Shown here one piece after another: positions 1 through 64,000 of a stretch of 64,000 nucleotides of DNA. Location: the sequence record KU686213.1; one strand, given 5' to 3'. Numbering within the stretch: position 1 is the first letter of the stretch; each line of letters begins with the position of its first letter. The notes below the pieces were generated by a model that did not search any database, was not told the DNA's origin, and saw nothing but the letters and a program-made list of their open reading frames with translations. The position numbers were made by a program, and so were the translations under genes.

Positions 1-5
1 CTCAA

Positions 6-320
6 ATGCGCAAGATTGAAATCCAAATGAACCGCGCTGTTCAGTCTGGCACCAATTTCAGCCAAGCTAACACCTCAGTTCATCATCACGAGGGCGTAGC
101 AATTGTCCGCCTACACGGTAGCAAGATCGCTGAGGTAGGCGACGATTTCATCACTCTCTTCGATGGTGGCTTCCAATCCAATACTACCAAGAGCCGCCTC
201 AATGCCTTGATGGCTGAGTTCTGCTCACCCGGTGAGAACGTATTCCAGAAAGCTTACCAGTGGTTCATTCGCGCTAACGGCGTCACCATCCCATTTGAGT
301 CAGGTGTGACACTCCGCTAA
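6..320 (+). CDS. Hypothetical early protein (104 aa) of a type common in cyanophage hypervariable regions
   Basis: Clean ORF; its start context CTCAAATG is identical to the end of the cassette before ORF 1040, suggesting another cassette just upstream of the window. Confidence 0.75.
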   Translation: MRKIEIQMNRAVQSGTNFSQANTSVHHHEGVAIVRLHGSKIAEVGDDFITLFDGGFQSNTTKSRLNALMAEFCSPGENVFQKAYQWFIRANGVTIPFESGVTLR

Positions 321-321
321 A

Positions 322-387
322 CTGGCACACGCTCCCTAGCGGGAGCTCCCCCAGCTGCTACAATTGATTCATACCAAAGGAACCACA
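322..387 (+). promoter_or_regulatory. Early cassette copy 1: TGGCAC box, hairpin GCTCCC-TAGC-GGGAGC, -10 TACAAT (359-364), leader ATTCATACCAAA, RBS
   Basis: Shares GCTGCTACAATTGATTCATACCAAA with copies 2 and 3. Confidence 0.8.
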
Positions 388-957
388 ATGAACACCTTTC
401 TGACCTCCTCATTCCAAAACGTTCGCTCTTCAAAGCGTACTGACGAACTCCACACCGTCTTGCTAGCTGAGGTACTGGAAGCTAACCCCCAGTGGGCAGG
501 CTACGACTGGCAGTTCGAATACCGCCTTCCCGTTGACGGCTTCGGTGGAACCTTTGATATTGATATCGCCGGTTTCGTCAACGGTGAGCTGAAGGTGGCT
601 GTCCTGGCTAAGGCAATGAACTCAAACGTCAATAAGAATATCAAAAACTACGCTAACACCACCATTGGCGAAGCTGCCCGTCTGACCTATGCCCCTGGCT
701 TAGACCTCGAGGCTGTGCTCTTCGTTTCAGTCCTTCCCCGCACTGCCCCCCGCTTCAATAAGGCAGGCGAGGTTGTGGGACTTGACAACGTGCTAAGCGC
801 TAAGGCTCGCACCAACATCGGCAATATCATCGAAGCTCAGTACGGTGGGCTGGTTCAGGTCATCGACCTATTCTTCGATATCGACAATATCTCAGAGATG
901 CTGACCTCTGCCGACTTTCAAACTATCACCGTATCGAACGTCGATAAGGTGAGCTAA
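388..957 (+). CDS. Putative PD-(D/E)XK / restriction-endonuclease-like protein (189 aa from ATG 388)
   Basis: ORF; acidic/lysine pattern E..L..D.FGG.FDIDI...AK; ATG 388 follows the cassette RBS (track start 364 lies inside the promoter). Confidence 0.5.
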   Translation: MNTFLTSSFQNVRSSKRTDELHTVLLAEVLEANPQWAGYDWQFEYRLPVDGFGGTFDIDIAGFVNGELKVAVLAKAMNSNVNKNIKNYANTTIGEAARLTYAPGLDLEAVLFVSVLPRTAPRFNKAGEVVGLDNVLSAKARTNIGNIIEAQYGGLVQVIDLFFDIDNISEMLTSADFQTITVSNVDKVS

Positions 958-1039
958 GCCAATTGAGCCACTGGCACAAGGGAGCGGCACAGCTCCCCCC
1001 AGCTGCTACAATTGATTCATACCAAACAAAGGAACTCAA
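958..1039 (+). promoter_or_regulatory. Early cassette copy 2: GCCA-N10-TGGC palindrome, hairpin GGGAGC-GGCACA-GCTCCC, -10 TACAAT (1007-1012), leader, RBS
   Basis: Direct repeat of copies 1 and 3. Confidence 0.8.
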
Positions 1040-1318
1040 ATGAAAATCTCACTCGATCAGCAAGTCGCTCAACTCGCAGCCGAAGGTCATCAAGAGATTG
1101 CAGTCATCAAACTCCCTAGTCAGGCAACCCGCAAGCGTCGCAAGCCTAGCAAGCGTCGCACTACCTCTACGAATGCGGTCAGCCAAACTGCCTACACTCA
1201 AACCGAGAGCCGCAACCTAGGCAAGATCAATTCAGCCTATGCGCGTCAGCATAGTGCCGATAGGAGGGCAGCAGCTCAACAGCGAGCAGCCGAGCTTAAA
1301 GGTCAGCCAATCTTCTAA
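1040..1318 (+). CDS. Hypothetical basic (Arg/Lys-rich) early protein, 92 aa
   Basis: ORF with RBS AAAGGA from the cassette; RKRRKPSKRR stretch. Confidence 0.75.
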   Translation: MKISLDQQVAQLAAEGHQEIAVIKLPSQATRKRRKPSKRRTTSTNAVSQTAYTQTESRNLGKINSAYARQHSADRRAAAQQRAAELKGQPIF

Positions 1319-1388
1319 GAGGCACAAGGGGGCTAGGCAAGCCCCCACCAGCTGCTACAATTGATTCATACCAAACAAGGAACCCACA
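1306..1388 (+). promoter_or_regulatory. Early cassette copy 3: hairpin GGGGGCT-AGGCA-AGCCCCC, -10 TACAAT (1356-1361), leader, RBS
   Basis: Direct repeat of copies 1 and 2. Confidence 0.8.
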
Positions 1389-1835
1389 ATGGCTACTCTC
1401 AACTATTCACCCGCTCAGCAGACTCAACTCATTGAGTTCTATCAGCAATGGCTGCCTAGAGTCAATGCCTTCGGATACGACAATCTCCCCGACGGTTATC
1501 ACACATACTACCGCCACGGCAAGAAGCTGGCTAAGGCAGCAGCAGCCGCTAAGATAGTCGAAGCTAAAGCAGCGCGTCGTCGTGGCAATCCATACCTCCG
1601 TCCCGAAGTTGAATTTATTGTGCATAGCTACGTTCGGACCGATAGTCCTTCTATCGTTGCCGACGAATTTAAGGCAGCTTTTATCGACTCTCCCCATAGT
1701 CGCGAGAGCGTCCGCTCTTGTGCTGGGCAGCTTCGCTCATTAGACAACCTCTGCCCCGACGATACGGGCTGGACTGTAAAAAGCCTAGTCGCAGAAGTAG
1801 CTAGCGAATTATACCCCGAGCGCTTCGCCGCATGA
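1389..1835 (+). CDS. Hypothetical early protein, 148 aa
   Basis: ORF directly after the cassette RBS. Confidence 0.75.
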   Translation: MATLNYSPAQQTQLIEFYQQWLPRVNAFGYDNLPDGYHTYYRHGKKLAKAAAAAKIVEAKAARRRGNPYLRPEVEFIVHSYVRTDSPSIVADEFKAAFIDSPHSRESVRSCAGQLRSLDNLCPDDTGWTVKSLVAEVASELYPERFAA

Positions 1836-1841
1836 TTCTAT

Positions 1842-1906
1842 CAAGGGGCTAGCCACCTAGCCCCGATCTATGGTACAATTCATTCATACCAAACCAGGAA
1901 CCGACA
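1842..1906 (+). promoter_or_regulatory. Early cassette copy 4: perfect hairpin GGGGCTAG-CCAC-CTAGCCCC, -10 TACAAT (1874-1879), leader, RBS
   Basis: TATGGTACAATTCATTCATACCAAAC-CAGGAACC matches the other copies. Confidence 0.8.
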
Positions 1907-2125
1907 ATGCCTTTCTCACCTGCCTGCCGCCTTTCAGACCAGACCCGTGTATGGGTTGAGCGCTCAATCTATGAAGGGTGCGATTGGCAAATCGAAAAGC
2001 ACTTTGGACCAGCACAAGGGCAAGACGCCCAGACCATTGCCGCTCGCTTCGCTGCTACGTATTCAGAGGAGGGCAAGACGATGAGCCTAGCTAACCCCTG
2101 CAGCGGAATCAGAGCCGAAGATTGA
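1907..2125 (+). CDS. Hypothetical early protein, 72 aa
   Basis: ORF between cassette copies 4 and 5. Confidence 0.7.
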   Translation: MPFSPACRLSDQTRVWVERSIYEGCDWQIEKHFGPAQGQDAQTIAARFAATYSEEGKTMSLANPCSGIRAED

Positions 2126-2195
2126 CCAGCCAAGGGGGTTGACGGATCAGCCCCCTCTATGGTCTACAATTCTTACATACCAAACAAGGGAACCG
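2123..2195 (+). promoter_or_regulatory. Early cassette copy 5: hairpin GGGGGTTGA-CGGA-TCAGCCCCC containing -35 TTGACG (2139-2144), -10 TACAAT (2165-2170), leader, RBS AAGGGA
   Basis: Near-identical to copies 6 and 7. Confidence 0.85.
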
Positions 2196-2339
2196 ATGAA
2201 CGCCAAAATCTACATAGCATCGATGACCATTGGCTTCACGCTCTCCACCCTAGCCATTGTATTTGGGGCTATGTCCTTGGACTTCCAAGAGCCTTCGGCA
2301 GCAACCCCAGTTGCTCAAATCACCTGCCAAGGGGGTTGA
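2196..2339 (+). CDS. Small early membrane protein, 47 aa
   Basis: ATG 2196 after the RBS; hydrophobic N-terminal helix IYIASMTIGFTLSTLAIVFGAM; stop TGA lies inside the TTGAC of the next cassette. Confidence 0.65.
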   Translation: MNAKIYIASMTIGFTLSTLAIVFGAMSLDFQEPSAATPVAQITCQGG

Positions 2340-2390
2340 CGGATCAGCCCTCTATGGTCTACAATTCATTCATACCAAACAAGGGAACCG
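2325..2390 (+). promoter_or_regulatory. Early cassette copy 6: -35 TTGACG (2336-2341), -10 TACAAT (2360-2365), leader, RBS
   Basis: Near-identical to copies 5 and 7. Confidence 0.85.
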
Positions 2391-2597
2391 ATGACGACTC
2401 TTCACTCTATCGAAAATCTCACAGCCGAGCTCGACCGCCTAGAGGGAATCAAGAATCGCCTAGCAGGGCTGATCGTAGACCTTAAGCTCACCAACCCAGA
2501 CTCACTATTCATCGGACTCTATCAGGACCGCCTCAAGTTCAATGTTCTCCCCGCCATCAAACTCACCAAGGGCTACATTCTCAAGACCAGCAACTGA
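2391..2597 (+). CDS. Hypothetical early protein, 68 aa
   Basis: ORF between cassette copies 6 and 7. Confidence 0.7.
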   Translation: MTTLHSIENLTAELDRLEGIKNRLAGLIVDLKLTNPDSLFIGLYQDRLKFNVLPAIKLTKGYILKTSN

Positions 2598-2667
2598 CCA
2601 GCCAAGGGGGTTGACGGATCAGCCCCCTATGGTCTACAATTCATTCATACCAAACAAGGCAACCCAA
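2595..2667 (+). promoter_or_regulatory. Early cassette copy 7: -35 TTGACG (2611-2616), -10 TACAAT (2635-2640), leader, RBS
   Basis: Near-identical to copies 5 and 6. Confidence 0.85.
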
Positions 2668-2760
2668 ATGGACCCCATCTCATTCGCAATCGGTATGGTC
2701 GGCGCAGCTCTGGTCGGTATCGTCAACGCCGAGCTGATCAAAGCAAACAACAAAGATTGA
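2668..2760 (+). CDS. Small hydrophobic early peptide, 30 aa (MDPISFAIGMVGAALVGIVNAELIKANNKD)
   Basis: ATG 2668 after the cassette RBS; one predicted TM helix. Confidence 0.6.
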   Translation: MDPISFAIGMVGAALVGIVNAELIKANNKD

Positions 2761-2800
2761 TCAGCCCAGCTCATCCCACTCAATCAAAACTTTTTTTCAA

Positions 2801-3025
2801 ATGACTCCTTCCATCTTTATCGACACTGAGAACAGCTCAACAGCCGTTGATGCCATCGTGCTCACCCCCCGTAGAGTTCAGTTCGCTTGGGCGTCTGGTT
2901 CCGTCTCCGCTCACACCGTCCGCCTCCGCGATCAAGTGAGATTCTACATCCGCCACTTGATGCTCGATGAGGAGCTGAGCTATGGTGCTTGGTCCAACTG
3001 GGTGCTCGATAATCAAATCCTCTGA
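2801..3025 (+). CDS. Hypothetical early protein, 74 aa
   Basis: ORF; no cassette of its own, probably co-transcribed with 2668-2760. Confidence 0.65.
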   Translation: MTPSIFIDTENSSTAVDAIVLTPRRVQFAWASGSVSAHTVRLRDQVRFYIRHLMLDEELSYGAWSNWVLDNQIL

Positions 3026-3081
3026 CCCCTAGGCATCCTGCCCAATCCGTGCTACAATTCACTCAAGTCAATCAACCGACA
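3024..3081 (+). promoter_or_regulatory. Degenerate early cassette copy 8: -35 TAGGCA (3030-3035), 17-nt spacer, -10 TACAAT (3053-3058)
   Basis: GTGCTACAATTCA similar to the other copies; hairpin weak or absent. Confidence 0.6.
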
Positions 3082-3270
3082 ATGCTCAACATCACAGCCG
3101 ACCAGAATGGAACCATCTCTTGGCAAGAGGCTCTCCGCTTCGTGAATGAGGCAGCAGCTGATCAGCGCAACTTCCTCATCCGTGATTTCTTACAGTCTGC
3201 TTACGCTGGATTGAGAGGAGAGAGAATCGACCTAGGTGAGCTCAACGTCTGGATCACAGAGAACAGCTGA
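3082..3270 (+). CDS. Hypothetical early protein, 62 aa
   Basis: ATG 3082 in context AACCGACAATG, as in copy 4. Confidence 0.65.
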   Translation: MLNITADQNGTISWQEALRFVNEAAADQRNFLIRDFLQSAYAGLRGERIDLGELNVWITENS

Positions 3271-3278
3271 ATCACACA

Positions 3279-3302
3279 GCCTCCCGCAAGGGGGGCTTTT
3301 TT
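3279..3302 (+). terminator. Rho-independent terminator closing the early array
   Basis: GCCTCCC-GCAA-GGGGGGC followed by T6. Confidence 0.85.
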
Positions 3303-3565
3303 AATGCGTGCGTATCGACAGTACTCGTTCGTGATAGGACAGTGCTATCCATTCGTGCGTTGAGGACAGTGGTATGGCGTTGCGATCCATTGGGGGGTGG
3401 CGGCGTTACCTTCGTATATAAAAAGTACCTTCTATCTAAGCTATAAAAGTAAAGATCGACCTATACTTATCGCTATTTAAAAAATTCTCCCAGATATTCT
3501 ATGGACCACAGAGTTGGCTCAGAGTTGTCTCTATATTATACCACACTTCTTAAATATCCCCCCAT

Positions 3566-3600
3566 AAAAAAATCCCCCAGGTATTCAATGCCCCTAGGAG
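3566..3600 (-). terminator. Minus-strand intrinsic terminator
   Basis: On the minus strand CUCCUAGG/CCUGGGGG 8-bp stem (G-U pairs), 11-nt loop, then A-U7. Confidence 0.55.
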
Positions 3601-3708
3601 ATGATTATTATTAACTTGATAACATTCGCTTATCTCTGTGTAATCCCTCTACACAGAAGTATTGCGTATATCTTCAATAAGTACTTAAAGTGTCTTATCA
3701 ACCTCAAC
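3566..3708 (-). ncRNA. Candidate ~140-nt structured sRNA or primer RNA
   Basis: Bounded by a consensus sigma70 promoter and a terminator; stems TCTGTGTA/TACACAGA (3635-3657) and TTGATAA/TTATCAA (3616-3622/3695-3701); no convincing ORF. Confidence 0.45.
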
Positions 3709-3714
3709 AAGGCT
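3678..3714. repeat. 37-bp block, copy A (copy B at 51441-51477, 1 mismatch)
   Basis: TAAGTACTTAAAGTGTCTTATCAACCTC(A/G)ACAAGGCT read directly at both loci. Confidence 0.95.
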
Positions 3715-3743
3715 ATTCTACAAGTATCTCCGTGTGTTGTCAA
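3715..3743 (-). promoter_or_regulatory. Minus-strand sigma70 promoter TTGACA-N17-TAGAAT
   Basis: TGTCAA at 3738-3743, ATTCTA at 3715-3720, 17-nt spacer. Confidence 0.8.
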
Positions 3744-3870
3744 GCCCCCATCAAGAGTATCCCTTTAAGTATCTCAACCATCCCCTGACAAACTGCACAA
3801 GGCTATTTAGAGAGTCATAAAAGAAGTATTTTCATTGAGATGCCGTAGGCACACACCGTAGGTGTGTTAG

Positions 3871-3930
3871 TAGAGATACTTAAAGAACCATAGAGAATCT
3901 TAGAGAAACATAGAGGACCGCAGAGAGCGC
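3871..3930 (+). repeat. Six in-phase decamers, consensus TAGAGAANC(A/T)
   Basis: TAGAGATACT TAAAGAACCA TAGAGAATCT TAGAGAAACA TAGAGGACCG CAGAGAGCGC, exact 10-bp period. Confidence 0.8.
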
Positions 3931-4069
3931 GAAAAATCCCCCTCTCAAGTTATCTCCGAAGAGAGTATTACAGAGAGGGTTATACTATTACTAAGGAATA
4001 CCCATATACTCTACAACTCACTCCGAAGGGTATAGAAGAGCTTAGTGGTCAGGGGGGAAATATGCTGTG

Positions 4070-4077
4070 TATAAATA
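4070..4077 (+). promoter_or_regulatory. T4-type late promoter TATAAATA with no protein gene behind it
   Basis: Exact gp55 consensus. Confidence 0.65.
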
Positions 4078-4081
4078 GAAG

Positions 4082-4232
4082 TGGAATACAAGCCTAGGAG
4101 CGTCTCTAATAGGCTCTCATCCTACGGGGGATAGAGACACTCCGAGTTCCATTGAGGCTCCCCACAAAGGCATTTAGAGTACGTAGAAGAACATATAGTA
4201 ACGTAGAGGTCCATAGAGGTCCTCTTTTTTTA
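4082..4232 (+). ncRNA. Candidate late structured sRNA
   Basis: Late promoter upstream; stem GGAG-C-GTCTCTA/TAGAGAC-A-CTCC (4097-4143); terminator-like GAGGTCC/GGTCCTC plus T7 at 4205-4232. Confidence 0.35.
4175..4223 (+). repeat. Second phased TAGAG array (5 units, 9-10 bp period)
   Basis: TAGAGTACG TAGAAGAACA TATAGTAACG TAGAGGTCCA TAGAGGTCCT. Confidence 0.65.
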
Positions 4233-4283
4233 TGGGCGAACCCTTTTTATGACCCTAGGGGGCAAGCCCCCACAATGAGGACC

Positions 4284-4314
4284 CATAAATACCAATAGAG
4301 AATATTAACTTATT
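4284..4314 (+). promoter_or_regulatory. Late promoter plus leader, repeated before each of the three paralogs (also 5029-5059 and 5783-5813)
   Basis: (C/T)ATAAATAC(C/T)AATAGA(G/A)AATA(T/C)TAACTTATTATG in all three. Confidence 0.85.
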
Positions 4315-5028
4315 ATGGCAGTTAACATAAGCGGTAATGGAGCTATTGAGGGTATTACTTCTTTTAATGGGGAGGATATTGCTTCTTTTAATGAGGGAGG
4401 TCCTACTTTCCGCAATATACTCTTTAATGGTTGGGTGAACACCAGTATTGGAATAAACCAACGTGGCAAAACAATAGCTCAAGTTTCTAATGGGGAATAT
4501 TGGGCTGATAGGTGGCAACGTGTTTCATCCACAACTATGACCCAGAAGGTTGAAGGGGGTAACTATATACCAAATAGGACATATACGTTATCTGGTAATA
4601 ATGTAACAACAACACAAATCACATCCCCTGCTAGTGGAACTTGGGATTGGGGTACTGTGCCCTCCAATGCGTCATTGGTTCAGTTGGAGCTAGGTGATAC
4701 TGCATCTTCTTTTGAATATAGACCCTATGGGTTGGAAGTAATTTTGTGTCAGAGGTATTATGAAGTTGTTGATTGTGAATATGGTACAACCGCAGTACTT
4801 GATGCGGGGAATTCGAATAAAGCTATAAAAAAACCTTGGATATATAAAGTTAGTAAAAGAATTATACCAACCGCTATTGTAACTGCTCAAAGTGGTGCTT
4901 ATTCTACCAATGCTAGTGTGAGTGGAATACGAAGTTCTTTTTGCAATCTCAATTGGCAATGGCAACAGACATCTGGAAATTTTGATAGGACCAAGGCTGC
5001 TGTAGTTAACGTCGATGCCGAACTATAA
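4315..5028 (+). CDS. Putative virion or fibre-tip protein, paralog 1 (237 aa)
   Basis: FRN..NG..INQRG..Y.ADRW and QLE.G..AS.FE.R...LCQRYY motifs of a type common in cyanophage fibre-associated proteins; late promoter. Confidence 0.75.
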   Translation: MAVNISGNGAIEGITSFNGEDIASFNEGGPTFRNILFNGWVNTSIGINQRGKTIAQVSNGEYWADRWQRVSSTTMTQKVEGGNYIPNRTYTLSGNNVTTTQITSPASGTWDWGTVPSNASLVQLELGDTASSFEYRPYGLEVILCQRYYEVVDCEYGTTAVLDAGNSNKAIKKPWIYKVSKRIIPTAIVTAQSGAYSTNASVSGIRSSFCNLNWQWQQTSGNFDRTKAAVVNVDAEL

Positions 5029-5059
5029 TATAAATACTAATAGAAAATATTAACTTATT

Positions 5060-5782
5060 ATGGCAGTTAACATAAGCGGTAATGGAGCTATTGAGGGTAT
5101 TACTTCTTTTAATGGGGGCGGACTTACCTTTCGTAATATACTCTATAATGGGTGGGTAAACACCAGTAATGAAATAAACCAACGTGGCAAAACAATATCC
5201 GAGGTTTCTGATGGAGACTATTGGGCTGATAGGTGGCAACGTGTTTCCTCTACGACAATGACCCAAAAAGTTGAAGAGGGTAACTATATACCAAATAGGA
5301 CATATACGTTATCTGGTAATAATGTAACAACAGTGCAGGTAACATCACCTGCCAGTGGAACTTGGAATTGGGGAACTGTTCCCTCCAATGCTTCATTGGT
5401 TCAGTTAGAGTTGGGTGATACTCCATCTGCTTTTGAATATAGACCCAAGGGGTTAGAGTTGGGTTTGTGTCAGAGGTACTATCAAAATCTCAATGTTAGA
5501 ATGTTGTTAGATCAGGTGAATTATTTATTTTCTTCTCGCAATTCTTATGTTAATCCAATGCGAACTGCACCATCAGTAGGTTTTACAGGTAAGTTAAAGT
5601 GGGATGATTTAATTACCGGGCAGTTAAGTTCTTCTGGATTTGATTCGGATAATGTTAATGTTTCATCTAAGGTGATTCGGGCAACACAATTTTACGTTTA
5701 TGTTGCGTTGTCGGGGGTTCAGCCGAATGTCTTTAAAAGGTATCAATTTGAAGAGGCTATTAGCCTTGATGCCGAACTATAA
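5060..5782 (+). CDS. Putative virion or fibre-tip protein, paralog 2 (240 aa)
   Basis: Same N-terminal ~140 aa as paralog 1, divergent C-terminus, ends DAEL. Confidence 0.75.
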   Translation: MAVNISGNGAIEGITSFNGGGLTFRNILYNGWVNTSNEINQRGKTISEVSDGDYWADRWQRVSSTTMTQKVEEGNYIPNRTYTLSGNNVTTVQVTSPASGTWNWGTVPSNASLVQLELGDTPSAFEYRPKGLELGLCQRYYQNLNVRMLLDQVNYLFSSRNSYVNPMRTAPSVGFTGKLKWDDLITGQLSSSGFDSDNVNVSSKVIRATQFYVYVALSGVQPNVFKRYQFEEAISLDAEL

Positions 5783-5813
5783 TATAAATACCAATAGAGA
5801 ATACTAACTTATT

Positions 5814-6488
5814 ATGTCAGTTAACATAAGCGGTAATGGAGCTATTGAGGGTATTACTTCCTTTAATGGAGGAGGGCTTACTTTCCGCAATATTCTTTAT
5901 AATGGTTGGGTGAACACCAGTAGTGAAATCAACCAACGTGGCAAAACAATAGCTCAAGTTTCTAATGGAAACTATTTTGCAGATCGATGGGAAAGAGTTT
6001 CATCCACAACTATGACCCAAAAAGTTGAAGAAAAAAATTATATACCAAATAGGACATATACGATATCGGGTACTAACGTAACAACAGTGCAGGTAACATC
6101 ACCTGCTAGTGGGACTTGGGATTGGGGAACTGTGCCGTCTGATGCTTCATTGGTTCAGTTAGAGTTGGGTGATACTGCATCTTCTTTTGAATATAGACCC
6201 TATGGATTGGAGTTGAGTTTGTGTCAGAGGTACTATCAGTTTGCATATGCTAATATTAGAGGTAGGGGTGGGGGTATTTCTGAAAATGCAGTAACCTGGA
6301 ATACTCAAATGAGAATAGCTCCAACAATATTGCGCATTGCGGCAGCTTCAGGTGGAGGTCTCAATAATATAATTCGATATCTTGATATAGCTCCCTATGG
6401 GTGTCGTATGGAAGCAACAAACACCCAACCTGGCGGTACGGAGAGTTATGCACTTGCGCAAATCTTGGAACTAAATGCTGAACTATGA
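5814..6488 (+). CDS. Putative virion or fibre-tip protein, paralog 3 (224 aa)
   Basis: Same N-terminal ~140 aa, divergent C-terminus, ends NAEL. Confidence 0.75.
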   Translation: MSVNISGNGAIEGITSFNGGGLTFRNILYNGWVNTSSEINQRGKTIAQVSNGNYFADRWERVSSTTMTQKVEEKNYIPNRTYTISGTNVTTVQVTSPASGTWDWGTVPSDASLVQLELGDTASSFEYRPYGLELSLCQRYYQFAYANIRGRGGGISENAVTWNTQMRIAPTILRIAAASGGGLNNIIRYLDIAPYGCRMEATNTQPGGTESYALAQILELNAEL

Positions 6489-6574
6489 TTGGATTTATTG
6501 TAATACTATTATTCTTTCTTGGGATTATGGGTCTTATGACCTTCCTTTCCGTTTTTGGTGATTGGTTTGTATAG
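6485..6574 (+). CDS. Small membrane peptide, 29 aa (MIGFIVILLFFLGIMGLMTFLSVFGDWFV)
   Basis: ATGA overlap with the stop of paralog 3; entirely hydrophobic; below the ORF-track cutoff. Confidence 0.5.
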   Translation: MIGFIVILLFFLGIMGLMTFLSVFGDWFV

Positions 6575-6653
6575 TACAGTATATGAAGTGGTACATATTA
6601 ATAGATGCCCCCAGACCCATGGAGTATAATAACAAGGTATTCAGGAGGTTGAA

Positions 6654-6815
6654 ATGACTCAACTTTATGATATAATCATTGAAGGACAGACAATTCACAA
6701 AGGTGTTTCGGAAGAAACCTTCTTTGATGTTATGTCTGACCTCTCAACAGCATATTATGAGAGGGGCTATCCAGATCCCTCAACAGTTTCCCACACAACT
6801 TACATTAAGGAGTAA
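6654..6815 (+). CDS. Small hypothetical protein, 53 aa (MTQLYDIIIEGQ...)
   Basis: RBS AGGAGG at ~6643, -10 TATAAT at 6625-6630; resembles small ORFs near g25 in cyanophages (recalled). Confidence 0.7.
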   Translation: MTQLYDIIIEGQTIHKGVSEETFFDVMSDLSTAYYERGYPDPSTVSHTTYIKE

Positions 6816-6817
6816 CA

Positions 6818-6952
6818 ATGTTCGGCAAGACACAGGAAAAAATCGAAAAGGCTGGAAAAAAGACCCGTCAGGGTCGTTCCAACCGCACGAAACTCTCTGC
6901 AACTTCCGCGAGACCTAGGCAAAAGCGTTATCGTGGTCAAGGAAGGAGCTGA
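6818..6952 (+). CDS. Small basic protein, 44 aa (KKTRQG...KRYRGQG type)
   Basis: RBS AAGGAG at ~6807; motif recognised from cyanophage genomes. Confidence 0.7.
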   Translation: MFGKTQEKIEKAGKKTRQGRSNRTKLSATSARPRQKRYRGQGRS

Positions 6953-7017
6953 AATCCCCTTTTTAGTGCTCGAAAAACAAAACTAACCCTTTTTAGGGAC
7001 CCTACCCCTTCGGGGTA

Positions 7018-7025
7018 TATAAATA
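7018..7025 (+). promoter_or_regulatory. Late promoter TATAAATA, preceded by a TACCCC-TTCG-GGGTA hairpin
   Basis: Exact consensus. Confidence 0.75.
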
Positions 7026-7091
7026 TTTAAAGTTACGATGGGGATAGAACCCCCTTAAAAGTTCTAAAATGTAGTTTTTAGGACAAATTTA

Positions 7092-7208
7092 ATGGGAAGA
7101 CCCGTAGATCGCTCACCTGGCGTCGTTTTAGTCACCGATTATGGTGCTCTTGACCGCGCTCTCGCTCAAAAAGCTCGCCAAGAAGCCGAAAAAGCCAAGA
7201 AAAATTAA
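7092..7208 (+). CDS. Small hypothetical protein, 38 aa (MGRPVDRSPGVVLVTDYG...)
   Basis: SD AGGA at 7080-7083; late promoter upstream; terminator downstream. Confidence 0.65.
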   Translation: MGRPVDRSPGVVLVTDYGALDRALAQKARQEAEKAKKN

Positions 7209-7217
7209 ATAATCTTT

Positions 7218-7244
7218 AAAAAAGCTCCTTCGGGGGCTTTTTTT
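7218..7244 (+). terminator. Intrinsic terminator
   Basis: AAAAAAGCTCC-TTCG-GGGGCTTTTTTT. Confidence 0.85.
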
Positions 7245-7278
7245 ATGCCTATAAATAATGATAAATGTTGCTTATGCG

Positions 7279-7683
7279 ATGGCTGACGTAAATCGTATCT
7301 CTAGATCATTCAAAGACATCAGTTTATCGTTCCAGCCACATCCTGTAACGAAGGATATTGGTGTTTTGGTCAATGAAAGGGCAATTAATCGGTCAGTTCG
7401 CAATATTGTTCAAACAATTCCTGGCGAAAAGTTTTTCAATCCACTATTTGGGTCCAATGTTAGGTCTCAATTATTTGAAAACGCCAACTATGCCGTTGCT
7501 CTTGCGATTGAACAGGAAATTCTTACATCATTAAGGAATTTTGAGCCTAGAATTGCTAATGTTGGAGTAACAGCTAATTTATTCCCAGACAGGAATGAGT
7601 TTGACGTTACAGTTACATATGAAATTGTAGGACAAGCGTTTCCACCCCAAACTTATAACTTTATTTTAACGAGTACTAGGTAA
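7279..7683 (+). CDS. g25: Baseplate wedge subunit gp25
   Basis: FKDISLSF..HPVTKDI..L.NE.AI.RSVRNIV.T.PGEK.F.P.FGS gp25 signature; start moved to ATG 7279 because late promoter TATAAATA at 7250-7257 abuts the track start. Confidence 0.9.
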   Translation: MADVNRISRSFKDISLSFQPHPVTKDIGVLVNERAINRSVRNIVQTIPGEKFFNPLFGSNVRSQLFENANYAVALAIEQEILTSLRNFEPRIANVGVTANLFPDRNEFDVTVTYEIVGQAFPPQTYNFILTSTR

Positions 7684-9608
7684 TGGCTTTCACTAAGTTT
7701 ACAAATTTAGACTACGATCAAATTAGAGAGTCTATTAAAGATTATTTGCGAGCCAACTCAAACTTTAGTGGGTTTGATTTTGATGGTTCTAATTTTAGTA
7801 TCCTTATTGATACATTAGCCTATAATGCATATATCAACTCGGTAAATGCAAATATGATCGTCAATGAATCCTTTTTGGATTCTGCGACACTACGTAGAAA
7901 CGTTGTTTCATTGGCTGGTAACATTGGTTATCTCCCAAGATCACGCAAAGCTGCTAGAGCTAGAGTCAAGTTCACCGTACAGACCTCTTCTACGACCCCT
8001 ACGTTGACCTTGAAGGCAGGTCTAGTTGCTGTTGGGTCAGAAGCTAACAGTAGTTACGTATTTTCCATTCCAGAGGATATTACGACCACTGTGGTGAATG
8101 GTGTTGCTCAGTTTGGAACTGATGATGAGCCTATTGAGATCTACCAGGGAACATTTGCTAAGACATCATTTAATGTAGATACATCATTAGACCAGAGATT
8201 CATTATTGCTAACCCAGATCTAGACTATAGTACTCTAGTTGTTAGGATCAAGGATCCTAATGAAGTTGGGTTGGGTAAAGTATGGGAGCGTGTAGAGAAT
8301 ATTATTAAAATTGATAGTAATAGTGAAATTTATTTCTTAGCTGAAGTAAACCAAGAGAACTATGAACTTCTATTCGGTGATGATATCTTCGGCAAAGCTT
8401 TACAGAATGGTCAAGTAATTGATTCAACATATATTGTAACAAAAGGTAAAGAAGGTGATGGTCCAGCTAACTTTACATTCTCTGGTTCTCTAGTTAATGA
8501 TAATGGAGCAATTACTGCACCTTCTAACGTCATCACTGTAGATACTCTAGAATCGGCTAGAAACGGTGCAGACATAGAGACGGTAGATTCTATCAAGTAC
8601 TATGCTCCCCGCGTGTATGGAGCCCAATACAGGGCTGTGACGGGGCGTGACTACGAAGGCATCATTAAGAGCATCTATCCAAACACAGAATCCGTTTCTG
8701 TCGTTGGTGGTGAAGAACTTGTACCCCCACAATTTGGTAATGTATTAATTAGTATTAAGCCAGTAAATGGTCTTGATGTTAGTGACTTTGATAAGAAGCA
8801 AATCTTAGATGGATTAAAGCAATATACTATTGCGGGTATTAATCAAAAAATTGTAGACCTTAAAATTCTATTTGTTGAGCTTGATGCTTCTGTATACTAT
8901 GATGTTACTAAAGTTGGTAACTCAAATACACTGAAGACTGATATTATGCGGTCACTAAACTCATATTCAACTTCTATTGATATTAATAAGTTTGGTGGTA
9001 GATTTAAGTACTCTAAAGTGCAAAAAGTTATTGACGATACTGATATTGCTGTAACTTCCAACATCACTAAAGTTATTGTTAGAAGAAACCTAAATGCTGT
9101 TCTAAATCAGTTTGCTCAATATGAGCTTTGCTATGGAAATGCGTTCCATCCGATTGCATCTGGTGGTTCTATTAAGAGTAGTGGATTTACTATTGCTGGT
9201 TCACCATCCACTCTATACATAACAGATGCTCCAAACAAGGATAATAATGGAAACTTGGATGGGTCTGGTATGGGTACCATATCATTCATCAGTGAAAATA
9301 TTAATTCTACAGGTTCCTCCAATTACATAACTGTTGTTGAAGATGCTGGCTTTGTTGACTATGCAAAAGGTGAGATTCAGTTATTTACTACAAATATAAC
9401 CGGCACATCATTACCTAATGAGATTATTGAAATACAAGCATATCCAAATTCAAATGACGTTATTGGATTGAAGGATTTATATGTCGTATTTGATGTTTCT
9501 ACTAGTAGGATAAATATGGTTAAGGATACAATTTCTAGTGGTGAACAGATCTCTGGTGTTGGATTCCCAGTAACATCAAGTTACGGAAACGGCAAACTAA
9601 CAAGGTAA
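7683..9608 (+). CDS. g6: Baseplate wedge protein gp6
   Basis: LDYDQI..SIKDYLRANSNF..FDF.GSNFSILID.LAYN; RAVT..DY motif; position after g25. Confidence 0.92.
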   Translation: MAFTKFTNLDYDQIRESIKDYLRANSNFSGFDFDGSNFSILIDTLAYNAYINSVNANMIVNESFLDSATLRRNVVSLAGNIGYLPRSRKAARARVKFTVQTSSTTPTLTLKAGLVAVGSEANSSYVFSIPEDITTTVVNGVAQFGTDDEPIEIYQGTFAKTSFNVDTSLDQRFIIANPDLDYSTLVVRIKDPNEVGLGKVWERVENIIKIDSNSEIYFLAEVNQENYELLFGDDIFGKALQNGQVIDSTYIVTKGKEGDGPANFTFSGSLVNDNGAITAPSNVITVDTLESARNGADIETVDSIKYYAPRVYGAQYRAVTGRDYEGIIKSIYPNTESVSVVGGEELVPPQFGNVLISIKPVNGLDVSDFDKKQILDGLKQYTIAGINQKIVDLKILFVELDASVYYDVTKVGNSNTLKTDIMRSLNSYSTSIDINKFGGRFKYSKVQKVIDDTDIAVTSNITKVIVRRNLNAVLNQFAQYELCYGNAFHPIASGGSIKSSGFTIAGSPSTLYITDAPNKDNNGNLDGSGMGTISFISENINSTGSSNYITVVEDAGFVDYAKGEIQLFTTNITGTSLPNEIIEIQAYPNSNDVIGLKDLYVVFDVSTSRINMVKDTISSGEQISGVGFPVTSSYGNGKLTR

Positions 9609-9624
9609 CAACAGGTATCTTAGC

Positions 9625-12600
9625 ATGATTGGTACTGGTATTGATGTGAGAGTGAAGATTCAAGATATTGTTTCTTCACAACTTCCCGAATTTATTTTAA
9701 GTGAAGCGCCATTAACTGATGACTTCTTAAAACAGTTTTATGTCTCCCAGGAATTTCAGGGAGGGGCAATTGATTTTGCTACAAATTTAGACCAGTACCT
9801 AGACCTAAACAACCTAAGTTCAGATTCTCTCTACGGCACATTTGAACTAACCCAAGATATATCATCCACAGATACTGAAGTATTTGTAAATACAACAAAA
9901 AGTTTCCCTGGCGAGTGGGGGCTCTTAAAGGTCAATGATGAAATCATGACCTATACTGGTATTACAACCAATTCTTTCACTGGCGTTGTAAGGGGCTTCA
10001 GTGGAGTAACTTCACTTCATGCTGAAGGTGCTCCCGAAGAGATTGTATTTAACGCCACAGAGGCTTCTAGCCACCTCTCAGGTGCTTCTGTAACAAACCT
10101 AAGCACATTATTCTTAAAGGAATTTTATAAAAAGCTCTCATACACATTTGCTCCTGGTTTTGAGGACCTAGATGTTGACTCTGAACTTGATGTAGGTAAC
10201 TGGATTCGACAGGTTCGTTCATTCTTCCAAACAAAGGGAAGTGAGGAGTCAATCATTATCCTCTTCAAAGTTTTATATGGAGAGAAGCCAACTGTTATTG
10301 ACTTGGAAGATTTCCTAATCAAGCCATCAACCGCAGAGTACTCTAGGAGAGATTATGCGGTAGCTATTCCTGTTGAAGGAAATCCAATTGACCTCAAAGG
10401 TAAAACTATTTTTCAAGTAGGCAGCCCCAATGTATTTGGTGCTGTTTCTGAGATTGAAGCATTTACTCGTGATGGGAGATTGTATTATAGGATTTATTTC
10501 TTCGTATCTAATGAAGAGGTATTGAATGAAAGAAAGCTATTCACAATTCCTGGAAGAACTCAATGCCAGAGGGAATGGAATCCTGGTGATACAACGCTCA
10601 CCGTAGATACTACTATTGGCTTCCGCGATAATGGTGAGTTCATAACAGCGGACGGCATTGTATTCAATTACGAACAGAGGAGTGTTAATCAATTCCTAGG
10701 TGTTACTTGTTCTGTTCCAACAAAGAAAGTTCTAATTACTGATGAGATCATTGACAATATAATTGTCTCTGGTATGAATGATCTTGGGGAAGAAGTTACT
10801 TTGCGCCTAACTGGAGTTATTTCTGATATTAATTTTGGTGATGATATTCCATTTAATTTCCAAGGTGAGAAAATTCGTGTAGATACTCTAGGTGAAAGTA
10901 TTTTAAGTAATATCGCTACCAGAGACGAATCAACCGTACCAGAAATTATTGCTAATAGCTTTGTATATAATACAAGTGTTAGATTTGAAGTGGAAAGTGT
11001 TAATGGTACTTCATTCATTTTATCAGCACCTTACTTAGACAAATCATCTATTGATGTTGGAGATACTGTTGATATCCTTCCACGTGGTGGTCAGAATGCT
11101 TATATCATAGGTGCTCCAGTTACCGAAGTTGATTTTGTTAACTCTACCGTTACAATTAATAACTCATTCGGTATTCCAGTTAACCAGTCACTGGATATTA
11201 GGAGAAATCAAAAATATGCTAATAGTAGTGGAGCTAGAATTGACTATGGTAACAATGCCGTACTATCAAATGTTTTGAACTTATATGATGGTAGAGAGTA
11301 TGATTCAAATTACTACGTAGCAACTAATTCACTACCATCCTATGAAATCTCTGCCAATATTGTAGAGAGTTCATTAGTTAGTCCAACACAACAGAGCTTT
11401 GATGATTTTAATAGTTTCACTGGTGAGTATTCAACTATTATCTTTGCGGGTGATGTTAATTTTTATACCGGGGATTTAGTTACTTATTCCGTAAGTGAAG
11501 GAGCAACTTCATTAACTGAAACTGGGGAATATTATGTTCAAGTTCTATCTGATAGAAGAAAGGTTAAGCTTTTTGTTTCTCCATCATTTATTGGAAGTGA
11601 GAATTCAGTTGGACTTGTATATACTCCAGACTCAGGCTCACATTTCTTTACTCTAGAAAGTCAGAAGACACGTGAAATTTCAACTAAGCGTATTTTTAGA
11701 AAAATTCCTGTATCTGATAGTTTAGTTGCTATTGATAGAACTCCTGAAGAAACTACTCCTGGTTCTATCGCAGTATTGACTAATGGTGTGGAGATTGTTT
11801 CATATAAGTCTCCAAATAAAGTATACCTGGGTCCACTTGAGAGATTAGATGTTGGATCACGTGGTGAAGGATATAGTGTAATATCTCCACCCAAAATCTA
11901 CATTGCCGAACCTGATGTTCAGCTATATGAAGGTGGTACTGGTAGTGTAGTTCCTACTAAAGCTACAAGTACTCCAGTAATTAAAGGTGAGTTAGAGGAA
12001 ATTCTAATTGACCCACAGGACTTTGATATTAAAGAAGTATTCAGTATCACCGTCAGGGGTGGTAATAGCCGTGGTGCATCAGCTGTTCCTATTATTGATA
12101 AAAAGAATAGGGAACTACCTTTTGATAGTAGAGTTACTACATTGGGTGGCGGTGTTAATCCTGATGATAACAGCATCCTTTTTCAGAGCAATCATAATTT
12201 AACAGAAGGAACTGCATTAGTTTATAATAACAAGGGTGCTGATAGTATTGGTATTACCCTTTCAGATAATACTGATTTTAGTACAGGTGCAACTCTTTCT
12301 AATGGTGGAGTTTATTATGCTAAAATATTAAACAATAGAACTATTCAATTATTCGAGACTTTAGAGTCTTTGAATAATGGTGGAGATCCAGTATTTCTAT
12401 CATCAAATCTAACTGGGTATGGTTTTCAGTCATTTGATACATTAAGGGCTGATAGATTGATTGGAGCAACAATCACTGATGATGGTGGAGACTTTTTCTA
12501 TAGAAATATGTCCTTCAATCCATCAAATGTATTTGATGAGTATGATGAAATCAGATACGTATCCCACGGATTTAATAGTGGGGATATTGTAGAGTATGGG

Positions 12601-15600
12601 ACTACTGGAACTGTTATTAGTGGAATGTCCACACAGAATCAGTACTATGTCTACAAAGTAAATGATAATGTACTAAAACTATCTGATGCCGGTATTGGAG
12701 CAACTATATCCAGCAACTATGATAGGTTGGAATTTGTTGACTTTAATAGTTCTGGTACAGGCACTCATAATATCAAATATCCAGACATCACAGCCGATGT
12801 TGTAGTTTCTTTTGCTAGTAGTGCAACTGGAACAATTGTAGCTAGTCCTATTATCCGTGGATCAATTGAACAAGTCTATACAGATGATGGTGGATATTAT
12901 GGTAGTGATATTATTAATTTTGAAAAAAATCCAGAAGTATATCCAATTGGTGGGTCACTGGCTAAATTATCACCATCAATTGTTAATGGGATTGTTAATT
13001 TTGTTCAAATTATCAATACTGGAAAAAACTACTCTGATTGTCCTGAATTAGTTGTTAGTGATTCTAGCGGCGCTGGAACTGGTGCTAAATTAAGGGCAGT
13101 TGTTGTAGACGGCGAAATAATAGATGTTATCATAATTAGTGGTGGTATTGGTTATAATTCGGCATCTACAACTATTGAAGTCCTTGAGACTGGTAGAGAT
13201 GCGCTAATTATTCCTAGAATTAGAGACCTAACAATCAATCTAAATTCTAGATTTGGATTTGAGGTTCTTAGTCAAAATAACTATAGGATCGTATCATATA
13301 ATAGAGTCCTTAGAGAAGGCGTTTATAGTGATGTTGGTAACTTCCACTCACCTATTATTGGTTGGGCTAATGATGGTAATCCAATTTATGGTGGTTTTGG
13401 TTTCTCCGACCCCCAGGATACTAACTCAGAAATCCGTGCTATGGAGACCGCATATGAATTGGCTCCCAATGATGTATATGGTAGACCTTCACAGACAGCA
13501 TATCCAGCTGGTTTCTTCATTGAGGATTACAAGTATGTTGATGGTGGTGACCTAGATGAATACAATGGTCGTTACTGCCGCACACCAGACTTCCCCAATG
13601 GTGTATATGCATACTTTGCTGGAATTTCACCAGACCCACAGTCAAGTGCTAGAGAGCCACAGTTCCCATACTTCATTGGACCTAAGTTTAGGGATTCTGC
13701 AATTGATTCAAATAGTACTAATGTTGATCAGAGCTTTGATCTTAATGATAAGCCAATCTTTAGAAATACATTCCCATACTATGTTGGGAGTCCAGTAGCT
13801 GGTAGTGAGTTCATCGATCAATCATATCTATTTGATATTCAGGATAGTATTGTACAATCAACTTCTCCAGGAACTATTGATTCCATTTCAATTGTTGGTG
13901 ACGGAAAAGATTACTCCGTTGGTGATGTACCTTTATTTAATTCTGATGAAGATTTTATCAGTGCTACTATATCTCAGGTAACTGGTATTGGTGTATCAGA
14001 AGTTAGAGAAAATACCCTATCTTACAGTAAGTTAGATACAGCAGTAATTAGATTAGATCAGAAAACTATTCGCATATATGTTTCCCCCAATCACCAATAC
14101 AATGATAACGACTCTGTTATTATTAGTGGATTAAGTACGATTACATCCACTATTAGTGGATCAAGAATTGTAAATATAGATAACTCAGCAATGACTCTAT
14201 ATTCACCAGTTCAGCCTATCGTAAATGATGGTGTTACTGATATATTTGTAAATTCAATATCTCAAAATGTGAGTGTTGGATCTTCAATTGAAATTGGTAA
14301 TCCCGGCGAAACTGAATTGGTAAGTGTATTAAATATCTTCCCAATCAATAAGGCACTTCGTGTATATCGCCCTGTTGGGTTTAATACTGTCGCAAACATT
14401 GGTGATCTCGTATCACCATTACCAAACTTCTTTGATGTTAATGTTAGAACTCCCGAGTTTGAGTCCGAGCTTGACTATGCGTATAACTTCAATCCAAAAC
14501 AATCTTTAAGTATTGCTCCATCTCTTGGAGAATCTACTAGTAGAGTTTATAGTATTGGTAGTATTGATTACCCAATATCAGTACCTGCTGCGTCAATTTA
14601 TGCACCAAACCATCAATTTAAAAACTTAGAGGAAGTTGTATTTACTAAGCCAGCTAATGGTATTAGCCTTGATGGATTGGATTCAAATAATAATCCAGTT
14701 GTTGTTCCTATCATTGGCGATAGCCAAGTGCTGTATGTTCATAACATTTCCAAAGACTACATTGGGTTGAGATTTACTCCTAGTGACGAAGACATCATCT
14801 TCCTCACGGATGCTTCCGATCTATTCACATATTCTATAAAAACAAATAGGTTTGTTGAAACTGCAAACTTGGATAGAATTCGTGCCGAAGTCACTACTAT
14901 TAAACCTCATCAACTAAAGAATAATGATACTGTTACTATTAGTGTATCTGCGTTGAATTCTTCCGGCATTGGAACTGCTTCCGATGTTTATATTCAGTTT
15001 GATGAAATTTCGCAGTCATTGATCGTTGATCCAAAATTTGCTACATCAGCAGATATCTCAACTGAATTGAATCTCGTCTTCATTGAAGATCACGGATATA
15101 TTTTGGGAGACTATGTTTTATATGAGTGTGATGGAACTTCTATTTCTGGATTAACAACTCATTCCAAATATTTTATCATCCCATTTGATACCGATAGATT
15201 CTATCTAGCGGAAACTGCTATTGATGTTAAGATTGGATCTGAGCTTCCTATCATATTGGGTTCTACTGGTTCTGGTGAGCATAAGTTCTCCAAAGTTAAT
15301 CCAGAACTCAATATTACCGGCAATCACGATATATTGTTCGATGTATCTGATCCATCACTTTTAAATAGAGAGCTAAAGTTCTTCTACGATCAGAATCTAA
15401 CAGAAGTATTTGAGAATAATGGTATTGATCCCGTATTTGTTGTTAGTGGAGTTTCTAGTGAAGGAACTATTGGAGCAACTAAAGAGATTAGATTCTCTGA
15501 AAACAATCCTGGAGTAATTTATTACGGTATTGAGTCTGGTGGATACATCTCCACATCAGATACTAATGCAATCGCATATAACTCAATTAAGTATGTTAAT

Positions 15601-18600
15601 AGTGTATATTCTACTAAAGGAACTATCACATCAGAAGATGATAATGTATTCTCATTATCTTTATCAGAGAAGCCCGAAGTTCCTCTATACACATCCACCA
15701 ATTCCTTACTATCGTATACTACTTCATCCAAAAATACTGTTGGGGGTGTAGGTGAGGTTAGGATTATCTCTAGTGGAAATAATTTTAAGACTCTACCAGA
15801 ATTTATAACAATACAAAGTGAGACTGGAAACAACGCATCATTGAGAGCAAATTCCAGTGATATTGGTAGGCTTTCATCATTCAGGATTCAGAATGCTGGA
15901 TGGGCATATTCTGCAGATAAGACATTGAGTCCTAAGGGAATCGTCCAACCAAGTATTAAATTCACTAATTCTGACTTTGTATCTTCAATTGACGTTATTA
16001 ATGGTGGAATTGGATATCAGGTAAATCCTGATGTTGTTCTAATTGATGCTATCACTAGACAAACCATAGATAATGGCTCATTAATTGCAAATACACAATC
16101 ATCTAAGATTGTTGAAATTGAAATTGATGTTGCACCATCAGGTCTTTCAAAAAATCCTCACGAATTATACACAACTAATAATGGTAATGGTATTCCTATT
16201 CTTGAGATCATTGATATTGATTCAACCTCAGCAGAAGTGGTATTTTCCCTACAAACACCTATTATTGGTTATGCATCAACTCCATTTGAGATTGGAGACC
16301 AAGTATTCATTGAGAATATCTTCTCAGATAGTACTGATTCATCCAACTTAAATTCTAGTGATTATGGATATTCATTCTTTGATGTTGTTTCGGTAATTTC
16401 ATCCAATCCAACTATTATTACCGTTAAGTATCCAGAAAGTGCGGTTGATAACATCTATACTGGTATTGGAGCGACTAATCAAGGTGCCTTCTCTTCCATT
16501 GTTAATAGGAAAAATTATCCAGAATTCCAAGTAAATCAAACTACTGCAGTATTTGTTATTGGTGAGAGACTATCAGTTATTATTGATGGTGATGATAGAG
16601 AAACTGATTTAATTATTGAAGAATCCAATACTAATTTCTTTAAGGTCAGTGGTAATTATGACTTGCTTACAGGTGATACTGTTCGTGGAAACGTTAGTGG
16701 TATTGAAGCTACTGTAACGGATATCGACAAGAGTTTCTGTAGGTACGTTGTAGACACTGTTAGTCGCACAAGTATTGGTTGGAGAGATTCTATTGGATTT
16801 ACTAATGATGAATTTCAAGTAACACCAAATAATGATTACTATCAGAATCTTTCATATTCCATTAAGAGTACTATTGGCTTTGAGACACTTATTGGACCAG
16901 TCAATCGTCTAGTACATCCAGCTGGATTGAAAAACTTCTCGGATACTAAAATTGAGTCAATTGGTGTTGTTGGTCTTGGAACGACAGCTATTACAACCGA
17001 CCCATCAATCACCATTGATTTCATTGGATTGACTGATGTATCAGATACCCCATTGCGCGTTGATAGAATTAACGTATTTGATTTGGGGTATGATTCAAAC
17101 GTTAACAATAACAAGACCAATGAGATCCGATTTAATAGCGCTACACCTGAGAAGAGGTTAACTAATTATTTTGAAGTGAAGACTAACCGAGTATTACTAA
17201 TTGATGATATTAGTAGTTCATTTATTGATAGTGATAATCTAAGGGCTCAGAATGATTTTATAGACTTTGATGTTATTACTTCAGTTTATACTAGAGGTAT
17301 TATTCAAGTTAGAAATCCATCTACCGATCAAGTCCAACTATCAGAAATTATATCTCTAACATATGATGATAATGCATATACGCTTAGTAAAGCTAGTGTA
17401 TATGATGGAAACGTTCCGCACGGTATTTTCCAATCTACTTCATTAACTAGTAGTGATTATACATTGAGGTTTATTCCAACTGAACCAGATACATTTGATA
17501 TGGATCTAAAGCTATTGACTCAAAAGTTTGATAGTAACTCTATTGGTGCAAAGGAACTTGGATATGTAACTCTTGGAGGTCTTGCTAGAACTGCACCTGC
17601 ATTATCATCAACTCTTGTATATTCAGCGCCAAATAATTCCATTAATGCTGTAGCACTTCAAGTATATGTGCAGAAAGCAAGTGGTCAACCATCATACTAT
17701 GAAGTATATGCATTTGTTGCTAATGGTGAAGTTTTATCAAAAACATACAATTTTACTGGTGATCCCATTAGAGAGTCAAACTCACCTGGATTTGACTTTA
17801 TATCTATTCTAGATGGTGGTGGTAAGATTAGGATTTCTGTAGAGAACACGGATGCTGATTTCTTACGTATCAACACAAGAGAACTTGAGTATAAAGCAAC
17901 TGCTTCTGGAGAAAATCCATACAGGTTCAAAAAGGATAATATCTTTGATGGTTCTGAAAGAGGATTGAATCTTCTATCCGAGCAGACTGTTGGGTCTACA
18001 ACAGATTCATCCATCAATGTATTAACATTAAATAGTGAGCTATTCCAAACAGCCAAGTTGGTAGTATACATTGAGGGTACCACTATCGGTGCTATCCATC
18101 AAGTTATGGTAGCCAATTCTGATGGATCAACATACAACGAAACATATCCATTCATTACTGAGGGTGATGGATCTGGTGGTTCGGGTATTGGTACATTTGG
18201 AGCTACTATCAATGGTAGTGACTGGAACATTGAGTTCTATCCAGATTCTAGTTTTTCTGCGCAGTCATTGACCTTCACAACATATGCTGAAGCATTTTAT
18301 CGCGAGTATGATGCAGTTAACTATGATCCAAGACCACTTACTTACCAAAATAACGAAGAGGCATATTTCTTAGAGATATACAATACCCCTCTAGGTAATA
18401 GAACTAATAAGGTTAGTTTTCCAATTCAATATAATGGAATACCAGTATATGAAAAGGGGTTTGATCCAATTGCAGCCATTGATGATTCTAGTGATGTTAT
18501 TTCATTGAATAATCATTTCTTTAGTGATTCTGAAGAATTGTATTATGAGTTTGGTGATACCGTTAGTACAGTAATACCAGAGGCAATTGGAATTGTTCCT

Positions 18601-21600
18601 GTTATTGATTACTTGGGCATAAGTACCGACAAGATGCCTTCTAAGGTATGGGCAATTAAAATTGACTTAAATAAATTCCGAGTTTCAGCAACAAAAGAAG
18701 ACGCTGATCGGGGTATTTATATCGATATCGTTGATTTTGGTGTGGGCAACAACCATAAGTTTGGTATGGAAAAGAAATTGGAGAAATCACTCTATACAAT
18801 TGATGGAGTTATTCAATCCCCAATCGCACAAGCTAACTTAGTATATGAGTTGGATTCATCCACAACAGATAATGATAAGTTATTGCAACTAGTTGGAATA
18901 TCCTCTATTACTGCTGGAGATATCTTATTAGTTGATGAAGAATACATTATCATTGAAGATGTTGGATTTGCTGAGCAGGCTTCTGGTCCAATCTCTAATA
19001 CTGGATCTATACCACTTATCGAGGTTAAGCGTGGTACTTTAGGATCATTATCAACATCACATTCAGCAGGAGCAGAAATGTTCTTATTTAGGGGTTCGTA
19101 TAATATTGTTGGAAACAACCTCATTTTTACTGAAGCACCAAACGGTAGTGGTCCACAACAACCAAACCAAAGTAACTTAGTGGTTGTGAACTCATCTTTC
19201 CAAGGAAGAGTATTCTTACAGCAGAACTACGATAAGATTGCAATTTTTGATGATATTAGTTCTGAATTTGATGGAACTACTGAGCAATTCAAATTGACTT
19301 CTGGTGGAATAACAACAGGGGGAGTTGAGAATGGTAGTGGAGTATTGATAATCAATGATATCTATCAAACACCAACAACTACAAATAATGAGGGTAACAA
19401 TTATTACTTTACTGATGCCGAAAAGAATATTGTATATTCTTGGAGTGACCTTGGCGATACTAGCCAATGTTTAGTCGGTGAAATCAGAATAAGTGATTCT
19501 GAAGATGAAATTGGTCTATCCAACATAGACTTAAATTCCATTGATCAGGAAGCATATTTTAATACCTTAGTTGCGGGTGATGAATACGTAGTTAATGTTA
19601 AGTATAGTGAATCTCAGTTTGAGTATCGCGGTAATTATCAAGCATCTCTACCAGGAAATACTACCAGATTTGTAGGTGGTTCTGTTATTAGTGGAATTGT
19701 AACTACAACTGATGATGTCGTTGATGTTACCATTGTACCAGTTATTCCAAAATCAGATGTTGTATTTACCGGCATTAGATCTCCAATCACTGGACTACGT
19801 GTTGAATCTGAGTTTGATGTAAATCAAAACCAAATTCCTCGTGGTGGTCTCATCGTATCCCTCGGATCAACTCCTGGACTGGGTTATGCTCCACTAGTTG
19901 ATGCTATCTTGGAACCAGAAGTTGTTAGTGGTGAGATTGTCGGTGTTTACACAGGCAATAACATTGGAGAAACTACGCAAGTTAGATGGGCTGTCTATGA
20001 CAATGAAACTGGTGAGTTGACTGTTAGTTTCTATGGGAACGCCACTACAGCCCAGGAGCCCGTCAGTGGTGCTGTTTACTTTAAGGAGAGTGGTAGGCTA
20101 TTAGTTACTACACCAGCTTCTCTAAGCGGTCAGAGCATCCTTACAGGTGATTTGGTGTCATTGGACGCATTACTATTTGAGTGTAGTTCTGGTGGAGCAC
20201 CTTCACAGCAGATTTTTCCTGATCGGGACTCTGTATTTACTATTGAGTCTATTGTTAACGACAATACATTCTCAGTTTCTGTTGGAATATCCACTCTAGA
20301 TCATACATACATTGCGGGTGGTACATGGCAGAAAGTCCTACCATTTGAGTTTGGTCGCCAAGAGTTGAATCCAAGCTTTGTATATCTAAACAACCTGGAA
20401 TTTGAATGTCCAAGTGGTCAGACTGCTGGTTTGACTACAACTCTATTCCCAACAGACACCAATAACTTCCCAGTAATTACTAGGGATGATGGAGCACACT
20501 TGAGACTTCAAGTAGGTATTTCAACTCTAGTTCACAACTATGTTGGTGGCGGTACTATCGGGGAGATTACAAAGAACTCCGTTGGTTCGGGATATAACAG
20601 TGTAGTTTCTATTGGAATTACTGAAGCTGGTCATACGGGCGCGGCTGCGTCTATTCGCGGAATCCCTGGTCCTGGTGGAGAACTACAGATCGTGATTGAT
20701 GATCCTGGTAGTGGATATGTTGATCCATACATCTGGGCACCATCACCAAACTACTTCAATCTACCCATCAAGGGTATTTCACGCAGAGATGGAACAACAG
20801 ACACTGGTAAAAACTTGTTTGTTACTTGTGAAGTTGGTGGAGCCACAACCACTGCTATTGGTAAATCCGAATACTTTGAAGTTATTAATTATGAAATAAG
20901 TAACTTGGGTTATGGTTTTATGGAAGGTGATGTTGTAACTGTTGTTGGACTAGTTACTGATAAGAGTTTATCACAACCAATCGAAGAGTTTCAATTAACA
21001 GTATTGGATACATTTACTGACAATTTCTCTTACTGGAATTATGGTCAGCAAGACTATATTGATAGTATTTCATCATTGCAAGATGGAATCAGAACAAGAT
21101 TCCCTCTAATCTATAATGGAGAATTATTATCCTTTGAAAAAAATCCTTTGGATGAAGATTCTGATGCTATCGATTTAAACTCTATCCTATTAATCTATGT
21201 GAATTCTGTACTGCAAGTTCCTGAAGTTGCTTATAGGTTTAATGGAGGAACATCATTTGAATTTACAGAACCACCTTTACCCGCTGATGATATTGATATC
21301 TATTTCTATAGGGGAAATAGAGACCTTGATAGTATTGAGGTCACAACAATAACTGAGTCAATCAGACCTGGTGATGATTTACAAATCATGAAGAATGACG
21401 TTTATGATTTGAGTAAGACCCAGGATATTAGGTTGGTGACTCAAATCAAATCTTCAGATACTGTTAGGACTAACATCTATTCCGGCAATCGTGATTTGGA
21501 TACTATAAATCCACGCCCTGTTGCTTGGGATAAGCAGAAGAGAGATATCTTCATCTATGGAGAACCAGCATTCAAAACTAGAGATAGTCTTGAGTCTGAT

Positions 21601-22569
21601 ATTAGACCTGATGCATCTATTATTTCCCCATTGAATTCATCATCAATCAACTTGTACATTGATAGTCCACAACTCTTTAGATATGAGCAAGATGTTGATA
21701 ATAGTGTAGAAGACATATCAAGTTTGGCTGCTAATATTTACGGTCAATCTGATTTGTTTACCAATACCTCAGACACCTTTGAGGAGGCAGAAATTAAGGC
21801 TGTTGTTAACGCAAATGGACAAGTTTCTGATCTTCAGGTTATCAATCCAGGTAGAGGTTATCCAACTGATACTCAGATAACAATATCATCTCCGGTTGAT
21901 GGATCTAGGGCATTCCTAACAAACAAAATTATTATTGGAGGTACGATAATCTTCGTATCAACTCAGCCCAGTGGAGTTGGTTCTGGATATGATCCAGCAA
22001 ATCCCCCAATAGTATTGATTGAGAGACCCGCAATTAAGTATGAGTCTGGTATTAAGTTTAATGGTGATAATGTACGCGGTTATTCTGCAGCCATTACTCG
22101 TATTGTGGGAGCACCAAGTCCAAACTTTTCTGTTCCGTACTTCCTAAGGTTCTACTTCAACAAGTTAGACGATAGTCAAAATATTAATGATATTTTAGTT
22201 GGAGACTACATCGTTACTAGTCAAACTAATATTGGCTCTGGAGTAAATGCTATAGGGGGCAATCAACTGGATCTTGTGGGCACATCAAATCAGTTCCTAG
22301 ATTGTGTTTACAAAGTTAGTGGAATCGATGCTTCAACATATGAATACATTGACGTAAACGTTACTACAAATGTTTCTGGTATAGATGTATCTGGTGATCT
22401 TGGGTATTTCAGCTTTGGTGTTATCAGTAATGTATCCAGACCTAACGGCAAAACGTTTGATATTCCAAATCCAGAATATACTAATGATATGGACAACTTC
22501 CCAACATTAGTTAGGACTAAAGGTGGTCTTCGTGATAGGGGTGGACTCGCAAAGAAAGTTGTAACGTAG
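9625..22569 (+). CDS. g7: Giant baseplate wedge initiator, gp7-like (4314 aa)
   Basis: N-terminal V.IQDIV.SQLPEFI; K.KGSEESI.ILFK.LYG; position between g6 and g8; Gly/Ser-rich beta repeats; internal YHYH-like segment. Confidence 0.8.
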   Translation: MIGTGIDVRVKIQDIVSSQLPEFILSEAPLTDDFLKQFYVSQEFQGGAIDFATNLDQYLDLNNLSSDSLYGTFELTQDISSTDTEVFVNTTKSFPGEWGLLKVNDEIMTYTGITTNSFTGVVRGFSGVTSLHAEGAPEEIVFNATEASSHLSGASVTNLSTLFLKEFYKKLSYTFAPGFEDLDVDSELDVGNWIRQVRSFFQTKGSEESIIILFKVLYGEKPTVIDLEDFLIKPSTAEYSRRDYAVAIPVEGNPIDLKGKTIFQVGSPNVFGAVSEIEAFTRDGRLYYRIYFFVSNEEVLNERKLFTIPGRTQCQREWNPGDTTLTVDTTIGFRDNGEFITADGIVFNYEQRSVNQFLGVTCSVPTKKVLITDEIIDNIIVSGMNDLGEEVTLRLTGVISDINFGDDIPFNFQGEKIRVDTLGESILSNIATRDESTVPEIIANSFVYNTSVRFEVESVNGTSFILSAPYLDKSSIDVGDTVDILPRGGQNAYIIGAPVTEVDFVNSTVTINNSFGIPVNQSLDIRRNQKYANSSGARIDYGNNAVLSNVLNLYDGREYDSNYYVATNSLPSYEISANIVESSLVSPTQQSFDDFNSFTGEYSTIIFAGDVNFYTGDLVTYSVSEGATSLTETGEYYVQVLSDRRKVKLFVSPSFIGSENSVGLVYTPDSGSHFFTLESQKTREISTKRIFRKIPVSDSLVAIDRTPEETTPGSIAVLTNGVEIVSYKSPNKVYLGPLERLDVGSRGEGYSVISPPKIYIAEPDVQLYEGGTGSVVPTKATSTPVIKGELEEILIDPQDFDIKEVFSITVRGGNSRGASAVPIIDKKNRELPFDSRVTTLGGGVNPDDNSILFQSNHNLTEGTALVYNNKGADSIGITLSDNTDFSTGATLSNGGVYYAKILNNRTIQLFETLESLNNGGDPVFLSSNLTGYGFQSFDTLRADRLIGATITDDGGDFFYRNMSFNPSNVFDEYDEIRYVSHGFNSGDIVEYGTTGTVISGMSTQNQYYVYKVNDNVLKLSDAGIGATISSNYDRLEFVDFNSSGTGTHNIKYPDITADVVVSFASSATGTIVASPIIRGSIEQVYTDDGGYYGSDIINFEKNPEVYPIGGSLAKLSPSIVNGIVNFVQIINTGKNYSDCPELVVSDSSGAGTGAKLRAVVVDGEIIDVIIISGGIGYNSASTTIEVLETGRDALIIPRIRDLTINLNSRFGFEVLSQNNYRIVSYNRVLREGVYSDVGNFHSPIIGWANDGNPIYGGFGFSDPQDTNSEIRAMETAYELAPNDVYGRPSQTAYPAGFFIEDYKYVDGGDLDEYNGRYCRTPDFPNGVYAYFAGISPDPQSSAREPQFPYFIGPKFRDSAIDSNSTNVDQSFDLNDKPIFRNTFPYYVGSPVAGSEFIDQSYLFDIQDSIVQSTSPGTIDSISIVGDGKDYSVGDVPLFNSDEDFISATISQVTGIGVSEVRENTLSYSKLDTAVIRLDQKTIRIYVSPNHQYNDNDSVIISGLSTITSTISGSRIVNIDNSAMTLYSPVQPIVNDGVTDIFVNSISQNVSVGSSIEIGNPGETELVSVLNIFPINKALRVYRPVGFNTVANIGDLVSPLPNFFDVNVRTPEFESELDYAYNFNPKQSLSIAPSLGESTSRVYSIGSIDYPISVPAASIYAPNHQFKNLEEVVFTKPANGISLDGLDSNNNPVVVPIIGDSQVLYVHNISKDYIGLRFTPSDEDIIFLTDASDLFTYSIKTNRFVETANLDRIRAEVTTIKPHQLKNNDTVTISVSALNSSGIGTASDVYIQFDEISQSLIVDPKFATSADISTELNLVFIEDHGYILGDYVLYECDGTSISGLTTHSKYFIIPFDTDRFYLAETAIDVKIGSELPIILGSTGSGEHKFSKVNPELNITGNHDILFDVSDPSLLNRELKFFYDQNLTEVFENNGIDPVFVVSGVSSEGTIGATKEIRFSENNPGVIYYGIESGGYISTSDTNAIAYNSIKYVNSVYSTKGTITSEDDNVFSLSLSEKPEVPLYTSTNSLLSYTTSSKNTVGGVGEVRIISSGNNFKTLPEFITIQSETGNNASLRANSSDIGRLSSFRIQNAGWAYSADKTLSPKGIVQPSIKFTNSDFVSSIDVINGGIGYQVNPDVVLIDAITRQTIDNGSLIANTQSSKIVEIEIDVAPSGLSKNPHELYTTNNGNGIPILEIIDIDSTSAEVVFSLQTPIIGYASTPFEIGDQVFIENIFSDSTDSSNLNSSDYGYSFFDVVSVISSNPTIITVKYPESAVDNIYTGIGATNQGAFSSIVNRKNYPEFQVNQTTAVFVIGERLSVIIDGDDRETDLIIEESNTNFFKVSGNYDLLTGDTVRGNVSGIEATVTDIDKSFCRYVVDTVSRTSIGWRDSIGFTNDEFQVTPNNDYYQNLSYSIKSTIGFETLIGPVNRLVHPAGLKNFSDTKIESIGVVGLGTTAITTDPSITIDFIGLTDVSDTPLRVDRINVFDLGYDSNVNNNKTNEIRFNSATPEKRLTNYFEVKTNRVLLIDDISSSFIDSDNLRAQNDFIDFDVITSVYTRGIIQVRNPSTDQVQLSEIISLTYDDNAYTLSKASVYDGNVPHGIFQSTSLTSSDYTLRFIPTEPDTFDMDLKLLTQKFDSNSIGAKELGYVTLGGLARTAPALSSTLVYSAPNNSINAVALQVYVQKASGQPSYYEVYAFVANGEVLSKTYNFTGDPIRESNSPGFDFISILDGGGKIRISVENTDADFLRINTRELEYKATASGENPYRFKKDNIFDGSERGLNLLSEQTVGSTTDSSINVLTLNSELFQTAKLVVYIEGTTIGAIHQVMVANSDGSTYNETYPFITEGDGSGGSGIGTFGATINGSDWNIEFYPDSSFSAQSLTFTTYAEAFYREYDAVNYDPRPLTYQNNEEAYFLEIYNTPLGNRTNKVSFPIQYNGIPVYEKGFDPIAAIDDSSDVISLNNHFFSDSEELYYEFGDTVSTVIPEAIGIVPVIDYLGISTDKMPSKVWAIKIDLNKFRVSATKEDADRGIYIDIVDFGVGNNHKFGMEKKLEKSLYTIDGVIQSPIAQANLVYELDSSTTDNDKLLQLVGISSITAGDILLVDEEYIIIEDVGFAEQASGPISNTGSIPLIEVKRGTLGSLSTSHSAGAEMFLFRGSYNIVGNNLIFTEAPNGSGPQQPNQSNLVVVNSSFQGRVFLQQNYDKIAIFDDISSEFDGTTEQFKLTSGGITTGGVENGSGVLIINDIYQTPTTTNNEGNNYYFTDAEKNIVYSWSDLGDTSQCLVGEIRISDSEDEIGLSNIDLNSIDQEAYFNTLVAGDEYVVNVKYSESQFEYRGNYQASLPGNTTRFVGGSVISGIVTTTDDVVDVTIVPVIPKSDVVFTGIRSPITGLRVESEFDVNQNQIPRGGLIVSLGSTPGLGYAPLVDAILEPEVVSGEIVGVYTGNNIGETTQVRWAVYDNETGELTVSFYGNATTAQEPVSGAVYFKESGRLLVTTPASLSGQSILTGDLVSLDALLFECSSGGAPSQQIFPDRDSVFTIESIVNDNTFSVSVGISTLDHTYIAGGTWQKVLPFEFGRQELNPSFVYLNNLEFECPSGQTAGLTTTLFPTDTNNFPVITRDDGAHLRLQVGISTLVHNYVGGGTIGEITKNSVGSGYNSVVSIGITEAGHTGAAASIRGIPGPGGELQIVIDDPGSGYVDPYIWAPSPNYFNLPIKGISRRDGTTDTGKNLFVTCEVGGATTTAIGKSEYFEVINYEISNLGYGFMEGDVVTVVGLVTDKSLSQPIEEFQLTVLDTFTDNFSYWNYGQQDYIDSISSLQDGIRTRFPLIYNGELLSFEKNPLDEDSDAIDLNSILLIYVNSVLQVPEVAYRFNGGTSFEFTEPPLPADDIDIYFYRGNRDLDSIEVTTITESIRPGDDLQIMKNDVYDLSKTQDIRLVTQIKSSDTVRTNIYSGNRDLDTINPRPVAWDKQKRDIFIYGEPAFKTRDSLESDIRPDASIISPLNSSSINLYIDSPQLFRYEQDVDNSVEDISSLAANIYGQSDLFTNTSDTFEEAEIKAVVNANGQVSDLQVINPGRGYPTDTQITISSPVDGSRAFLTNKIIIGGTIIFVSTQPSGVGSGYDPANPPIVLIERPAIKYESGIKFNGDNVRGYSAAITRIVGAPSPNFSVPYFLRFYFNKLDDSQNINDILVGDYIVTSQTNIGSGVNAIGGNQLDLVGTSNQFLDCVYKVSGIDASTYEYIDVNVTTNVSGIDVSGDLGYFSFGVISNVSRPNGKTFDIPNPEYTNDMDNFPTLVRTKGGLRDRGGLAKKVVT

Positions 22570-22635
22570 AATTTGGTATTATTGAATGGAGTATAAATAC
22601 AACTAAAGGTATTTGTATCACCACTAAATTATACC

Positions 22636-24180
22636 ATGGCTGCTTTAATTACTGATGAATTTAGGCTATTTAATGCTGATAACTTCATCGAATCCGTAAC
22701 TGACCCAGATAATTCATATTATATCTTTGTTGGTCTTCCCAATCCCGTTGGTGAGGGCTATGGTCGTTCCGAAGATTGGAACAACGACCCCCTAGCCCCC
22801 ATCGACAATTTTTCATATATCCGCAGTTGTTATGACTGGATGATGTATGGTCGCCGTATTACTCCGGGTAATATCCGTAGGGTGATTCGTCGTGTTGATT
22901 GGACTAAAGGGACTAGATACGATCAGTATAGGGATGATTATAGCGTATATAACGTTTCTCCTAATAGTGGATCTACTAGACTTTATGATACAAATTACTA
23001 TGTTCTAAATAGTGATTTCCGTGTTTATGAGTGCTTGAGTAATGGTTCCAGTGGTGATAATCCAAAAGGTAATGGTTCTGAAGATGAGCCAAATTTCGTA
23101 GACACAGAGCCATCAGCAGCCGGTTCTAGTGGAGACGGATATATTTGGAAGTATCTATTTACGGTTTCTCCTGCCGACGTTATTAAGTTTGATAGTACTG
23201 AATTTATTACAGTACCTAGCGATTGGTTGACTACGGATTCCCCACAGATTGTTTCTATTAGAGAGAGTGGTGATTCTACGATTAATGACGCTCAATTGAA
23301 GCAGATTTATATTGATAAGCGTGGTTCTGGCTATAGTGGTGGTGCTGGGCAAGAACTTCCCATCTTAGGTGATGGTACTGGTGCTAGGGCAGTGGTTGAT
23401 GTTAATTCAGGTCAGATTACCAAGGCACTTGTTTCTAAAGGTGGTAAGGGCTATACCTGGGGTCTAGTTGACTTAGGTTCAATTAATACTAGTGCATCTG
23501 AAGCAGCTAAGTTAGACGTTATAGTTCCACCATCAATTGGTCATGGCTTTGATATCTATCAGGAGTTAGGTACTGATAGAGTTCTTGTGTATGCTAGATT
23601 TGATGATTCAACACAAGATTTTCCCATCGATACACAGTTTGCTCAAATTGGTATTTTGAGAAATCCAACTATTAATGACTCTATTACAGTATTTACAGAA
23701 AATACATTTACGGCTGCAGATTCTCTTAAGTTAACTCCATCATATAATGGAACTCTTGATGTTGGTGATGTTATTGAGCAATCAACAGTTGATGGTATTG
23801 CTAGAGGCTATGTAATTTCATTCAATCCCGATACACAAGTTATCAAGTATACTCAGGATAGGTCATTATATTATAATCCACCTGGCAAAACTAATACCGA
23901 TTATGTTGGAATTTCAACTAATGGTAACCAAGTTAGCTTTATCTCAAATAGTAATAACATCACAGGTCCAGGATTCTCTGGTGCATTAGACACATCCTTT
24001 ACTGGATCAACTTTGACTGTTGGTAATAGAGCAGTTGAATTGGGTGTTGAGTTCACAAAAGGCGTTGCTAGAAGTGAGATAAATAAACCTAGCGGAGAGA
24101 TTTTATATCTCGACAACCGTCCTTTGGTGACACGTAACCCACGCCAAAAAGAAGACGTTAAGATCATCTTGGAATTCTAA
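22636..24180 (+). CDS. g8: Baseplate wedge protein gp8
   Basis: YYVLNSDFRVYECL.NG, DGYIWKYLFT, SGEILYLDNR..RQKED.KIILEF; late promoter at 22592-22599. Confidence 0.9.
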   Translation: MAALITDEFRLFNADNFIESVTDPDNSYYIFVGLPNPVGEGYGRSEDWNNDPLAPIDNFSYIRSCYDWMMYGRRITPGNIRRVIRRVDWTKGTRYDQYRDDYSVYNVSPNSGSTRLYDTNYYVLNSDFRVYECLSNGSSGDNPKGNGSEDEPNFVDTEPSAAGSSGDGYIWKYLFTVSPADVIKFDSTEFITVPSDWLTTDSPQIVSIRESGDSTINDAQLKQIYIDKRGSGYSGGAGQELPILGDGTGARAVVDVNSGQITKALVSKGGKGYTWGLVDLGSINTSASEAAKLDVIVPPSIGHGFDIYQELGTDRVLVYARFDDSTQDFPIDTQFAQIGILRNPTINDSITVFTENTFTAADSLKLTPSYNGTLDVGDVIEQSTVDGIARGYVISFNPDTQVIKYTQDRSLYYNPPGKTNTDYVGISTNGNQVSFISNSNNITGPGFSGALDTSFTGSTLTVGNRAVELGVEFTKGVARSEINKPSGEILYLDNRPLVTRNPRQKEDVKIILEF

Positions 24181-24183
24181 ACA

Positions 24184-27100
24184 ATGTCTCAGATCAATCT
24201 AGATACCAGCCCATACTTTGACGATTTTGATGCTGATAAGGATTATTATAAAGTCCTTTTTAAGCCAGGATTTCCTGTACAGGCACGTGAGTTAACTACT
24301 TTACAGTCAATCTTACAAAATCAAATTAGTACTTTTGGAGAGCACTTCTTCAAAGAAGGTTCTATGGTGATTCCTGGTGGAATTACATACAATCCCCAAT
24401 ATACTGCTGTTATTCTTGAAGCGCAGCAAGGTGGTATTGACGTATCCTTGTATCTAGATCAACTGGTTGGTAAATCAATTCGAGGTGAAGTAACAGGAGT
24501 TCGTGCTAAAGTTATTGGATATGCTCTTCCCCCACAAGATGCTATAACAAATCCAACTATCTTTGTTACGTATACTGATAGTGGAAATGATGATACTACC
24601 GTATTTTTCACAACAAATGAGTCATTGCTATTAGATCAAGCAATTGTATATGGAAATACTACAATTACTGCAAATAGTATTTTTGCAACTACTGTTTCTA
24701 CAGATGCTACTGCGGTTGGTTCCGCTGCAGAGATTGCTGAGGGTGTATATTTCTTAAGAGGTACGTTTGTACAGGTTTCTAAATCATCTATTGTACTTGA
24801 GCCATATGTAAATACTCCATCATATAGAGTTGGTCTTCAGATTACCGAGCAGATTGTTACTGCGGGTCAAGATAATACTTTATATGATAACGCTAAAGGA
24901 TTTAATAATTTCTCAGCACCTGGTGCAGATAGATTAAAAATTACTCTCAAGTTAATTAAAAAACCTTTAAATGATTATAATGACTCAAACTTTGTTGAGT
25001 TATTGAGAGTTGATTTTGGTGAGGTTAAAAAGCTAGAAGAAAATAGTAACTATAATATTATTAAGGAGTATATTGCTGGTAGAACTTTTGATGAATCTGG
25101 TGATTATGTAATTAATGGCTTCCAACTAACTGCCGATGACTCATTAAATGATAATATGGGTAATGGCGGTATCTATAATGCCGAGCAGACTACTGAAGGA
25201 GGTAGCAAGCCCTCAGAAGATTTGGCTATTCTAAAAGTGTCTTCTGGTAAGGCATATGTTCGTGGTTTCGACATTAAGAACCCAGGAACTGTTAATATTG
25301 ATGCACCCAAAGCACGTACAACTGAAACCCAAACAAGTACTGGCGTTCCATTTGAAATGGGCAGTAAGTATTTTGTAAATAATGTTACTAGCACACCTGT
25401 AGTTGGATTAGATATTGCTGATAATATCATTCAACTTTATAGTGGTCGTCTAGATGACTCTAAAGAGCCTACAGGGGACTTAATTGGTGAGGCGCGTGTA
25501 TATAGCTATTCTTTGGAAGATGCGCCTTATACTTCTCCTGCTACCCCTTGGAACCTGTATCTATATGATTTCCAAATATTTACTAAAATTAACTTAAACC
25601 GAGATGTTACCAGTCTGCTGTTAGCAGGATATAGAGTTCGTGGTCTAAGTTCAGGTGCAACTGGATTTGTTAGGACAGTTTCTAGTGATAGTGCAACTCT
25701 AACTGAAGTTAGTGGTGAGTTTATTATTGGTGAAAGAATTTCTATTAACGGCTCTAGTATCGAATCTATTTCGATTGCATCATTAACAATCAATAAGCAA
25801 AATCAAGTAAAGTCTGTAAAGCAAAACACAAGTTCATTAGACCCAAATATTGCAGTAGATTTTAGTGCGGATACTAGATTATATGCAAGAGTTGCTAGAA
25901 ATTTTGCACCTAGCGATACATTTAGTATTGATACTTCAGGTTTCGTTACTTGTGCCGGAAGATCATTCGACTCATTTAAGGTTGGTGATATTGTTGTTTG
26001 GCAAGATTCTACCAATGCCACATTAGTTTACAATGAAGTATTGTTTCTACTCCCCAATGATTTGGGTATGAATGTTGGACCTGTTTCTAATGTTGCTGGT
26101 GTTGCAGCTGGCACTTTACCAACTAGTGATTTGACTGGTGTGAATTTACGTGCAACTGAATCACGTGTTCTTAATACTGAAAATTCAGCTCTATACGTAG
26201 AGATGGAGAAGGAAAATATTGCTAAGGTAAATCTAGATTCTTCACAACTATACTTTACTACACAGATTACTCAACAGGCTACTGTTGGATCTACACTCAC
26301 TCTTAATAGAACATTGACGGGTGTAAATGATGCATTATTTACATCATTTGATCAGGAAAGATATTCAATAGTATATAACGATGGCACAACCGAGACTATT
26401 GGATCTGAGCAAGTCTCTTTATCGGCAGATAGTACTGTTATTACATTCACTGGATTATCTAAGATAAATGAGATTGGAATTACTGTAAATGTAACAGCAA
26501 TCAAACCTTCTATTAAATCAAAAACAAAGGTTTTACTTAAGAGCCAATTACTACTAGTTGATAAAATTAGTCCCAATCTACCAGCTGATTTTGGATTAAC
26601 TTCTAATGAATTCTATGGATTGCGAGTTGATGATGAGGAAATCTCATTAAACGTTGCTGATGTTGAGTCTATCAGTGCTGTATATGAATCACTTGATGGT
26701 GGTGATCCCGTTTTAGATGTATTAGGTTTTGTTAATGGTCTATCATTAGATGCAAATACTGTTAAAGGTGAATTGATCTTGGGTTCTGTAAGCGGAACCG
26801 TTGCTAAGATGGTAGATACTACCTCACCCTCAAATGTTAGGATTGTATATTTCGGTCAATCCCGTTTTGAGGTTGGGGAGGAAGTTATTTTCTCTGAGTC
26901 AAACATAAAGACAAATTTGCAGGTAGTGCAGCCAGGTAATTATAATGATATTACCTCAAAATATACATTAGATAAGGGTCAAAGAGAGCAGTTCTACGAC
27001 TTCTCCAGATTGATTAGAAATGGAAATGCAGCAGCTCCAAATAAAAAGCTATTGATTGTATTCGATCAGTTTGGAGTACCTGCTGATGATAATGGTGATT

Positions 27101-30100
27101 TCTATACAGCAAACTCATATGTAGAGGAAATCTTTGCTACTGGTGTGCCTATGTTGAGGGGCGGTAGATTGCGTGCTTCTGATACATTGGATTTCCGTCC
27201 TCGTGTTGCTCCATTCACTGCTACAGACGCATCACCATTTGATTATACATCTAGAGATTTTGCTACTTCTGGGTCTACTGTAGTTCTAGTAACTGCTCCA
27301 GATGAAAGTATGGTTCTTGGATATGACTATTTTGTTGGTAGAAAGGACCGTGTAGTTCTAAACACATTGGGTGAATTGAAGTTGGTTATGGGTGCCCCCG
27401 CATTCTTACCCCAACTACCAGAGAGTGCTGAAGCTGCTTTAGAAATAGCTCGCGTTACATACCCACCATATGTCTATGATGTTGATGATATTACAATCAT
27501 CACACTAGATAATCGTAGATATACGATGCGCGATATTGGTGAATTGGAAGATCGTATTGAGACACTAGAGGAGGTTACTTCACTATCATTACTTGAAAGA
27601 GAAACACAGTCATTACAAGTTCTTGATGCTGATGGTAATGATAGATTTAAGAGTGGTTTCTTTGCGGATGACTTTAGGAATACTGACTTTATCGATTTTG
27701 ATAATCCAGAGGCTAGAGTTGTTGTAGGACCTACAGGCACTCTTGAAGTTGGAACACAGTTTGCATCAATCCCAATGCAGCTGCAACCTGAAAGTGGTAT
27801 TGATATTAATACACTTTCACTAGATCAAGATTTCCCTCTAATTGATTCAAATGTTAGAAAGACTGGTGACCTAGTTACTCTAAATTACAATCAAATTGAA
27901 TGGTTGAATCAGCCACTAGCATCACGTGTTGAAAATGTAAACCCATTCAACGTTATTCTATATGATGGTGGGATGACTCTAAATCCCGCTAGTGATGATT
28001 TTATTGTAACTAGATCTATCGGTAACCGCCAAGTCAATGTATTTGGTGAGTCTGATGAGGACTTCAGTAGAACTTTTGTTGAGGGTATTGAGGTTGCTCA
28101 ATTTATGAGGGAGCGCAATGTTGCCTTCAATGCGAGGGAGATCAAACCATTAACCAGATTCTATCCATTCTTTGAAGGTTCTGGTGGTATTGACTTTGTG
28201 CCCAAGCTCATTGAAATTACAATGCAGAATGGTACTTTCCAAGTAGGAGAGGCAGTAATTATTAGTGTAAACAATCAGACAATCTTCAGTGCTCGTGTAG
28301 CTGTACAGAATCACAAAACTGGTCCATTTAATAGTCCAACTACTAGATTTACTACAAATCCATATAATAGGGATGAATTAATTTCTGATGGGTACTCATC
28401 ATCATCAACAGTATTGAATGTTGATATTCAATCACTTTCAAATCTATCTGATGAAAGATACTTTGGTTTGATTGGTCCTGGTTTGAGATTGGTAGGAGAT
28501 CAAAGTGGTGCTATTGCAGTAATCACTGATCAAAGATTGGTTAGTGATGTGTCCGGTGATTTATTTGGATCGATATACTTTAGAGACCCATACACAGATC
28601 CAGCTCCGAACTTTAGGTTAAGAACTGGTATAAGGACATTTAGATTATCATCTAGCCCTACTAATGAGCTGCCACAGTTGGGTGAAACTATCATTTCATT
28701 TGCAGAGGCATCATTTACTTCAGGTGGTACTATCCAGAATAGGAGAACCGAATCAGTAAATATTCGCGAGCTTCCACCACCACCTCCACCTATTATTATT
28801 GACCGTACAGTTACTAATAACTTTACTACGGTTATTGATAGGACAGTTACTGTTAGACCACAGACAAATATCACTCAGATCACCAATATAACTCAGAGAA
28901 TCCGAAGAAGACGTAGGGACCCTCTAGCCCAAACATTTTTTGTTGATGGTACAGGTGCTTTCTTAACTGGTCTAGACATTTATATGAAGACCAAATCTGA
29001 AGTAGACAATCTAACAATTCAGATTAGGCGGACTGAGTTGGAAATTCCTCTAAGCTCACCTATACAAGATTTTGCGGAGGTTATTCTTACCCCCAATGAG
29101 GTTATAGTATCTGATGATGCTACATTACCGACTCCTATTACATTCCCATCTCCTATTTACTTGGAGCCAAATGTAACATATGCAGTTGTTCTTCTAGCAC
29201 CAACTACCGATGACTATACTGCTTGGATCGCTAGGATGGGTGAGAATAACATTACCACACCTGAGGGTGCTGCTAGTGGTGCTGCTGTTATTTCTCAGCA
29301 GTATTTGGGTGGTTCATTGTTCAAGTCTCAGAATGGTTCTCTTTGGACACCATCACAGTTTGAAGATTTGAAGTTTACTTTATATAAGGCACAGTTTGTT
29401 GATACTGGTACAGTATTCCTAAACAACCCATCAATATTTGAAACAACTGATCTTGATAGGAACCCAATTCAAACTCTACCAAGAAAACTAACAGTATTTG
29501 TAGAACCAACTACATATGCATTTGAAACTGGCGAAAAGTTAGCTTCTACTGCATCAGGAGTTAATAATATTGCTCGTGTTGTTGGTGAAGTTGAATTTGT
29601 TGGTGCTGGAGTAACATTATCATCTGTAACTGAAGGTGGTATTGGATACTTGGATGGATCATATAGTTCAGTTGAGCTAACACCAATCAATACTAATGGA
29701 ATCAACGTATTAGCTGATGTTACTATTACTGGTGGGCAAGTTGGTATAGTATCAATTACATCTTCAGGTAGTGGATATCGGGTTGGAGATACACTGGGAA
29801 TCACAACTTCCCTAGTTGGAGGTTCCGGTGGGGATGCAGTAGTCACTGTTGATAGTGTCGGAGATACCGATACTGTATTTTTAACTAATGTTATTGGTGA
29901 AAAAATCAACATCACAGACTCACTCAACTCATATGATGAAGTTGGTAATGTACTAACTGCTATTGGTACTACTATTAGTGCAGAAAGTGAAGTTACAGAT
30001 CCTATGAATACTGGATCAGTATTTGTACTAGATCTAGCAGCACATGGTATGATGGCTGATAACAATATCGTTAGAATCAATGGATGTTTGCCTGATACAT

Positions 30101-31371
30101 TGGGTACTGACCTAGTTGAAGGTATTGATATTTCATCTAACCAAATTACAGTCGTTAGTCCAGAACTATTCTCAACCTTTGAAGGTATTTCCAGTAGTAT
30201 TGGTTATCTATTGGTTGGTGGTGAGATTATGGAATATACGGACAATGGTGATGGCACATTGGGAATTACTTCTCGTGGTGTTGATTCAACATTGATTAAT
30301 ATTCATGATCAAGGCTCTAGGGTATTCAAATATGAGTTGAGTGGTGTTTCTCTCAGGAGAATTAACACAGAGCACCAATTACCTACTGACCAGATTCTAG
30401 GAAATACTAGAGACTTTAATACTCTTCCATTGGAAATTGATCGTGGAGTTAGATCTATTGATGTTGGAATTACTCCATATACACCACAACTAAGTTTCAA
30501 CCAAGAGCAACAATCTGGTGGAAATTCTGTTAGATCATCACAAAACTTCCAGTATAATGCGATATTCCCTGCATTTGGGGTACTTACTCCTGGTGCAACT
30601 ACCCAAATTGATACTTTGGTAAGAACTGTTACAGGAACTAGTGCTGGAGGTAATGAGGCATCATTTATTGATCAGGGTAGTGAGCCTATCGTATTAAATG
30701 CATTCAATGACTTTGATTCTCCTAGATTAGTTGCATCCATATACAATGAGAATGCATACTTACAAGATCTACCTAATAATAAGTCACTAACTATGGCTTT
30801 GACTTTTAGAAGCTCAGATCCAAACTTAAGTCCCGCATTGGATATCAACCAAGCAACAGTCTTTAGTGCTAGATCTGCTCTTAATAATCCAGTAAGTAAT
30901 TATGCTGATGATCCAAGAACAAACCAGTTACTTGGAGATCCACATACCTCAATCTACATCTCCCAGAAGGTTGATTTGGATAATCCAGCAACATCTCTCA
31001 AAGTAATTCTTACTGCATATAGAGATGAGACGGCTGATTTCCGAGTTTGCTATAGGTTGTTTGGTGCTGATACACAAGGAAGCACAGAGCCAAGTTGGGT
31101 GTTATTCCCTGGGTACGACAACTTATTAGATACTACTGGTAATGGTATTGGTGATAAAATCATTGACGTATCCAAGTTCAGTGGTCTTCCCAATAAGAAA
31201 GTTCGTGCTAGTCGCTTAATTGGTCCATCAGGTTTTGAGGATCTTGAGTATCTTTATGAGATCGATTCTCTACCTGAGTTCTCAGCTTTCCAGTTGAAGA
31301 TTGTATTCAGTGGAACCAATGAGGCTAGACCACCTTCACTCAACGACATCCGAGCAATCGCACTAGCTTAA
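24184..31371 (+). CDS. Large virion structural protein, VrlC/DUF4815-like (2395 aa)
   Basis: N-terminal SPYFDDFD..KDYYKVLFKPGFPVQARELT.LQS.LQNQI; APGADRLK; DPLAQTF; ends DIRAIALA. Confidence 0.85.
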   Translation: MSQINLDTSPYFDDFDADKDYYKVLFKPGFPVQARELTTLQSILQNQISTFGEHFFKEGSMVIPGGITYNPQYTAVILEAQQGGIDVSLYLDQLVGKSIRGEVTGVRAKVIGYALPPQDAITNPTIFVTYTDSGNDDTTVFFTTNESLLLDQAIVYGNTTITANSIFATTVSTDATAVGSAAEIAEGVYFLRGTFVQVSKSSIVLEPYVNTPSYRVGLQITEQIVTAGQDNTLYDNAKGFNNFSAPGADRLKITLKLIKKPLNDYNDSNFVELLRVDFGEVKKLEENSNYNIIKEYIAGRTFDESGDYVINGFQLTADDSLNDNMGNGGIYNAEQTTEGGSKPSEDLAILKVSSGKAYVRGFDIKNPGTVNIDAPKARTTETQTSTGVPFEMGSKYFVNNVTSTPVVGLDIADNIIQLYSGRLDDSKEPTGDLIGEARVYSYSLEDAPYTSPATPWNLYLYDFQIFTKINLNRDVTSLLLAGYRVRGLSSGATGFVRTVSSDSATLTEVSGEFIIGERISINGSSIESISIASLTINKQNQVKSVKQNTSSLDPNIAVDFSADTRLYARVARNFAPSDTFSIDTSGFVTCAGRSFDSFKVGDIVVWQDSTNATLVYNEVLFLLPNDLGMNVGPVSNVAGVAAGTLPTSDLTGVNLRATESRVLNTENSALYVEMEKENIAKVNLDSSQLYFTTQITQQATVGSTLTLNRTLTGVNDALFTSFDQERYSIVYNDGTTETIGSEQVSLSADSTVITFTGLSKINEIGITVNVTAIKPSIKSKTKVLLKSQLLLVDKISPNLPADFGLTSNEFYGLRVDDEEISLNVADVESISAVYESLDGGDPVLDVLGFVNGLSLDANTVKGELILGSVSGTVAKMVDTTSPSNVRIVYFGQSRFEVGEEVIFSESNIKTNLQVVQPGNYNDITSKYTLDKGQREQFYDFSRLIRNGNAAAPNKKLLIVFDQFGVPADDNGDFYTANSYVEEIFATGVPMLRGGRLRASDTLDFRPRVAPFTATDASPFDYTSRDFATSGSTVVLVTAPDESMVLGYDYFVGRKDRVVLNTLGELKLVMGAPAFLPQLPESAEAALEIARVTYPPYVYDVDDITIITLDNRRYTMRDIGELEDRIETLEEVTSLSLLERETQSLQVLDADGNDRFKSGFFADDFRNTDFIDFDNPEARVVVGPTGTLEVGTQFASIPMQLQPESGIDINTLSLDQDFPLIDSNVRKTGDLVTLNYNQIEWLNQPLASRVENVNPFNVILYDGGMTLNPASDDFIVTRSIGNRQVNVFGESDEDFSRTFVEGIEVAQFMRERNVAFNAREIKPLTRFYPFFEGSGGIDFVPKLIEITMQNGTFQVGEAVIISVNNQTIFSARVAVQNHKTGPFNSPTTRFTTNPYNRDELISDGYSSSSTVLNVDIQSLSNLSDERYFGLIGPGLRLVGDQSGAIAVITDQRLVSDVSGDLFGSIYFRDPYTDPAPNFRLRTGIRTFRLSSSPTNELPQLGETIISFAEASFTSGGTIQNRRTESVNIRELPPPPPPIIIDRTVTNNFTTVIDRTVTVRPQTNITQITNITQRIRRRRRDPLAQTFFVDGTGAFLTGLDIYMKTKSEVDNLTIQIRRTELEIPLSSPIQDFAEVILTPNEVIVSDDATLPTPITFPSPIYLEPNVTYAVVLLAPTTDDYTAWIARMGENNITTPEGAASGAAVISQQYLGGSLFKSQNGSLWTPSQFEDLKFTLYKAQFVDTGTVFLNNPSIFETTDLDRNPIQTLPRKLTVFVEPTTYAFETGEKLASTASGVNNIARVVGEVEFVGAGVTLSSVTEGGIGYLDGSYSSVELTPINTNGINVLADVTITGGQVGIVSITSSGSGYRVGDTLGITTSLVGGSGGDAVVTVDSVGDTDTVFLTNVIGEKINITDSLNSYDEVGNVLTAIGTTISAESEVTDPMNTGSVFVLDLAAHGMMADNNIVRINGCLPDTLGTDLVEGIDISSNQITVVSPELFSTFEGISSSIGYLLVGGEIMEYTDNGDGTLGITSRGVDSTLINIHDQGSRVFKYELSGVSLRRINTEHQLPTDQILGNTRDFNTLPLEIDRGVRSIDVGITPYTPQLSFNQEQQSGGNSVRSSQNFQYNAIFPAFGVLTPGATTQIDTLVRTVTGTSAGGNEASFIDQGSEPIVLNAFNDFDSPRLVASIYNENAYLQDLPNNKSLTMALTFRSSDPNLSPALDINQATVFSARSALNNPVSNYADDPRTNQLLGDPHTSIYISQKVDLDNPATSLKVILTAYRDETADFRVCYRLFGADTQGSTEPSWVLFPGYDNLLDTTGNGIGDKIIDVSKFSGLPNKKVRASRLIGPSGFEDLEYLYEIDSLPEFSAFQLKIVFSGTNEARPPSLNDIRAIALA

Positions 31372-31595
31372 TGGAAGATAAAAGAATAAAAGTAGAGGGA
31401 CATAACACCCTCTACAGGACTAGTAAAGGTTCTATTGTAAATTCGGACAAAGATGCCTATGAGGCATATATGACGAAAAGGGCACTTTCTAAATCAAAAA
31501 ACGAAACATTAAAATGTTTAAGTAATGAGTTGGAAAATGCTAAGGCTGAGATTGAAGAGCTTAAATGTTTGATAAAACAAATTATTCATAAATAG
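31371..31595 (+). CDS. Small hypothetical protein with C-terminal coiled coil, 74 aa
   Basis: KVEGH..LYR...G.IVN motif; usual position after VrlC. Confidence 0.75.
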   Translation: MEDKRIKVEGHNTLYRTSKGSIVNSDKDAYEAYMTKRALSKSKNETLKCLSNELENAKAEIEELKCLIKQIIHK

Positions 31596-31622
31596 AAATA
31601 GTATAGAATTAACTTAACTTCC

Positions 31623-32156
31623 ATGGCTAGTGCCTACGTATCAAACATTACTATTGATCAAGGTACTGACTTTTCGGCTAGCTTTAAGTTGGACGACGCT
31701 GGAACTGCTATTCCAATTAACTTAACCCAATTTAGAGGTGTAAGTCAGTTGAGAAAGCATTCTGGTGCTAAATTTGGAGTGGGATTCGATGTCTCCATTC
31801 TAAATCCAAAGTCAGGTGAAATTATCATTAGACTCACCGCCGCCCAAACATCTGTCCTCAGGGAGGGTAGATATGTATATGATGTCATATTGATTAATAA
31901 TACAGACGGTAAAATTTATCGAGCTGTTGAGGGCATGGCTCTAGTAAATCCAGGAGTAACAGACATGCATTCAGGAATTATTCCACCATCAACTCCACCA
32001 GTTGCTGTTGGTCCAAATCCCCCAGAAAATCCAATCGAAGGAAATCTCTGGTGGAATACTCACGAAGGTCGTATGTACATCTACTACACCGATCAAGATA
32101 GCTCACAGTGGGTACAAACTAACCCATCTAGTAAAGATAACGAGAGGTCTTTCTGA
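31623..32156 (+). CDS. Virion structural protein (BppU-like N-terminus, fibre-type C-terminal motif)
   Basis: NITIDQGTDFSA.F; GRYVYDV; P.P..P..G.LWWN...GRMYIYY.D.DS.QWV; late promoter at 31587. Confidence 0.65.
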   Translation: MASAYVSNITIDQGTDFSASFKLDDAGTAIPINLTQFRGVSQLRKHSGAKFGVGFDVSILNPKSGEIIIRLTAAQTSVLREGRYVYDVILINNTDGKIYRAVEGMALVNPGVTDMHSGIIPPSTPPVAVGPNPPENPIEGNLWWNTHEGRMYIYYTDQDSSQWVQTNPSSKDNERSF

Positions 32157-32413
32157 TGGCAAATCTACTCGACCAAATTGGGCAAAGAAATGTTGTCCGT
32201 GTTCTTTCTAATGGAGTTCCATCTTCACTAGAGGGTCTAACTGATACCGACTTTAATGGTATCCAAGACGGATCTGTTCCTGTGTGGAATGGTGAAGTTT
32301 TTAGTCAGAAAGTTGAATCATGCCAGCTAAGTACATCATCTTGTATCCTTACTGTTGATCCTGTAACTAAAAATACAGCATTTACAGACACTCTAGATGG
32401 AGGTTTCTTCTGA
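32156..32413 (+). CDS. Hypothetical structural protein, 85 aa
   Basis: ORF coupled to neighbours; ends LDGGFF. Confidence 0.6.
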   Translation: MANLLDQIGQRNVVRVLSNGVPSSLEGLTDTDFNGIQDGSVPVWNGEVFSQKVESCQLSTSSCILTVDPVTKNTAFTDTLDGGFF

Positions 32414-33297
32414 TGGCTAAGCCAAGTACAAGGCAAGAGCTTGTAGAATACGCTCTAAGGCGTCTAGGTGCCCCTGTATTGGAGATTAACGTTGCTGATG
32501 AGCAACTCGATGATATCCTTGATGATACCATCCAGCACTTCCAGGAAAGGCACTACGATGGGGTTATTCGTACTTATCTAAAGTATGAATTTACCGAAGA
32601 AGACATTATGAGGGGTACTGATTACAACCCATTCTTCCAGGCAGGTATTAGTACTGCTTCCCAGACTTATCCAGGAGCCACTGGTGCTACTGTAGATAAG
32701 TTTGTAGAAAACTCAAACTATATCCAAATACCAGACCATATTATTGGTATTGAGAAAGTATTCACTCCCCCTAGTGCAACTGGTGGCGGTAGTGGATACT
32801 ATCCTGGTGGTGGTATCTTGGGTCCAGGAGCATCCTATTATGGGATGAATGGATATGGATACCTCGGTGGTATGGGTGGATTTGGTAATGGGGGAATGGT
32901 TACCCTTTATATGGCTGAAATGTGGAGATCTACTTATGATTTCCTAGCCAACCCACCATCAATCATTCGCTTCAACAAACGCCAAAATCGTCTGTACCTA
33001 GATATTAACTGGAACAGACTTTCAGCGGGTAGTGTGATTATTGTTGATTGTTACAGAGCACTAGATCCAGAGCATTTCTGTGAGATCTACAACGATAGTT
33101 GGGTCAAAAAGTATCTAGTTTCTGCTATCAAGAAGCAGTGGGGTCAGAACCTAATCAAATTCACTGGTACCAAACTACCTGGTGGAGTTGAGATGAATGG
33201 AAGACAGTTATATGATGATGGCGTTAGAGAGCTTGAAGAAATCAAGCGAGATATGTCTAGCGCATATGAACTACCACCCCTAGATTTCGTCGGTTAA
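32413..33297 (+). CDS. g13: Neck protein gp13
   Basis: MAKPSTRQEL.EY.LRRLGAPVLEINVADEQ; QWGQNLIKF.G.KLPGG.E.NG; YELPPLDF. Confidence 0.93.
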   Translation: MAKPSTRQELVEYALRRLGAPVLEINVADEQLDDILDDTIQHFQERHYDGVIRTYLKYEFTEEDIMRGTDYNPFFQAGISTASQTYPGATGATVDKFVENSNYIQIPDHIIGIEKVFTPPSATGGGSGYYPGGGILGPGASYYGMNGYGYLGGMGGFGNGGMVTLYMAEMWRSTYDFLANPPSIIRFNKRQNRLYLDINWNRLSAGSVIIVDCYRALDPEHFCEIYNDSWVKKYLVSAIKKQWGQNLIKFTGTKLPGGVEMNGRQLYDDGVRELEEIKRDMSSAYELPPLDFVG

Positions 33298-33302
33298 TTA
33301 CA

Positions 33303-34766
33303 ATGGTCGTCAATCCTTTCTTTTTACACGGCTCTACTCAAGAGCAAAACCTACAACAGGATCTCATTAATGAGCAGATCCGAATGTATGGTATGGATGT
33401 ATATTACATTCCTCGTAATTTTGTTAGGGAGGCGACCATTATGAGGGAGGTAACTTCCTCTGCCTTCAGATCTTACTTTATTATTGAGGCTTACCTCAAC
33501 AACTTTGATGGCTACGGCGGTCAGGGTGATATTATGTCTAAATTTGGTATCCAAGTTAAAGACGAGATCACCTTGACCTTATCAAGAGAGCGATATGAGA
33601 ATTATATTGCTCCTTTCTTGAATTCTAGGATGCTATATCTTATGAATTCTGCTGCCGATGATGGCGCACTTCAAACAATTCAAAGACCTAGAGAAGGGGA
33701 CTTAATCTATTTCCCACTAGGCAGAAGACTTTTTGAAATCAAATATGTAGAGCACGAACAGCCATTCTATCAGCTAGGTACAGGATATACCTACGAATTG
33801 CAGTGTGAGCTATTTGAATATGAAGATGAAATCCTCAATACCTCTATTGATGAGATTGATACTACCATCATTAATAAAGGTTTCATCAATACACTAAATC
33901 TAGTACCATTAAGTAATAGAGCAGAGGTTACTGCTAATTTGGGTACTGGTTACATTAGAGAGTTGGTTATATTAAATGAAGGTAATAACTTTAGAGAAAC
34001 TCCTTCAATCTATATCACTCCACCCCCAGAAGGTGGGGTTGAGCCTAATGTTGTCGCACTATTAACTAAAGCAGACTCAAATATTATTGAGCCAGCTATT
34101 AAGCAACTAGTTACATTTAGTAGTGGTTCTGGTTATATTGAAGATCCAGAAGCAATTGCTGTAGGTGGAGGTGGTGAAGGTTCGATTATTAGGGCAACAA
34201 TCAATACAGAATCTTTAGGTATTATTGATTTTGAGGTTACTAATGCCGGTGCTGGTTATCCCGAAGATGCTGCGATTATTGTATATGATAAAGATAATAA
34301 CCCAGTAGCCGAAGGTTTAGCATTGACTGACGGGGAAAAAATTGTATCCGCAATCATTAAAAATCCTGGTGCTGATCTAAAAGATGATATTAATGTTGTA
34401 GTATCTGCCCCAGCAACTTCTGGTGAAGGTGCTTACCTTTACAATGAGATTATTGTAGGTAAAGAATCTGGTATGCAGGCACGTGTTCGTGGTTGGAATG
34501 CTATTACTTGTCAATTAGAAGTCACTAACCTTGACCCAGAGAAGAACTTTGTTAATTTCCAGCCAGGTGAGATTATTGAAGGTGAGAAGAGTGGTGCTAG
34601 GTATTCATTGAAAAACTTCAACTCAGATCAGACCCCAGCGGATGGTTTCAGTCAGAATGATGGAATCCAAGAGGAAGCTGATGTGGTTGTAGATACAAGT
34701 GAGTATAACCAGTTCTTTGATCCCAACCAAGATTACTTCTCATCTGATAATCCATTTGGCGAATAA
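33303..34766 (+). CDS. g14: Neck protein gp14
   Basis: NPFFL.GS..EQ.L.QDLINEQI.MYG.DVYY.PR; RP.EGDLIYFPLG; ends NPFGE. Confidence 0.93.
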   Translation: MVVNPFFLHGSTQEQNLQQDLINEQIRMYGMDVYYIPRNFVREATIMREVTSSAFRSYFIIEAYLNNFDGYGGQGDIMSKFGIQVKDEITLTLSRERYENYIAPFLNSRMLYLMNSAADDGALQTIQRPREGDLIYFPLGRRLFEIKYVEHEQPFYQLGTGYTYELQCELFEYEDEILNTSIDEIDTTIINKGFINTLNLVPLSNRAEVTANLGTGYIRELVILNEGNNFRETPSIYITPPPEGGVEPNVVALLTKADSNIIEPAIKQLVTFSSGSGYIEDPEAIAVGGGGEGSIIRATINTESLGIIDFEVTNAGAGYPEDAAIIVYDKDNNPVAEGLALTDGEKIVSAIIKNPGADLKDDINVVVSAPATSGEGAYLYNEIIVGKESGMQARVRGWNAITCQLEVTNLDPEKNFVNFQPGEIIEGEKSGARYSLKNFNSDQTPADGFSQNDGIQEEADVVVDTSEYNQFFDPNQDYFSSDNPFGE

Positions 34767-34794
34767 ATAAAGCATACTGATACTGTTTATTGCT

Positions 34795-35601
34795 GTGGGT
34801 GAATATTTCTATCACGGAATATTTAAGAAGACTACCGTTGCTTTTGGTAATCTCTTTAATAATATCCAAATCCAAAAAGTAAATAACGCTGATAAAACAA
34901 TCAATGTTATGAAGGTAGGTCTTGGCTATGGACCTACTCAAAAGTTTTTGGCTAGATTGAATCAAATGGGTGAGTTGGATCAGCCAACACAGATCACTCT
35001 ACCTAGAATGTCCTTTGAGATGACTGGGATTTCTTATGATGCAACTAGAAAAACCAAGCCAACACAGACATTTAAGACCACTGATCGGGGTGAAAAGTTA
35101 CAGAAAGTATACTTACCTGTTCCGTATAATGTTGAATATGAGCTTACCATTATGGCTAAGCTTAATGAAGATTGTTTGCAGATTGTAGAACAGATTCTTC
35201 CATACTTTCAGCCAGCATATACAACGACAGTTGATCTATTAGAAGAAGTTGGTGAGAAGAGAGATATTCCTATTGTACTAAACTCAATCAATTTTACTGA
35301 TGATTATGAAGGTGACTTCGCTAGTCGTCGTATCTTATTGTATACATTAAGCTTTACGGCTAAAACTTATCTATTCGGTCCTCTTGATGAGACTGGTGAT
35401 GGTCTTATCAGGAAGGTTCAGGTTGATTATCATACAACTCATAAGAGACCTCCTGTTAGAGAAGTTAGATATACCGTCACACCTGACCCAGTTGACGCTG
35501 GTCCCGATGATGACTTTGGGTTTAATGAAGAGACTGAACTATTCTTTGATAGTAAGGTCTATAGCCCAACACAAAATATAGACTATACACCTGATAAATA
35601 A
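34795..35601 (+). CDS. g15: Tail sheath stabilizer / completion protein gp15
   Basis: YFYH....K..VAFGNLFNNI; LPRMSFE; PVPYN; QIVEQILPYFQP; GTG start. Confidence 0.93.
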   Translation: MGEYFYHGIFKKTTVAFGNLFNNIQIQKVNNADKTINVMKVGLGYGPTQKFLARLNQMGELDQPTQITLPRMSFEMTGISYDATRKTKPTQTFKTTDRGEKLQKVYLPVPYNVEYELTIMAKLNEDCLQIVEQILPYFQPAYTTTVDLLEEVGEKRDIPIVLNSINFTDDYEGDFASRRILLYTLSFTAKTYLFGPLDETGDGLIRKVQVDYHTTHKRPPVREVRYTVTPDPVDAGPDDDFGFNEETELFFDSKVYSPTQNIDYTPDK

Positions 35602-35623
35602 ACATAGTAAACCCCATATTCCT

Positions 35624-36070
35624 GTGAGTAATTTCGATCCCATTGATGAAGCTCTGAATATTGAGTCTGAGATTGTTAAGCAACCAAAGACCTATGATCT
35701 AACTCGGATTGATGATGAGGAAGAACTTGTCGTTTCTGATCGGAATGATAAGCAGAAGGATTATGAGTATGCTAGGGCTAATCTATACAGCCTAATGGAA
35801 AAGGGACAGGAAGCCGTAGCAGGTGCCCTAGAACTAGCCCAGGAGGGCGACAGTGCCCGTTCTTATGAAGTAGCCATCAATGGCGTCAAAAGTATGGCAG
35901 AGGTCGCAGAGAAGCTCCTAGACCTTCAGAAGAAGGTTAAGGACTTGGATGAGGTTTCTGTAACCAATACTCAAAATAATGTAACAAACAATTCCGTCTT
36001 TGTTGGTTCTACAACAGAATTGCAGAAGATGATTAAAGAGGGAATGCTAAATAAACTACCAGAATCGTAA
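35624..36070 (+). CDS. g16: Terminase small subunit gp16
   Basis: KDYEYAR.NLY.L..KGQEA; VTNN.VFVGST.ELQK; GTG start. Confidence 0.88.
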   Translation: MSNFDPIDEALNIESEIVKQPKTYDLTRIDDEEELVVSDRNDKQKDYEYARANLYSLMEKGQEAVAGALELAQEGDSARSYEVAINGVKSMAEVAEKLLDLQKKVKDLDEVSVTNTQNNVTNNSVFVGSTTELQKMIKEGMLNKLPES

Positions 36071-36074
36071 GGCT

Positions 36075-36485
36075 ATGGCTAAGAAAGATAAAAAGCGCTG
36101 TAAAGAGTGCGAAGGTATGGGAAAGGACTGTAAGTGCTCTAAAAAAGGAAAGGGTGGGTACTTTGGCTTTGACCAAAATATGGATGACTATACTATGGAT
36201 TCCGGTCACGGATCGGATGAAGGTGGAGACGGTGGTGGGATGTCGGAAGGTATTAGGATGCCTAAAGCACCTTCAGATGCCGACAAATCAATGCAAGGTG
36301 CATCTAGACAAAGAAAGGAGAAAACATTGTCCGATTTTAGATCTGCTGCTGATGACGCCAAAAAACGTCAGAAGTATAAAGATGAGAATGATGACCTTGC
36401 GGTTACTCGTATGAAGAAAGGTGTTCGTTTCTATGATAAGAAGGGATCTGGATACCTTAAAGGTGGTAAAAAAACGTATGACTAA
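36075..36485 (+). CDS. Hypothetical Lys/Gly-rich protein, 136 aa
   Basis: ORF; C-terminal KKGVRFYDKKGSGY.K.GKK module. Confidence 0.7.
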   Translation: MAKKDKKRCKECEGMGKDCKCSKKGKGGYFGFDQNMDDYTMDSGHGSDEGGDGGGMSEGIRMPKAPSDADKSMQGASRQRKEKTLSDFRSAADDAKKRQKYKDENDDLAVTRMKKGVRFYDKKGSGYLKGGKKTYD

Positions 36486-36583
36486 ATAAGTGTGAAGGGC
36501 AATATAATGAAGGACGGCTTTATATGTCGTCGATGCAGTTCTTGGAGCCTTTCACATTATTTTATTAAATCCTGTTATTAGAT

Positions 36584-37702
36584 ATGGCTAAGAAAAAGGG
36601 TCTATGGGATAATATCCACGCTAAACGTAAGCGCGGTGAAGCCCCCGCTAAAAAAGGTAGCAAAGACTATCCCGAGACACTAGATATTGGTGAAGGTATG
36701 AAGACCGCTCGCAAGAATGTGGGCGCTGATACTTGCTGGGATGGTTACAAAGCCAAAGGAACTAAAAAGAAAGATGGTAAAGAAGTCCCAAACTGTGTAA
36801 AGGAAGGTAAGACCTTTGCGGAGTTTTGTGCTGAAGGTAAGTCACGTATTGAGACTGATCCAGATTATAGAAAAAGATTTAAGGCTTTAGCTGATAACTT
36901 TGCAGAAAAGCGCAAGGAGCAAACAAAGGCAAAGATGAAGAAGGAATCTGTAGAGATTCTTGATGTTGACGGGAATATGGTTGCTGAAATAACAGACCTA
37001 ATTTCACCAGAGCCTATGAGTGGTTGGAAGCAGCAGATGGGTGAAGGTGCTATTGCTGATAGGATGAGAGCAAATCTCAAAGCCAAAAAGAAGGAATGGG
37101 ATGAGAAGGGAGAGAAAGCCAAGAAAGATGGCTATGATGCCCTAGAAAAAGTCAAAAAGACCCAAGATGACCTTGAGAAGAGTGACTATATCCAAAATGT
37201 AGGTGAAGACTACAAGAAACTTCCCAAGCGCAAGATGGGAATGAAGGCTGGTAAAAAGATTATCAGTGCTATCGGTCACGCTGGTAAAGCTGGCGAAGAG
37301 GATGAAGGCACTATTGAAGACCAGATCCGTATGCAAAAGGCAGGTAAAAAAACTAAGCAAGCTGACAAAATCCATAAGACTGCCAGCAAGCATAGTGAAA
37401 CTCTATCTAAAATGAAATCTTTGAAGAATAAGCTTAAGGGTCTTACCAAAGAAGAGTATGTAGATGAGGCTGCTTGGACTAAAAAAGAGGGAAAGAATAA
37501 AGCCGGGGGGCTTAACGAGAAGGGACGCAAATCCTATGAACGAGAGAACCCCGGCAGTGACCTAAAAGCACCACAACCAGAGGGTGGAGATCGCAAGGAC
37601 TCCTTTTGTCGTAGAATGAAAGGGATGCGTAAGCGCCAAAAGCCAGAGAATAATACTGGCGATGACCGTCTATCCCTATCACTTAAAAAATGGAAATGCT
37701 GA
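36584..37702 (+). CDS. Lys-rich modular protein, 372 aa (candidate internal head protein; C-terminal DUF6321-like module)
   Basis: Modules KKGLWDNIHAKRKR, CWDGYK..GTKKK.GK.VPNCVKE and AAWTKKEGKN..GGLNEKGRKSY. Confidence 0.7.
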   Translation: MAKKKGLWDNIHAKRKRGEAPAKKGSKDYPETLDIGEGMKTARKNVGADTCWDGYKAKGTKKKDGKEVPNCVKEGKTFAEFCAEGKSRIETDPDYRKRFKALADNFAEKRKEQTKAKMKKESVEILDVDGNMVAEITDLISPEPMSGWKQQMGEGAIADRMRANLKAKKKEWDEKGEKAKKDGYDALEKVKKTQDDLEKSDYIQNVGEDYKKLPKRKMGMKAGKKIISAIGHAGKAGEEDEGTIEDQIRMQKAGKKTKQADKIHKTASKHSETLSKMKSLKNKLKGLTKEEYVDEAAWTKKEGKNKAGGLNEKGRKSYERENPGSDLKAPQPEGGDRKDSFCRRMKGMRKRQKPENNTGDDRLSLSLKKWKC

Positions 37703-37797
37703 TACACGCATTAGGGCATAAATGGTTCCTAGGACTACTATGCTATGCACTTGTTATGATACCCACACTAGGTATAATGTACATTCACAAAGAATGA
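37690..37797 (+). CDS. Small membrane protein, 35 aa (MEMLIHALGHKWFLGLLCYALVMIPTLGIMYIHKE)
   Basis: Hydrophobic small ORF overlapping the end of the upstream gene. Confidence 0.5.
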   Translation: MEMLIHALGHKWFLGLLCYALVMIPTLGIMYIHKE

Positions 37798-37830
37798 TAT
37801 ATAATGCGTCAGTAATACTTCTTTACCTCA

Positions 37831-37908
37831 ATGGGTCATTTTTACGAAGGCGCTGCCTGCCTATTTGCATTCATCTTTGTTCTAAATATTATTAAAGTAT
37901 CCAAGTAA
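37831..37908 (+). CDS. Possible small membrane peptide, 25 aa (MGHFYEGAACLFAFIFVLNIIKVSK)
   Basis: Fills the gap and stops 1 nt before the next ATG. Confidence 0.35.
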   Translation: MGHFYEGAACLFAFIFVLNIIKVSK

Positions 37909-37909
37909 G

Positions 37910-38179
37910 ATGTCTAATCAAAACTACATAAGATATGATGAGACTCCAGGTGATGTGGCTTCACCCCAACCAACTACAACTCCAGGTACTGTTGATCCGG
38001 GCAGTACTTGGGAAACCAAGCCATATCTAAACTTTAACGGCGACTACGAAAGGTATAGTGATACCGCAGGAATCTCAACTGCACCTCAACCAACTCCAAA
38101 TGGTGGGGATTATGTTAGATATAGTGATGTTCCAGGTGTTGCTGCACCCCCCGCACAGCCCTATGTAAGAACTCCCTAA
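37910..38179 (+). CDS. Hypothetical Pro/Thr-rich protein with three Y.RY....G repeats, 89 aa
   Basis: YIRYDETPG, YERYSDTAG, YVRYSDVPG each followed by a PQP/AQP segment. Confidence 0.7.
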   Translation: MSNQNYIRYDETPGDVASPQPTTTPGTVDPGSTWETKPYLNFNGDYERYSDTAGISTAPQPTPNGGDYVRYSDVPGVAAPPAQPYVRTP

Positions 38180-38185
38180 TAAACT

Positions 38186-38210
38186 GCCCTACATACAGTA
38201 GGGCTTTTTT
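38186..38210 (+). terminator. Intrinsic terminator
   Basis: GCCCTAC-ATACA-GTAGGGC followed by T6. Confidence 0.75.
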
Positions 38211-38216
38211 AATGCA

Positions 38217-39866
38217 ATGGCTGATACACAGTATCTCGGTAATCCAAATCTAAAAAAGACTAATGTGCCTGTTCAGTTCTCAAGAGAACAGGTGATGGAG
38301 TATATTAAGTGCAAAGAAGACCCAATTTATTTTGCTCTGAATTATATTAAGATTGTATCACTGGACCACGGTGTTATTCCTTTCAGGCTATATGACTTCC
38401 AGGAAAACTTGATTCGGAGTTTTCACGAGAAGAGATTTACTATTTGTAAGATGCCTCGCCAGACGGGTAAGTCTACCACTTGCGTTGCGTTTCTACTTCA
38501 CTATCTAATTTTCAACGATAATGTTACTATCGGCATCCTAGCCAACAAAGCGTCCACTGCGAGAGAGATTCTTGGGCGTTTGCAGTTGGCTTATGAGAAC
38601 CTACCACAATGGTTACAGCACGGTATTATTTCTTGGAACAAAGGTTCCGTTGAACTTGAGAATGGTTCCACTATCCTAGCTGCTTCCACATCAGCATCTG
38701 CTGTTCGTGGTATGTCCTTCAACATTATTTTCTTGGACGAATTTGCGTTCGTTCAAAACAACATTGCCGACCAGTTCTTCGCTTCTGTATATCCAACAAT
38801 TACTTCTGGTAAATCTACAAAGGTTATTATCGTTTCTACGCCTCACGGTATGAACCACTTCTACCGAATGTGGAACGATGCTGAAAAGGGGAGGAATGAT
38901 TATAACCCCATTGAGGTTCATTGGTCACAGGTTCCTGGTAGGGATGATGTCTGGAAAGAGACTACAATTAAGAACACAAGTGAAGAACAGTTCAAGGTTG
39001 AGTTTGAATGTGAGTTCATTGGTTCTGTTGATACACTAATCTCTCCGATGGCATTGAGGTCTATGGAGTATCGTGAACCAATCACAAAAAATAAAGGATT
39101 GGATATTTTCACAGACCCCGAGGATGACCACACATATGTAATAACTGCTGACGTTGCTCGTGGAGTCGGTAAAGATTTCTCTGCGTTTATTGTTTTTGAT
39201 ACAACAACCTTCCCGTACAGAGTTGTTGCGAAGTATAGGGATAATGAGATTAAACCTATGGTATTCCCAAGTATCATTGAGAGAGTTGCTAAATCCTATA
39301 ATAAAGCTCACGTTCTTATTGAAGTCAATGATATTGGTGATCAGGTTGCTTCTATTTTGAATTATGACTTGGAATATCCCAACGTAATGATGTGTGCTAT
39401 GCGTGGAAGAGCAGGACAGCAGCTTGGAGCGGGCTTCAGTGGCTCTAAAACACAATTAGGCGTAAAGATGAGCGTAGCCACTAAGAAGCTCGGGTGCTCC
39501 AATCTGAAGGCACTGGTGGAGGAGAAGAAATTAGAGTTCTGTGACTTTAATATTGTTCAGGAACTAACTACCTTCATTTCTAGGAACAACTCATATGCCG
39601 CTGAAGATGGTTGTAATGATGACCTTGCTATGTGTATGGTTATTTTTGCTTGGTGTGTAGCACAGGATTACTTCCGTGAAATGACTGATAATGATGTCCG
39701 TAAGGAAATCTACAGCGATAAGGAAGGTCAGATTGAGCAGGATATGGCTCCGTTTGGTTTCATTAGTTCTATGGATGATGATAGTAGCTTCGTTGATGCT
39801 CAAGGTGACCGTTGGAATACAGTTGATGAGTATGGGAGTATGAGTTATATGTGGGACTATAGCTAG
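38217..39866 (+). CDS. g17: Terminase large subunit gp17
   Basis: YLGNPNLKK; Walker A KMPRQTGKST; Walker B IIFLDEFAF; nuclease ADVARG, DDL.M. Confidence 0.97.
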   Translation: MADTQYLGNPNLKKTNVPVQFSREQVMEYIKCKEDPIYFALNYIKIVSLDHGVIPFRLYDFQENLIRSFHEKRFTICKMPRQTGKSTTCVAFLLHYLIFNDNVTIGILANKASTAREILGRLQLAYENLPQWLQHGIISWNKGSVELENGSTILAASTSASAVRGMSFNIIFLDEFAFVQNNIADQFFASVYPTITSGKSTKVIIVSTPHGMNHFYRMWNDAEKGRNDYNPIEVHWSQVPGRDDVWKETTIKNTSEEQFKVEFECEFIGSVDTLISPMALRSMEYREPITKNKGLDIFTDPEDDHTYVITADVARGVGKDFSAFIVFDTTTFPYRVVAKYRDNEIKPMVFPSIIERVAKSYNKAHVLIEVNDIGDQVASILNYDLEYPNVMMCAMRGRAGQQLGAGFSGSKTQLGVKMSVATKKLGCSNLKALVEEKKLEFCDFNIVQELTTFISRNNSYAAEDGCNDDLAMCMVIFAWCVAQDYFREMTDNDVRKEIYSDKEGQIEQDMAPFGFISSMDDDSSFVDAQGDRWNTVDEYGSMSYMWDYS

Positions 39867-39940
39867 AAAAGGGGGGTCTAAATGTATTTTTTTATAAATA
39901 TTTTTAGATTATTTCGGACTTTCATAGGGAGACCCAAAAG

Positions 39941-42127
39941 ATGCCTGTAAACTTAGCATCGCCCGGTGTTTTAGTTAGAGAAGTTGACCTTACACTAGGT
40001 CAAGTACAAACTTCTTCTAGCAAAACCGGCGCTATTGTTGCCCCCTTTGCTAGGGGACCTGTTGACGAGCCTGTATTAATCGCAAGTGAGAATGAACTAC
40101 TTGATGTTTTCGGACAGCCATCTTCTACTGATAGACAGTATGAAGGTTGGCTAACAATTGCATCATACCTTTCTTATGGCGGTATAATGCAGGTCGTCCG
40201 CTCGGACAACGACAAAATTAACAACAGCTACGCTGGCGTAGCATCAACTGATATTAAAATTAAGAGTATTGAAGATTATAACGCTCTAGCGTATGATGAA
40301 AATATTATTCCTGGATACACTGTAATTGCTAGAAACCCCGGTTCTTGGGCTAACGGTGTTAAAGTTGCTTTCATTGATGGTAGAGCAGACCAGACTTTTA
40401 CTGGAATCGGAACAACATCTGCCCCTTCACTAGTTGAAGGTTATGGTTTTACTCAACTAATCAGTAAGGTTGCTGCTGGCGCAGGAACAACTAGCTTGGT
40501 TGAAGGGGAACTAAAGGGCATCATTACTGGTGTTACTTCAACTACAACAGACTATAGTGTAGACGTTAAGGTTCTATCATTCACCCCAACTGGCGGCAAA
40601 GAGGTAGAAGTTGATTATCAGCAAGGGGGTACTTGGTCCTTTGTTGCTGGAAATTTTGATATCTATGATTCAGGTGGATTGGTTGAAACTGTTAACAACT
40701 CCATCTCCCCAAGAGATTGGTTTGATGATCAGGAAGTTTCACTTCAGAGTGGAAGAGTAAGCGTTCCTTGGAACACAATTGCTAACCGCCCAACAACTAC
40801 TGAGTATGCACGTAACCGCAACTCACGTTTTGATGAAGTCCATATCGTCATCTTTGATGATACTGGAGAAGTAACAGGTAATGCTGGTACTATTCTAGAG
40901 AAGAACATTGGTATTTCTAAAGGTAAGGATGCTGAGTTCTCTGTTGGCACACCTTCTTACTGGAGAAAGTTCCTAGCAAACACATCACGTTACCTATTCG
41001 GTGGCTCTGAGCCAGAAGGTGCTGTTCCAACTTCATTTGAAGCAGGTGGTAATGGATTCGATCCAGAAACCGGTGGTGAGTGGGATCAACAGATCCGTAA
41101 CACCAGATTCTTCAGCTGCGGTAACAAGCAACTAATCCTAGAGAACGGAACAAACTATGACGGCGGTACGGACATCGAACAAACTGGTGCTCTACAAGTT
41201 TCCGTAGGAGACATTGCTGCTGGTTACAACAACTTTGAGTCAGACGATGAGACCAATGTAGATTTCCTACTAATGGGATCAGCTGCTTATAACGAAGCAG
41301 AAGCTCAATCACTTGCTAACAAGCTAATCTCTATTGCTGAGAGACGTAAGGATGCCCTAGCATTCGTTAGCCCATATCGCGCATCACAGATCATCGATGG
41401 TCAAAGTGGCGCTCAAACTGTTATTGATTCTGAAACAATCACTGGTAAAGTCATTAGTTTCTACAGTACAGTTGCTTCATCTTCATACGTTGTATTCGAT
41501 ACTGGATACAAGTACATGTATGACCGCTTCGCAGACAAGTTCCGCTATGTTCCTCTAAATGGAGACATCGCTGGTTGCTGTGCTCGTACTGACCAGATTG
41601 CGTTCCCTTGGTTCTCACCTGCTGGTACAACACGTGGCGCTATCCTAAATGGTGTACGCCTAGCATACAACCCAACATTGATTCAAAGAGACAGACTATA
41701 CTCTGCAAGAATCAATCCAGTTATCTTCTCCAACGATGTTGGTGGTATCACCCTCTTCGGTGATAAGACTGGACTATCCGCATCTTCCGCTTTCGATAGA
41801 ATCAACGTTCGCCGTTTGTTCATCTATGTTGAAGAAGCAATCACAGCTGCTGCACAAGATCAGCTATTTGAATTCAATGACGAAGTTACTCGTACCAACT
41901 TTGTTAACATTGTTGAGCCTTTCCTCCGCGACGTTAAGTCAAAGCGTGGTATTACAGACTTCCTAGTAGTTTGTGACGAGACCAACAACACACCAGCGGT
42001 CGTAGATCGCAATGAGTTTGTTGCTGACATCTTTATTAAGCCCACCCGCTCCATCAACTTCATCGGTCTAACATTTGTTGCTACCCGCACAGGTGTTAAC
42101 TTTGAAGAAGTTGTAGGAACTGTTTGA
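39941..42127 (+). CDS. g18: Tail sheath protein gp18
   Basis: LASPGV.VREVDLT; WFSPAG..RG; FDRINVRRLF; KP.RSINFI.L.FVATRTG; late promoter at 39893-39900. Confidence 0.97.
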   Translation: MPVNLASPGVLVREVDLTLGQVQTSSSKTGAIVAPFARGPVDEPVLIASENELLDVFGQPSSTDRQYEGWLTIASYLSYGGIMQVVRSDNDKINNSYAGVASTDIKIKSIEDYNALAYDENIIPGYTVIARNPGSWANGVKVAFIDGRADQTFTGIGTTSAPSLVEGYGFTQLISKVAAGAGTTSLVEGELKGIITGVTSTTTDYSVDVKVLSFTPTGGKEVEVDYQQGGTWSFVAGNFDIYDSGGLVETVNNSISPRDWFDDQEVSLQSGRVSVPWNTIANRPTTTEYARNRNSRFDEVHIVIFDDTGEVTGNAGTILEKNIGISKGKDAEFSVGTPSYWRKFLANTSRYLFGGSEPEGAVPTSFEAGGNGFDPETGGEWDQQIRNTRFFSCGNKQLILENGTNYDGGTDIEQTGALQVSVGDIAAGYNNFESDDETNVDFLLMGSAAYNEAEAQSLANKLISIAERRKDALAFVSPYRASQIIDGQSGAQTVIDSETITGKVISFYSTVASSSYVVFDTGYKYMYDRFADKFRYVPLNGDIAGCCARTDQIAFPWFSPAGTTRGAILNGVRLAYNPTLIQRDRLYSARINPVIFSNDVGGITLFGDKTGLSASSAFDRINVRRLFIYVEEAITAAAQDQLFEFNDEVTRTNFVNIVEPFLRDVKSKRGITDFLVVCDETNNTPAVVDRNEFVADIFIKPTRSINFIGLTFVATRTGVNFEEVVGTV

Positions 42128-42160
42128 TCACTACTACCTAACTAATAAGGAGAAATACCA

Positions 42161-42757
42161 ATGGCAAGTACAAGAGTTCAGGTAGAATCCCCAGTATTGA
42201 GGACTATCAGCGACTTCAAAGCAAAAATGACTGGTGGCGGTGCTCGCCCCAATCTATTTGAAGTTGTTCTTCAGTTCCCTCTTTCAGCACCTACCGACAC
42301 AGATACACTACAGAAATCACGCTTCCTAGTCAAGGCAGCTGCCCTTCCCGCTTCTAACATTACACCCATCGAAGTTCCCTTCCGTGGTCGTACATTGAAG
42401 ATTGCAGGAGACCGCACCTTCGACACCTGGACCATTACCGTTCTAAACGACACCGACTTCGCTATTCGCTCTGCGATGGAGAATTGGATGAACACAATGA
42501 ACCGTATGGAGAACGCCACAGGCACCCAGGATCCCGCTGAGTACCAGTCCGACGCATATGTCTACCAGATTGACCGCGACGGCTCCACGCTCCGCACATA
42601 CCGTTTCCACGATGTGTTCCCAACGAACATCTCAACGATTGATCTTAACTACGATACAACTGATACCATTCAGGAGTTCACCGTAGAGATGCAAGTTCAG
42701 TGGTGGGAAGCGATTAAGGGCACAGGTCCTAACGCAGGTGGTCAGGATATCTTCTGA
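42161..42757 (+). CDS. g19: Tail tube protein gp19
   Basis: GGGARPNLFEV; IEVPFRGR.LKIAGDRTF..WT.TV.ND. Confidence 0.97.
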   Translation: MASTRVQVESPVLRTISDFKAKMTGGGARPNLFEVVLQFPLSAPTDTDTLQKSRFLVKAAALPASNITPIEVPFRGRTLKIAGDRTFDTWTITVLNDTDFAIRSAMENWMNTMNRMENATGTQDPAEYQSDAYVYQIDRDGSTLRTYRFHDVFPTNISTIDLNYDTTDTIQEFTVEMQVQWWEAIKGTGPNAGGQDIF

Positions 42758-42780
42758 TTCCAACACAAAAAACACACAGA

Positions 42781-42805
42781 GGATCCCGAAAGGGGTCCTT
42801 TTTTT
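42781..42805 (+). terminator. Intrinsic terminator after g19
   Basis: GGATCCC-GAAA-GGGGTCC followed by T7. Confidence 0.85.
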
Positions 42806-42853
42806 ATGCGCTAAATATAAATGTAAGACGGTATACACCCACTTTTTATTATT

Positions 42854-44590
42854 ATGGGAAAGCTATTTGGTTTTTCAATTGAAGACTCTGATGTCCAACG
42901 CCCCGGATCTATCAGCCCCGTCCCCGAAAATAATGCGGACGGTGTTGATTACTATGCATCTGGTGGTTTTGGTGGAGCTTATGTTGATCTTGAGGGTGTC
43001 TATAGGACAGAATATGAACTTATTCGCCGCTATAGGGAGATGGCTCTGTATCCAGAAGTGGACAGTGCTATTGAAGATATTGTAAACGAGGCAATTGTTA
43101 GTGACTTGTATGAGTCACCTGTTCAAGTTGAGTTGAGTAATGTAAACGCTAGCGATAAAGTAAAAAACATTATTCGCGATGAATTCAAATACATTAAAGA
43201 GTTATTGGATTTTGATAAGCGTTCTCACGAAATTTTCCGTAATTGGTATATTGACGGGAGAATGCATTACTTAAAAGTTATTGATATGAAAAATCCCCAA
43301 GATGGGATTATGGATTTGAGATACATTCCCCCAACGAAAATTAAGTTTGTTCGTAAACTTAATGATAAGGCAGCAACCAATGGTATGGCTAGTCAAGTAT
43401 TAACCAAAAATAATACTGGCGGTCAGAATCCACTTGGACGTAATAATATTTTTAGTCAAGAAATTGATGAATATTATCTTTACACCCCAGGCGCAAGTAA
43501 TACTACTGGATACGGTGGGGGTATGGGTAATAACTCAACAGCTTCTATCAAAATTGCTAAAGACTCTATTGCATATTGCAATTCCGGTTTGGTTGATAGA
43601 AATAATAATACAACTCTTTCTTGGCTACACAAAGCAATCAAATCCACCAATCAACTAAGAATGATTGAGGATGCGATTGTAATTTACAGACTATCACGTG
43701 CCCCAGAGCGCCGTATCTTCTACATTGATGTTGGTAATTTGCCTAAAGTAAAGGCAGAGCAATATCTACAGCAGGTTATGAGTCGTTATAGGAATAAGCA
43801 ATCCTACAATGCCCAAACTGGTGAGATGAAGAATGATAAGAAAGTGATGTCTATGCTAGAAGATTTCTGGCTACCCCGCCGTGAAGGTGGTCGTGGTACA
43901 GAGATTTCTACTCTACCTGGTGGTCAAAACCTAGGTGAGATCAGTGATATTGAGTACTTCCGTAACAAGCTATATGCTTCTTTGGGTGTACCTTCATCCA
44001 GATCACCTGGCGGTAGCGAAGGTTTCAATATGGGACGTTCTAGTGAGATTTTACGAGACGAGGTAAAGTTTTCCAAGTTCGTTGCTCGCCTTCGCAAGCG
44101 CTTTGCTGGTTTATTCAGCGATCTACTAAAAACTCAACTTATCCTAAAAAATGTTATCACCCCTGATGATTGGGAAGGTATCAAGGATAATATTCAGTAT
44201 GACTTCTTATATGATAATCATTTTGCTGAACTAAAAGAAACAGAACTCTTCCAAGAGCGTCTAAATCTACTAGCTCAAGCAGAACCTTATATTGGTAAGT
44301 ACTACTCACAAGAGTATATCCGTAGCAAAATCCTCCGCCAAACTGATGGTGAGATGGAAGAGCAGGATAAGCTCATTGAGAAAGAGATTGCTGATGGTAC
44401 TATTCCAGATCCCTCAACTCTAGATCCAATCACAGGTGAGCCACTACCAGCAATGGAAGGCGAAGGTGATCCTGCTGGTGCAATGGCTGATATGGCTGGC
44501 GCAGCAGCTGATATTAATGGTGCTGCAGGAGCTGTACCAACGGATCCAGCACCCCCTAAGCTCCCCAAGAGCGGTGAAGGTGAAATCTAA
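42854..44590 (+). CDS. g20: Portal protein gp20
   Basis: IYRLSRAPERRIFYIDVGNLPK.KAEQYL; EDFWLPRREGGRGTEISTLPGGQNLG. Confidence 0.98.
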   Translation: MGKLFGFSIEDSDVQRPGSISPVPENNADGVDYYASGGFGGAYVDLEGVYRTEYELIRRYREMALYPEVDSAIEDIVNEAIVSDLYESPVQVELSNVNASDKVKNIIRDEFKYIKELLDFDKRSHEIFRNWYIDGRMHYLKVIDMKNPQDGIMDLRYIPPTKIKFVRKLNDKAATNGMASQVLTKNNTGGQNPLGRNNIFSQEIDEYYLYTPGASNTTGYGGGMGNNSTASIKIAKDSIAYCNSGLVDRNNNTTLSWLHKAIKSTNQLRMIEDAIVIYRLSRAPERRIFYIDVGNLPKVKAEQYLQQVMSRYRNKQSYNAQTGEMKNDKKVMSMLEDFWLPRREGGRGTEISTLPGGQNLGEISDIEYFRNKLYASLGVPSSRSPGGSEGFNMGRSSEILRDEVKFSKFVARLRKRFAGLFSDLLKTQLILKNVITPDDWEGIKDNIQYDFLYDNHFAELKETELFQERLNLLAQAEPYIGKYYSQEYIRSKILRQTDGEMEEQDKLIEKEIADGTIPDPSTLDPITGEPLPAMEGEGDPAGAMADMAGAAADINGAAGAVPTDPAPPKLPKSGEGEI

Positions 44591-44624
44591 TCTTCATAAA
44601 TAACTCTATATTGGTTTTTTTATT

Positions 44625-44798
44625 ATGGCTTCAAACATTGTAGATGCAATCGCATCAGGCTCTTCACCATCTGAAGTGACTCAGGAAATCAAAGACATTC
44701 TTTTCGCTAAAAGCAGTGAGAGAATTGATGACTACAGACACGCAGCTGCATCTCACCTATTTCAGGGACAAGATCAGACAGAAGCTGAAGAGGAGTGA
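44625..44798 (+). CDS. Small acidic protein between g20 and g21, 57 aa (prohead-core type by position)
   Basis: ORF MASNIVDAIASG...; late promoter CATAAATA at 44595-44602. Confidence 0.65.
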   Translation: MASNIVDAIASGSSPSEVTQEIKDILFAKSSERIDDYRHAAASHLFQGQDQTEAEEE

Positions 44799-44842
44799 TC
44801 CTAATTCAAACTAATCTCATTCTAGAGTAAGCATTTACTAAA

Positions 44843-45493
44843 ATGAAACTAATCACAGAAGAAATTAACAAGGTTGAGTTTATCGTTGAGGAAATCGACG
44901 GTAAAAAGTCTATGTTTATTGAGGGAATCTTCCTTCAAGGCAATCAAAAGAACCGTAATGGTCGTGTCTATAGGACAGAGACCCTTGAGCGTGAAGTTGG
45001 TCGTTACAACGAGCAGTATGTAAATAGTGGTCGTGCCCTAGGAGAACTAGGTCACCCCGATGGACCTACTGTGAACTTAGACCGCGTATCCCATAAAATT
45101 GTTTCTCTAACTAAAGAAGGAAACAACTTTATCGGTAAAGCTAAGCTACTTGAAACCCCAATGGGTAAGATTGCTAAAAGCTTGATCGGTGAAGGAGTAA
45201 CTCTAGGGGTTTCTTCTCGTGGTATTGGCTCACTAACAGAAACCAAGCAAGGTTATAAGTTGGTGGGTGAAGACTTTATGCTTGCTACTGCTGCTGATAT
45301 TGTAGCCGATCCTAGTGCCCCTGATGCGTTTGTTCAGGGAATTATGGAAGGAAAAGAGTGGGTTATGGAGGGAGGAATCCTAAAAGAGCACGAAGTAGAT
45401 GGGGCTAGATCTACTATAAATAAACTAGTTGAGACAAGGGAACTCGAAGAGAAGAAAATTCAACTCTTCCAGAACTTTTTGTCCAATCTATAA
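44843..45493 (+). CDS. g21: Prohead protease gp21
   Basis: IEGIFLQ....NRNGRVY; ALGELGHP; GVSSRG.GS; DIVADPSAPDAFV. Confidence 0.97.
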   Translation: MKLITEEINKVEFIVEEIDGKKSMFIEGIFLQGNQKNRNGRVYRTETLEREVGRYNEQYVNSGRALGELGHPDGPTVNLDRVSHKIVSLTKEGNNFIGKAKLLETPMGKIAKSLIGEGVTLGVSSRGIGSLTETKQGYKLVGEDFMLATAADIVADPSAPDAFVQGIMEGKEWVMEGGILKEHEVDGARSTINKLVETRELEEKKIQLFQNFLSNL

Positions 45494-45564
45494 ATCTTAT
45501 AAATAATTGTAGATTTATACTGTTAAATCATTTACTCGTCGGTAGCAACTAATTTTTACAAGAC

Positions 45565-46710
45565 ATGGAAAACGTAGTAACGAAAGGTGCTAAGGCTGCT
45601 GAACCAATGGAAAAGGTTCCGACCAGCGTAGTTCCCGGACAATCAATCACTGATCTCGGTGGTCCAACCCCCGAGAACTATACTAACGAACCTGACGGTC
45701 CTGCCAAGCTAAAGGATGCATCTGCACCCCTTAAGCAGGTTAAGGATGTAGTCAATAAGGGCGCAGCTAGTGCTGATGGCATGAAGGAAATTGTAGGCAA
45801 GTCCGCAATCCCTTCTGGCGAAGGCACAACTGATGCTCGTTCCGCTGGTTCACAAGCTGAAAAGGTACCCGCTTCTGTAGTTCCCGGTCAAACCCGCAAG
45901 GAAGAGATCGAAGCTGAAGGTGAAGTTGTAGCTGAAGAGGAGATTTCTTCCGAAGAAATCGCCATGGCTGAACTAGACATCGAAGAAGACGTTACTGCAC
46001 TTCTAAGTGGTGAAGAACTCTCCGAAGAGTTCCAGAGTAAAGCTCGCATCATCTTTGAAGCCGCTATCCGTAACAAGGTTGCTGTCGCCAAAGAAGAGCT
46101 ACAAGCTGCATATGAAGAGAAGCTAACTGAAGAGCTAGCTACTGTTCGTACCAGCCTAAGTGAGCGTGTAGACGCTTACCTAGAGTACGTAGCGGACGAG
46201 TGGATGGCTGAAAATGCCATTGCCGTCGAACATGGTCTACGCACCGAAATGACTGAAAGCTTCCTAAAAGGAATGCATTCACTCTTCTCAGAGCATTATG
46301 TCTCTGTACCTGAAGAGCGTTTCGATGTTGTTGAGTCCATGGTTGAAAGACTTGATGAAATGGAATCAAACCTCAATGAGCAAATTGAGCGTAATGTAGC
46401 TCTTAACAGCCGCCTAAGCGAAGCTGTTTCTGAGACCATTCTCGCTGATGTTTCTGAAGGGCTCGCTGAGACCCAGAAAGATAAGCTCGCAGCCTTGGCT
46501 GAGAACGTTGAGTTTGATAGTGAAGTAGGTTATCGCGGAAAGCTAGAGTCCCTAAAGGAGAGCTATTTCTCTTCAGGCAGTTCTGCTAGTTTGAGCGCAA
46601 GAAACAGTGTCGAAGACCTAACTGAGGAAGTCGGTACTCAAGATATTAAGCCTGAGTATTCATCTCAAATGGCTTCACTCCTAGAGCATCTCGACAGATT
46701 TTCTAAGTGA
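45565..46710 (+). CDS. g22: Prohead core scaffold gp22
   Basis: LSEEF..KA..IFEAA; YLEYV..EWM.EN; acidic coiled coil; position. Confidence 0.92.
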   Translation: MENVVTKGAKAAEPMEKVPTSVVPGQSITDLGGPTPENYTNEPDGPAKLKDASAPLKQVKDVVNKGAASADGMKEIVGKSAIPSGEGTTDARSAGSQAEKVPASVVPGQTRKEEIEAEGEVVAEEEISSEEIAMAELDIEEDVTALLSGEELSEEFQSKARIIFEAAIRNKVAVAKEELQAAYEEKLTEELATVRTSLSERVDAYLEYVADEWMAENAIAVEHGLRTEMTESFLKGMHSLFSEHYVSVPEERFDVVESMVERLDEMESNLNEQIERNVALNSRLSEAVSETILADVSEGLAETQKDKLAALAENVEFDSEVGYRGKLESLKESYFSSGSSASLSARNSVEDLTEEVGTQDIKPEYSSQMASLLEHLDRFSK

Positions 46711-46765
46711 ATTTTAGATCATTAGATCAAACTTTAATTTTTTTCACCTAAAAGGTATTAATCAA

Positions 46766-48184
46766 ATGTATAACAATGCTAACGCAGAACAGCTCATGGA
46801 GAAGTGGGCTCCTGTTCTAGAGCACGGAGACGGTATCCAGGACGCACACAAGCGTGCAGTAACCGCACAACTCCTAGAGAACCAGGCTGTAGCCCTTCAA
46901 GAAGAGCGCACCTTCCTCTCCGAGACTCCTATCACAACTGGCTCCAACGCAACTCCTGGTGCTGGTGCAGGCAACGCTGGCTTCTCAGCTGACGCTACCG
47001 ATGCAGGTCCTGTTGCTGGTTTCGATCCAGTACTAGTGAGCCTAATTCGCCGCTCAATGCCTAACCTATTGGCTTACGACATCTGTGGTGTTCAGCCAAT
47101 GAACGGTCCTACTGGACTTATCTTCGCAATGCGTTCACGCTACGAAGGTCAGAACGGTCCTGAGACCTTCTACAACGAAGTTGATTCTGCTTACTCCGGT
47201 CAGCCCCAGAGAAGCGAGCAGTTCTATGTACAAGGTTCTGAAGGCGAGTCTGTTGGTCTAGGTACCACAGCACAGCAAGGTTCTAACCCAGGTCTACTTA
47301 ACCCAACTTCAGGCGCTCCTGCTAACCAGGTTGCGTATAACGAAGGTCAGGGCATGGGAACCGATGACGCAGAAGTCCTCGGTACCGCTGGTAACGAATT
47401 CCGCGAAATGGGTTTCTCAATCGAGAAGCTTACTGTTACTGCTAAGAGTCGCGCACTCAAGGCTCAGTACAGCATGGAACTCGCACAAGACCTTAAGGCA
47501 ATCCACGGTCTAAATGCAGAAGCTGAGCTAGCTAACATTCTCTCCTCTGAGATCCTAGCTGAAATCAACCGCGAAGTTATCCGTACAGTATACAAGACTG
47601 CTGTTCCTGGTGCTCAAGCTAACGTTGCTCAAGCTGGCGTATTTGACCTTGACGTTGACTCCAACGGTCGCTGGTCTGTTGAGAAGTTCAAGGGTCTTAT
47701 CTTCCAAATGGAAAGAGACGCTAACGCAATCGCTCAGCAAACTCGTCGTGGGAAGGGCAACATCATCATCTGTTCCGCAGATGTTGCTTCCGCTCTAACT
47801 ATGGCTGGTGTGCTTGATTACACCCCTGCTCTTAACGCCAACCTTAACGTTGACGACACCGGCAACCTATTCGCTGGTACTCTACAAGGTAAGTACAAGG
47901 TCTACATCGATCCTTATGCTGCTAACGTATCCTCACAGCAGTTCTACGTTATGGGCTACAAAGGTACTTCACCTTATGACGCTGGTCTATTCTACTGCCC
48001 TTACGTTCCTCTTCAGATGGTTCGTGCAGTTGGTCAGGACACCTTCCAGCCTCGTATCGGCTTCAAGACTCGCTACGGCATGATCGCTAACCCATTCGCT
48101 GAAGGTGCAAACCAAGGCTTGGGTGCTCTTCGTACCAACAGCAACGTCTACTACCGCCGCGTACAGGTCAAGAACCTTATGTAA
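46766..48184 (+). CDS. g23: Major capsid protein gp23
   Basis: FDPVL.SLIRRSMPNL.AYDICGVQPM.GPTGLIFAMRSRY; ELAQDLKAIHGL; QPRIGFKTRYG. Confidence 0.98.
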   Translation: MYNNANAEQLMEKWAPVLEHGDGIQDAHKRAVTAQLLENQAVALQEERTFLSETPITTGSNATPGAGAGNAGFSADATDAGPVAGFDPVLVSLIRRSMPNLLAYDICGVQPMNGPTGLIFAMRSRYEGQNGPETFYNEVDSAYSGQPQRSEQFYVQGSEGESVGLGTTAQQGSNPGLLNPTSGAPANQVAYNEGQGMGTDDAEVLGTAGNEFREMGFSIEKLTVTAKSRALKAQYSMELAQDLKAIHGLNAEAELANILSSEILAEINREVIRTVYKTAVPGAQANVAQAGVFDLDVDSNGRWSVEKFKGLIFQMERDANAIAQQTRRGKGNIIICSADVASALTMAGVLDYTPALNANLNVDDTGNLFAGTLQGKYKVYIDPYAANVSSQQFYVMGYKGTSPYDAGLFYCPYVPLQMVRAVGQDTFQPRIGFKTRYGMIANPFAEGANQGLGALRTNSNVYYRRVQVKNLM

Positions 48185-48220
48185 GTTAAACTCCGACGAG
48201 TTAATCTTCACAGTACTAAG

Positions 48221-48246
48221 GGGGCTCCGAAAGGGGCTCCTTTTTT
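48221..48246 (+). terminator. Intrinsic terminator after g23
   Basis: GGGGCTCC-GAAA-GGGGCTCC (G-U pairs) followed by T6. Confidence 0.85.
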
Positions 48247-48284
48247 ATGCCTCTAAATAGTACACGGTCTATTATATTATTAGA

Positions 48285-48851
48285 GTGCCTGACATCTATT
48301 ACAAGCAGATAACCAATAGGAACTATATGAGTCCTCTTGGCTTTGACTTTACCATTGCTAGATTCCCAAAGGTATCATTCTTTGCAAATACCGCATCACT
48401 TCCTCAAATCTCTTTAGGTGGAGCGGAGCAATCGAATTACCTAAAGCAGCTTATGCATCCAGGAGATCGTGTTGAGTATGGTGAACTACCTATTCAATTT
48501 CTAGTTGACGAGGATATGATCAACTATACTCTAATTCATAATTGGATGACTGGATTAGGATTTCCTGAATCTTGTCAGCAGTTTTTGGAACAAACTACCG
48601 ATGATTCTGGAGATAGGGATCTTGAATTGCAGTATAGTGATGCTTCATTAAGAATTCTAAACAGCAATTACAATACGATATCTCAACTTAAGTTTTGGAG
48701 TATTTTTCCAACATCATTGTCATCCCTTGACTTTACAACCTCCGATACGGATGTTAATTACTTCACTGCTAATGTAACATTCCAATTCCTGTATATGCAA
48801 ATTTTAGATAAGGATGGTAAAGCCTTATCACCTGATTATGTTAACTCGTGA
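48285..48851 (+). CDS. g3: Tail completion / sheath stabilizer gp3
   Basis: NRNY.SP.GF.F.I...PKVSFF; FLVDED..NY..IHNW.TGLGFPE; GTG start; late promoter at 48253. Confidence 0.88.
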   Translation: MPDIYYKQITNRNYMSPLGFDFTIARFPKVSFFANTASLPQISLGGAEQSNYLKQLMHPGDRVEYGELPIQFLVDEDMINYTLIHNWMTGLGFPESCQQFLEQTTDDSGDRDLELQYSDASLRILNSNYNTISQLKFWSIFPTSLSSLDFTTSDTDVNYFTANVTFQFLYMQILDKDGKALSPDYVNS

Positions 48852-48861
48852 CTTTTAATTA

Positions 48862-49296
48862 ATGAATTTAGAAAAAATCCAGGAAATGTGGGAAGCTGAT
48901 TCCAAGATTGATATGGATAATCTCCACGATGAATCAATCAAAATCCCACAGCTACATCAAAAGTATTACACACTGTATACTACAATTAAACTTCTACGGA
49001 CAAAATGTAATGATACTCTAGCTAAAACTAGGTTAGAGAGATACAACTACTACAGTGGTAAGGCACCAGCAGAAGCATATGTCGAAGAGCCATTCCCATA
49101 TAAGGTAAGGGATAAGGAGTCAATGTCTATGCATTTGAATGCCGATGATAAGCTAGCAAAAATCAAGCTTAAAATGGATTACTATGATGTGATGATTTCT
49201 TTCTTGGAAGATATTCTAAAGATGATTCACAATAGAGGCTATCAAGTAAAAAATAGTATTGACTTTCTCAAATTTCAATCTGGTATGGGGTTCTAA
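48862..49296 (+). CDS. uvsY: Recombination mediator UvsY
   Basis: LH.ES.KIPQLH.KYY; YYSGKA; RGYQ.KN.IDF.KF. Confidence 0.92.
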   Translation: MNLEKIQEMWEADSKIDMDNLHDESIKIPQLHQKYYTLYTTIKLLRTKCNDTLAKTRLERYNYYSGKAPAEAYVEEPFPYKVRDKESMSMHLNADDKLAKIKLKMDYYDVMISFLEDILKMIHNRGYQVKNSIDFLKFQSGMGF

Positions 49297-49487
49297 TGGA
49301 TAATATTCCTGACTATACAGTAGATCTTACAATTGAAGACATTAGGCTTATGCATCAATGCATTGAGTATCGTATTAAGTATTGGGAAGGATCCCCAGCA
49401 AGACCACCAGAGGAGCAGGAGCATCTTTGGAAGGTTAGAGATTCTCTCTATGCGATGATGCTTGACTATACTTTTCACAATTTGTAA
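49296..49487 (+). CDS. Small hypothetical protein, 63 aa
   Basis: W.G.PARP.EEQE.L motif; coupled to uvsY. Confidence 0.7.
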   Translation: MDNIPDYTVDLTIEDIRLMHQCIEYRIKYWEGSPARPPEEQEHLWKVRDSLYAMMLDYTFHNL

Positions 49488-49531
49488 CCTCCTGAACATC
49501 GGCTAAATAACTTTAGCTGATGTTTTTTTTA

Positions 49532-50992
49532 ATGTCCGACTTGATTATCAGCAAGAAGAACGAGGTGTTTCTTCAAATTGATTGTGAGCCACATATTCAA
49601 TATGAGTTGCGTGATGCATTCTCATTTGAGGTTCCTGGTGCTAAGTTCCATCCATCATTCCGTAAGAGGCATTGGGATGGGACAATTAATTTATTTTCCC
49701 CACAAACCAAACAGATCTATGTTGGGTTGCTAGATCGTGTTATTGCGTTTTGTGAACAGTATGGTTATACATATGAATTCAGGGACAATAAGTTTTATGG
49801 ATTGCCTTATGAAGAAAATGAAGAGATCTCTCCTATTGGTGTTACTGATTGGGTTAAATCCATTACTTCTTATAAGCCCAGAGATTATCAGCTCCACGGG
49901 ATCTATACCGCTCTCAAATCAAATAGGAAACTTATCGTTTCTCCAACTGCGTCTGGTAAGTCGCTAATGATCTATGCCCTAGTGGCATACTATGCTCAAC
50001 GCAATGAGAATATTCTTATTGTAGTTCCTACTACATCTTTGGTAGAACAAATGTATAAGGACTTTGAGGATTATGGATTTGATGTTGGTTCTTATTGCCA
50101 TAAGATCTATGGTGGCAAAGAACTTAAAACTGATAAGCAAGTCACTATTACCACTTGGCAGTCTGTATACAAATTACCTAAACCATTCTTCCAAAAGTTT
50201 AATGTAGTTATTGGTGATGAGGCACATAACTTTAAGTCAAAGAGTTTAGTTAGTATTATGACTAAGCTATGTGACGCAAAGTATCGCTTTGGTTTCACAG
50301 GTACTCTTGATGGAACACAGACAAATAAGCTTGTATTAGAGGGACTATTCGGTCCAGCATATAACACCATTAGAACAAAGGAGCTAATGGAAGCTGGTCA
50401 CGTAGCTAAACTTGATATAAAAGTTCTCTTATTAAAGCATGATGAGCAAACATTTAATAGGTATGAGGATGAGATTCAGTATCTTATCGGACATGAGAGA
50501 AGAAACAAATTTATTAGCAATCTAGCATTAGGTTTGGAAGGTAATACTTTGGTTCTATTCACAAGAGTAGAAAATCACGGTAAACTCCTTCACGATCTTA
50601 TAAATAATAAGAAAGATGAGAAACACCAAGTATTCTTCGTACATGGTGGTGTTGATGTAGAAGAACGAGAACAAGTACGAGAGATCACAGAAAGAGAAAA
50701 CAATGCGATTATCATCGCATCCTACGGTGTATTCAGTACTGGTATCAATATTAAAAATCTACACAATGTAATTTTTGCTTCTCCATCTAAATCTCGTATA
50801 CGTAATTTACAAAGTATAGGACGTGTTCTTAGAAAAGGTGCTAATAAAGATAAGGCTATGTTATATGATATAGCTGATGATACGACAAAGAATGGTAAAA
50901 AGAACTACACTCTTAATCACTTAATTGAACGTATTAAAACATATAACGAAGAAAAATTTAATTATGACATAATCAATGTTAATTTACGGTAA
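49532..50992 (+). CDS. uvsW: DNA helicase UvsW (SF2)
   Basis: SPTASGKS, IGDEAH, GFTGT, LQSIGRVLR; start ATG 49532. Confidence 0.96.
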   Translation: MSDLIISKKNEVFLQIDCEPHIQYELRDAFSFEVPGAKFHPSFRKRHWDGTINLFSPQTKQIYVGLLDRVIAFCEQYGYTYEFRDNKFYGLPYEENEEISPIGVTDWVKSITSYKPRDYQLHGIYTALKSNRKLIVSPTASGKSLMIYALVAYYAQRNENILIVVPTTSLVEQMYKDFEDYGFDVGSYCHKIYGGKELKTDKQVTITTWQSVYKLPKPFFQKFNVVIGDEAHNFKSKSLVSIMTKLCDAKYRFGFTGTLDGTQTNKLVLEGLFGPAYNTIRTKELMEAGHVAKLDIKVLLLKHDEQTFNRYEDEIQYLIGHERRNKFISNLALGLEGNTLVLFTRVENHGKLLHDLINNKKDEKHQVFFVHGGVDVEEREQVREITERENNAIIIASYGVFSTGINIKNLHNVIFASPSKSRIRNLQSIGRVLRKGANKDKAMLYDIADDTTKNGKKNYTLNHLIERIKTYNEEKFNYDIINVNLR

Positions 50993-50997
50993 GTATT

Positions 50998-51423
50998 ATG
51001 ACTGATAAGAAGATAGCATCTATTAAACTAGTATCGGGTGAAGAAGTTGTATGTACATTACTGAGTATTGAAAAGGATGGTTCTTATACAATCTTATCTT
51101 TTACCAATCCATTAAGAATACAATTACGGGATAGAAGGAGGAACAAAAGGTATTCATTAGAGCCTTGGTTGTGTCTTAAAAATGATACGATTCATTGTAT
51201 TGATGTTACTAAAATTATTACAGTAAATGAAATTACTGATGAGGATGTTCTTAGTGACTATAACTCATACTACAGGAAAAAGATTAACTTAATGCCTAAA
51301 CCTAAAAGGGAGATATCAACTTCTAATAAAATAGGTTATGTAGGTAATACAAAAGACTTTAAAGATGTTCTAGAAAAACTCTATAGAGATACTGATTCAT
51401 ATGAGAAGCCAACTGACGTATAA
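50998..51423 (+). CDS. Conserved hypothetical protein (Sm-like N-terminus), 141 aa
   Basis: ASIKLVSGEEV; usual position between uvsW and g55. Confidence 0.75.
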   Translation: MTDKKIASIKLVSGEEVVCTLLSIEKDGSYTILSFTNPLRIQLRDRRRNKRYSLEPWLCLKNDTIHCIDVTKIITVNEITDEDVLSDYNSYYRKKINLMPKPKREISTSNKIGYVGNTKDFKDVLEKLYRDTDSYEKPTDV

Positions 51424-51440
51424 GTATCTCTATGTCTCTC

Positions 51441-51477
51441 TAAGTACTTAAAGTGTCTTATCAACCTCGACAAGGCT
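51441..51477. repeat. 37-bp block, copy B (copy A at 3678-3714)
   Basis: Direct sequence identity, 36/37. Confidence 0.95.
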
Positions 51478-51478
51478 G

Positions 51479-51507
51479 ATTGTACTCCATTTTGAGACCC
51501 TTGTCAA
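51479..51507 (-). promoter_or_regulatory. Minus-strand sigma70 promoter TTGACA-N17-TACAAT, divergent from g55
   Basis: TGTCAA at 51502-51507, ATTGTA at 51479-51484. Confidence 0.8.
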
Positions 51508-51530
51508 GTCTTTACCATTTATTGTGAATC

Positions 51531-51541
51531 TGTGCTATAAT
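51531..51541 (+). promoter_or_regulatory. Extended -10 promoter TGTGCTATAAT for g55 (same motif at 57971-57981 and 60625-60635)
   Basis: TGnTATAAT; ATAATGTGCTATAAT is identical at 57967 and 60621. Confidence 0.7.
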
Positions 51542-51567
51542 GTACACATATAAGCAGTAGAAGTGCT

Positions 51568-52044
51568 ATGGCTAAAGCTAAAACTGAACATTACGTTAAC
51601 AATAGAGATTTTCTTGATGCTCTTATCGAGTACCGAGAGAAGGTAGCTGAAGCTGCTGCTAATGATCGCCCTAAGCCTAGGATTACTAACTATATTGGGT
51701 CTTGCTTCCTTAAGATTGCTACCCACCTTAGCTATAAGTCTAACTTCGTAAACTATATGTACCGTGAGGATATGATCTCCGACGGTATTGAGAACTGCGT
51801 ACAATACATCCATAACTTTGACCCAGCTAAGTCAAAGAACCCATTCGCATACTTCACCCAGATTAGCTACTTCGCATTCCTACGTCGTATTCAGCGAGAG
51901 AAGAGACAGCTTGATATTAAAACTAAGATTGTAGAGAAGAGTGGATTTGAAGCACTAATGACTTCTGATGCTAATCTAACCAACGAATACCGTAACGATT
52001 ACAACGCAATCAAAGAAAACATCATTACCAAGCTTAACTCATGA
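51568..52044 (+). CDS. g55: Late transcription sigma factor gp55
   Basis: HYVNN..FL.AL; YIG.CFLKIATHLSYK.NFVNYM.REDMI.DGIENC; KNPFAYFTQI. Confidence 0.97.
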   Translation: MAKAKTEHYVNNRDFLDALIEYREKVAEAAANDRPKPRITNYIGSCFLKIATHLSYKSNFVNYMYREDMISDGIENCVQYIHNFDPAKSKNPFAYFTQISYFAFLRRIQREKRQLDIKTKIVEKSGFEALMTSDANLTNEYRNDYNAIKENIITKLNS

Positions 52045-53096
52045 GTTTAGTTGCTATTATCACCGACACCCACTATGGGGCACGTAAAGGTGCTGACTAT
52101 CTACACAATCATTTTGAGAAGTTCTACTCAGAAGTATTCTTTCCTACACTAAAAGCTCGTGGTGTAAAGACTATCCTTCACTTGGGTGATGCTTTTGATA
52201 GTAGAAAATCTATTGAATACAATTCCTTACAGTGGACCAAGCGTGTAGTCTTTGATCCAATGAAAGACTTTGACGTTCATATGGTTGTAGGAAACCACGA
52301 CTGTTATTTCAAGTCAACGAATAGGACCAACTCCCCTGATCTTCTTCTACAAGATTATAGTAACGTTAAAACCTATTCAGATCCCACTGAAATCACAGTA
52401 AATGGTGAAAAAATCCTAATGTTGCCTTGGATATGTGACGAGAATGTTACTAGAACCAAGGAAATGCTTACTAATAGTGACGCAAAGTATGCTATGGGTC
52501 ACCTAGAACTCGGTGGCTTTGAAGCATATCGCGGTCATAAGTTTGAGGATGATAAGGGGCTAGTAAAGCCTTCTGAGTTCAGTAAGTTTGATAAAGTATT
52601 ATCAGGTCACTTCCACACAAGATCCGATGACGGTCACATCTATTATATGGGTAATCCATATGAGATGTATTGGAATGATGTAAATGATGCCCGTGGTTTT
52701 GTTCTATTTGATACTGAGACAGGTGAGATTGAGTATGTAAACAATCCAAACACACTATTCTCAATCGTATATTACGAGGACACAAAGCATCAATTATTCA
52801 ATGCTACCGAGTATCGGGGTAAGATTGTAAAGGTTGTTGTCCGTAAGAAGACCAAGCAGAAGGACTTTGATAAGTTCCTAGATAAACTATTCAACGTCAA
52901 TCCAATTGATATGAAGGTCGTTGAGAACTTCAATATCCAAGAGACAGAAGACTTTGACGCTAGCGATGCCGAAGAGAATACACTCTCAATCCTAAATCGC
53001 TATGTTGATGACGCTGACTTTGAGGATAGTGCCTTGGATAAGAATGAAATTAAAAACTTATTATCCACCATTTACCAAGAAGCCTGTGAGGTCTAA
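52041..53096 (+). CDS. g47: Recombination endonuclease subunit gp47 (Mre11/SbcD-like)
   Basis: IITDTHYG, HLGDAFD, VGNHD, GHLE, SGHFH. Confidence 0.95.
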   Translation: MSLVAIITDTHYGARKGADYLHNHFEKFYSEVFFPTLKARGVKTILHLGDAFDSRKSIEYNSLQWTKRVVFDPMKDFDVHMVVGNHDCYFKSTNRTNSPDLLLQDYSNVKTYSDPTEITVNGEKILMLPWICDENVTRTKEMLTNSDAKYAMGHLELGGFEAYRGHKFEDDKGLVKPSEFSKFDKVLSGHFHTRSDDGHIYYMGNPYEMYWNDVNDARGFVLFDTETGEIEYVNNPNTLFSIVYYEDTKHQLFNATEYRGKIVKVVVRKKTKQKDFDKFLDKLFNVNPIDMKVVENFNIQETEDFDASDAEENTLSILNRYVDDADFEDSALDKNEIKNLLSTIYQEACEV

Positions 53097-53392
53097 TGAA
53101 ATCAGAAGATCAATGCTATCTTCTAACTAGTGTAGATAGTGATGGTACCAACATATACTCTTTAAGAGATAATGGGAAGGAACCAGAGGTCCTTATTTTC
53201 CAAGACCGTGACGATGCCGAAAGGTATGCTATAATGTTAGAGCAAGACGACGGCTATATTGTTGGCGAAAGCTTAACTATGGATATAGCCGAAGTTGAAC
53301 TGGGTGCCGCTATTGATATTTTAAATGAAAAAAAACGTAATTACATCCTTGTAAAAAAAGAAGACTTATTTATTCCACCCCCTATTGACTAA
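53096..53392 (+). CDS. Hypothetical protein, DUF3110-like
   Basis: V.IFQDRDDAERYA..LE motif. Confidence 0.6.
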   Translation: MKSEDQCYLLTSVDSDGTNIYSLRDNGKEPEVLIFQDRDDAERYAIMLEQDDGYIVGESLTMDIAEVELGAAIDILNEKKRNYILVKKEDLFIPPPID

Positions 53393-53393
53393 T

Positions 53394-55109
53394 ATGTTGA
53401 TCTTCAAAAAGCTTCGTTATAAAAACTTCTTATCTTCTGGTGACTCTTTCACTGAGATAGATTTTCTTGCGAATAACACAAATTTAATTATTGGTAGTAA
53501 TGGTGCGGGTAAATCTACTATCCTAGACTCTCTCACCTTTGTTTTATTTAACAAGCCGTTCAGAAAAATCAATAAGCCACAGTTAGTTAATAGTGTAACT
53601 GAAAAAAATTGTCTTGTCGAAATTGAGTTTAGTAATAATAATCGTAATTATTTGGTTAGGCGCGGTATCAAGCCTAATGTATTTGACATTGAGGTTGATG
53701 GAAAGCTCCTTGATAAGAGGGGTGACGATAGAGACAATCAAGTCACATTAGAAGAAAACATCCTTAAAGTAAATTATAAGTCCTTTACCCAAATTGTTAT
53801 CCTTGGTAGTTCTACTTTTGTTCCTTTTATGCAGCTATCTGCTGCTCACCGTCGTGAGGTTATTGAAGATCTTCTAGACATCCGTGTATTCAGTTCTATG
53901 TCTTCCATTGTTAAGGATCGCACTAGGACTGTTAGAGATGAGCTAAAACTACTTGATCTTAAGAGGTCTTCCCTAAAAGAGAAGGGTGAGATGCAAGCTA
54001 AGTTTATTGATGATATTACTAAGCGTGGTCAAGCCAATATTGAGAAGAAGCGTGAGAGTATTAAGCAGCATATTCTTGAGCAGCAGCAACTCCAGGAAAG
54101 CTCTGTAGATGTTCTAGCCCAGATTGAAACTCTAACCGCTGAATTAGAAGAACTCAAAGGTGCTGGTGATAAGTTGCGTGAGCTTGGTGGTATGAAGGGC
54201 AAGATTCAGCAGAAGATTACTACCCTATCAAAGAATCATAAGTTCTTTAATGATAATACTAGTTGCCCAACCTGTACCCAAGACATTGATGAAGCTCTAA
54301 GGCAAACAAAACTATCTGAATTAGGAACAGAAGCCAAGACTCTCAAGACTGGATATCAGGATCTTGAAAAGGCTATTGAGGCAGAAGAAACTCGTGAAGC
54401 TAGTTTTACTGAAGTCTCTGGTAACGTTTTAGATCTAAATCGCAAGCTAAATTCAAACAATACGAATATAACTAATATCAATAAGAATATTAGTAACCTT
54501 GAAACGGAAGTTGAGAGTATTCGTGAGTCTATTGAAAACCAGGGAGAAGCTAAGGAGCAGCTGTCTAGTATTGCTACCAAACTATCAGAAGTGACTGATA
54601 AGAGATCTGAACTCAATACTGAAATGGAAAGGTATAAGTTTCTCAACGAACTTTTGAAAGACGGTGGTGTAAAGACCAACATCATCAAACGATACATCCC
54701 CCTCATTAATAAGCACGTTAATAAGTATCTTCAAATGATGGAGTTCTACATTAACTTCAACCTTGATGAAGAGTTCAATGAGACTGTTGTATCACCTATC
54801 CACGAACGATTCTCTTATGCTTCATTCTCAGAGGGTGAGAAAATGCGTATTGACCTAGCATTACTATTCACTTGGCGTGAGGTTGCTAGAGTCCGTAATT
54901 CAGTCAATACCAATCTACTAATTATGGATGAAGTATTTGATAGCTCACTTGATGGTTTTGGAACCGAAGAGTTCCTTAAGATCATCCGCTATGTTGTTAA
55001 GGATGCTAATATCTTTATCATCAGTCATAAGACAGAGCTACACGAGCGTTTTGATTCTGTTCTCAAATTTGAGAAAGAACGAGGATTCTCCAAACTAATT
55101 TCTAAATAA
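53394..55109 (+). CDS. g46: Recombination endonuclease subunit gp46 (Rad50/SbcC-like ATPase)
   Basis: GSNGAGKST; zinc hook CPTC; FSEGEKMRIDLALLF; LLIMDE. Confidence 0.96.
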   Translation: MLIFKKLRYKNFLSSGDSFTEIDFLANNTNLIIGSNGAGKSTILDSLTFVLFNKPFRKINKPQLVNSVTEKNCLVEIEFSNNNRNYLVRRGIKPNVFDIEVDGKLLDKRGDDRDNQVTLEENILKVNYKSFTQIVILGSSTFVPFMQLSAAHRREVIEDLLDIRVFSSMSSIVKDRTRTVRDELKLLDLKRSSLKEKGEMQAKFIDDITKRGQANIEKKRESIKQHILEQQQLQESSVDVLAQIETLTAELEELKGAGDKLRELGGMKGKIQQKITTLSKNHKFFNDNTSCPTCTQDIDEALRQTKLSELGTEAKTLKTGYQDLEKAIEAEETREASFTEVSGNVLDLNRKLNSNNTNITNINKNISNLETEVESIRESIENQGEAKEQLSSIATKLSEVTDKRSELNTEMERYKFLNELLKDGGVKTNIIKRYIPLINKHVNKYLQMMEFYINFNLDEEFNETVVSPIHERFSYASFSEGEKMRIDLALLFTWREVARVRNSVNTNLLIMDEVFDSSLDGFGTEEFLKIIRYVVKDANIFIISHKTELHERFDSVLKFEKERGFSKLISK

Positions 55110-55110
55110 T

Positions 55111-55740
55111 ATGAGTAAATTTAAGAACAACCTTATAGATGCTAATTTATTTCCTAGTTTTCTTTTATCTACTGATCTAAGATCTCTTGTTAGTAATAAT
55201 GATATAAACTCAGAGTTTACTATTATTAGAAATATTGATAGTGGGTTGAATAAAACAAACGTTGGTGGGTGGCACTCCACTCTTTATACGAAGAATAGTG
55301 ATTTGTGTGATTACACTAACATAAAAAAACTATATGAACTTGTTTCTGAGTTTGTTGATGAATTTTTAGAAAATGATAAAACTAATTTATATACATCGAG
55401 TGTTAACTCATGGTTGTTGGAAAATGATTGTGGGTCATATAATACACTACATAATCATGGTAAAACTGATCTAATTGGGGTATATTATGTTAATATTCCT
55501 GAGGACTGTGGTGGATTAACTCTAATAAGAACCGACGCATTTACTCATACTGCGCTATGTGGTTCAAATAATTCTACACAATTTGCAAATTCCTTTACCC
55601 CAGATATTGATATCGGTAGATTGTATGTTATGCCTGGTCATCTTTATCATCATGTAAGACCATTTGATAGTGAAGGATTGAGGAGATCTATTGTATTCAA
55701 TATTAATTGTCAAGATATAAGTTATAGACAATCTGAATAG
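55111..55740 (+). CDS. 2OG-Fe(II) oxygenase family protein (TIGR02466-like)
   Basis: HNH...GVYYV.IP; L.VMP..L.H.V; R.SI.FN; late promoter CTAAATA at 55102. Confidence 0.8.
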   Translation: MSKFKNNLIDANLFPSFLLSTDLRSLVSNNDINSEFTIIRNIDSGLNKTNVGGWHSTLYTKNSDLCDYTNIKKLYELVSEFVDEFLENDKTNLYTSSVNSWLLENDCGSYNTLHNHGKTDLIGVYYVNIPEDCGGLTLIRTDAFTHTALCGSNNSTQFANSFTPDIDIGRLYVMPGHLYHHVRPFDSEGLRRSIVFNINCQDISYRQSE

Positions 55741-55784
55741 TGTCCACTGCCCCGCCAAGGGGCTTTTTAATGCTCTATAATAAT
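55738..55784 (+). promoter_or_regulatory. Terminator/promoter cassette before the CobT-like gene
   Basis: AGTGTCCACTGCCCC-GCCAA-GGGGCTTTTT-AATGCTCTATAATAAT; near-identical copy at 58974-59019. Confidence 0.8.
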
Positions 55785-55804
55785 TTCATTGAAACGGATA
55801 CGCT

Positions 55805-57970
55805 ATGTCAGTCAACCTAGAAGTCAAAGGCACACTTGCCCGTCTGCTCGCAACAGAAGACCTTTTGGTTGAGCACAAGAATGTAAGCACCGCTAGCTTT
55901 AACGTCCATAGCCGTGTCCTTACGCTCCCACGATGGGAGAAAGCATCCAATAATGTATTCAACCTCCTTATCTCCCACGAAGTAGCCCACGCTCTCTTCA
56001 CACCAGATGAGGATTGGAGAAAGAAAACTAAAATCCCACAGGGCTTCATTAACGTCACAGAAGATGTGCGTATTGAAGTATTGATGAAGAAAAAATACGC
56101 AGGTCTCCCCAAAACATTCTTCCGTGGATATCAAGAACTCCACGATCAAGACTTCTTCGGCATTGCTGATGAAGATGTATCCGCAATGAATATTGCTGAT
56201 CGTGTAAACCTACACTTCAAGATCGGCAACTTCCTAAAAGTTCCTTTCACAGCTGCCGAGATGGTTGTTGTGGACCAATGTGCTGCCGCTGTAACCTTCG
56301 ATGATGCTATCGCAGCAGCAGAGGCACTCTATGCCCTCCACGAGCAGCAGAAAGAAGAGCAGCAGCAATCTGCTGATGAAGAAGTTAGTTCTTCTCCAGA
56401 GAGCACCGAGGAGCCACAGGGAACTGATGGTGGAGAAAGCGAAGAGCCCGAAGAGGCACCATCTGATAGTGAAGGTGAATCAAGTGAGGGTGGCGCTCCT
56501 CAAGAAGGTGAGGGTGATGAGGAACCTATTGAGAGAACTGAGAGTGATGATAGTGAGAATGTTGGTGGAGATTCTGCTGGTAATCTTACTGATGAAGTAA
56601 GTACTATGGAAAACTTCAATGAGAACCTTGAAGATATGGCTACAAAGAGTACCTATAATGAGCCTCTTTACCTGACTTATCCATCATTCCCAGCTGATAA
56701 GTATGTTGCTACTAACAAAGATGTTCACGAATATATTAGTACTTCATTCACAATGCAACGCCAATTCTTTTATGATAATAACCCAGAAAATGCTGATTAC
56801 TTTATCAATAATCTATTTGGGGTATATGATAAAAAGTATGCCGAATTCAAGCGAAATATTCAAAGTGAAGTCAACTATATGGTAAAGGAGTTTGAGTGTA
56901 AGAAGTCTGCTGCCGCATACTCTCGCGCATCAACATCCAGAACTGGTGTTCTTGACTGCACTAAACTCCATACCTATAAGTACAACGAAGATTTATTCAA
57001 GAAAGTAACAACTCTCCCACAGGGGAAGAATCACGGTCTTGTATTTGTTCTGGATTGGTCTGGCTCTATGTGTTATATCCTAGAAGATACTATCAAGCAA
57101 CTACTCTCTATCGTTATGTTCTGCGATAAAGTGAATATTCCCTTTGAGGTCTATGCATTCACTAACGAGTGGAACCGAGATAATGCAAGCTTCCAAGCAA
57201 ACTCTGATACTCCAAATGAGTTTATGGTTGGTGATGAGTTTAGTATGATGAATATTCTTACTAGCACAGTCAATCGCAAAGAACTACAACGCCAAATGCA
57301 AACAATCTTTATGATTGCTGCATCCTATAATACTAGGGGTGGTGATATTGTTCCTAGCAGAGTAGGTCTTTCTGGTACTCCACTCAATGAGGCACTAATC
57401 TCACTACGCAAAATCCTTCCACAATTCAAAAAGAATAATAATGTTGAGAAAGCACACGTAATGGTTCTCACTGATGGTGAAGCTGGTTGGACTAGGTATA
57501 CCACTGAAATCCAGTCATATGATGGTCAAAGTAAAATTAGTGTGGGGCGATTGGGTCATCAGAATGGATATCTTCGTAACCGAGTTACAGGTTCTGTCCG
57601 TAAGATTGATAAGAGTAGATTGGGTGGTGTGACCACATCAATCCTTGAAGACTTGCGCGATGAGTTCCCAGAAAGCACTTTCACTGGATTCCGTATCCTA
57701 GAGAGGCGTGGTAACTGGTTTGTCCGCCAAGCAGTTCAGTATGATGAAACTCAAATATCCAAGTGGAAGAAGGAGAAGTCAATTGCTCTAACTAATGCTG
57801 GGTATAATAAGTACTTCATTGTTGCTTCTGATAGCATCCAAGAATCCACTGAATTTGATGTAGATGATGGAGCCACCAAAGCTAAAATCAAATCAGCATT
57901 TACTAAATCACTAAAAAGTAAGAAGAGTAACAAAAAAGTATTGGGTGATTTCATCTCTCTCATCGCATAA
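55805..57970 (+). CDS. Metallopeptidase-motif plus VWA protein (CobT-like), 721 aa
   Basis: HEVAH (HExxH), acidic linker, MIDAS DWSGS, GTPL, LTDGE. Confidence 0.85.
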   Translation: MSVNLEVKGTLARLLATEDLLVEHKNVSTASFNVHSRVLTLPRWEKASNNVFNLLISHEVAHALFTPDEDWRKKTKIPQGFINVTEDVRIEVLMKKKYAGLPKTFFRGYQELHDQDFFGIADEDVSAMNIADRVNLHFKIGNFLKVPFTAAEMVVVDQCAAAVTFDDAIAAAEALYALHEQQKEEQQQSADEEVSSSPESTEEPQGTDGGESEEPEEAPSDSEGESSEGGAPQEGEGDEEPIERTESDDSENVGGDSAGNLTDEVSTMENFNENLEDMATKSTYNEPLYLTYPSFPADKYVATNKDVHEYISTSFTMQRQFFYDNNPENADYFINNLFGVYDKKYAEFKRNIQSEVNYMVKEFECKKSAAAYSRASTSRTGVLDCTKLHTYKYNEDLFKKVTTLPQGKNHGLVFVLDWSGSMCYILEDTIKQLLSIVMFCDKVNIPFEVYAFTNEWNRDNASFQANSDTPNEFMVGDEFSMMNILTSTVNRKELQRQMQTIFMIAASYNTRGGDIVPSRVGLSGTPLNEALISLRKILPQFKKNNNVEKAHVMVLTDGEAGWTRYTTEIQSYDGQSKISVGRLGHQNGYLRNRVTGSVRKIDKSRLGGVTTSILEDLRDEFPESTFTGFRILERRGNWFVRQAVQYDETQISKWKKEKSIALTNAGYNKYFIVASDSIQESTEFDVDDGATKAKIKSAFTKSLKSKKSNKKVLGDFISLIA

Positions 57971-58010
57971 TGTGCTATAATAAACACATTAGTATTACTA
58001 TTAGATAATA

Positions 58011-58211
58011 ATGAAACTAACCAAAGAACTAATCGCGGAGATTGAATGTGCTCTGGATATGCGAAAGAAAAATGGTGATGTAGTCTGGGAAGACGGTGAC
58101 GATATTGAAGTACAAATCGCTGGCGTATATGCTGGCGATAAGTTTATTGTTCTAAAAAATAGAACAAAGAGTCCCGTTATTAGTAGTGTCGCACCTACGG
58201 TAAGTGAATGA
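58011..58211 (+). CDS. Small hypothetical protein, 66 aa
   Basis: ALDMRKKNG..W.D.D.IEV.I motif; extended -10 upstream. Confidence 0.7.
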   Translation: MKLTKELIAEIECALDMRKKNGDVVWEDGDDIEVQIAGVYAGDKFIVLKNRTKSPVISSVAPTVSE

Positions 58212-58948
58212 AAAAAGTAGCAATCTTTGGTTCATCTAGAACTGACCCAGACAGTAAGCTCTATGCTGCCGTAGAGCGGCTAGGAAAGCGTTGCGCTCAA
58301 TCTGGCTGGACTGTAGTCACTGGCGGTGGACCAGGCACTATGGAAGCAGCAAACAAGGGTGCATCATCTGTTGACCTTACTAGGTCAGAAGCAGAGGCAA
58401 TCTATCTACCATTTGAAGAGGCAGTCAACCAGTATGTATATGACTATACAAAGCACGATGATTTCTTCACTAGACTGGATACTTTCTCAAATTGTGATGC
58501 CTTTATTGTTACCCCTGGTGGAATTGGTACTCTCCTAGAGATGGCTATGATCTACCAGCTGGTTCAAGTCAATCACATTGAACAGAAGCCAATCATCTGT
58601 GTTGGTAGAATGTGGAGAACTCTCAAAGACTGGTTGGAAGAAGAGATGGTTGAGAATGGTTTTCTCTCCAATAAAGAGATGGATTACATTCACTACGTTG
58701 ACCGTTTCGGTGAAGCCACTGCTCTCCTTAATTATTTACACGCCGGACCACTGGAACCAACCGAAAAAGATTACTCGACAGTTGTTAGGAATGAAGAACC
58801 CACAAGTAGTGAAATCGATAAGCTTATGAAAGAATCTGGTATGTCTTGGTATGAGTCAAGAGAATACCTTAGAGACCTTTCGTATAGGGGAGAACATCTA
58901 AATAAACCCAACAACCAAAGTTGGGGTGATTTTTGGAAAAGTTATTAA
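58208..58948 (+). CDS. LOG family nucleotide phosphoribohydrolase with C-terminal extension
   Basis: VAIFGSSR, VTGGGPG.MEAANKGA, PGGIGTLLE (PGGxGTxxE). Confidence 0.88.
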   Translation: MKKVAIFGSSRTDPDSKLYAAVERLGKRCAQSGWTVVTGGGPGTMEAANKGASSVDLTRSEAEAIYLPFEEAVNQYVYDYTKHDDFFTRLDTFSNCDAFIVTPGGIGTLLEMAMIYQLVQVNHIEQKPIICVGRMWRTLKDWLEEEMVENGFLSNKEMDYIHYVDRFGEATALLNYLHAGPLEPTEKDYSTVVRNEEPTSSEIDKLMKESGMSWYESREYLRDLSYRGEHLNKPNNQSWGDFWKSY

Positions 58949-58973
58949 TTTAATCAATTTGACCACCTATCAA

Positions 58974-59019
58974 AGTGACCACTGCCCCACTATGGGGCTT
59001 TTTTATGCTCTATAATAAT
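58974..59019 (+). promoter_or_regulatory. Terminator/promoter cassette before cobS
   Basis: AGTGACCACTGCCCC-ACTAT-GGGGCTTTTTT-ATGCTCTATAATAAT. Confidence 0.8.
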
Positions 59020-59040
59020 CACATACAACACAAGCCAACT

Positions 59041-60159
59041 ATGCCTCGCAAACTCGCTATGACTACCCAAGAGATGCTGGACAATCTGCGCTCCAATTTT
59101 AGTGAGGAGATTTCTGCTGCTGATGTTCGTGCCTTCTGTGCCTCACAAGGCTTGGCTTATCAGACAGTAACCCGCCGCCTAGAAGAATATAAGTCAGGTC
59201 GCGGTAAGTGGAACCTTAATATCTCCCAAGTAAAAGCAGAACTTGAGCACACAGTAGAAGCTCCTTCTGCTGTAAAAGCAACTCCTATGGTTGAGCAGAA
59301 CCTAGTTCCTGCTAAAGACTCAACCTTTGTTCCATTCGGAAACTTCGCTGATGTAAAGCAAGTAATCAAGTCAAATCTATTCTATCCCACATTCATTACT
59401 GGTCTTTCTGGTAATGGTAAGACTTTCAGTGTGGAGCAAGCTTGCGCTCAACTAGGACGCGAACTTATCCGTGTAAACATTACTATTGAAACTGATGAAG
59501 ACGATCTTATCGGCGGTTTCCGTCTTGTTGATGGTGCTACTGTTTGGCATAATGGTCCCGTTATTGAGGCACTCCAGCGAGGTGCAGTCCTCTTGCTTGA
59601 CGAGATTGACCTGGCATCCAACAAAATCCTATGTCTGCAGAGCATTCTTGAGGGCAAGGGGATTTTCCTTAAGAAGATTGGACAGTACATCACTCCAAGA
59701 GAGGGATTCAATGTTATCGCGACTGCGAATACAAAGGGTAAGGGATCAGATGACGGTCGTTTTATCGGCACCAACGTTCTGAATGAAGCCTTCCTTGAGC
59801 GCTTTCCAATCACCTTCGAGCAGTCATATCCTTCCGTAGCAATCGAAACCAAGATGCTCAAGGGATACGCCAAGACCTTGAATATTGATGATGCTATCTT
59901 CTGTAAGCGCCTAGCTGATTGGGGTGATATTATCCGTAAGACCTTCTATGATGGTGGTGTTGATGAAATCATCTCTACCCGCCGCCTAGTCCATATCCTT
60001 CGCGCTTACAGCATCTTTGGAGATAAAGGTAAGGCAATCAACATCTGTCTCAACCGATTTGATGATGAAACTCGCCAGTCCTTTATGGACCTATACGGTG
60101 CTGTGGACAATGAAGTTGACTTCCAAGAAGGTCAGCAAAACAATGAAACCGTGGTATAA
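59041..60159 (+). CDS. cobS: CobS-like MoxR-family AAA+ ATPase
   Basis: GLSGNGKT; LLLDEID; ATANTKG.GS.DGRF; EAFLERF; start ATG 59041 after the cassette. Confidence 0.9.
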   Translation: MPRKLAMTTQEMLDNLRSNFSEEISAADVRAFCASQGLAYQTVTRRLEEYKSGRGKWNLNISQVKAELEHTVEAPSAVKATPMVEQNLVPAKDSTFVPFGNFADVKQVIKSNLFYPTFITGLSGNGKTFSVEQACAQLGRELIRVNITIETDEDDLIGGFRLVDGATVWHNGPVIEALQRGAVLLLDEIDLASNKILCLQSILEGKGIFLKKIGQYITPREGFNVIATANTKGKGSDDGRFIGTNVLNEAFLERFPITFEQSYPSVAIETKMLKGYAKTLNIDDAIFCKRLADWGDIIRKTFYDGGVDEIISTRRLVHILRAYSIFGDKGKAINICLNRFDDETRQSFMDLYGAVDNEVDFQEGQQNNETVV

Positions 60160-60174
60160 TATAGAGGTAATCCT

Positions 60175-60624
60175 ATGACTAACTCCTGGGCTATGCTACA
60201 AGAAGAACTAGAAGCGATGCGTGATCGTGGTTATGAAATGTCCGCTGAAGGCATCTGGATGGGACGAGATCAATTAACCGAAGAAGTTGTCGTCACAGAG
60301 ACTGCAAAAGATGCTAACTTTTGGAAGTATAGTGAGGGCAAAATCCTCCGTGAGATTGAAGCATACTTATCTGGTACCTATAAGGGTCACTATGTAGCCG
60401 ATGATAGTAAGATCCAAACTCTGGACCTTATTGATTCCATTGGCGATAGTGAGGCATTCTGCCGCAGTAATGCTATCAAGTATCTTTCACGCTTCGGTAA
60501 GAAGAATGGTAAGAATCGCCAAGACATCTTGAAGGTTATTCACTATGCTATCCTTCTATATCACTTCGCAGATCTTCCATTCAGTGAAGATGCAGTAGAA
60601 ACACATAGCCCAACCGGGCGATAA
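60175..60624 (+). CDS. Conserved hypothetical protein (DUF3310-like)
   Basis: KY.E..IL.EI..Y...TY..HY; FCRSNAIKYL.RFGKK; extended -10 TGGTATAAT at 60152-60160. Confidence 0.7.
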   Translation: MTNSWAMLQEELEAMRDRGYEMSAEGIWMGRDQLTEEVVVTETAKDANFWKYSEGKILREIEAYLSGTYKGHYVADDSKIQTLDLIDSIGDSEAFCRSNAIKYLSRFGKKNGKNRQDILKVIHYAILLYHFADLPFSEDAVETHSPTGR

Positions 60625-60676
60625 TGTGCTATAATCATTACACTCCTCAAACAACCCCCAAAAATATCTATTTGTT

Positions 60677-61345
60677 ATGAAACTATCTGACTCAACTATT
60701 TCAGTTCTTAAGAACTTCAGCTCTATCAACCAGAGCATCATCGTTGGTGAAGGCAACACCTTGAGAACTATTTCAGTTATGAAAAATATACTAGCTGAAG
60801 CAACTGTTGAGGAGACCTTCCCTCGCACCTTCGCAATCTATGATCTCAATGAGTTCCTAAACGGTCTATCACTCCACGATGACTACACCCTAGACTTCTC
60901 TAACGACACCTACGTTGTTATCCGTGAAGGTCGCCGCCGTGTGAACTATCACTTCGCTGACCCAGAGGTCATCGTAGCACCCCCTGAGAAGCAGCTTGTA
61001 CTCCCTTCTAGCGATGTACGCTTCCAGTTGGATCATTCACAGCTTCTACAGCTTGTGAAGGCAGCCAGCGTCTATAAGCTCCCTGACCTTTCTGTTGTTG
61101 GTGAAGAAGGAACCATTAGCTTGGTTGTCCGCGATAAGAAGAATGACTCTTCTAACATCTTCTCTGTTGATGTTGGTGAGACCACTGATGACTTCTGCTT
61201 CAACTTCAAGGTTGAGAACACAAACAAAATCCTCGCAGGAAACTACGATGTTGTGATCTCCCAGAAGCTTCTAGCACAGTTCACAGGGCAGAAGAATGGG
61301 GTCGAGTACTTCATTGCTCTTGAACCAGATTCCAGCTTCGGCTGA
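60677..61345 (+). CDS. g45: Sliding clamp gp45
   Basis: MKLS..T..VLKNFSSINQSI; FAIYDLNEFL; YFIALEPDS. Confidence 0.96.
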   Translation: MKLSDSTISVLKNFSSINQSIIVGEGNTLRTISVMKNILAEATVEETFPRTFAIYDLNEFLNGLSLHDDYTLDFSNDTYVVIREGRRRVNYHFADPEVIVAPPEKQLVLPSSDVRFQLDHSQLLQLVKAASVYKLPDLSVVGEEGTISLVVRDKKNDSSNIFSVDVGETTDDFCFNFKVENTNKILAGNYDVVISQKLLAQFTGQKNGVEYFIALEPDSSFG

Positions 61346-61353
61346 TACACAGA

Positions 61354-61378
61354 GCCTCCCGTAAGGGGGGCTTTTTTT
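61354..61378 (+). terminator. Intrinsic terminator after g45
   Basis: GCCTCCC-GTAA-GGGGGGC followed by T7; same stem as 3279-3302. Confidence 0.85.
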
Positions 61379-61407
61379 ATGCTATATATTATAGATTAGA
61401 TTATATT

Positions 61408-61602
61408 ATGACTTATATCGCTACACCTAGACTTACAGAATATACAGTAGTATTCAGAGCGCATCCCAGACCAGACGGAGCCAAATCATTTCGTACCATC
61501 TATGCATATACATTAGAAGAGGCAACAAAGGGTATCTATCATTTACCGAACACAAATAATATCGTTGAAGTCACTGATTGCTTTCCTACCATCCGAAACT
61601 AA
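61408..61602 (+). CDS. Small hypothetical protein, 64 aa
   Basis: ORF only. Confidence 0.55.
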   Translation: MTYIATPRLTEYTVVFRAHPRPDGAKSFRTIYAYTLEEATKGIYHLPNTNNIVEVTDCFPTIRN

Positions 61603-61619
61603 AATGAGTGTAAATACTC

Positions 61620-61772
61620 ATATCTATTAAAAGTGTAATGGGTTATACTGTATCCATAGCGAACCGAGCGCTTTATATTCGGCTTTCCTTGTAAATTCCA
61701 AGGACATGGTTACGGAATCTGGGGAACGGAAAGCCCTAGATGCTATACTGCCCCCGTAAGGGGGTTTTTTTT
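61620..61772 (+). ncRNA. Candidate structured RNA
   Basis: No long ORF; GTAAATA late-like box at 61610-61616; perfect GGCTTTCC/GGAAAGCC stem (61681-61688/61728-61735); ATAGC/GCTAT; terminator CCCC-GTAA-GGGG-T9 at 61752-61772. Confidence 0.35.
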
Positions 61773-61804
61773 GTGCCTAAATAAATCAAAATACTTTTAA
61801 TATT

Positions 61805-62260
61805 ATGTCTGGTATTACTACATATCGTTGGGCAGATGAACTTGGCGAATATCTACTTGGAATTACAGCAGATCCTGGTGTTGAATATACAATTCCTGCC
61901 ATTGTAGGTAATAGGGATTATGATACTTTTGTTGCTCTTGGAGTTACTGCACTACCATATGTACCCCCAGTAATAGTTCATAGTCCAGATTATATGGCAT
62001 TTTGGATTGGTTTGATATCATCCCCATATTATGTTAAAGTTAAAACTGGAGCATCTACCGACTTACAAACAAACACCTCAGCAACGGAGTTTATTGCATT
62101 GATGGGAGATGCTAAAGGTGGTATGCGGATCGAATCAGCACTACAAACCTCATTCGATGAACTTCTCACCTTAGTTCCTGCTGATGCTGCGGATCAGTTG
62201 TACTTGGATAATCTTCTAGTACAGACTCATTTAGATCAGACTTTCACCTTAAATTATTGA
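61805..62260 (+). CDS. Hypothetical late protein, 151 aa
   Basis: Late promoter CTAAATA at 61777-61783. Confidence 0.7.
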   Translation: MSGITTYRWADELGEYLLGITADPGVEYTIPAIVGNRDYDTFVALGVTALPYVPPVIVHSPDYMAFWIGLISSPYYVKVKTGASTDLQTNTSATEFIALMGDAKGGMRIESALQTSFDELLTLVPADAADQLYLDNLLVQTHLDQTFTLNY

Positions 62261-62313
62261 TAGTTTTATCATATGATAAATACTATTGATTATGTGTAAA
62301 TGTTATAATTGTC

Positions 62314-63345
62314 ATGGGTCGCAAAAAAAATACTTACCAAATCTATAGAGAGGATGTTTTTGATATAGATCTTCCTGAAATAAATTATTCTTTCGATTCT
62401 GTTTTTGCAGAACTTAAGGGTGAGTTGAAGGAAGGTAGTATCAGAAACTCCAAAAAAATTAAAAAGCGGGCACCACCCAAGCCAAAGAAAACTGTAGTAG
62501 AGCAAAAACATACCTTACGTAGTGTAGAAGATATTGCATCTAAGTTGGATAGGCTTGAAAGAACGCATCCAACTATAACTGAAAACACAAATGATCCATT
62601 AGCATTATCCAACACTCCCGAGTATATGACTCAAAGGGAGTTTCAGAAGCATTATAAGTTACTATTAGATCGCGTACAGATACAGTTAGGTTCATTAGGT
62701 GGCGGTGGTGCTGTTGCTATCCGAGATATGGAGGATGTTGAAACAGCTTTCATAACGGATCCAGCAACATTAGATGGCGCAACGATGAAGATGCGCTATA
62801 ACTCAACTCAAAAAGTATTGGAGTTTTATGGTGATAATACTACATTATTAGATCAAAGAACTATATCTGGTACGGCAGATATTAATGTTAATTTCCTCAA
62901 TAATAATTTTGAAATTTCATTGAGTGAGAGTATAACACTTCCAGGTACACTTAATACCATTGGAATCACCTCATTAGCTTCAAGTGGTGCAGATACTAAT
63001 ATTGGTGGAGATATTCTAGTAACAGGAATGGCAAAAGCTACTAAATTTACTACAACTTCAGATGAAAGATTAAAAACTAATATTGCAAAGATTGAAGATC
63101 CACTTGAGGTTATTTCACATCTTGAGGGTGTTAAGTTTAACTGGATTGCTGATGGTAGCGATGATGTTGGACTAATCGCTCAGGATGTTGAGAGGTGTTT
63201 ACCTGAAGCTGTTACAGAACATAAAGATGTTAAGAGTGTTAATTACAATGGGGTAGTAGGATTGCTTGTGGAATCTGTTAAGGAGTTGTCGAAAGATAAT
63301 CAATTACTGAGGATGGAGATTGAATCATTAAAGAGAAGACTCTGA
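62314..63345 (+). CDS. Fibre-associated protein with C-terminal intramolecular chaperone (peptidase S74) domain
   Basis: SDERLKTNI..I..PL..I..L.GV.F.W; GLIAQDVE..LPEAV; VNY.G.VGLLVE.VKEL; late promoter at 62275. Confidence 0.85.
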   Translation: MGRKKNTYQIYREDVFDIDLPEINYSFDSVFAELKGELKEGSIRNSKKIKKRAPPKPKKTVVEQKHTLRSVEDIASKLDRLERTHPTITENTNDPLALSNTPEYMTQREFQKHYKLLLDRVQIQLGSLGGGGAVAIRDMEDVETAFITDPATLDGATMKMRYNSTQKVLEFYGDNTTLLDQRTISGTADINVNFLNNNFEISLSESITLPGTLNTIGITSLASSGADTNIGGDILVTGMAKATKFTTTSDERLKTNIAKIEDPLEVISHLEGVKFNWIADGSDDVGLIAQDVERCLPEAVTEHKDVKSVNYNGVVGLLVESVKELSKDNQLLRMEIESLKRRL

Positions 63346-63447
63346 TATACATATTTTTATAAATATTAACCGTATTCCCATGTTTAATTGGGGGGAATAT
63401 GCTACATCATGTGTACGTACTCGTGTAGTGTATAAAAGAAGGTAAAG

Positions 63448-64000
63448 ATGTCATACGAAATTAACGAAGTCGTCATTATTGACGGAAGTCGTAATATTGT
63501 AAACGCTGGTGTTGGTACTTTTACTAAAGTTCACCCAGCAGAATTAGAAGTTGGAACCTCAGGACTAGCTATCTCTGATGTTCTAAACGAGACAGATCTA
63601 AGTAGTGATAGTGCATCAGCACTACCTACCCAACACGCCGTTAAGGCATATGTTGATGCTGCAATCTCAACTGTTCAGTCAGATATAGATGCTAATGAAC
63701 TAGCTTCCGACAACGCAGAATCTGCTTTGTCTGGTCGTCTAGACACTCTAGAAGCTGATCCAACAACAGCAACTGCTCTAGCAGCAGTTCAGGCTGATGT
63801 GGATGCCAATGAACTAGCTTCCGATAATGCTGAATCAGCATTGTCTGGTCGCCTAGACACCCTTGAGGCTGATCCAACAACTCAGACTCTATTGACTGCC
63901 GAGGCAAGTGCCCGCACTAGTGCGGATTCAGCATTGTCTGGTCGCCTAGACACCCTTGAGGCTGATCCAACAACTCAGACTCTATTGACTGCCGAGGCAA
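63448..64000 (+). CDS. Partial (3'-truncated) repeat-rich coiled-coil fibre or structural protein
   Basis: Open from ATG 63448 to the window end (absent from the track); PTQHAVKAYVD motif; SALSGRLDTLEADPTT three times; late promoter at 63358-63365. Confidence 0.8.
   Translation, partial: MSYEINEVVIIDGSRNIVNAGVGTFTKVHPAELEVGTSGLAISDVLNETDLSSDSASALPTQHAVKAYVDAAISTVQSDIDANELASDNAESALSGRLDTLEADPTTATALAAVQADVDANELASDNAESALSGRLDTLEADPTTQTLLTAEASARTSADSALSGRLDTLEADPTTQTLLTAEA
63835..64000 (+). repeat. Intragenic tandem repeat, 93-nt period
   Basis: 63835-63907 is identical to 63928-64000; an earlier 114-nt-period degenerate copy starts at 63688/63802. Confidence 0.9.

Follow-up and report, generated by a model that had tools for sequence, protein, structure and literature searches.

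The stretch of DNA analysed here, 64,000 nucleotides long and referred to as the window, corresponds to positions 62001-126000 of KU686213.1 (100% identity, offset 62000), the genome of Synechococcus phage S-CAM7 isolate 0910SB42. S-CAM7 is a T4-like cyanomyovirus of the Kyanoviridae that encodes gp25, gp6, gp23 and related genes. At the start of the window, ten small open reading frames (ORFs) are accompanied by eight copies of a cassette, seven strong and one degenerate, all on the + strand. The -10 element of each copy reads literally TACAAT, starting at 359, 1007, 1356, 1874, 2165, 2360, 2635, and 3053. The preliminary description had located eight copies, the last with a weak hairpin, and the -10 positions, a pattern scan, and folding agree with it. 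The array ends at a canonical intrinsic terminator on the + strand (3278-3303), an 8-bp GC stem followed by a T-run, with the hairpin and T-run core at 3278-3297. The window truncates the array, as five further cassette copies lie directly upstream in the genome. The complete array spans about 5.8 kb with 12 canonical cassettes and one degenerate cassette.

ORF1 (6-320, 104 aa; phrog_554) belongs to the Kyanoviridae Gp96 family (Kyano_Gp96, Pfam PF23790, E=1.7e-44), and its own cassette is found just outside the window, upstream, at KU686213 61972. Cassette 1 (321-387) comprises the distal box, a hairpin at 331-346 (dG -15.9, z -2.3), the -10 at 359-364, and the leader, and is followed by the start codon of ORF2 at 388. 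ORF2 (388-957, 189 aa; phrog_21547) fills a hypervariable slot after ORF1 and has 445 unnamed homologs. Its AF2 model has a pLDDT of 89.7, and the best Foldseek matches, weak as they are, are nearly all restriction-endonuclease-fold proteins, suggesting a probable nuclease with the PD-(D/E)XK fold. Apart from this probable nuclease, the only assignment is the Kyano_Gp96 match of ORF1. An earlier proposal of host-takeover or anti-defence genes in the array found no support.

Cassette 2 (958-1039) has its hairpin at 980-997, -10 at 1007-1012, and leader; the hairpin sequence differs between isolates with its pairing retained. It precedes ORF3 (1040-1318, 92 aa; phrog_36237), of which the N-terminal ~30 aa are conserved among relatives and the C-terminus is variable. 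In cassette 3 (1319-1388), the hairpin at 1328-1346 carries TAGGCA at its loop, and a TG-extended -10 (1356-1361) and the leader follow. ORF4 (1389-1835, 148 aa) is optional and occurs as three alleles in the isolates. It shows 31% amino acid identity to the allele of isolate 0809CC03, has only its first 64 aa in common with that of 0910CC49, and is missing from 8 of the 13 informative ORF3-to-ORF5 adjacencies. Cassette 4 (1836-1906) contains a hairpin at 1845-1864 (dG -15.3, z -2.9), a TG-extended -10 at 1874-1879, and the leader. ORF5 (1907-2125, 72 aa; phrog_30762) is a backbone gene, with 20 homologs behind cassettes.

Cassette 5 (2123-2195) begins with the ORF5 stop codon, TGA at 2123-2125, and continues with a hairpin at 2133-2156 (dG -21.5, z -3.1) with TTGACG at the loop, the -10 at 2165-2170, and the leader. 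ORF6 (2196-2339), a hydrophobic 47-aa product, is another optional unit, present in three and absent from eight ORF5-to-ORF7 adjacencies. Its stop codon (TGA, 2337-2339) is located in the hairpin loop of cassette 6 (2320-2390), where the hairpin at 2326-2358 (dG -19.4, z -2.9) contains TTGACG at 2336-2341 and is followed by the -10 at 2360-2365 and the leader. ORF7 (2391-2597, 68 aa; phrog_3340) ends with the TGA at 2595-2597 inside cassette 7 (2595-2667), which has a hairpin at 2601-2633 (dG -22.6, z -4.3), TTGACG at 2611-2616, the -10 at 2635-2640, and the leader. All three TGA codons thus lie within the repeat, as first described. ORF8 (2668-2760, 30 aa) is a hydrophobic mini-ORF with six homologs behind cassettes. 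ORF9 (2801-3025, 74 aa) has no cassette in S-CAM7, but its homologs in two metagenome contigs (L116, L128) have one. The degenerate cassette 8 (3026-3081) retains TAGGCA at 3030-3035, the -10 at 3053-3058, and part of an altered leader; no hairpin is predicted on folding (dG -3.9, z -0.2). ORF10 (3082-3270, 62 aa; phrog_25802) is the final gene of the array, and its homologs in seven contigs are preceded by a canonical cassette.

The cassettes, 55-80 bp long, share one order from 5′ to 3′: upstream stop codon, distal box, GC-rich hairpin with a -35-like hexamer at the loop, TACAAT, common unstructured leader, and start codon. The distal box is held at a fixed 27-nt spacing in several S-CAM7 cassette families, and a related box occurs in phage S-WAM1. 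The predicted hairpins of copies 1-7 have stems of 6-14 pairs, dG of -15.3 to -22.6 kcal/mol, and z of -1.3 to -4.3. The -35-like hexamers (TAGGCA at 1334, TAGCCA at 1850, TTGACG at 2336 and 2611, TAGGCA at 3030) are spaced 16-18 nt from the -10 and sit in or beside the loop, confirming their initial placement at or near the hairpin apex. In a promoter consensus scan, five window cassettes pass. The leader and start region is unstructured, with an MFE of -0.7 to -7.4 kcal/mol and z>0 in five of seven, and the conserved leader is separated from the ATG by a median of 13 nt.

The cassettes were compared among three S-CAM7 isolates (0910SB42, 0809CC03, 0910CC49), one IMG/VR relative, and 60 metagenome contigs. 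Population statistics on hairpins and promoters refer to 127 unique cassettes and family counts to 158 units; because the contigs were chosen by exact motif match, motif conservation is overestimated. The -10 TACAAT is invariant across the aligned cassettes. A TG-extended -10 is found in 61% of the unique cassettes, and in 18% the -35 agrees with the scan tool's own consensus hexamer at five or more of its six positions. Cassettes with one feature tend to lack the other (odds ratio 0.21, p=0.0018), a negative association that would be expected if either could make up for the lack of the other.

Of the 127, 85 can form an uninterrupted stem of 5 bp or more, with 49 distinct stem sequences, and about one third lack a good hairpin. 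The stem most commonly ends 8-9 nt upstream of the -10. Mean hairpin dG is -13.2 against -8.8 in shuffles, and compensatory changes are seen at three of six consensus stem pairs. Hairpin structure is kept despite sequence change. A terminator scan flags no cassette hairpin in the array, and no T-run follows the cassette stems; the hairpins would therefore be attenuators or stabilisers at best.

The cassettes are restricted to one island. A 20-nt search pattern made of both literal -10/leader variants (359-378 and 1874-1893) has seven matches in the 64 kb, all on the + strand within 1-2700, whereas shuffled sequence gives a mean of 0.10 matches, and none of 100 shuffles reaches seven. In the whole 214-kb S-CAM7 genome, all 12 motif copies are on the + strand within 59474-64635 (5.2 kb) with none elsewhere, and this stretch coincides with an island of ~52% GC. 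As had been noted from the letters, the region is GC-richer than the rest, with GC of 0.52 in 1-3000 versus ~0.35-0.45 across most of the remainder, and GC content falls beyond the terminator at 3278. GC3 is 0.51-0.67 in the ten array ORFs versus 0.23-0.41 in the other downstream genes tested, except the major capsid gene at 0.48.

Gene content of the array varies unit by unit. Isolate 0910CC49 has a 197-bp deletion of exactly cassette 5 and ORF6, with its junction at the repeat edge. Isolate 0809CC03 has an unrelated 196-aa ORF in place of ORF2, and the breaks coincide with the start and stop codons. Across relatives, the slot behind ORF1 holds at least seven unrelated ORFs, 39 ORF families follow one cassette type (158 units), and extra units are found between backbone genes in the wider population. 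Gain, loss, and replacement of ORFs are thus bounded by cassettes, the outcome on which the preliminary description had staked its reading. Backbone gene order is nowhere permuted across the isolates, the IMG/VR relative, and the contigs.

Identity breakpoints among the three isolates fall in cassettes in 8 of 15 cases versus 23% expected (p=0.010), a modest enrichment, and the other seven are inside ORFs. The C-terminus of ORF3 and ORF4 were swapped as one block, with one break within ORF3. Selection could also yield such an enrichment, since breaks that fall within unrelated ORFs either fail to recombine or would be lost. Considering the conserved backbone order and the breakpoints inside ORFs, flanking conserved genes could supply part of the homology. 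As judged from these comparisons, it is mainly at the cassette repeats that genes are gained, lost, and swapped among related phages, in a pattern that agrees with homologous exchange in register rather than with insertion of the integron type.

We consider it probable that 1-3300 is the distal part of an array resembling the promoter-early stem-loop (PeSL) cassettes of other phages, in which the cassettes are both regulatory units and homology for unit-wise exchange. The cassette would be a composite regulatory unit. Its stop codon closes the upstream ORF, its GC-rich stem-loop, lying at the 3′ end of the preceding transcript, may serve as an attenuator or 3′-end stabiliser, and it would supply the next ORF with a predicted promoter of the host primary-sigma type, the shared CA-rich unstructured leader, and a weak ribosome-binding site. 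Because the cassette would supply its own stop, promoter, and leader, each small ORF is proposed to be an autonomous transcription unit. The array units are probably expressed early, ahead of the late structural genes beyond the terminator at 3278.

For exchange, S-CAM7 has annotated genes for UvsX-type, UvsY, and gp46/47 recombination proteins. Lying between unrelated ORFs and nearly identical for tens of bases, the cassettes would offer this machinery the sole homology there. Unequal exchange between neighbouring cassettes could then delete or duplicate single units, and paired crossovers between co-infecting relatives, one in each of the cassettes around a slot, could replace the ORF in it, making the cassettes a probable cause of the exchanges rather than marks of their boundaries.

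The cassettes could instead be only regulatory, in that copies of a single strong promoter and leader, with a 3′ hairpin for the message upstream, are kept alike by selection for expression and mark boundaries with no causal part. Gene-content differences would then stem from illegitimate events or from ordinary recombination in the conserved genes on either side. The conserved backbone order, the 7 of 15 breakpoints within ORFs, and the block exchange with its one break inside ORF3 would suit this reading, as would the lineage-specific promoter repeats, many without hairpins, of other cyanomyoviruses. It also gains from ORF2, which S-WAM1 carries in a different slot within a different cassette type, a placement that exchange between identical cassettes cannot account for. 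Yet both ends of the 197-bp deletion are in the repeat, unrelated ORFs have been swapped exactly from start codon to stop codon, breakpoints are in excess in cassettes, and between unrelated neighbouring ORFs the cassette is the only homology available. Chimeric cassettes also exist, as one relative (L014) joins the same box and hairpin to a different -10/leader. A purely regulatory role is thus unlikely, if still worth keeping in mind.

We regard as highly improbable that the box and hairpin form a structure-specific, attC-like site for a dedicated protein, of phage or host origin, that recognises it and carries out or directs the excision and insertion of cassettes, a possibility raised for PeSL stems by Arbiol et al. 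(PMC2839356). The conserved hairpin with its 49 different stems, placed preferentially at one distance from the -10, together with the fixed spacing of the distal box and its relative in S-WAM1, is what such a site might look like. However, no integrase or site-specific recombinase is among the 269 annotated genome features, unit order is never seen permuted, junctions occur at various places inside and outside cassettes, and one third of the cassettes lack a hairpin. Least credible of all is that the cassettes are small selfish MITE/REP-like repeats spreading by themselves into intergenic spaces and merely looking like promoters. Such repeats would likewise be short, near-identical, hairpin-containing, and intergenic, but every copy here has the same orientation and the same register to stop and start codons, copies are confined to one island without terminal inverted repeats or target duplications, and the mutual compensation of -35 and extended -10 suggests that promoter function has been under selection.

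Integron gene cassettes are promoterless and read from a common promoter, and carry attC sites, with a tyrosine-recombinase integrase and attI beside the array. The S-CAM7 array resembles them in its same-orientation single-gene units, bounded by repeats whose hairpin structure is more conserved than sequence, and in content that varies between close relatives. On the other hand, no integrase or attI was found beside the array among the annotated KU686213 features, every unit comes with a -10 and leader of its own, the units are not seen in permuted order, and junctions are not at one defined site. Given these features and the breakpoints inside ORFs, the integron-like character first suggested is not supported. 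The accompanying term ‘recombinase-free’ holds for annotated site-specific recombinases but not for the UvsX-type, UvsY, and gp46/47 genes. Lambdoid morons are similarly lone accessory genes between other genes, with their own promoter and downstream stem-loop, but they lack a shared flanking repeat and are believed to have come in through illegitimate recombination, whereas S-CAM7 units are flanked by a shared element; the same contrast was drawn between morons and PeSLs by Arbiol et al. (PMC2839356).

PeSL cassettes are known from the T4-like phages phi1/RB49, T4/PST, and KVP40/nt-1 (Arbiol et al. 2010, PMC2839356; Comeau et al. 2014, PMC4122927). The likeness noted in the preliminary description was borne out, as the S-CAM7 anatomy matches the definition of Arbiol et al. 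(2010, PMC2839356). Both are repeated intergenic composites that begin with the upstream stop and end with ribosome-binding site and start codon, with a G-run/C-run stem-loop and a sigma-70-type promoter (in S-CAM7 a predicted one) in between, and both cluster among small uncharacterised ORFs in a plastic part of a T4-like genome. A stable stem-loop in or next to the promoter is found in 7 of 8 window copies and 85 of 127 unique cassettes, with the stop at the 5′ edge and Shine-Dalgarno and start at the 3′ edge. In both systems, stem-loop and -35 can coincide in part, ORFs are inserted, deleted, or replaced at cassettes between close relatives, and crossovers occur at varied points inside the cassette.

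S-CAM7 differs in its cyanobacterial host, an unrelated cassette sequence, a near-fixed stem-loop position, one 5′ leader common to all copies, and an array that as a whole stands out by its high GC3 from a genome richer in AT. In PeSLs, an AT-rich stretch precedes the -35; the S-CAM7 cassettes lack it, with a GC of 0.47-0.55 and a conserved, GC-containing distal box in a GC-rich context in its place. PeSL promoter and terminator activity and mini-circles have been shown experimentally, whereas the S-CAM7 promoters are predicted.

Early promoters of a sigma-70-like type have been described for S-PM2 and Syn9, two cyanomyoviruses whose early genes are presumed to be transcribed by the host RNA polymerase in unmodified form; unlike in S-CAM7, only promoter motifs were reported there (PMC2984593). 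A search for PeSLs in S-PM2 found few, and the mechanism was judged unlikely in that phage (PMC4503421). The palindrome-containing early promoters that the preliminary description ascribed to T4-like cyanophages did not turn up in the literature searched. The S-CAM7 array would be a PeSL-like system, of a kind apparently not described before in cyanophages.

Direct comparison found window 1-9300 to be 100% identical to KU686213.1 (Synechococcus phage S-CAM7, isolate 0910SB42) at an offset of 62000, so the array of small ORFs at 1-3300 matches S-CAM7, a T4-like cyanomyovirus (Kyanoviridae, Mazuvirus). Its close relatives with different content here are isolates 0809CC03 (MT586120) and 0910CC49 (KU686212/NC_031927). 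The array is the end of a long series of small plus-strand ORFs. It is closed by a canonical terminator at 3278-3297, and the baseplate genes gp25 and gp6 lie a short way downstream. A 20-nt motif of the repeated cassette occurs 12 times in the whole 214-kb genome, always on the plus strand and at genome positions 59474-64635, in coincidence with a GC-rich island. Therefore, the window starts inside the array, with five cassettes upstream of its first nucleotide.

The preliminary description counted eight cassette copies in the window, and all are recovered, with TACAAT at 359, 1007, 1356, 1874, 2165, 2360, 2635, and 3053. Copies 1-7 carry a nearly identical leader after TACAAT. The 20-nt IUPAC pattern, built from two literal variants (window copies 359-378 and 1874-1893) and also used for the IMG/VR and metagenome searches, has 7 matches in 64 kb against 0.1 expected, while a repeat finder sorts the copies into families of 47-74 nt. 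When 13 copies were aligned and their contexts inspected, the cassette order was derived as upstream stop codon, short distal box (e.g., window 322-330), hairpin, short linker, -10, shared leader, purine-rich stretch, and ATG.

The other claimed parts of the cassette are borne out as well. Hairpins, described as weak in copy 8, are predicted in copies 1-7 with stems of 6-14 pairs and dG of -15 to -23 kcal/mol, and none is predicted in copy 8. The -35 element, placed at or near the hairpin apex, corresponds to -35-like hexamers in or beside the loop, at 16-18 nt before the -10. Three stop codons (2123, 2337, and 2595) do fall within the repeat, and that at 2337 sits in the next hairpin's loop. 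One subtype, made up of copies 1-3 together with the five that precede the window, has a weak -35 and a TG-extended -10; the other, copies 5-7, has TTGACG and no TG. Copy 4 is intermediate: its -10/leader is the variant of copies 5-7, but its -35 is weak (TAGCCA) and its -10 is TG-extended.

We considered whether the cassette hairpins are canonical intrinsic terminators. Because no T-run follows the stems, they are not, and 3278 is the one site that passes the terminator scan. S-CAM7 records are the only ones from cultured phages that match the cassette. An Rfam scan of 1-8000 at E ≤ 1 gives no match on the cassettes; its sole match, STnc130 at 7212-7326 on the minus strand, is sub-threshold and was taken as chance.

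Promoter and hairpin features were examined in 158 units, each an ORF with its own cassette, from the three isolates, five IMG/VR contigs, and 60 metagenome contigs, which give 127 unique upstream regions. The TG-extended -10 is present in 61% and a strong -35 in 18% of the unique cassettes, with a negative association between the two (odds ratio 0.21, p = 0.0018), as compensation would predict in genuine promoters of this kind. Of the 127 regions, 85 contain an uninterrupted stem of 5 bp or more, with 49 different stem sequences and with the stem end most often 8-9 nt before the -10. Thus, the hairpin is conserved as structure rather than as sequence. Compensatory changes appear in three of six pairs in a small alignment, and the leader and start region are unstructured. 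The cassettes are thus putative promoters, and they would probably act early.

Exchange at cassettes can be seen among the three isolates. Exactly 197 bp, comprising the core of cassette 5 and ORF6 (2196-2339), is missing from 0910CC49; the deletion junction falls within the repeat's 5′ edge, and one chimeric cassette is left. In 0809CC03, ORF2 (388-957) is replaced by a 196-aa ORF with no detectable similarity to it, and identity ends at the start codon and returns at the stop codon. ORF4 (1389-1835) has three alleles among the isolates, one 31% identical and another sharing the first 64 residues only. Left of ORF4, 0910SB42 resembles 0910CC49, and right of it 0809CC03, so its genome is a mosaic. 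Identity-transition points fall in cassettes (within 10 nt) in 8 of 15 cases, with 23% of the region being cassette sequence (binomial p = 0.010).

In the wider population, 39 ORF families are found behind the same cassette type. Chains of adjacent units reveal a conserved backbone with variable slots. At least seven unrelated ORFs, 68-249 aa long, occupy the slot after ORF1 (6-320). ORF4 occurs in 5 adjacencies and is missing from 8, for ORF6 the corresponding counts are 3 and 8, and some contigs have extra inserted units. ORF9 (2801-3025) and ORF10 (3082-3270), whose cassettes are missing or degenerate in 0910SB42, have homologs elsewhere with canonical cassettes. A relative from IMG/VR (L014), about 80% identical in protein sequence, has neither ORF4 nor ORF6, and its ORF1 is followed by a third unrelated ORF. 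Modular gain and loss at cassette boundaries is accordingly upheld, the relatives showing the opposite of a constant ORF order free of cassette-bounded indels. L014 also has chimeric cassettes at 787, 1084, and 1751, in which an S-CAM7-type box and hairpin come with another -10 and leader.

How such an array changes can be read in several ways. An origin by tandem duplication, gene and promoter together, is ruled out, since the ten ORFs have no mutual similarity at E ≤ 1. The array had also been proposed to be integron-like and recombinase-free. Exchange at cassettes stands, and no integrase is annotated in the S-CAM7 genome, in which homologs of T4 recombination proteins are annotated. Integron-type insertion, on the other hand, is not sustained, because the backbone order is not permuted in any chain of adjacent units and several breaks lie inside ORFs, as where the C-terminus of ORF3 (1040-1318) and ORF4 are exchanged as one block. 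The pattern fits homologous exchange in register rather than integron-type site-specific insertion, in which case the cassettes are the chief homology patches, though not the only ones. ORF2 is also found in the cyanophage S-WAM1, in another slot and flanked by S-WAM1's own box-hairpin-promoter cassettes; therefore, older transfers between cassette systems must have another route.

Little can be read from the products of the array. Pfam and PHROGs return family names only, with no function, and ORF1 is Kyano_Gp96, a Pfam family of unknown function. ORF2 has 445 unnamed homologs with invariant acidic and lysine residues, and a PDB sequence search with it gave nothing significant. Its confidently predicted model (pLDDT 89.7) has weak best structural matches (E ≥ 1e-3, TM 0.25-0.42), nearly all of them PD-(D/E)XK nucleases, and ORF2 is probably a nuclease, judging by this model. 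These results speak neither for nor against the suggested host-takeover or anti-defence roles of the array genes.

The GC content of the array, said to be visibly higher, is indeed 0.52 compared with about 0.38 downstream. The contrast is greatest in GC3, which is 0.51-0.67 in the array ORFs and 0.23-0.41 in other downstream genes tested, with the major capsid gene as the exception (GC3 0.48). The capsid gene, at 46766-48184, has a GC of 0.51 and stands above its neighbors, as do patches at 41-43 kb. Kyano_Gp96 homologs at the loci examined (L014-L093) have a median GC3 of 0.46, and at six of these loci (L041, L043, L044, L060, L066, and L068) gp96 reaches 0.61-0.64 against a locus GC of 0.40-0.43. 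Because gp96 GC3 is high in several lineages, GC3 enrichment of this early gene is not unique to S-CAM7.

Other cassette families in the S-CAM7 early region follow the same plan: a box and a -10 separated by 27 nt that include a hairpin, and then a CA-rich leader. They were seen at 30-59 kb of the KU686213 record (L004, L005), for example at 36335, 39898, 41715, 45534, 57504, 57752, and 57990, and several have a T-run after the hairpin, being true composite terminator-promoters. Loci of 5 kb or more around Kyano_Gp96 homologs were examined in other cyanomyoviruses, and 24 of the 70 have dispersed promoter-type repeats of their own. Lineage-specific promoter repeats at about a third of the other loci suggest that the design is general. 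These repeats, at loci including L022, L031, L036/L037, L049, L065, L074, L079, L086, and L088, come in 3-9 copies and immediately precede small ORFs; some include hairpins and an S-CAM7-like box.

The distal box, at 322-330 and equivalent positions, keeps a fixed 27-nt distance to the -10 in several S-CAM7 cassette families. A related box is found in S-WAM1 (L154, 3900-3960 and 4575-4640), and a box-like match in about 39% of unique cassettes. Reading it as a promoter or activator site of an established kind was considered and dropped, as by eye its spacing and sequence suited nothing testable. We conceived, as an improbable reading, that the box, the 27 nt including the structure-conserved hairpin, and the -10 could form a site for a dedicated phage or host factor. 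Such a factor might direct recombination to the cassettes, in an attC-like manner without a tyrosine recombinase, or alternatively might tie the termination of each unit to initiation at the following one. If so, the GC3-rich island would be an immediate-early module fitted to the codon pool of a GC-rich host before phage tRNAs are made.

Downstream of the array terminator, about 1 kb (3300-4314) has no convincing ORF before the next genes. It contains 10-bp-phased repeats at 3871-3926 and, on the minus strand at 3743-3715, a near-consensus σ70-type promoter (11 of 12 matches) directed back to the array. Some stretches of this 1 kb are 72-77% conserved in the relative L011/L014, roughly as coding sequence is, and one isolate's annotation calls ORFs in the equivalent stretch. 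Three tandem paralogous ORFs follow at 4315-5028, 5060-5782, and 5814-6488 (237, 240, and 224 aa), with 83-87% nucleotide identity over about 480 nt and no Pfam match. They are apparently absent from L014, which has nothing similar in the interval from the array to gp25. An 8-nt T4-type late-promoter motif, given no weight as evidence, has no match in 1-3300 and matches at 4070, 5029, 5783, 7018, and 7250, among other positions. The baseplate region contains two very large ORFs, annotated in the record as a structural protein (9625-22569, 4314 aa) and a virulence-associated structural protein (24184-31371, 2395 aa). No tRNA genes are found in the window.

At the level of sequence, the S-CAM7 cassettes agree in most defining features with the promoter-early stem-loop (PeSL) cassettes of Arbiol et al. 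(PMC2839356), as extended by Comeau et al. (PMC4122927). Unlike PeSLs, they lack an AT-rich upstream stretch. PeSL-mediated shuffling is established in enterobacterial and Vibrio T4-like phages (PMC2839356; PMC4122927). PeSLs were considered for cyanophage S-PM2 and judged unlikely there (PMC4503421), Sullivan 2010 does not mention them, and no description of PeSLs in cyanophages was found in the literature searched.

S-CAM7 provides a dense PeSL-type array in a cultured cyanophage, with single-gene units lost, gained, and replaced at cassettes, as seen in the three isolates and in dozens of contigs from the environment. T4-like cyanophages rank among the ocean's most abundant viruses, and their variable genes are mostly small ORFs of unknown function whose turnover is poorly understood. 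The cassettes offer a sequence-defined handle to follow accessory-gene flux in natural cyanophage populations, and they are candidate promoter, leader, and hairpin elements for marine Synechococcus.

Follow-up and report, generated by a model that had tools for sequence, protein, structure and literature searches.

The window analysed here is a stretch of 64,000 nucleotides that corresponds, with 100% identity, to bases 62001-126000 of Synechococcus phage S-CAM7 isolate 0910SB42 (KU686213.1), a T4-like cyanomyovirus with a genome of 214,214 bp and nearly all of its genes on the plus strand. The genome annotation includes the gp59 loader, the primase-helicase gp41/61 and UvsW. Two places of the window, here called locus A and locus B, share a short repeated element on the minus strand (Table 1). 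Locus A belongs to a gap of about 1 kb without coding sequence (3271-4314). On one side of this gap there is a block of short early ORFs, closed by a plus-strand terminator at 3278-3297, and on the other side are three paralogous ORFs preceding the baseplate genes, locus A being exactly at the border between the early block and the structural genes. Locus B is the 144-nt spacer that leads from the 141-aa ORF after uvsW (ORF141) to gp55, the gene of the late sigma factor. The promoter of gp55 itself is also found in this spacer, and its -35 box is only about 5-10 bp away from that of promoter B. No Pfam family was found for ORF141, nor for the 58-aa ORF described below for copy D.

Table 1. Features of the two loci (window coordinates) and position of the four cassette copies (genome coordinates)
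Feature	Position	Strand	Remarks
uvsW helicase gene	49520-50992	+
ORF141 (141 aa)	50998-51423	+	antisense to RNA B
gp55 coding sequence	51568-52044
gp55 own promoter	51512-51541	+	TTACCA, 18 nt, TG-extended TATAAT; back-to-back with promoter B
Promoter A	3715-3743	-	TTGACA 3743-3738, 17-nt spacer, TAGAAT 3720-3715; 11/12 consensus
Promoter B	51479-51507	-	TTGACA 51507-51502, 17-nt spacer, TACAAT 51484-51479; 11/12 consensus
Leader block (37-mer), copy A	3678-3714	-	predicted start G3708, the G of the invariant TGT, 7 nt past the -10 box
Leader block (37-mer), copy B	51441-51477	-	predicted start G51471
Start-flanking inverted repeat A	3700-3714	-	AGCCT 3714-3710, loop TGTTG, AGGTT 3704-3700; covariation in 64 distinct leaders upstream of gp55
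Start-flanking inverted repeat B	51462-51478	-	CAGCCT 51478-51473, loop TGTCG, AGGTTG 51467-51462; one G.U pair
Module 2, degenerate leader half-copy (AGCCTTGTGCAGTTTGTCAGG...GAGATACTTAAAG)	3763-3812	-	directly upstream of copy A
RRTACTT / GAGATACTT motif cluster	3663-3881	both	3663-, 3680+/3685-, 3728-, 3773-, 3830-, 3875+
Predicted small RNA A, ~143 nt	3566-3708	-	internal 10-bp hairpin UCUGUGUAGA/UUACACAGAG; fold z = -3.0
Intrinsic terminator of RNA A	3566-3602	-	stem AUCUCCUAGG / CCUGGGGGAU, 11-nt loop, U7 run 3572-3566
Predicted unterminated antisense transcript from promoter B	50998-51471	-	across ORF141 toward uvsW
Copy A	genome 65,670-65,748	-	inside window
Copy B	genome 113,431-113,512	-	inside window
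Copy D	genome 157,059-157,139	+	outside window
Copy C	genome 208,265-208,346	+	outside window

Promoter, leader and start-site repeat

The 37-mer TAAGTACTTAAAGTGTCTTATCAACCTC(A/G)ACAAGGCT is present at both loci with 36 of its 37 positions identical, as reported in the preliminary description, and no further match was found in the window at up to three mismatches (0 are expected from shuffles). Each copy abuts a consensus sigma70 promoter, and these two promoters are the sole minus-strand sites reaching at least 11/12 in the 64 kb. It had also been described that the spacers differ completely and that neither promoter faces a protein gene. Both observations hold, since the two 17-nt spacers are unrelated, promoter A reads into the non-coding gap and promoter B runs antisense to the 141-aa ORF. 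The 37-mer of copy A terminates in the palindrome TAAGTACTTA. The palindrome referred to as SL2 is imperfect in copy A. The same arrangement of promoter A and leader was observed in relatives L010, L012, L016, L017 and L023.

Short repeats accompany the element. All four window occurrences of GAGATACTT are found at loci A and B (0.92 expected; a count of 4 was reached in 2 of 100 shuffles), and the positions previously given for GAGATACT were correct. For the looser pattern RRTACTT, counted in bins of 400 nt, the mean is 0.48, and a bin at locus A contains seven; the second-highest count, 3, is found both in the bin of locus B and in an unrelated bin at 57601. Module 2 has the late-promoter-like CTAAATA in the place of the sigma70 -10 box. 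It is conserved at 86-90% in L012, L016 and L017, where it is placed downstream of module 1.

An invariant TGT puts a G 7-8 nt past the -10 box, which is the position expected for a start, and transcription probably begins at this base. The predicted RNA would then open with a G-rich, C-poor and Shine-Dalgarno-like stretch in its first 25-35 nt (GUYGAGGUUGAUAAGACACUYUAAGUACUUA), a sequence under strong selection. From +1 to +25 the leader contains 36% G and 6% C, a skew of +0.73 compared with a strand background of -0.24. From +25 to +50 the A+T content is 77%, against 65-74% in the flanks, and this stretch overlaps the coding 3' end of ORF141.

An inverted repeat of 5-6 bp spans the start site: its first base directly follows the -10 box, and it closes 4-10 nt past the start. 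Its arms show compensatory changes (AACCT/AGGTT, ACCCT/AGGGT, AACTC/GAGTT, ACTC/GAGT and AGCCT/AGGTT), and the pairing, 5.03 contiguous pairs versus 4.57 +/- 0.09, was better than in 2000 of 2000 permutations of the partners. The mismatches were G.T in 21 cases and A.C in 0, counts in which independent events are overcounted as the sequences are related. This bias indicates that the repeat pairs on the RNA-like, non-template-sense strand of the promoter. An operator for a dimeric protein is unlikely, as the arm-to-arm span is not fixed (13-16 nt) and the mismatches favour one strand. The 5' arm is located at -6 to -2 and should be missing from an RNA started at the TGT. Moreover, RNAalifold gave no consensus structure for the leader alignment, which can be explained by the shortness of the stems and by register shifts in the alignment. 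Formally, the repeat could most simply be read as a hairpin of the non-template DNA strand when this is displaced or scrunched; we know of no precedent for a start-centred hairpin that pairs only on this strand. Another candidate hairpin, CUUGUY-GAGGUU-GAUAAG, was rejected, since leaders unlike those of S-CAM7 do not keep it and it cannot form together with the start-site repeat, which has better support.

Four copies in S-CAM7 and their predicted transcripts

A model made from the sequences alone of 27 related copies was run on the genome and gave, over the whole 214 kb, four strong matches and no more (E = 6e-23 to 4.5e-20), besides a weak match to module 2 near copy A (L003:15763-15807, E = 6.6). 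BLAST likewise placed the cassette at four sites per S-CAM7 genome. The "pair" of elements of the preliminary description has thus to be enlarged to four copies: two point in the direction of the genes, and one serves as leader of an mRNA. The gaps between them are 47.8, 43.6, 51.2 and 71.6 kb.

The terminator of the predicted RNA A was missed by a simple terminator scan whose loop limit was 8 nt. This terminator, CCTGGGGGATTTTTTT, is kept in L010, L012, L016 and L017. Copy C (L006:8270-8375) comprises the promoter, the same leader, a body of about 67 nt and a perfect intrinsic terminator, formed by a 10-bp GC-rich hairpin and a T-run (fold z = -2.8 to -3.4), directly before the late promoter of the glutaredoxin gene. 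It resembles a textbook gene for a small RNA, with a predicted length of about 67 nt. At the gene position of copy C the relatives L019, L020, L022, L024, L025 and L051 keep the terminator with stems that differ yet remain complementary. Copies A and C have therefore one of the marks of a trans-acting sRNA gene, namely their own promoter and an intrinsic terminator that delimit a short predicted non-coding transcript in an intergenic region.

A promoter with a terminator-delimited short transcript was found neither for copy B nor for copy D. In copy D a terminator hairpin surrounds the -35 box and the promoter reads into the 58-aa ORF. At copy B no terminator-like site was found on the minus strand, and in 68 of 70 related loci a terminator is absent within 450 nt of the gp55-upstream element, so this class is not a discrete sRNA. 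The long hairpin at 51386-51430 has no conserved counterpart in L014 and L021. The earlier suggestion of sibling sRNAs with a shared 5' end therefore holds for copies A and C, with their intrinsic terminators, and fails for the unterminated copy B and for the mRNA leader of copy D.

Conservation among cyanomyoviruses

Pattern scans of IMG/VR gave 57 contigs with the cassette, which fall in the same four positional classes as the S-CAM7 copies. In the first class the cassette is upstream of gp55 and antisense to the genes. In the second it is found at the end of the early block, also antisense, and is followed by the CCTGGGGGATTTTTTT terminator. The third class is upstream of glutaredoxin and co-directional with the genes, and its terminator stem varies but stays complementary (GGGACC/GGTCCC, GAGGACC/GGTCCTC, AAGGAC/GTCCTT and GAGGTACC/GGTACCTC). 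In the fourth the cassette precedes the 58-aa ORF or a GIY-YIG-like gene. Ordinary genes are driven by the cassette in L018, L054 and L057; in L057 the leader GGAGG is located 10 nt before an ATG, which is consistent with the predicted start.

The 37-mer of copy B is 92-97% identical in relatives whose ORF141 and gp55 show 58-85% and 77-94% identity, respectively. Even where identity to S-CAM7 falls to 58-62% for ORF141 and 77% for gp55, the 37-mer is still 92-97% identical. By this comparison it is conserved better than a core gene, gp55, in those diverged relatives.

Phages of three other genera, ACG-2014f, ACG-2014j and S-RIM8, have a minus-strand consensus promoter at the same place by gp55, followed by a related but diverged leader. 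The set of gp55-upstream regions comprised 80 IMG/VR loci recovered with gp55 and three isolates, of which 82 had enough upstream sequence. An antisense promoter matching at least 10/12 and placed back-to-back with the gp55 promoter was found in 82/82 of these cyanomyovirus loci, and one of at least 11/12 in 80/82. The distance from its -35 box to the gp55 ATG is 38-120 nt, mostly 44-55 nt, and 65 distinct leaders are represented. The G-rich, C-poor leader is conserved in all examined gp55 loci, together with the covarying hairpin that spans the start. With the S-RIM8 version of the element, matches were obtained in 222 cyanophage records, almost always once per genome. Copy number does not follow genome size, as the ACG-2014f genomes, with 215-228 kb, contain a single copy. 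The gp55-upstream position of copy B is, on this distribution, the ancestral one. As the element is universal and usually present once per genome, the four copies of S-CAM7 represent a lineage-specific expansion.

The conserved position in relatives, with the gp55-upstream promoter in every locus of sufficient length and all four site classes recurring, supports the earlier claim that a conserved minus-strand promoter and its transcribed leader are under selection. It is very likely that the cassette represents a real, selected family of transcription units. A chance or recent neutral duplication without function could be considered, as the 37-mer copies of one genome could stay alike through gene conversion, but the position and the sequence are kept in many divergent contigs of all four site classes, the promoter is present in 82/82 loci and the changes are compensatory. 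An unannotated gene for a small protein could also be invoked, since two other S-CAM7 records list a 55-aa plus-strand ORF (3601-3768) as hypothetical. Nevertheless this ORF is frameshifted in L023, riddled with stops in L010, L012, L016 and L017 and thus unconserved, no conserved ORF was found across the cassette, and in copies A, B and C the GAGG motif is not followed by a start codon at a workable distance. Both explanations are highly improbable.

Possible functions of the cassette

A regulatory RNA is the most likely function that the sequence suggests, although the probability that the product acts as RNA, with copy B in cis by antisense or interference and copies A and C as sibling small RNAs, is put at only about 0.45. 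According to this reading a host sigma70-type RNA polymerase would bind the near-consensus TTGACA-N17-TAnAAT promoter, and the 37-mer would be what is transcribed first in a portable cassette of early promoter and leader. Copy B would fire against the direction of every gene and give an unterminated antisense RNA over ORF141 and uvsW, working in cis, early in infection, on the uvsW side. Cyanobacteria are not known to have Rho, and without a terminator such an antisense RNA would be expected to extend over a long distance. In T4, uvsW is held back until late (PMC3016281). The S-CAM7 lineage would have acquired the cassette at three further sites, A, C and D, by copying. Copies A and C would there produce terminated non-coding RNAs of about 143 and 67 nt, which may be regarded as sibling small RNAs with a common 5' module, and copy D would serve as the mRNA leader of the 58-aa ORF. 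Transcription from the cassette and its start site are both inferred from sequence.

An RNA product is favoured because two site classes keep terminators that delimit short non-coding transcripts, because the transcribed block, beyond the promoter, is near-invariant, and because the wobble bias tracks the RNA-sense strand. Several observations go against it: the universal class of copy B lacks a terminator over 450 nt in 68/70 loci, the 5' arm of the covarying repeat is outside the predicted RNA, RNAalifold gave a null result, the SL2 palindrome is imperfect in copy A, and in copy D, as in several relatives, the cassette works as the promoter of an ordinary gene. When the 5' module was compared with the phage mRNA start regions of the window the pairing was no better than that of shuffled seeds (best duplex -20.7 kcal/mol, against an average of -21.9 for the best of shuffled seeds). 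An sRNA derived from the host was discarded, as the exact 19-mer core is absent from picocyanobacterial genomes and matches only unrelated bacterial coding regions and one phage-like contig. A search of Rfam with both loci gave only noise (best E >=0.35, far below the gathering threshold), and by-eye comparison with DnaA, NtcA and LexA boxes revealed no convincing match.

OmrA/OmrB and Qrr1-4 are sibling trans-acting sRNAs of bacteria with a conserved 5' seed. Copies A and C are similar to them in the conserved 5' end, the divergent 3' parts and the presence of their own promoter and intrinsic terminator. The cassette differs in that its 5' end is like a Shine-Dalgarno sequence and not like the complement of one. 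Further differences are that the search of the window gave no target, that copy B has no terminator and that copy D is the leader of an mRNA. Among cyanophage RNAs the closest in kind is CfrI of S-PM2, also a non-coding antisense transcript that a T4-like cyanophage expresses from its genome (Millard et al. 2010, as cited in PMC2984593 and PMC12197685). According to these accounts, CfrI is opposite psbA and a homing endonuclease gene, has about 225 nt and is not reported to have a multi-copy 5' module, and neither its sequence nor its position relates it to the cassette.

The preliminary description had proposed transcription-primed origins of replication, and the evidence for this part of it is circumstantial, namely the uvsW neighbourhood, the leader that is G-rich and then A+T-rich, and the hairpin. 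R-loop origins of the T4 oriF/oriG/oriE kind appear rather unlikely here. They would imply that an early RNA from the host-type promoter stays hybridised to the template through its G-rich first 25 nt, that the displaced non-template strand folds into the start-site hairpin while the A+T-rich stretch beyond opens, and that the gp59/gp41-61 machinery loads and UvsW later removes the hybrid. Copy B would then be the primary cyanomyovirus origin, S-CAM7 having four. Some features agree with this proposal. The element is universal, usually single-copy, non-coding and next to uvsY-uvsW in every examined cyanomyovirus locus, and the gp55-upstream element opposes all genes without a product or terminator. 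The leader is G-rich and then A+T-rich, the start is spanned by an inverted repeat whose pairing is confined to the non-template-sense strand, the RRTACTT cluster at locus A is iteron-like, and gp59, the primase-helicase and UvsW are all encoded in the genome. The four copies are evenly spread (P = 0.006 for a minimum gap >= 43.6 kb, calculated post hoc). At the sequence level the promoter is of an early type, near-consensus sigma70, early-mode and not MotA-dependent; cyanomyoviruses are not known to encode MotA.

T4 itself offers precedents. The origins oriF/ori(uvsY), oriG/ori(34) and oriE combine a promoter with a downstream A+T-rich unwinding element (DUE) in about 100 bp, near uvsY/uvsW and at points of transcriptional divergence, and oriE has an early-mode promoter with short iterons (Kreuzer and Brister 2010, PMC3016281). 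Both T4 and S-CAM7 encode UvsW, gp59 and gp41/61. However, the T4 origins have no common sequence motif and their DUEs are sequence-independent (PMC3016281), whereas the transcribed block of the cassette is near-invariant over 37 nt. Unlike those origins, some copies terminate after about 67 nt, by an intrinsic terminator that is conserved and covarying across the glutaredoxin class, and copy D drives an ORF. In addition, the A+T enrichment is modest (77% vs 65-74% in the flanks) and falls within the coding 3' end of ORF141, an unwinding element being indicated only weakly, and the ACG-2014f genomes of 215-228 kb have a single copy. The cumulative GC skew does not bend at locus B, and where it changes, at locus A, there is a gene block of foreign composition, so that GC skew was uninformative as an origin signal. 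That the antisense gp55-divergent promoter is the primary T4-like cyanophage origin, an R-loop beside uvsW of which S-CAM7 would have four evenly spaced copies, is considered doubtful. If it were true, some S-CAM7 origins would double as sRNA genes or gene promoters.

It is also conceivable, with a similarly low probability, that the cassette acts at the level of DNA and transcription, as a very strong divergent promoter back-to-back with that of gp55, and that its RNA is a by-product. Expression of gp55 could in this way be tuned via transcription-induced supercoiling or polymerase competition, collision could block read-through between temporal gene classes, and the extra S-CAM7 copies would be mobile promoter cassettes, spread and homogenised by recombination. 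The closeness of the -35 boxes of B and gp55 and the short distance of the antisense -35 box to the gp55 ATG (38-120 nt, mostly 44-55 nt) are in agreement with this, as is the position of locus A on the border of the early block and the structural genes. L018, L054 and L057, moreover, use the cassette for ordinary genes. A role as promoter only would nevertheless leave unexplained the 37 near-invariant transcribed bases among genes of 58-77% identity, the conserved terminators that set short products and the covarying start-site repeat.

The mobile cassettes of this proposal have a counterpart in the PeSLs, the promoter-early stem-loop cassettes of T4-type phages (Comeau et al. 2014, PMC4122927; also Arbiol et al. 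2010), which are the closest described concept. They share with the element of S-CAM7 a short and conserved near-consensus early promoter (TTGACA-N17-TATAAT), the repetition within a genome and a leader with a Shine-Dalgarno motif. The D-type copies are further similar to PeSLs in the stem-loop or terminator hairpin that encloses the -35 box, and T4-type phages recombine at such cassettes (PMC4122927). PeSLs end in the start codon of the downstream ORF, are densely clustered in hyperplastic regions and have the same orientation as the genes, whereas the four copies studied here are dispersed, 44-72 kb apart, two of them antisense and three without an ORF, and most cyanomyoviruses have a single copy rather than a swarm. 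The cassette also conserves 37 transcribed bases, and its covarying stem-loop flanks the start, while that of the PeSL lies upstream. A PeSL-type stem-loop upstream of or overlapping the promoter is absent at copies A and B and present only in the D-type copies. Two defining features of the PeSL are therefore lacking.

The literature on cyanophage sRNAs, antisense RNAs, origins and motifs that was searched contains no description of this element, in agreement with the preliminary description, and yielded only CfrI, wcaG/manA/glnA and unrelated primers. For replication origins of T4-like cyanophages it contains none beyond the single origin predicted for Syn9. A phage early-promoter cassette and a phage sRNA or antisense RNA are already known kinds of element. 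What appears to be new is the universal gp55-divergent antisense promoter, its covarying repeat spanning the start and the expansion to four contexts in S-CAM7.

A large proportion of marine Synechococcus and Prochlorococcus cells dies from infection by T4-like cyanophages, whose early regulation is poorly understood. What seemed a curiosity of one genome has become a feature of the whole group, as every examined gp55 locus has a near-perfect host-type promoter directed against all genes. The element of about 80 bp offers a defined target for antisense control of uvsW/gp55 timing, for small-RNA function or for origin activity. The S-CAM7 lineage, furthermore, provides a natural comparison set, since its four copies are predicted to give a terminated sRNA, another one of greater length, an antisense RNA with an open end and the leader of an mRNA. 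The window also contains a PeSL-like array of its own (1-3270), with a leader different from that of the 37-mer cassette.

Possible non-coding units and an overlapping ORF at locus A

The non-coding gap of about 1 kb at locus A contains four blocks that are kept in related contigs with 76-90% identity (see table). One of them, which we call module 2, precedes the sRNA promoter in S-CAM7 but follows it in the related contigs L012, L016 and L017. Moreover, beyond the terminator of RNA A (the predicted sRNA of this locus) lies an extended -10 box, TGTGGTATAAT, which L012 has retained, and the same gap holds a further terminator-like hairpin. Taken together, the conserved blocks, the shifted module 2, this -10 box and the second terminator-like hairpin suggest that locus A holds additional minus-strand non-coding units.

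An ORF of 55 aa overlaps both promoter A and RNA A. It is described as a hypothetical protein in the S-CAM7 records KU686212 and NC_031927 and is unannotated in KU686213. This ORF is probably not a gene, since it carries a frameshift in the related contig L023, and relatives at a greater distance have stop codons within it.

Positions of features (window coordinates unless a record is named)
Feature	Position	Strand	Remark
Cassette copy C (third)	KU686213.1 208,265-208,375 (L006:8265-8375)	plus	outside the window
Cassette copy D (fourth)	KU686213.1 157,059-157,139 (L005:7059-7139)	plus	outside the window
Small early ORFs with PeSL-like repeats	1-3270
Conserved blocks, locus A	3275-3602, 3759-3810 (module 2), 3901-4037, 4208-4269
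Extended -10 box	~3535-3545	minus
Further terminator-like hairpin	near 3925-3985	minus
55-aa ORF	3601-3768	plus
Tandem paralogous ORFs	4315-5028, 5060-5782, 5814-6488		region 4285-6488
Composite terminator/late-promoter repeat	3266-3307, 7232-7257, 38174-38215, 42768-42809, 48234-48259, 55739-55789, 58974-59024, 61341-61391, 61740-61790
ORF between uvsW and gp55	50998-51423

Other copies of the cassette

Copy C of the cassette contains a perfect intrinsic terminator, and the predicted product would be an sRNA of ~67 nt; a glutaredoxin gene is located downstream. The -35 box of copy D is enclosed by a terminator hairpin, and this copy leads an ORF of 58 aa which is adjoined by a GIY-YIG-like gene.

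A diverged cassette, TTGACA-N17-TATACT-TGCCTTGTCGAGGTTGATAAGG, with a 76-aa ORF downstream, was found in the viral contig IMGVR_UViG_3300043427_003273 (L018) and in JBMTBW010000120.1 (L032), a contig of 1.3 kb binned as a Nanopelagicaceae MAG. These two contigs are near-identical, and the latter is probably phage DNA that was mis-binned.

Repeats and a neighbouring ORF elsewhere in the window

The block of small early ORFs at the start of the window has 52% GC and a GC skew of -0.15, while elsewhere GC is 36-43% and the skew is positive. Upstream of each of its ORFs there is a PeSL-like repeat (families D2, D4, D5 and D9; PeSL, promoter-early stem-loop of T4-type phages), in which a GC hairpin with TTGACG in the loop is followed by TACAAT and then by the conserved leader TCATTCATACCAAACAAGGAACC. 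Three paralogous ORFs in tandem are each preceded by a conserved segment of ~30 nt; these segments form family D1, with an identity of 71-86%.

The genes uvsW and gp55 are separated by an ORF of 141 aa in S-CAM7 and 140-147 aa in relatives; the KU686213 annotation of this ORF begins only at 113169, giving 85 aa. Its homologues in other records are named 'methylamine utilization protein', although no Pfam match was found for the 141-aa protein.

A recurrent composite repeat (families D6-D8) is made of a terminator hairpin, TTTTTTATGC and CTATAAATA, that is, an intrinsic terminator joined to a T4-type late promoter, and it punctuates the structural and replication genes.

Follow-up and report, generated by a model that had tools for sequence, protein, structure and literature searches.

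Conserved, helically phased TAGAG arrays in a non-coding gap at the early/late boundary of cyanophage S-CAM7

Two arrays of a short TAGAG motif, repeated in steps of about 10 bp, lie in a conserved non-coding gap of the genome of Synechococcus phage S-CAM7, are not expected from local composition, and occur at the same places in related viruses. From this pattern we infer that the arrays are head-to-tail sites on double-stranded DNA for a putative protein and form a regulatory hub at the boundary between early and late genes, a reading to which we give a probability of roughly 0.4. S-CAM7 is a marine cyanobacterial virus, a T4-like cyanomyovirus with a 214-kb genome, and the T4-like cyanophages rank with the most abundant of the viruses that infect the ocean's main photosynthesisers. 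To our knowledge, almost nothing is known about their replication start sites or their early-to-late transcription switch, and the passage from host-type early to late transcription is obscure because the T4 middle-mode regulators are absent. A literature search found no published account of TAGAG arrays.

Two phased arrays in a non-coding gap

The window analyzed here is the 64,000-nucleotide stretch 62001-126000 of KU686213.1, and coordinates refer to it unless given as genome positions (Table 1). The gap holds no ORF longer than 55 aa and has the last small early gene on one side and, on the other, the first late fibre-tip gene, whose start codon is at 4315; the baseplate module downstream is late, which places the gap, and with it both arrays and all of their neighbouring elements, at the early/late boundary.

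Table 1. Features of the S-CAM7 gap and a related site elsewhere in the window.
Feature	Position	Strand	Description
Non-coding gap	3271..4314		1044 bp (genome 65271-66314); no annotated feature in KU686213.1
Intrinsic terminator	3278..3303	+	8-pair stem, then T run; closes the early small-gene block
Predicted small non-coding RNA	3565..3709	-	P_A-driven; 37-nt leader, strong hairpin, terminator with U run
Promoter P_A	3715..3743	-	host-type, TTGACA, 17 nt, TAGAAT; directed away from the arrays
Inverted copy of first 1.5 units of array 1	3763..3778	-	TTGAG-type unit; inverted repeat with 3870-3885
Weak pair	3808..3827	+	exact TAGAG and a two-mismatch unit
Small hairpin	3851..3867	+	7-bp stem, directly before array 1
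Array 1	3871..3930	+	six decamers, exact 10-bp period
Most conserved block of the gap	3942..3975	+	starts with inverted TTGAG (CTCAA on +) facing array 1
T4-type late-promoter-like octamer TATAAATA	4070..4077	+	about 100 nt upstream of array 2
Array 2	4175..4223	+	five units, spacing 9/10/10/10, three of five exact
Terminator-like hairpin and T run	4205..4231	+	formed by the last two units of array 2 (fold)
G+C hairpin	4258..4271	+	conserved, directly precedes the downstream genes' late promoter
Late-promoter-like CATAAATA and single TAGAG	4284..4300	+	leader of the first fibre-tip gene
TAGAG decamer pair, 10 nt apart	51423..51442	-	about +37/+47 of a promoter/leader cassette

The six decamers of array 1 stand in the exact phase and at the coordinates that the original prediction gave them; four carry an exact TAGAG, unit 2 reads TAAAG and unit 6 CAGAG, and the unit consensus is T-[A/T]-G-A-G-n-n-n-C-n. 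The five further units it had listed are also present, starting at 4175, 4184, 4194, 4204 and 4214, with one spacing of 9 rather than 10. Tandem Repeats Finder detected both arrays independently. Replication slippage alone also produces exact 10-bp steps such as those of array 1.

The smaller elements described with the arrays fared mostly well. The predicted minus-strand pair near 51424-51443 has its units at 51442 and 51432, the second identical to the unit at 3871, and the predicted hairpin before array 1 folds as claimed; it recurs in only one relative (L032/L170), L173-type relatives having other sequence there. The inverted repeat, described as 13 bp (3763-3775/3873-3885), is slightly longer, 16 nt with 94% complementarity between 3763-3778 and 3870-3885, and the inverted-copy module is also found in relatives. 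The pair before array 1 held only for its first unit, which overlaps a minus-strand, late-promoter-like CTAAATA; the second is weak, and the pair as a whole is related in sequence to 4163-4179.

The genome-wide density of TAGAG is about 1.5 per kb and strand, against 10 copies in the ~490 bp at the arrays, the densest cluster of the genome. No other chain of at least four phased units with at least three exact exists on either strand of the whole genome. That the periodicity exceeds what local composition yields, as the first observation required, was borne out by Markov simulations trained on the gap, in which a chain of at least five units with three exact arose in 0, 0 and 1 of 5000 runs at orders 1, 2 and 3, that is, in at most 1/5000. 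A motif-blind scan of all 1024 pentamers found equal or longer phased chains only within collagen-like coding repeats, at ~17 kb and 173-177 kb. The two arrays are the sole non-coding phased arrays of the 214-kb genome and are not expected from local composition. A chi-like recombination signal was considered and dropped, TAGAG being neither over-represented nor strand-skewed genome-wide (318 vs 299 copies on the two strands).

The left part of the gap is built around P_A, which matches 11 of 12 consensus positions; only 11 host-type promoters of this grade occur in the genome, four of them with the same leader, and the 37-nt leader of the predicted P_A RNA itself has four occurrences. This RNA has a fold z-score of -2.7 and a terminator-like 3' hairpin, and relatives carry equivalent promoter, leader and terminator modules. 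The terminator that closes the early block is identical across three S-CAM7 isolates and also present in relatives. To the right, the octamer TATAAATA lies within an S-CAM7-specific insert; in its place, several relatives have a comparable octamer that aligns about 100 nt farther upstream. The G+C hairpin retains its stem in relatives despite changed loop and stem letters, and the fibre-tip leader with CATAAATA is repeated before three paralogous genes. A general link between TAGAG and late promoters was rejected, since TAGAG stands beside a late-promoter octamer in 2 of 40 cases, in fibre-tip leaders only.

Outside the gap, 10-nt-spaced TAGAG pairs occur only just after two strong host-type promoter/leader cassettes, and many environmental cassettes likewise have the pair after the leader. 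Whichever genome strand a cassette is on, its copies of the motif lie without exception on the RNA-like strand, a short way past the transcription start, at about +37/+47. The cassette with the pair listed in Table 1 faces away from the late sigma-factor gene (gp55 side); an 84-aa ORF beside it was considered as a winged-helix protein, and its weak Pfam match (E 0.058) was judged noise. The cassette at genome 208270-208380 comprises a compact promoter, a 75-nt RNA and a terminator, with a fold z-score of -4.5. Promoter cassettes also hold a 16-bp near-palindrome of two TARAG half-sites, which vary independently and without compensation. These units recall the PeSL cassettes of T4-like phages, in which an early promoter and a stem-loop are repeated through a variable region (PMC4122927), and the promoter/leader and small-gene cassettes of S-CAM7 do combine near-consensus host-type promoters with stem-loops. 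The TAGAG arrays, however, hold no promoter and are absent from the ~20 small-gene cassettes; they are distinct from PeSL, occurring only in the gap and, as pairs, in two cassettes.

Constraint on sequence and register in related phages

Three S-CAM7 isolates were too similar over the gap (96-99% identical) to inform on constraint, although the few differences between them fall at drifting or tolerated unit positions. Using the downstream fibre-tip protein as a synteny anchor recovered no relatives. Ten homologous gaps, eight of them distinct, were located in environmental contigs via the conserved DNA block at 3942..3975, which was itself the search pattern, so that the exact match of its specified positions in all of them is built in. 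The gap always lies upstream of a module of 53-aa, basic 44-aa, gp25 and gp6 genes, with zero to three differing genes inserted behind it.

Conservation in related genomes, which had been proposed as a check on the arrays, was found for both, at the same places in 10/10 homologous gaps. Array 1 has two to six units in the relatives and its period is always 10 bp, with conservation periodic over it in the alignment; array 2 has three to six TAGAG, 9-12 bp apart plus one longer gap of 18-24 bp, and its spacers are unrelated between relatives while the spacing is retained. Unit positions 1, 3, 4, 5 and 9 are 94-97% conserved (~1.5-1.9 bits in a weight matrix, against at most ~0.6 bits elsewhere), with A or T at position 2 and drift at positions 6-8 and 10. 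Over 530-bp homologues the + strand carries the motif at 4-6 times the expected frequency (8-12 copies vs 1.9 expected), with no enrichment on the minus strand. Comparison of these sequences supports constraint on the arrays that depends on both sequence and register.

It is very improbable, in our view, that the arrays are functionless, slippage-prone tandem repeats carried in a region conserved for other reasons. Otherwise near-identical contigs do differ by two versus three units, array 1 has been lost in one lineage, and ACG-2014f phages manage without arrays in a syntenic gap. Neutral repeats, however, would not drift at half of their ten positions and stay 94-97% conserved at the other half, nor would they be expected to persist as two arrays in the same positions in every one of the ten homologues, the second with unrelated spacers, or as a 10-nt-spaced pair recurring behind unrelated promoter cassettes. 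In L016 a methylase gene stands in place of array 1, which is dispensable there because it was lost to that gene.

Other general explanations of the motif were set aside. A cluster of methylation sites was dropped as a general feature, since GATC occurs in many relatives' units and in none of S-CAM7's. The idea of a purine-rich R-loop was dropped as well, the S-CAM7 units being purine-rich but the common unit in relatives 50% purine. A scan of a viral collection for three TAGAG 10 bp apart returned more than 100 unrelated tandem repeats from all kinds of virus and was uninformative.

Proposed binding to DNA or to RNA

The original prediction held that a protein binds cooperatively along one face of the helix, and the part of it that concerns geometry stands: the fixed core, the 10-bp steps of array 1 and the 9-12 bp spacing of array 2 fit it, constant register with a fixed core being what one-face binding predicts. 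The roles it offered for such a protein stood up less well, as set out below. Each unit would present an unbroken stretch of about seven informative bases (C-n-T-[A/T]-G-A-G) and then three free ones, and the ~10-bp repeat would place successive proteins on the same face, where they may bind cooperatively. The motif occurs in both orientations, with inverted copies at 3763-3778 and, in the invariant block at 3942-3949, at 3944-3948; with these, the arrays would assemble a nucleoprotein complex that spans the right half of the 1-kb region. Such a complex would most likely govern transcription from P_A and the late-type promoters, the two-unit versions would bring related cassettes elsewhere in the genome under the same control, and the complex may also mark a transcription-primed origin.

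Known systems offer partial models for such binding. MraZ, a protein of AbrB-type fold, binds a series of direct repeats (PMC8475190). The arrays share with MraZ boxes, tandem sites of the OmpR-PhoB type and omega repressor heptads a 5-7-bp core, a head-to-tail arrangement on one helix face and inverted use, and in three relatives the gap has a gene of AbrB/MazE fold beside it; but the motif matches none of these sites, and the arrays, with up to six units, do not overlie a strong promoter, the nearest being 130-190 bp away. Nor, by our inspection, does the motif presumably correspond to the Pho-box or to HLR1, NtcA or LexA sites, none of which fits.

The search for a binder yielded one candidate. 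The 55-aa AbrB/MazE-fold protein, whose fold is supported, is the first gene after the gap in those three relatives; in S-CAM7 the AbrB-like gene lies 118 kb away, at genome 184219-184392, and in ACG-2014f it follows the syntenic gap that lacks arrays. It is only a candidate because the gene also adjoins such array-less gaps. The flanking genes gave no matches to DNA-binding families, and for the ten proteins searched (those of the flanking genes and the relocated AbrB/MazE-like gene) no Pfam family reached the threshold and all PHROGs assigned were of 'unknown function'.

A tentative alternative, which we hold to be nearly as likely as binding to DNA, is that the motif acts in RNA, where repeated UWGAG would provide multiple sites for an RNA-binding protein in the manner of TRAP or HutP, or a CsrB-like sponge. 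The + strand of the right half of the gap would then be transcribed, from late-type promoters or by read-through, and the short cassette RNAs would carry two copies of the site. This would account for the enrichment of the motif on one strand in every homologue and for its constant place on the RNA-like strand of the cassettes at ~+37/+47. The compact transcription unit at 208270-208380 (z-score -4.5) and the late-promoter-like octamers ~100 nt before array 2 also speak for it. Upstream of array 1, however, the + strand shows no evident promoter, and a spacing tied to the helical repeat is unnecessary for RNA.

The data on transcription and folding bear on the same question from both sides. 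In an oligo-dT RNA library, short contigs fall at 3857-3950 and 4001-4127, on array 1 and on the region before array 2, with none on the flanking genes in the same run. The region may therefore be transcribed, but these contigs are few, low-depth and strandless and could stem from DNA; in a second RNA library the flanking genes are covered but the gap is not. In S-CAM7 and L016 a hairpin with a T run is formed by the final two units of array 2, and binding there could decide whether this terminator-like hairpin forms and thereby gate entry into the late baseplate operon of S-CAM7. The T run is, however, not conserved in most relatives and is absent from the L173-type. Neither conserved RNA structure nor covariation was found: with a covariation term of +0.49, the + strand consensus fold between and through the arrays does not support RNA structure, relatives have not retained the hairpin that S-CAM7 has at 4094-4146, and the only Rfam match, on the upstream terminator, scores 18.6 bits, far below the gathering score of 47. 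The known NAG-repeat systems, TRAP and HutP, have periods of 5-7 nt. The arrays resemble their targets in repeating a UAG/GAG-containing motif on the transcribed-type strand, in a leader, and in overlapping a terminator-like hairpin in S-CAM7, and differ in their period of 10 nt, in that such a hairpin is confined to S-CAM7 and L016, and in that no protein like TRAP or HutP is known in this setting.

Possible roles in replication, packaging and transcription

The functions first proposed for the repeats were an origin-binding, packaging or partition site. A replication origin in the gap, with the arrays as initiator iterons or as organisers of an R-loop origin using the antisense early promoter P_A, is possible, though we consider it distinctly unlikely. 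The gap is a large conserved non-coding region with evenly spaced direct repeats and an early-type promoter that opposes the general direction of transcription, and it lies directly upstream of the baseplate module, much as T4 oriE lies in the baseplate cluster with an antisense early primer RNA (PMC3016281). At oriE, an early host-type promoter antisense to late genes (baseplate gene 5) produces the primer RNA, and evenly spaced direct repeats, whose role is undefined, are conserved in the syntenic regions of relatives (PMC3016281; T4 annotation). S-CAM7 is similar in that the gap is upstream of gp25/gp6 and P_A, at 11/12 consensus positions, is antisense to late genes; it differs in that the T4 repeats lie inside the gene 5 coding sequence, whereas the cyanophage arrays are non-coding, and in lacking RepEA/RepEB, for which tblastn against the whole S-CAM7 genome gave chance matches only (E >3). 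The 24-nt coding repeat at the 3' end of T4 gene 5 we take to be that of the gp5 beta-helix. The T4 'iterons', to which origin activity was never tied (PMC3016281), coincide with this repeat.

Comparison with the iteron origins of R6K gamma and P1 is similarly divided. Both arrays are direct repeats of a short site in helical register (six and five units at 9-10 bp, where such origins have at least three), non-coding and variable in copy number; but the units are 10 bp rather than 17-22 bp long, and initiator gene, AT-rich element and DnaA boxes are missing. Beside the arrays the 40-bp AT content is 45-70%, with no adjoining AT-rich unwinding element, and the gap's 40-bp maximum, 77.5%, is found at a distance of 450 bp and ranks only in the top 1.5% of the genome. 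No initiator-like gene adjoins the gap. Cyanophage S-RIM4 has a related promoter/leader/TAGAG cassette and, 140-260 bp from it, a cluster of five cyanobacterial-type DnaA boxes, three exact and two near, but the S-CAM7 genome has no DnaA-box cluster, and the gap has no TTTTCCACA box within one mismatch and one TTATCCACA-type site at one mismatch. The local GC skew switches from -0.14 to +0.16 exactly at the gap; the switch, however, coincides with a 6-kb block of differing composition, and genome-wide skew follows transcription, so that skew was rejected as an origin diagnostic. The absence of an adjoining AT-rich element, DnaA boxes, initiator gene or RepEA/RepEB homologue, together with the replacement of array 1 in L016, speaks against the origin-binding site as first proposed.

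Packaging and partition roles are unlikely, and a pac site for the small terminase, or a partition site, is the explanation to which we give least weight of all. It draws on the repeat geometry alone, phased short repeats being known from some pac sites (SPP1, P1). The terminase small subunit gene, however, lies 31.4 kb downstream of the gap, no ParB-like or terminase-like gene adjoins it, and T4-like phages use headful packaging and have no unique pac site; the proposal of a packaging site is not supported, the terminase genes being 31 kb from the arrays. That of a partition site has no place in a lytic T4-like phage, which by established knowledge needs no partition.

Binding of a protein to the DNA of the arrays, in transcriptional control, is the reading we prefer. 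Going further, the arrays, the invariant central block and the antisense early promoter might together constitute a hub that is the first sequence-defined origin or early-to-late switch of a T4-like cyanophage, at which a phage protein would read T[A/T]GAG in 10-bp register, with the two-unit copies in the same circuit; we regard this extended proposal as unlikely. The gap offers a concrete experimental handle in either case, a motif selected for register that also stands behind the strongest host-type promoters. If its binder is not an initiator or a global regulator of early promoters, the arrays would be a clade-specific regulatory detail; if it is, a long-standing gap in the biology of T4-like cyanophages would be filled.

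Setting and anatomy of the gene-free gap

The sequence examined is identical to positions 62001-126000 of Synechococcus phage S-CAM7 isolate 0910SB42 (KU686213.1), a T4-like cyanomyovirus (Kyanoviridae, Mazuvirus) whose 214-kb genome carries nearly all genes on the + strand. Positions 3271-4314 form a 1044-bp gap without annotated genes, in which we found no Rfam match and no open reading frame longer than 55 aa. The gap is flanked on one side by the final gene of a ~35-kb block of small early-type genes. Three paralogous late fibre-tip genes start on its other side, and behind these come genes for a 53-aa protein and a very basic 44-aa protein, then gp25 and gp6. Over its final 6 kb, which include window positions 1-3300, the early block has 52% G+C and negative GC skew, whereas elsewhere in the genome G+C is 36-42% and the skew positive; within 1-3300, a repeated cassette of hairpin, -10 element and leader precedes each small gene.

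The host-type promoter P_A matches a consensus matched as strictly by only 11 promoters in the whole genome, with a ~37-nt leader common to four, and the arrays described below lie to its right, i.e., upstream of it. On the minus strand, 3565-3743 resembles a full small-RNA gene: a near-consensus promoter, a 37-nt leader that recurs at three other loci, a strong hairpin, and a terminator with its U run. The unit is oriented against the prevailing direction of transcription, and relatives carry equivalent modules. An 11-nt tandem repeat at 3509-3531 differs in copy number among three S-CAM7 isolates, and one isolate has a 28-nt duplication in the left half of the gap.

Features of the S-CAM7 gap and the insert found in one homologous gap
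Feature	Position	Strand	Remarks
Intrinsic terminator of early block	3278-3303		Left edge of gap
P_A, near-perfect host-type promoter	3743-3715	minus	11/12 consensus positions
Predicted RNA from P_A		minus	~145 nt; strong hairpin and terminator-like 3' end; fold z-score -2.7
Inverted repeat	3763-3778 / 3870-3885
TAGAG-type pair	3808-3827
Hairpin	3851-3867
Array 1	3871-3930
Best-conserved block of gap	3942-3975		Between arrays; starts with inverted TTGAG facing array 1
Late-promoter-like octamers	4070-4077 and 4284-4291
Array 2	4175-4223
Potential hairpin, then T run			Formed by last two units of array 2
Methylase gene insert (environmental contig L016)	L016:338-1348

Phased decamer arrays and their conservation

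The original prediction described TAGAG decamers in helical phase, bound cooperatively by a protein along one helix face at an origin, packaging or partition site. Array 1 does consist of six decamers in exact register and array 2 of five units, spaced 9 bp at the first step and 10 bp thereafter; the inverted repeat and hairpin were likewise recovered, and the separate pair at 3808-3827 is present but weak. TAGAG occurs ten times within ~490 bp, versus ~1.5 per kb per strand genome-wide, and no other phased chain of like quality was found on either strand of the whole genome. The periodicity also stands out against local composition: Markov models (order 1-3) trained on the gap gave five units with three exact no more than once per 5000 runs. 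As a guard against post hoc motif choice, all 1024 pentamers were scanned motif-blind, and equal or longer phased chains appeared only in collagen-like coding repeats at ~17 kb and 173-177 kb.

Across the gap the four S-CAM7 records share 96-99% identity and add little information, though their few array differences fall at variable or tolerated positions. Homologues were sought in public collections by the leader and the conserved central block, yielding gaps on uncultured marine phage contigs (L016, L021/L173, L022/L167, L032/L170, L168, L169, L171, L172, L175, L176, L178) with ~64% nucleotide identity across the gap and 66-91% identity in flanking proteins. The arrays recur at the same places wherever a contig reaches them, except in L016, where an N6/N4 DNA methylase gene stands in place of array 1 and the central block and array 2 is kept. 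Array 1 has two to six units, always 10 bp apart, and contigs that are nearly identical can be set apart by one full unit. In a weight matrix of 41 units, T, G, A and G at positions 1, 3, 4 and 5 and C at position 9 are each 94-97% conserved, position 2 is split evenly between A and T, and positions 6-8 and 10 vary; in the alignment, invariant columns recur every ten columns. Array 2 has three to six TAGAG at 9-12 bp spacing plus one longer gap, with mutually unrelated spacers. On the + strand, T[A/T]GAG occurs 8-12 times per 530-bp homologue (five to nine in three truncated ones) against an expectation of 1.9 per 530 bp (Poisson P from 2e-3 down to 6e-7); minus-strand counts stay at background.

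Action at the DNA or the RNA level

The periodic conservation of the core, the ~10-bp register held even with unrelated spacers and the presence of both orientations at conserved places point to a possible DNA-level protein-binding array, a reading to which we assign a probability of about 0.4; the finding of no RNA covariation (term +0.49) was counted in its favor. That the motif instead acts in RNA is nearly as probable, and would fit its enrichment on one strand, its constant position on the transcribed strand of cassettes, the late-type promoters upstream of array 2 and, in two lineages, the terminator-like hairpin overlapping array 2. In one oligo-dT RNA library, short contigs span 3857-3950 and 4001-4127 and not the flanking genes (depth ~3, strandless, DNA carry-over possible), but a second library gave the opposite pattern, and this coverage is weak evidence.

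The motif also accompanies cassettes of host-type promoter and shared leader. The genome has TAGAG pairs at exactly 10-nt spacing in just four places, two of which are the arrays; the third, a predicted minus-strand pair confirmed at 51442/51432, belongs to a cassette oriented away from the late sigma-factor gene, and the fourth to a + strand cassette at genome position 208335. Both cassettes place the pair on the RNA-like strand at ~+37/+47, with unit 1 as the right half of a 16-bp near-palindrome and the leader end as the other half. Many of 26 environmental cassettes share this arrangement, and cyanophage S-RIM4 has a looser form of it. The palindrome halves vary independently and without compensation, which suggests that each may be read as sequence rather than by pairing.

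Two loci outside the window are of note. The most compact cassette (genome 208270-208385, a span that includes position 208335) comprises a promoter, a ~75-nt RNA with two TAGAG and a strong terminator (fold z-score -4.5), directly followed by a late promoter and a glutaredoxin gene. A second cluster, with six copies of the extended motif CCATAGAG in 9/18/27-nt steps, occupies genome 55249-55460, where only two tiny minus-strand ORFs are annotated; a further consensus host-type promoter lies ~100 nt upstream of it.

Candidate functions and binders

An origin role for the gap is improbable, even though its outline genuinely parallels T4 oriE, which has an early promoter directed against late baseplate genes together with evenly spaced repeats of undefined role and is conserved in syntenic regions (PMC3016281). 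In T4 the repeats coincide with a coding tandem repeat of 24 nt (eight codons) at the 3' end of gene 5 (L180:4427-4558), whereas the S-CAM7 arrays are non-coding. We take this T4 repeat to be the gp5 beta-helix, and its coding nature may explain the lack of an origin role tied to the oriE repeats. Moreover, S-CAM7 lacks homologues of RepEA and RepEB, the arrays have no AT-rich element beside them, the gap contains no DnaA boxes, and the GC-skew switch there is confounded by the 6-kb block of distinct composition. For packaging and partition, repeat geometry was the single point in favor.

S-RIM4 (MK493321.1, L154:941-1067) carries three exact and two one-mismatch cyanobacterial-type DnaA boxes (TTTTCCACA) in 130 bp, located 140-260 bp upstream of a promoter/leader/TAGAG cassette akin to those of S-CAM7. 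This cluster may act in that phage as an origin or control region dependent on DnaA.

The binders first proposed are not specifically linked to the arrays, as the basic 44-aa protein also occurs in array-less ACG-2014f phages and the terminase genes are distant. Across most environmental relatives examined, this extremely basic protein (6818-6952; PHROG 516, function unknown) keeps 88-93% identity, and its gene always lies between the 53-aa gene and gp25. A candidate for binding the arrays is the 55-aa product of the gene after the gap in three relatives, whose model (pLDDT 78.5) resembles the DNA-binding domains of MazE, AbrB, SpoVT and VapB (Foldseek probability 0.9-0.99, TM-score ~0.6, with weak E-values as expected for so small a protein); Pfam MazE_antitoxin matches fall just below threshold. 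Oligomers of the AbrB fold, MraZ among them, recognise short direct repeats in series (PMC8475190). Because the gene also adjoins array-less ACG-2014f gaps, it is a candidate and not an assignment.

Full-text literature searches turned up neither cyanophage origins or iteron-like repeats nor any account of this S-CAM7 region; the arrays are putative members of the phased short-repeat binding arrays. The gap always lies directly upstream of the 53-aa/44-aa/gp25/gp6 module, with zero to three genes inserted between by lineage: the three fibre-tip genes in S-CAM7, and the AbrB/MazE-like gene plus two others in L170, L168, L016 and ACG-2014f. The gene on its upstream side also varies. The region is an insertion hot spot, holding the methylase gene in L016 and an HNH endonuclease in the syntenic gap of ACG-2014f. 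The lack of arrays in that gap, in the nearest cultured relatives outside the genus, indicates that the element is specific to the S-CAM7-like clade.
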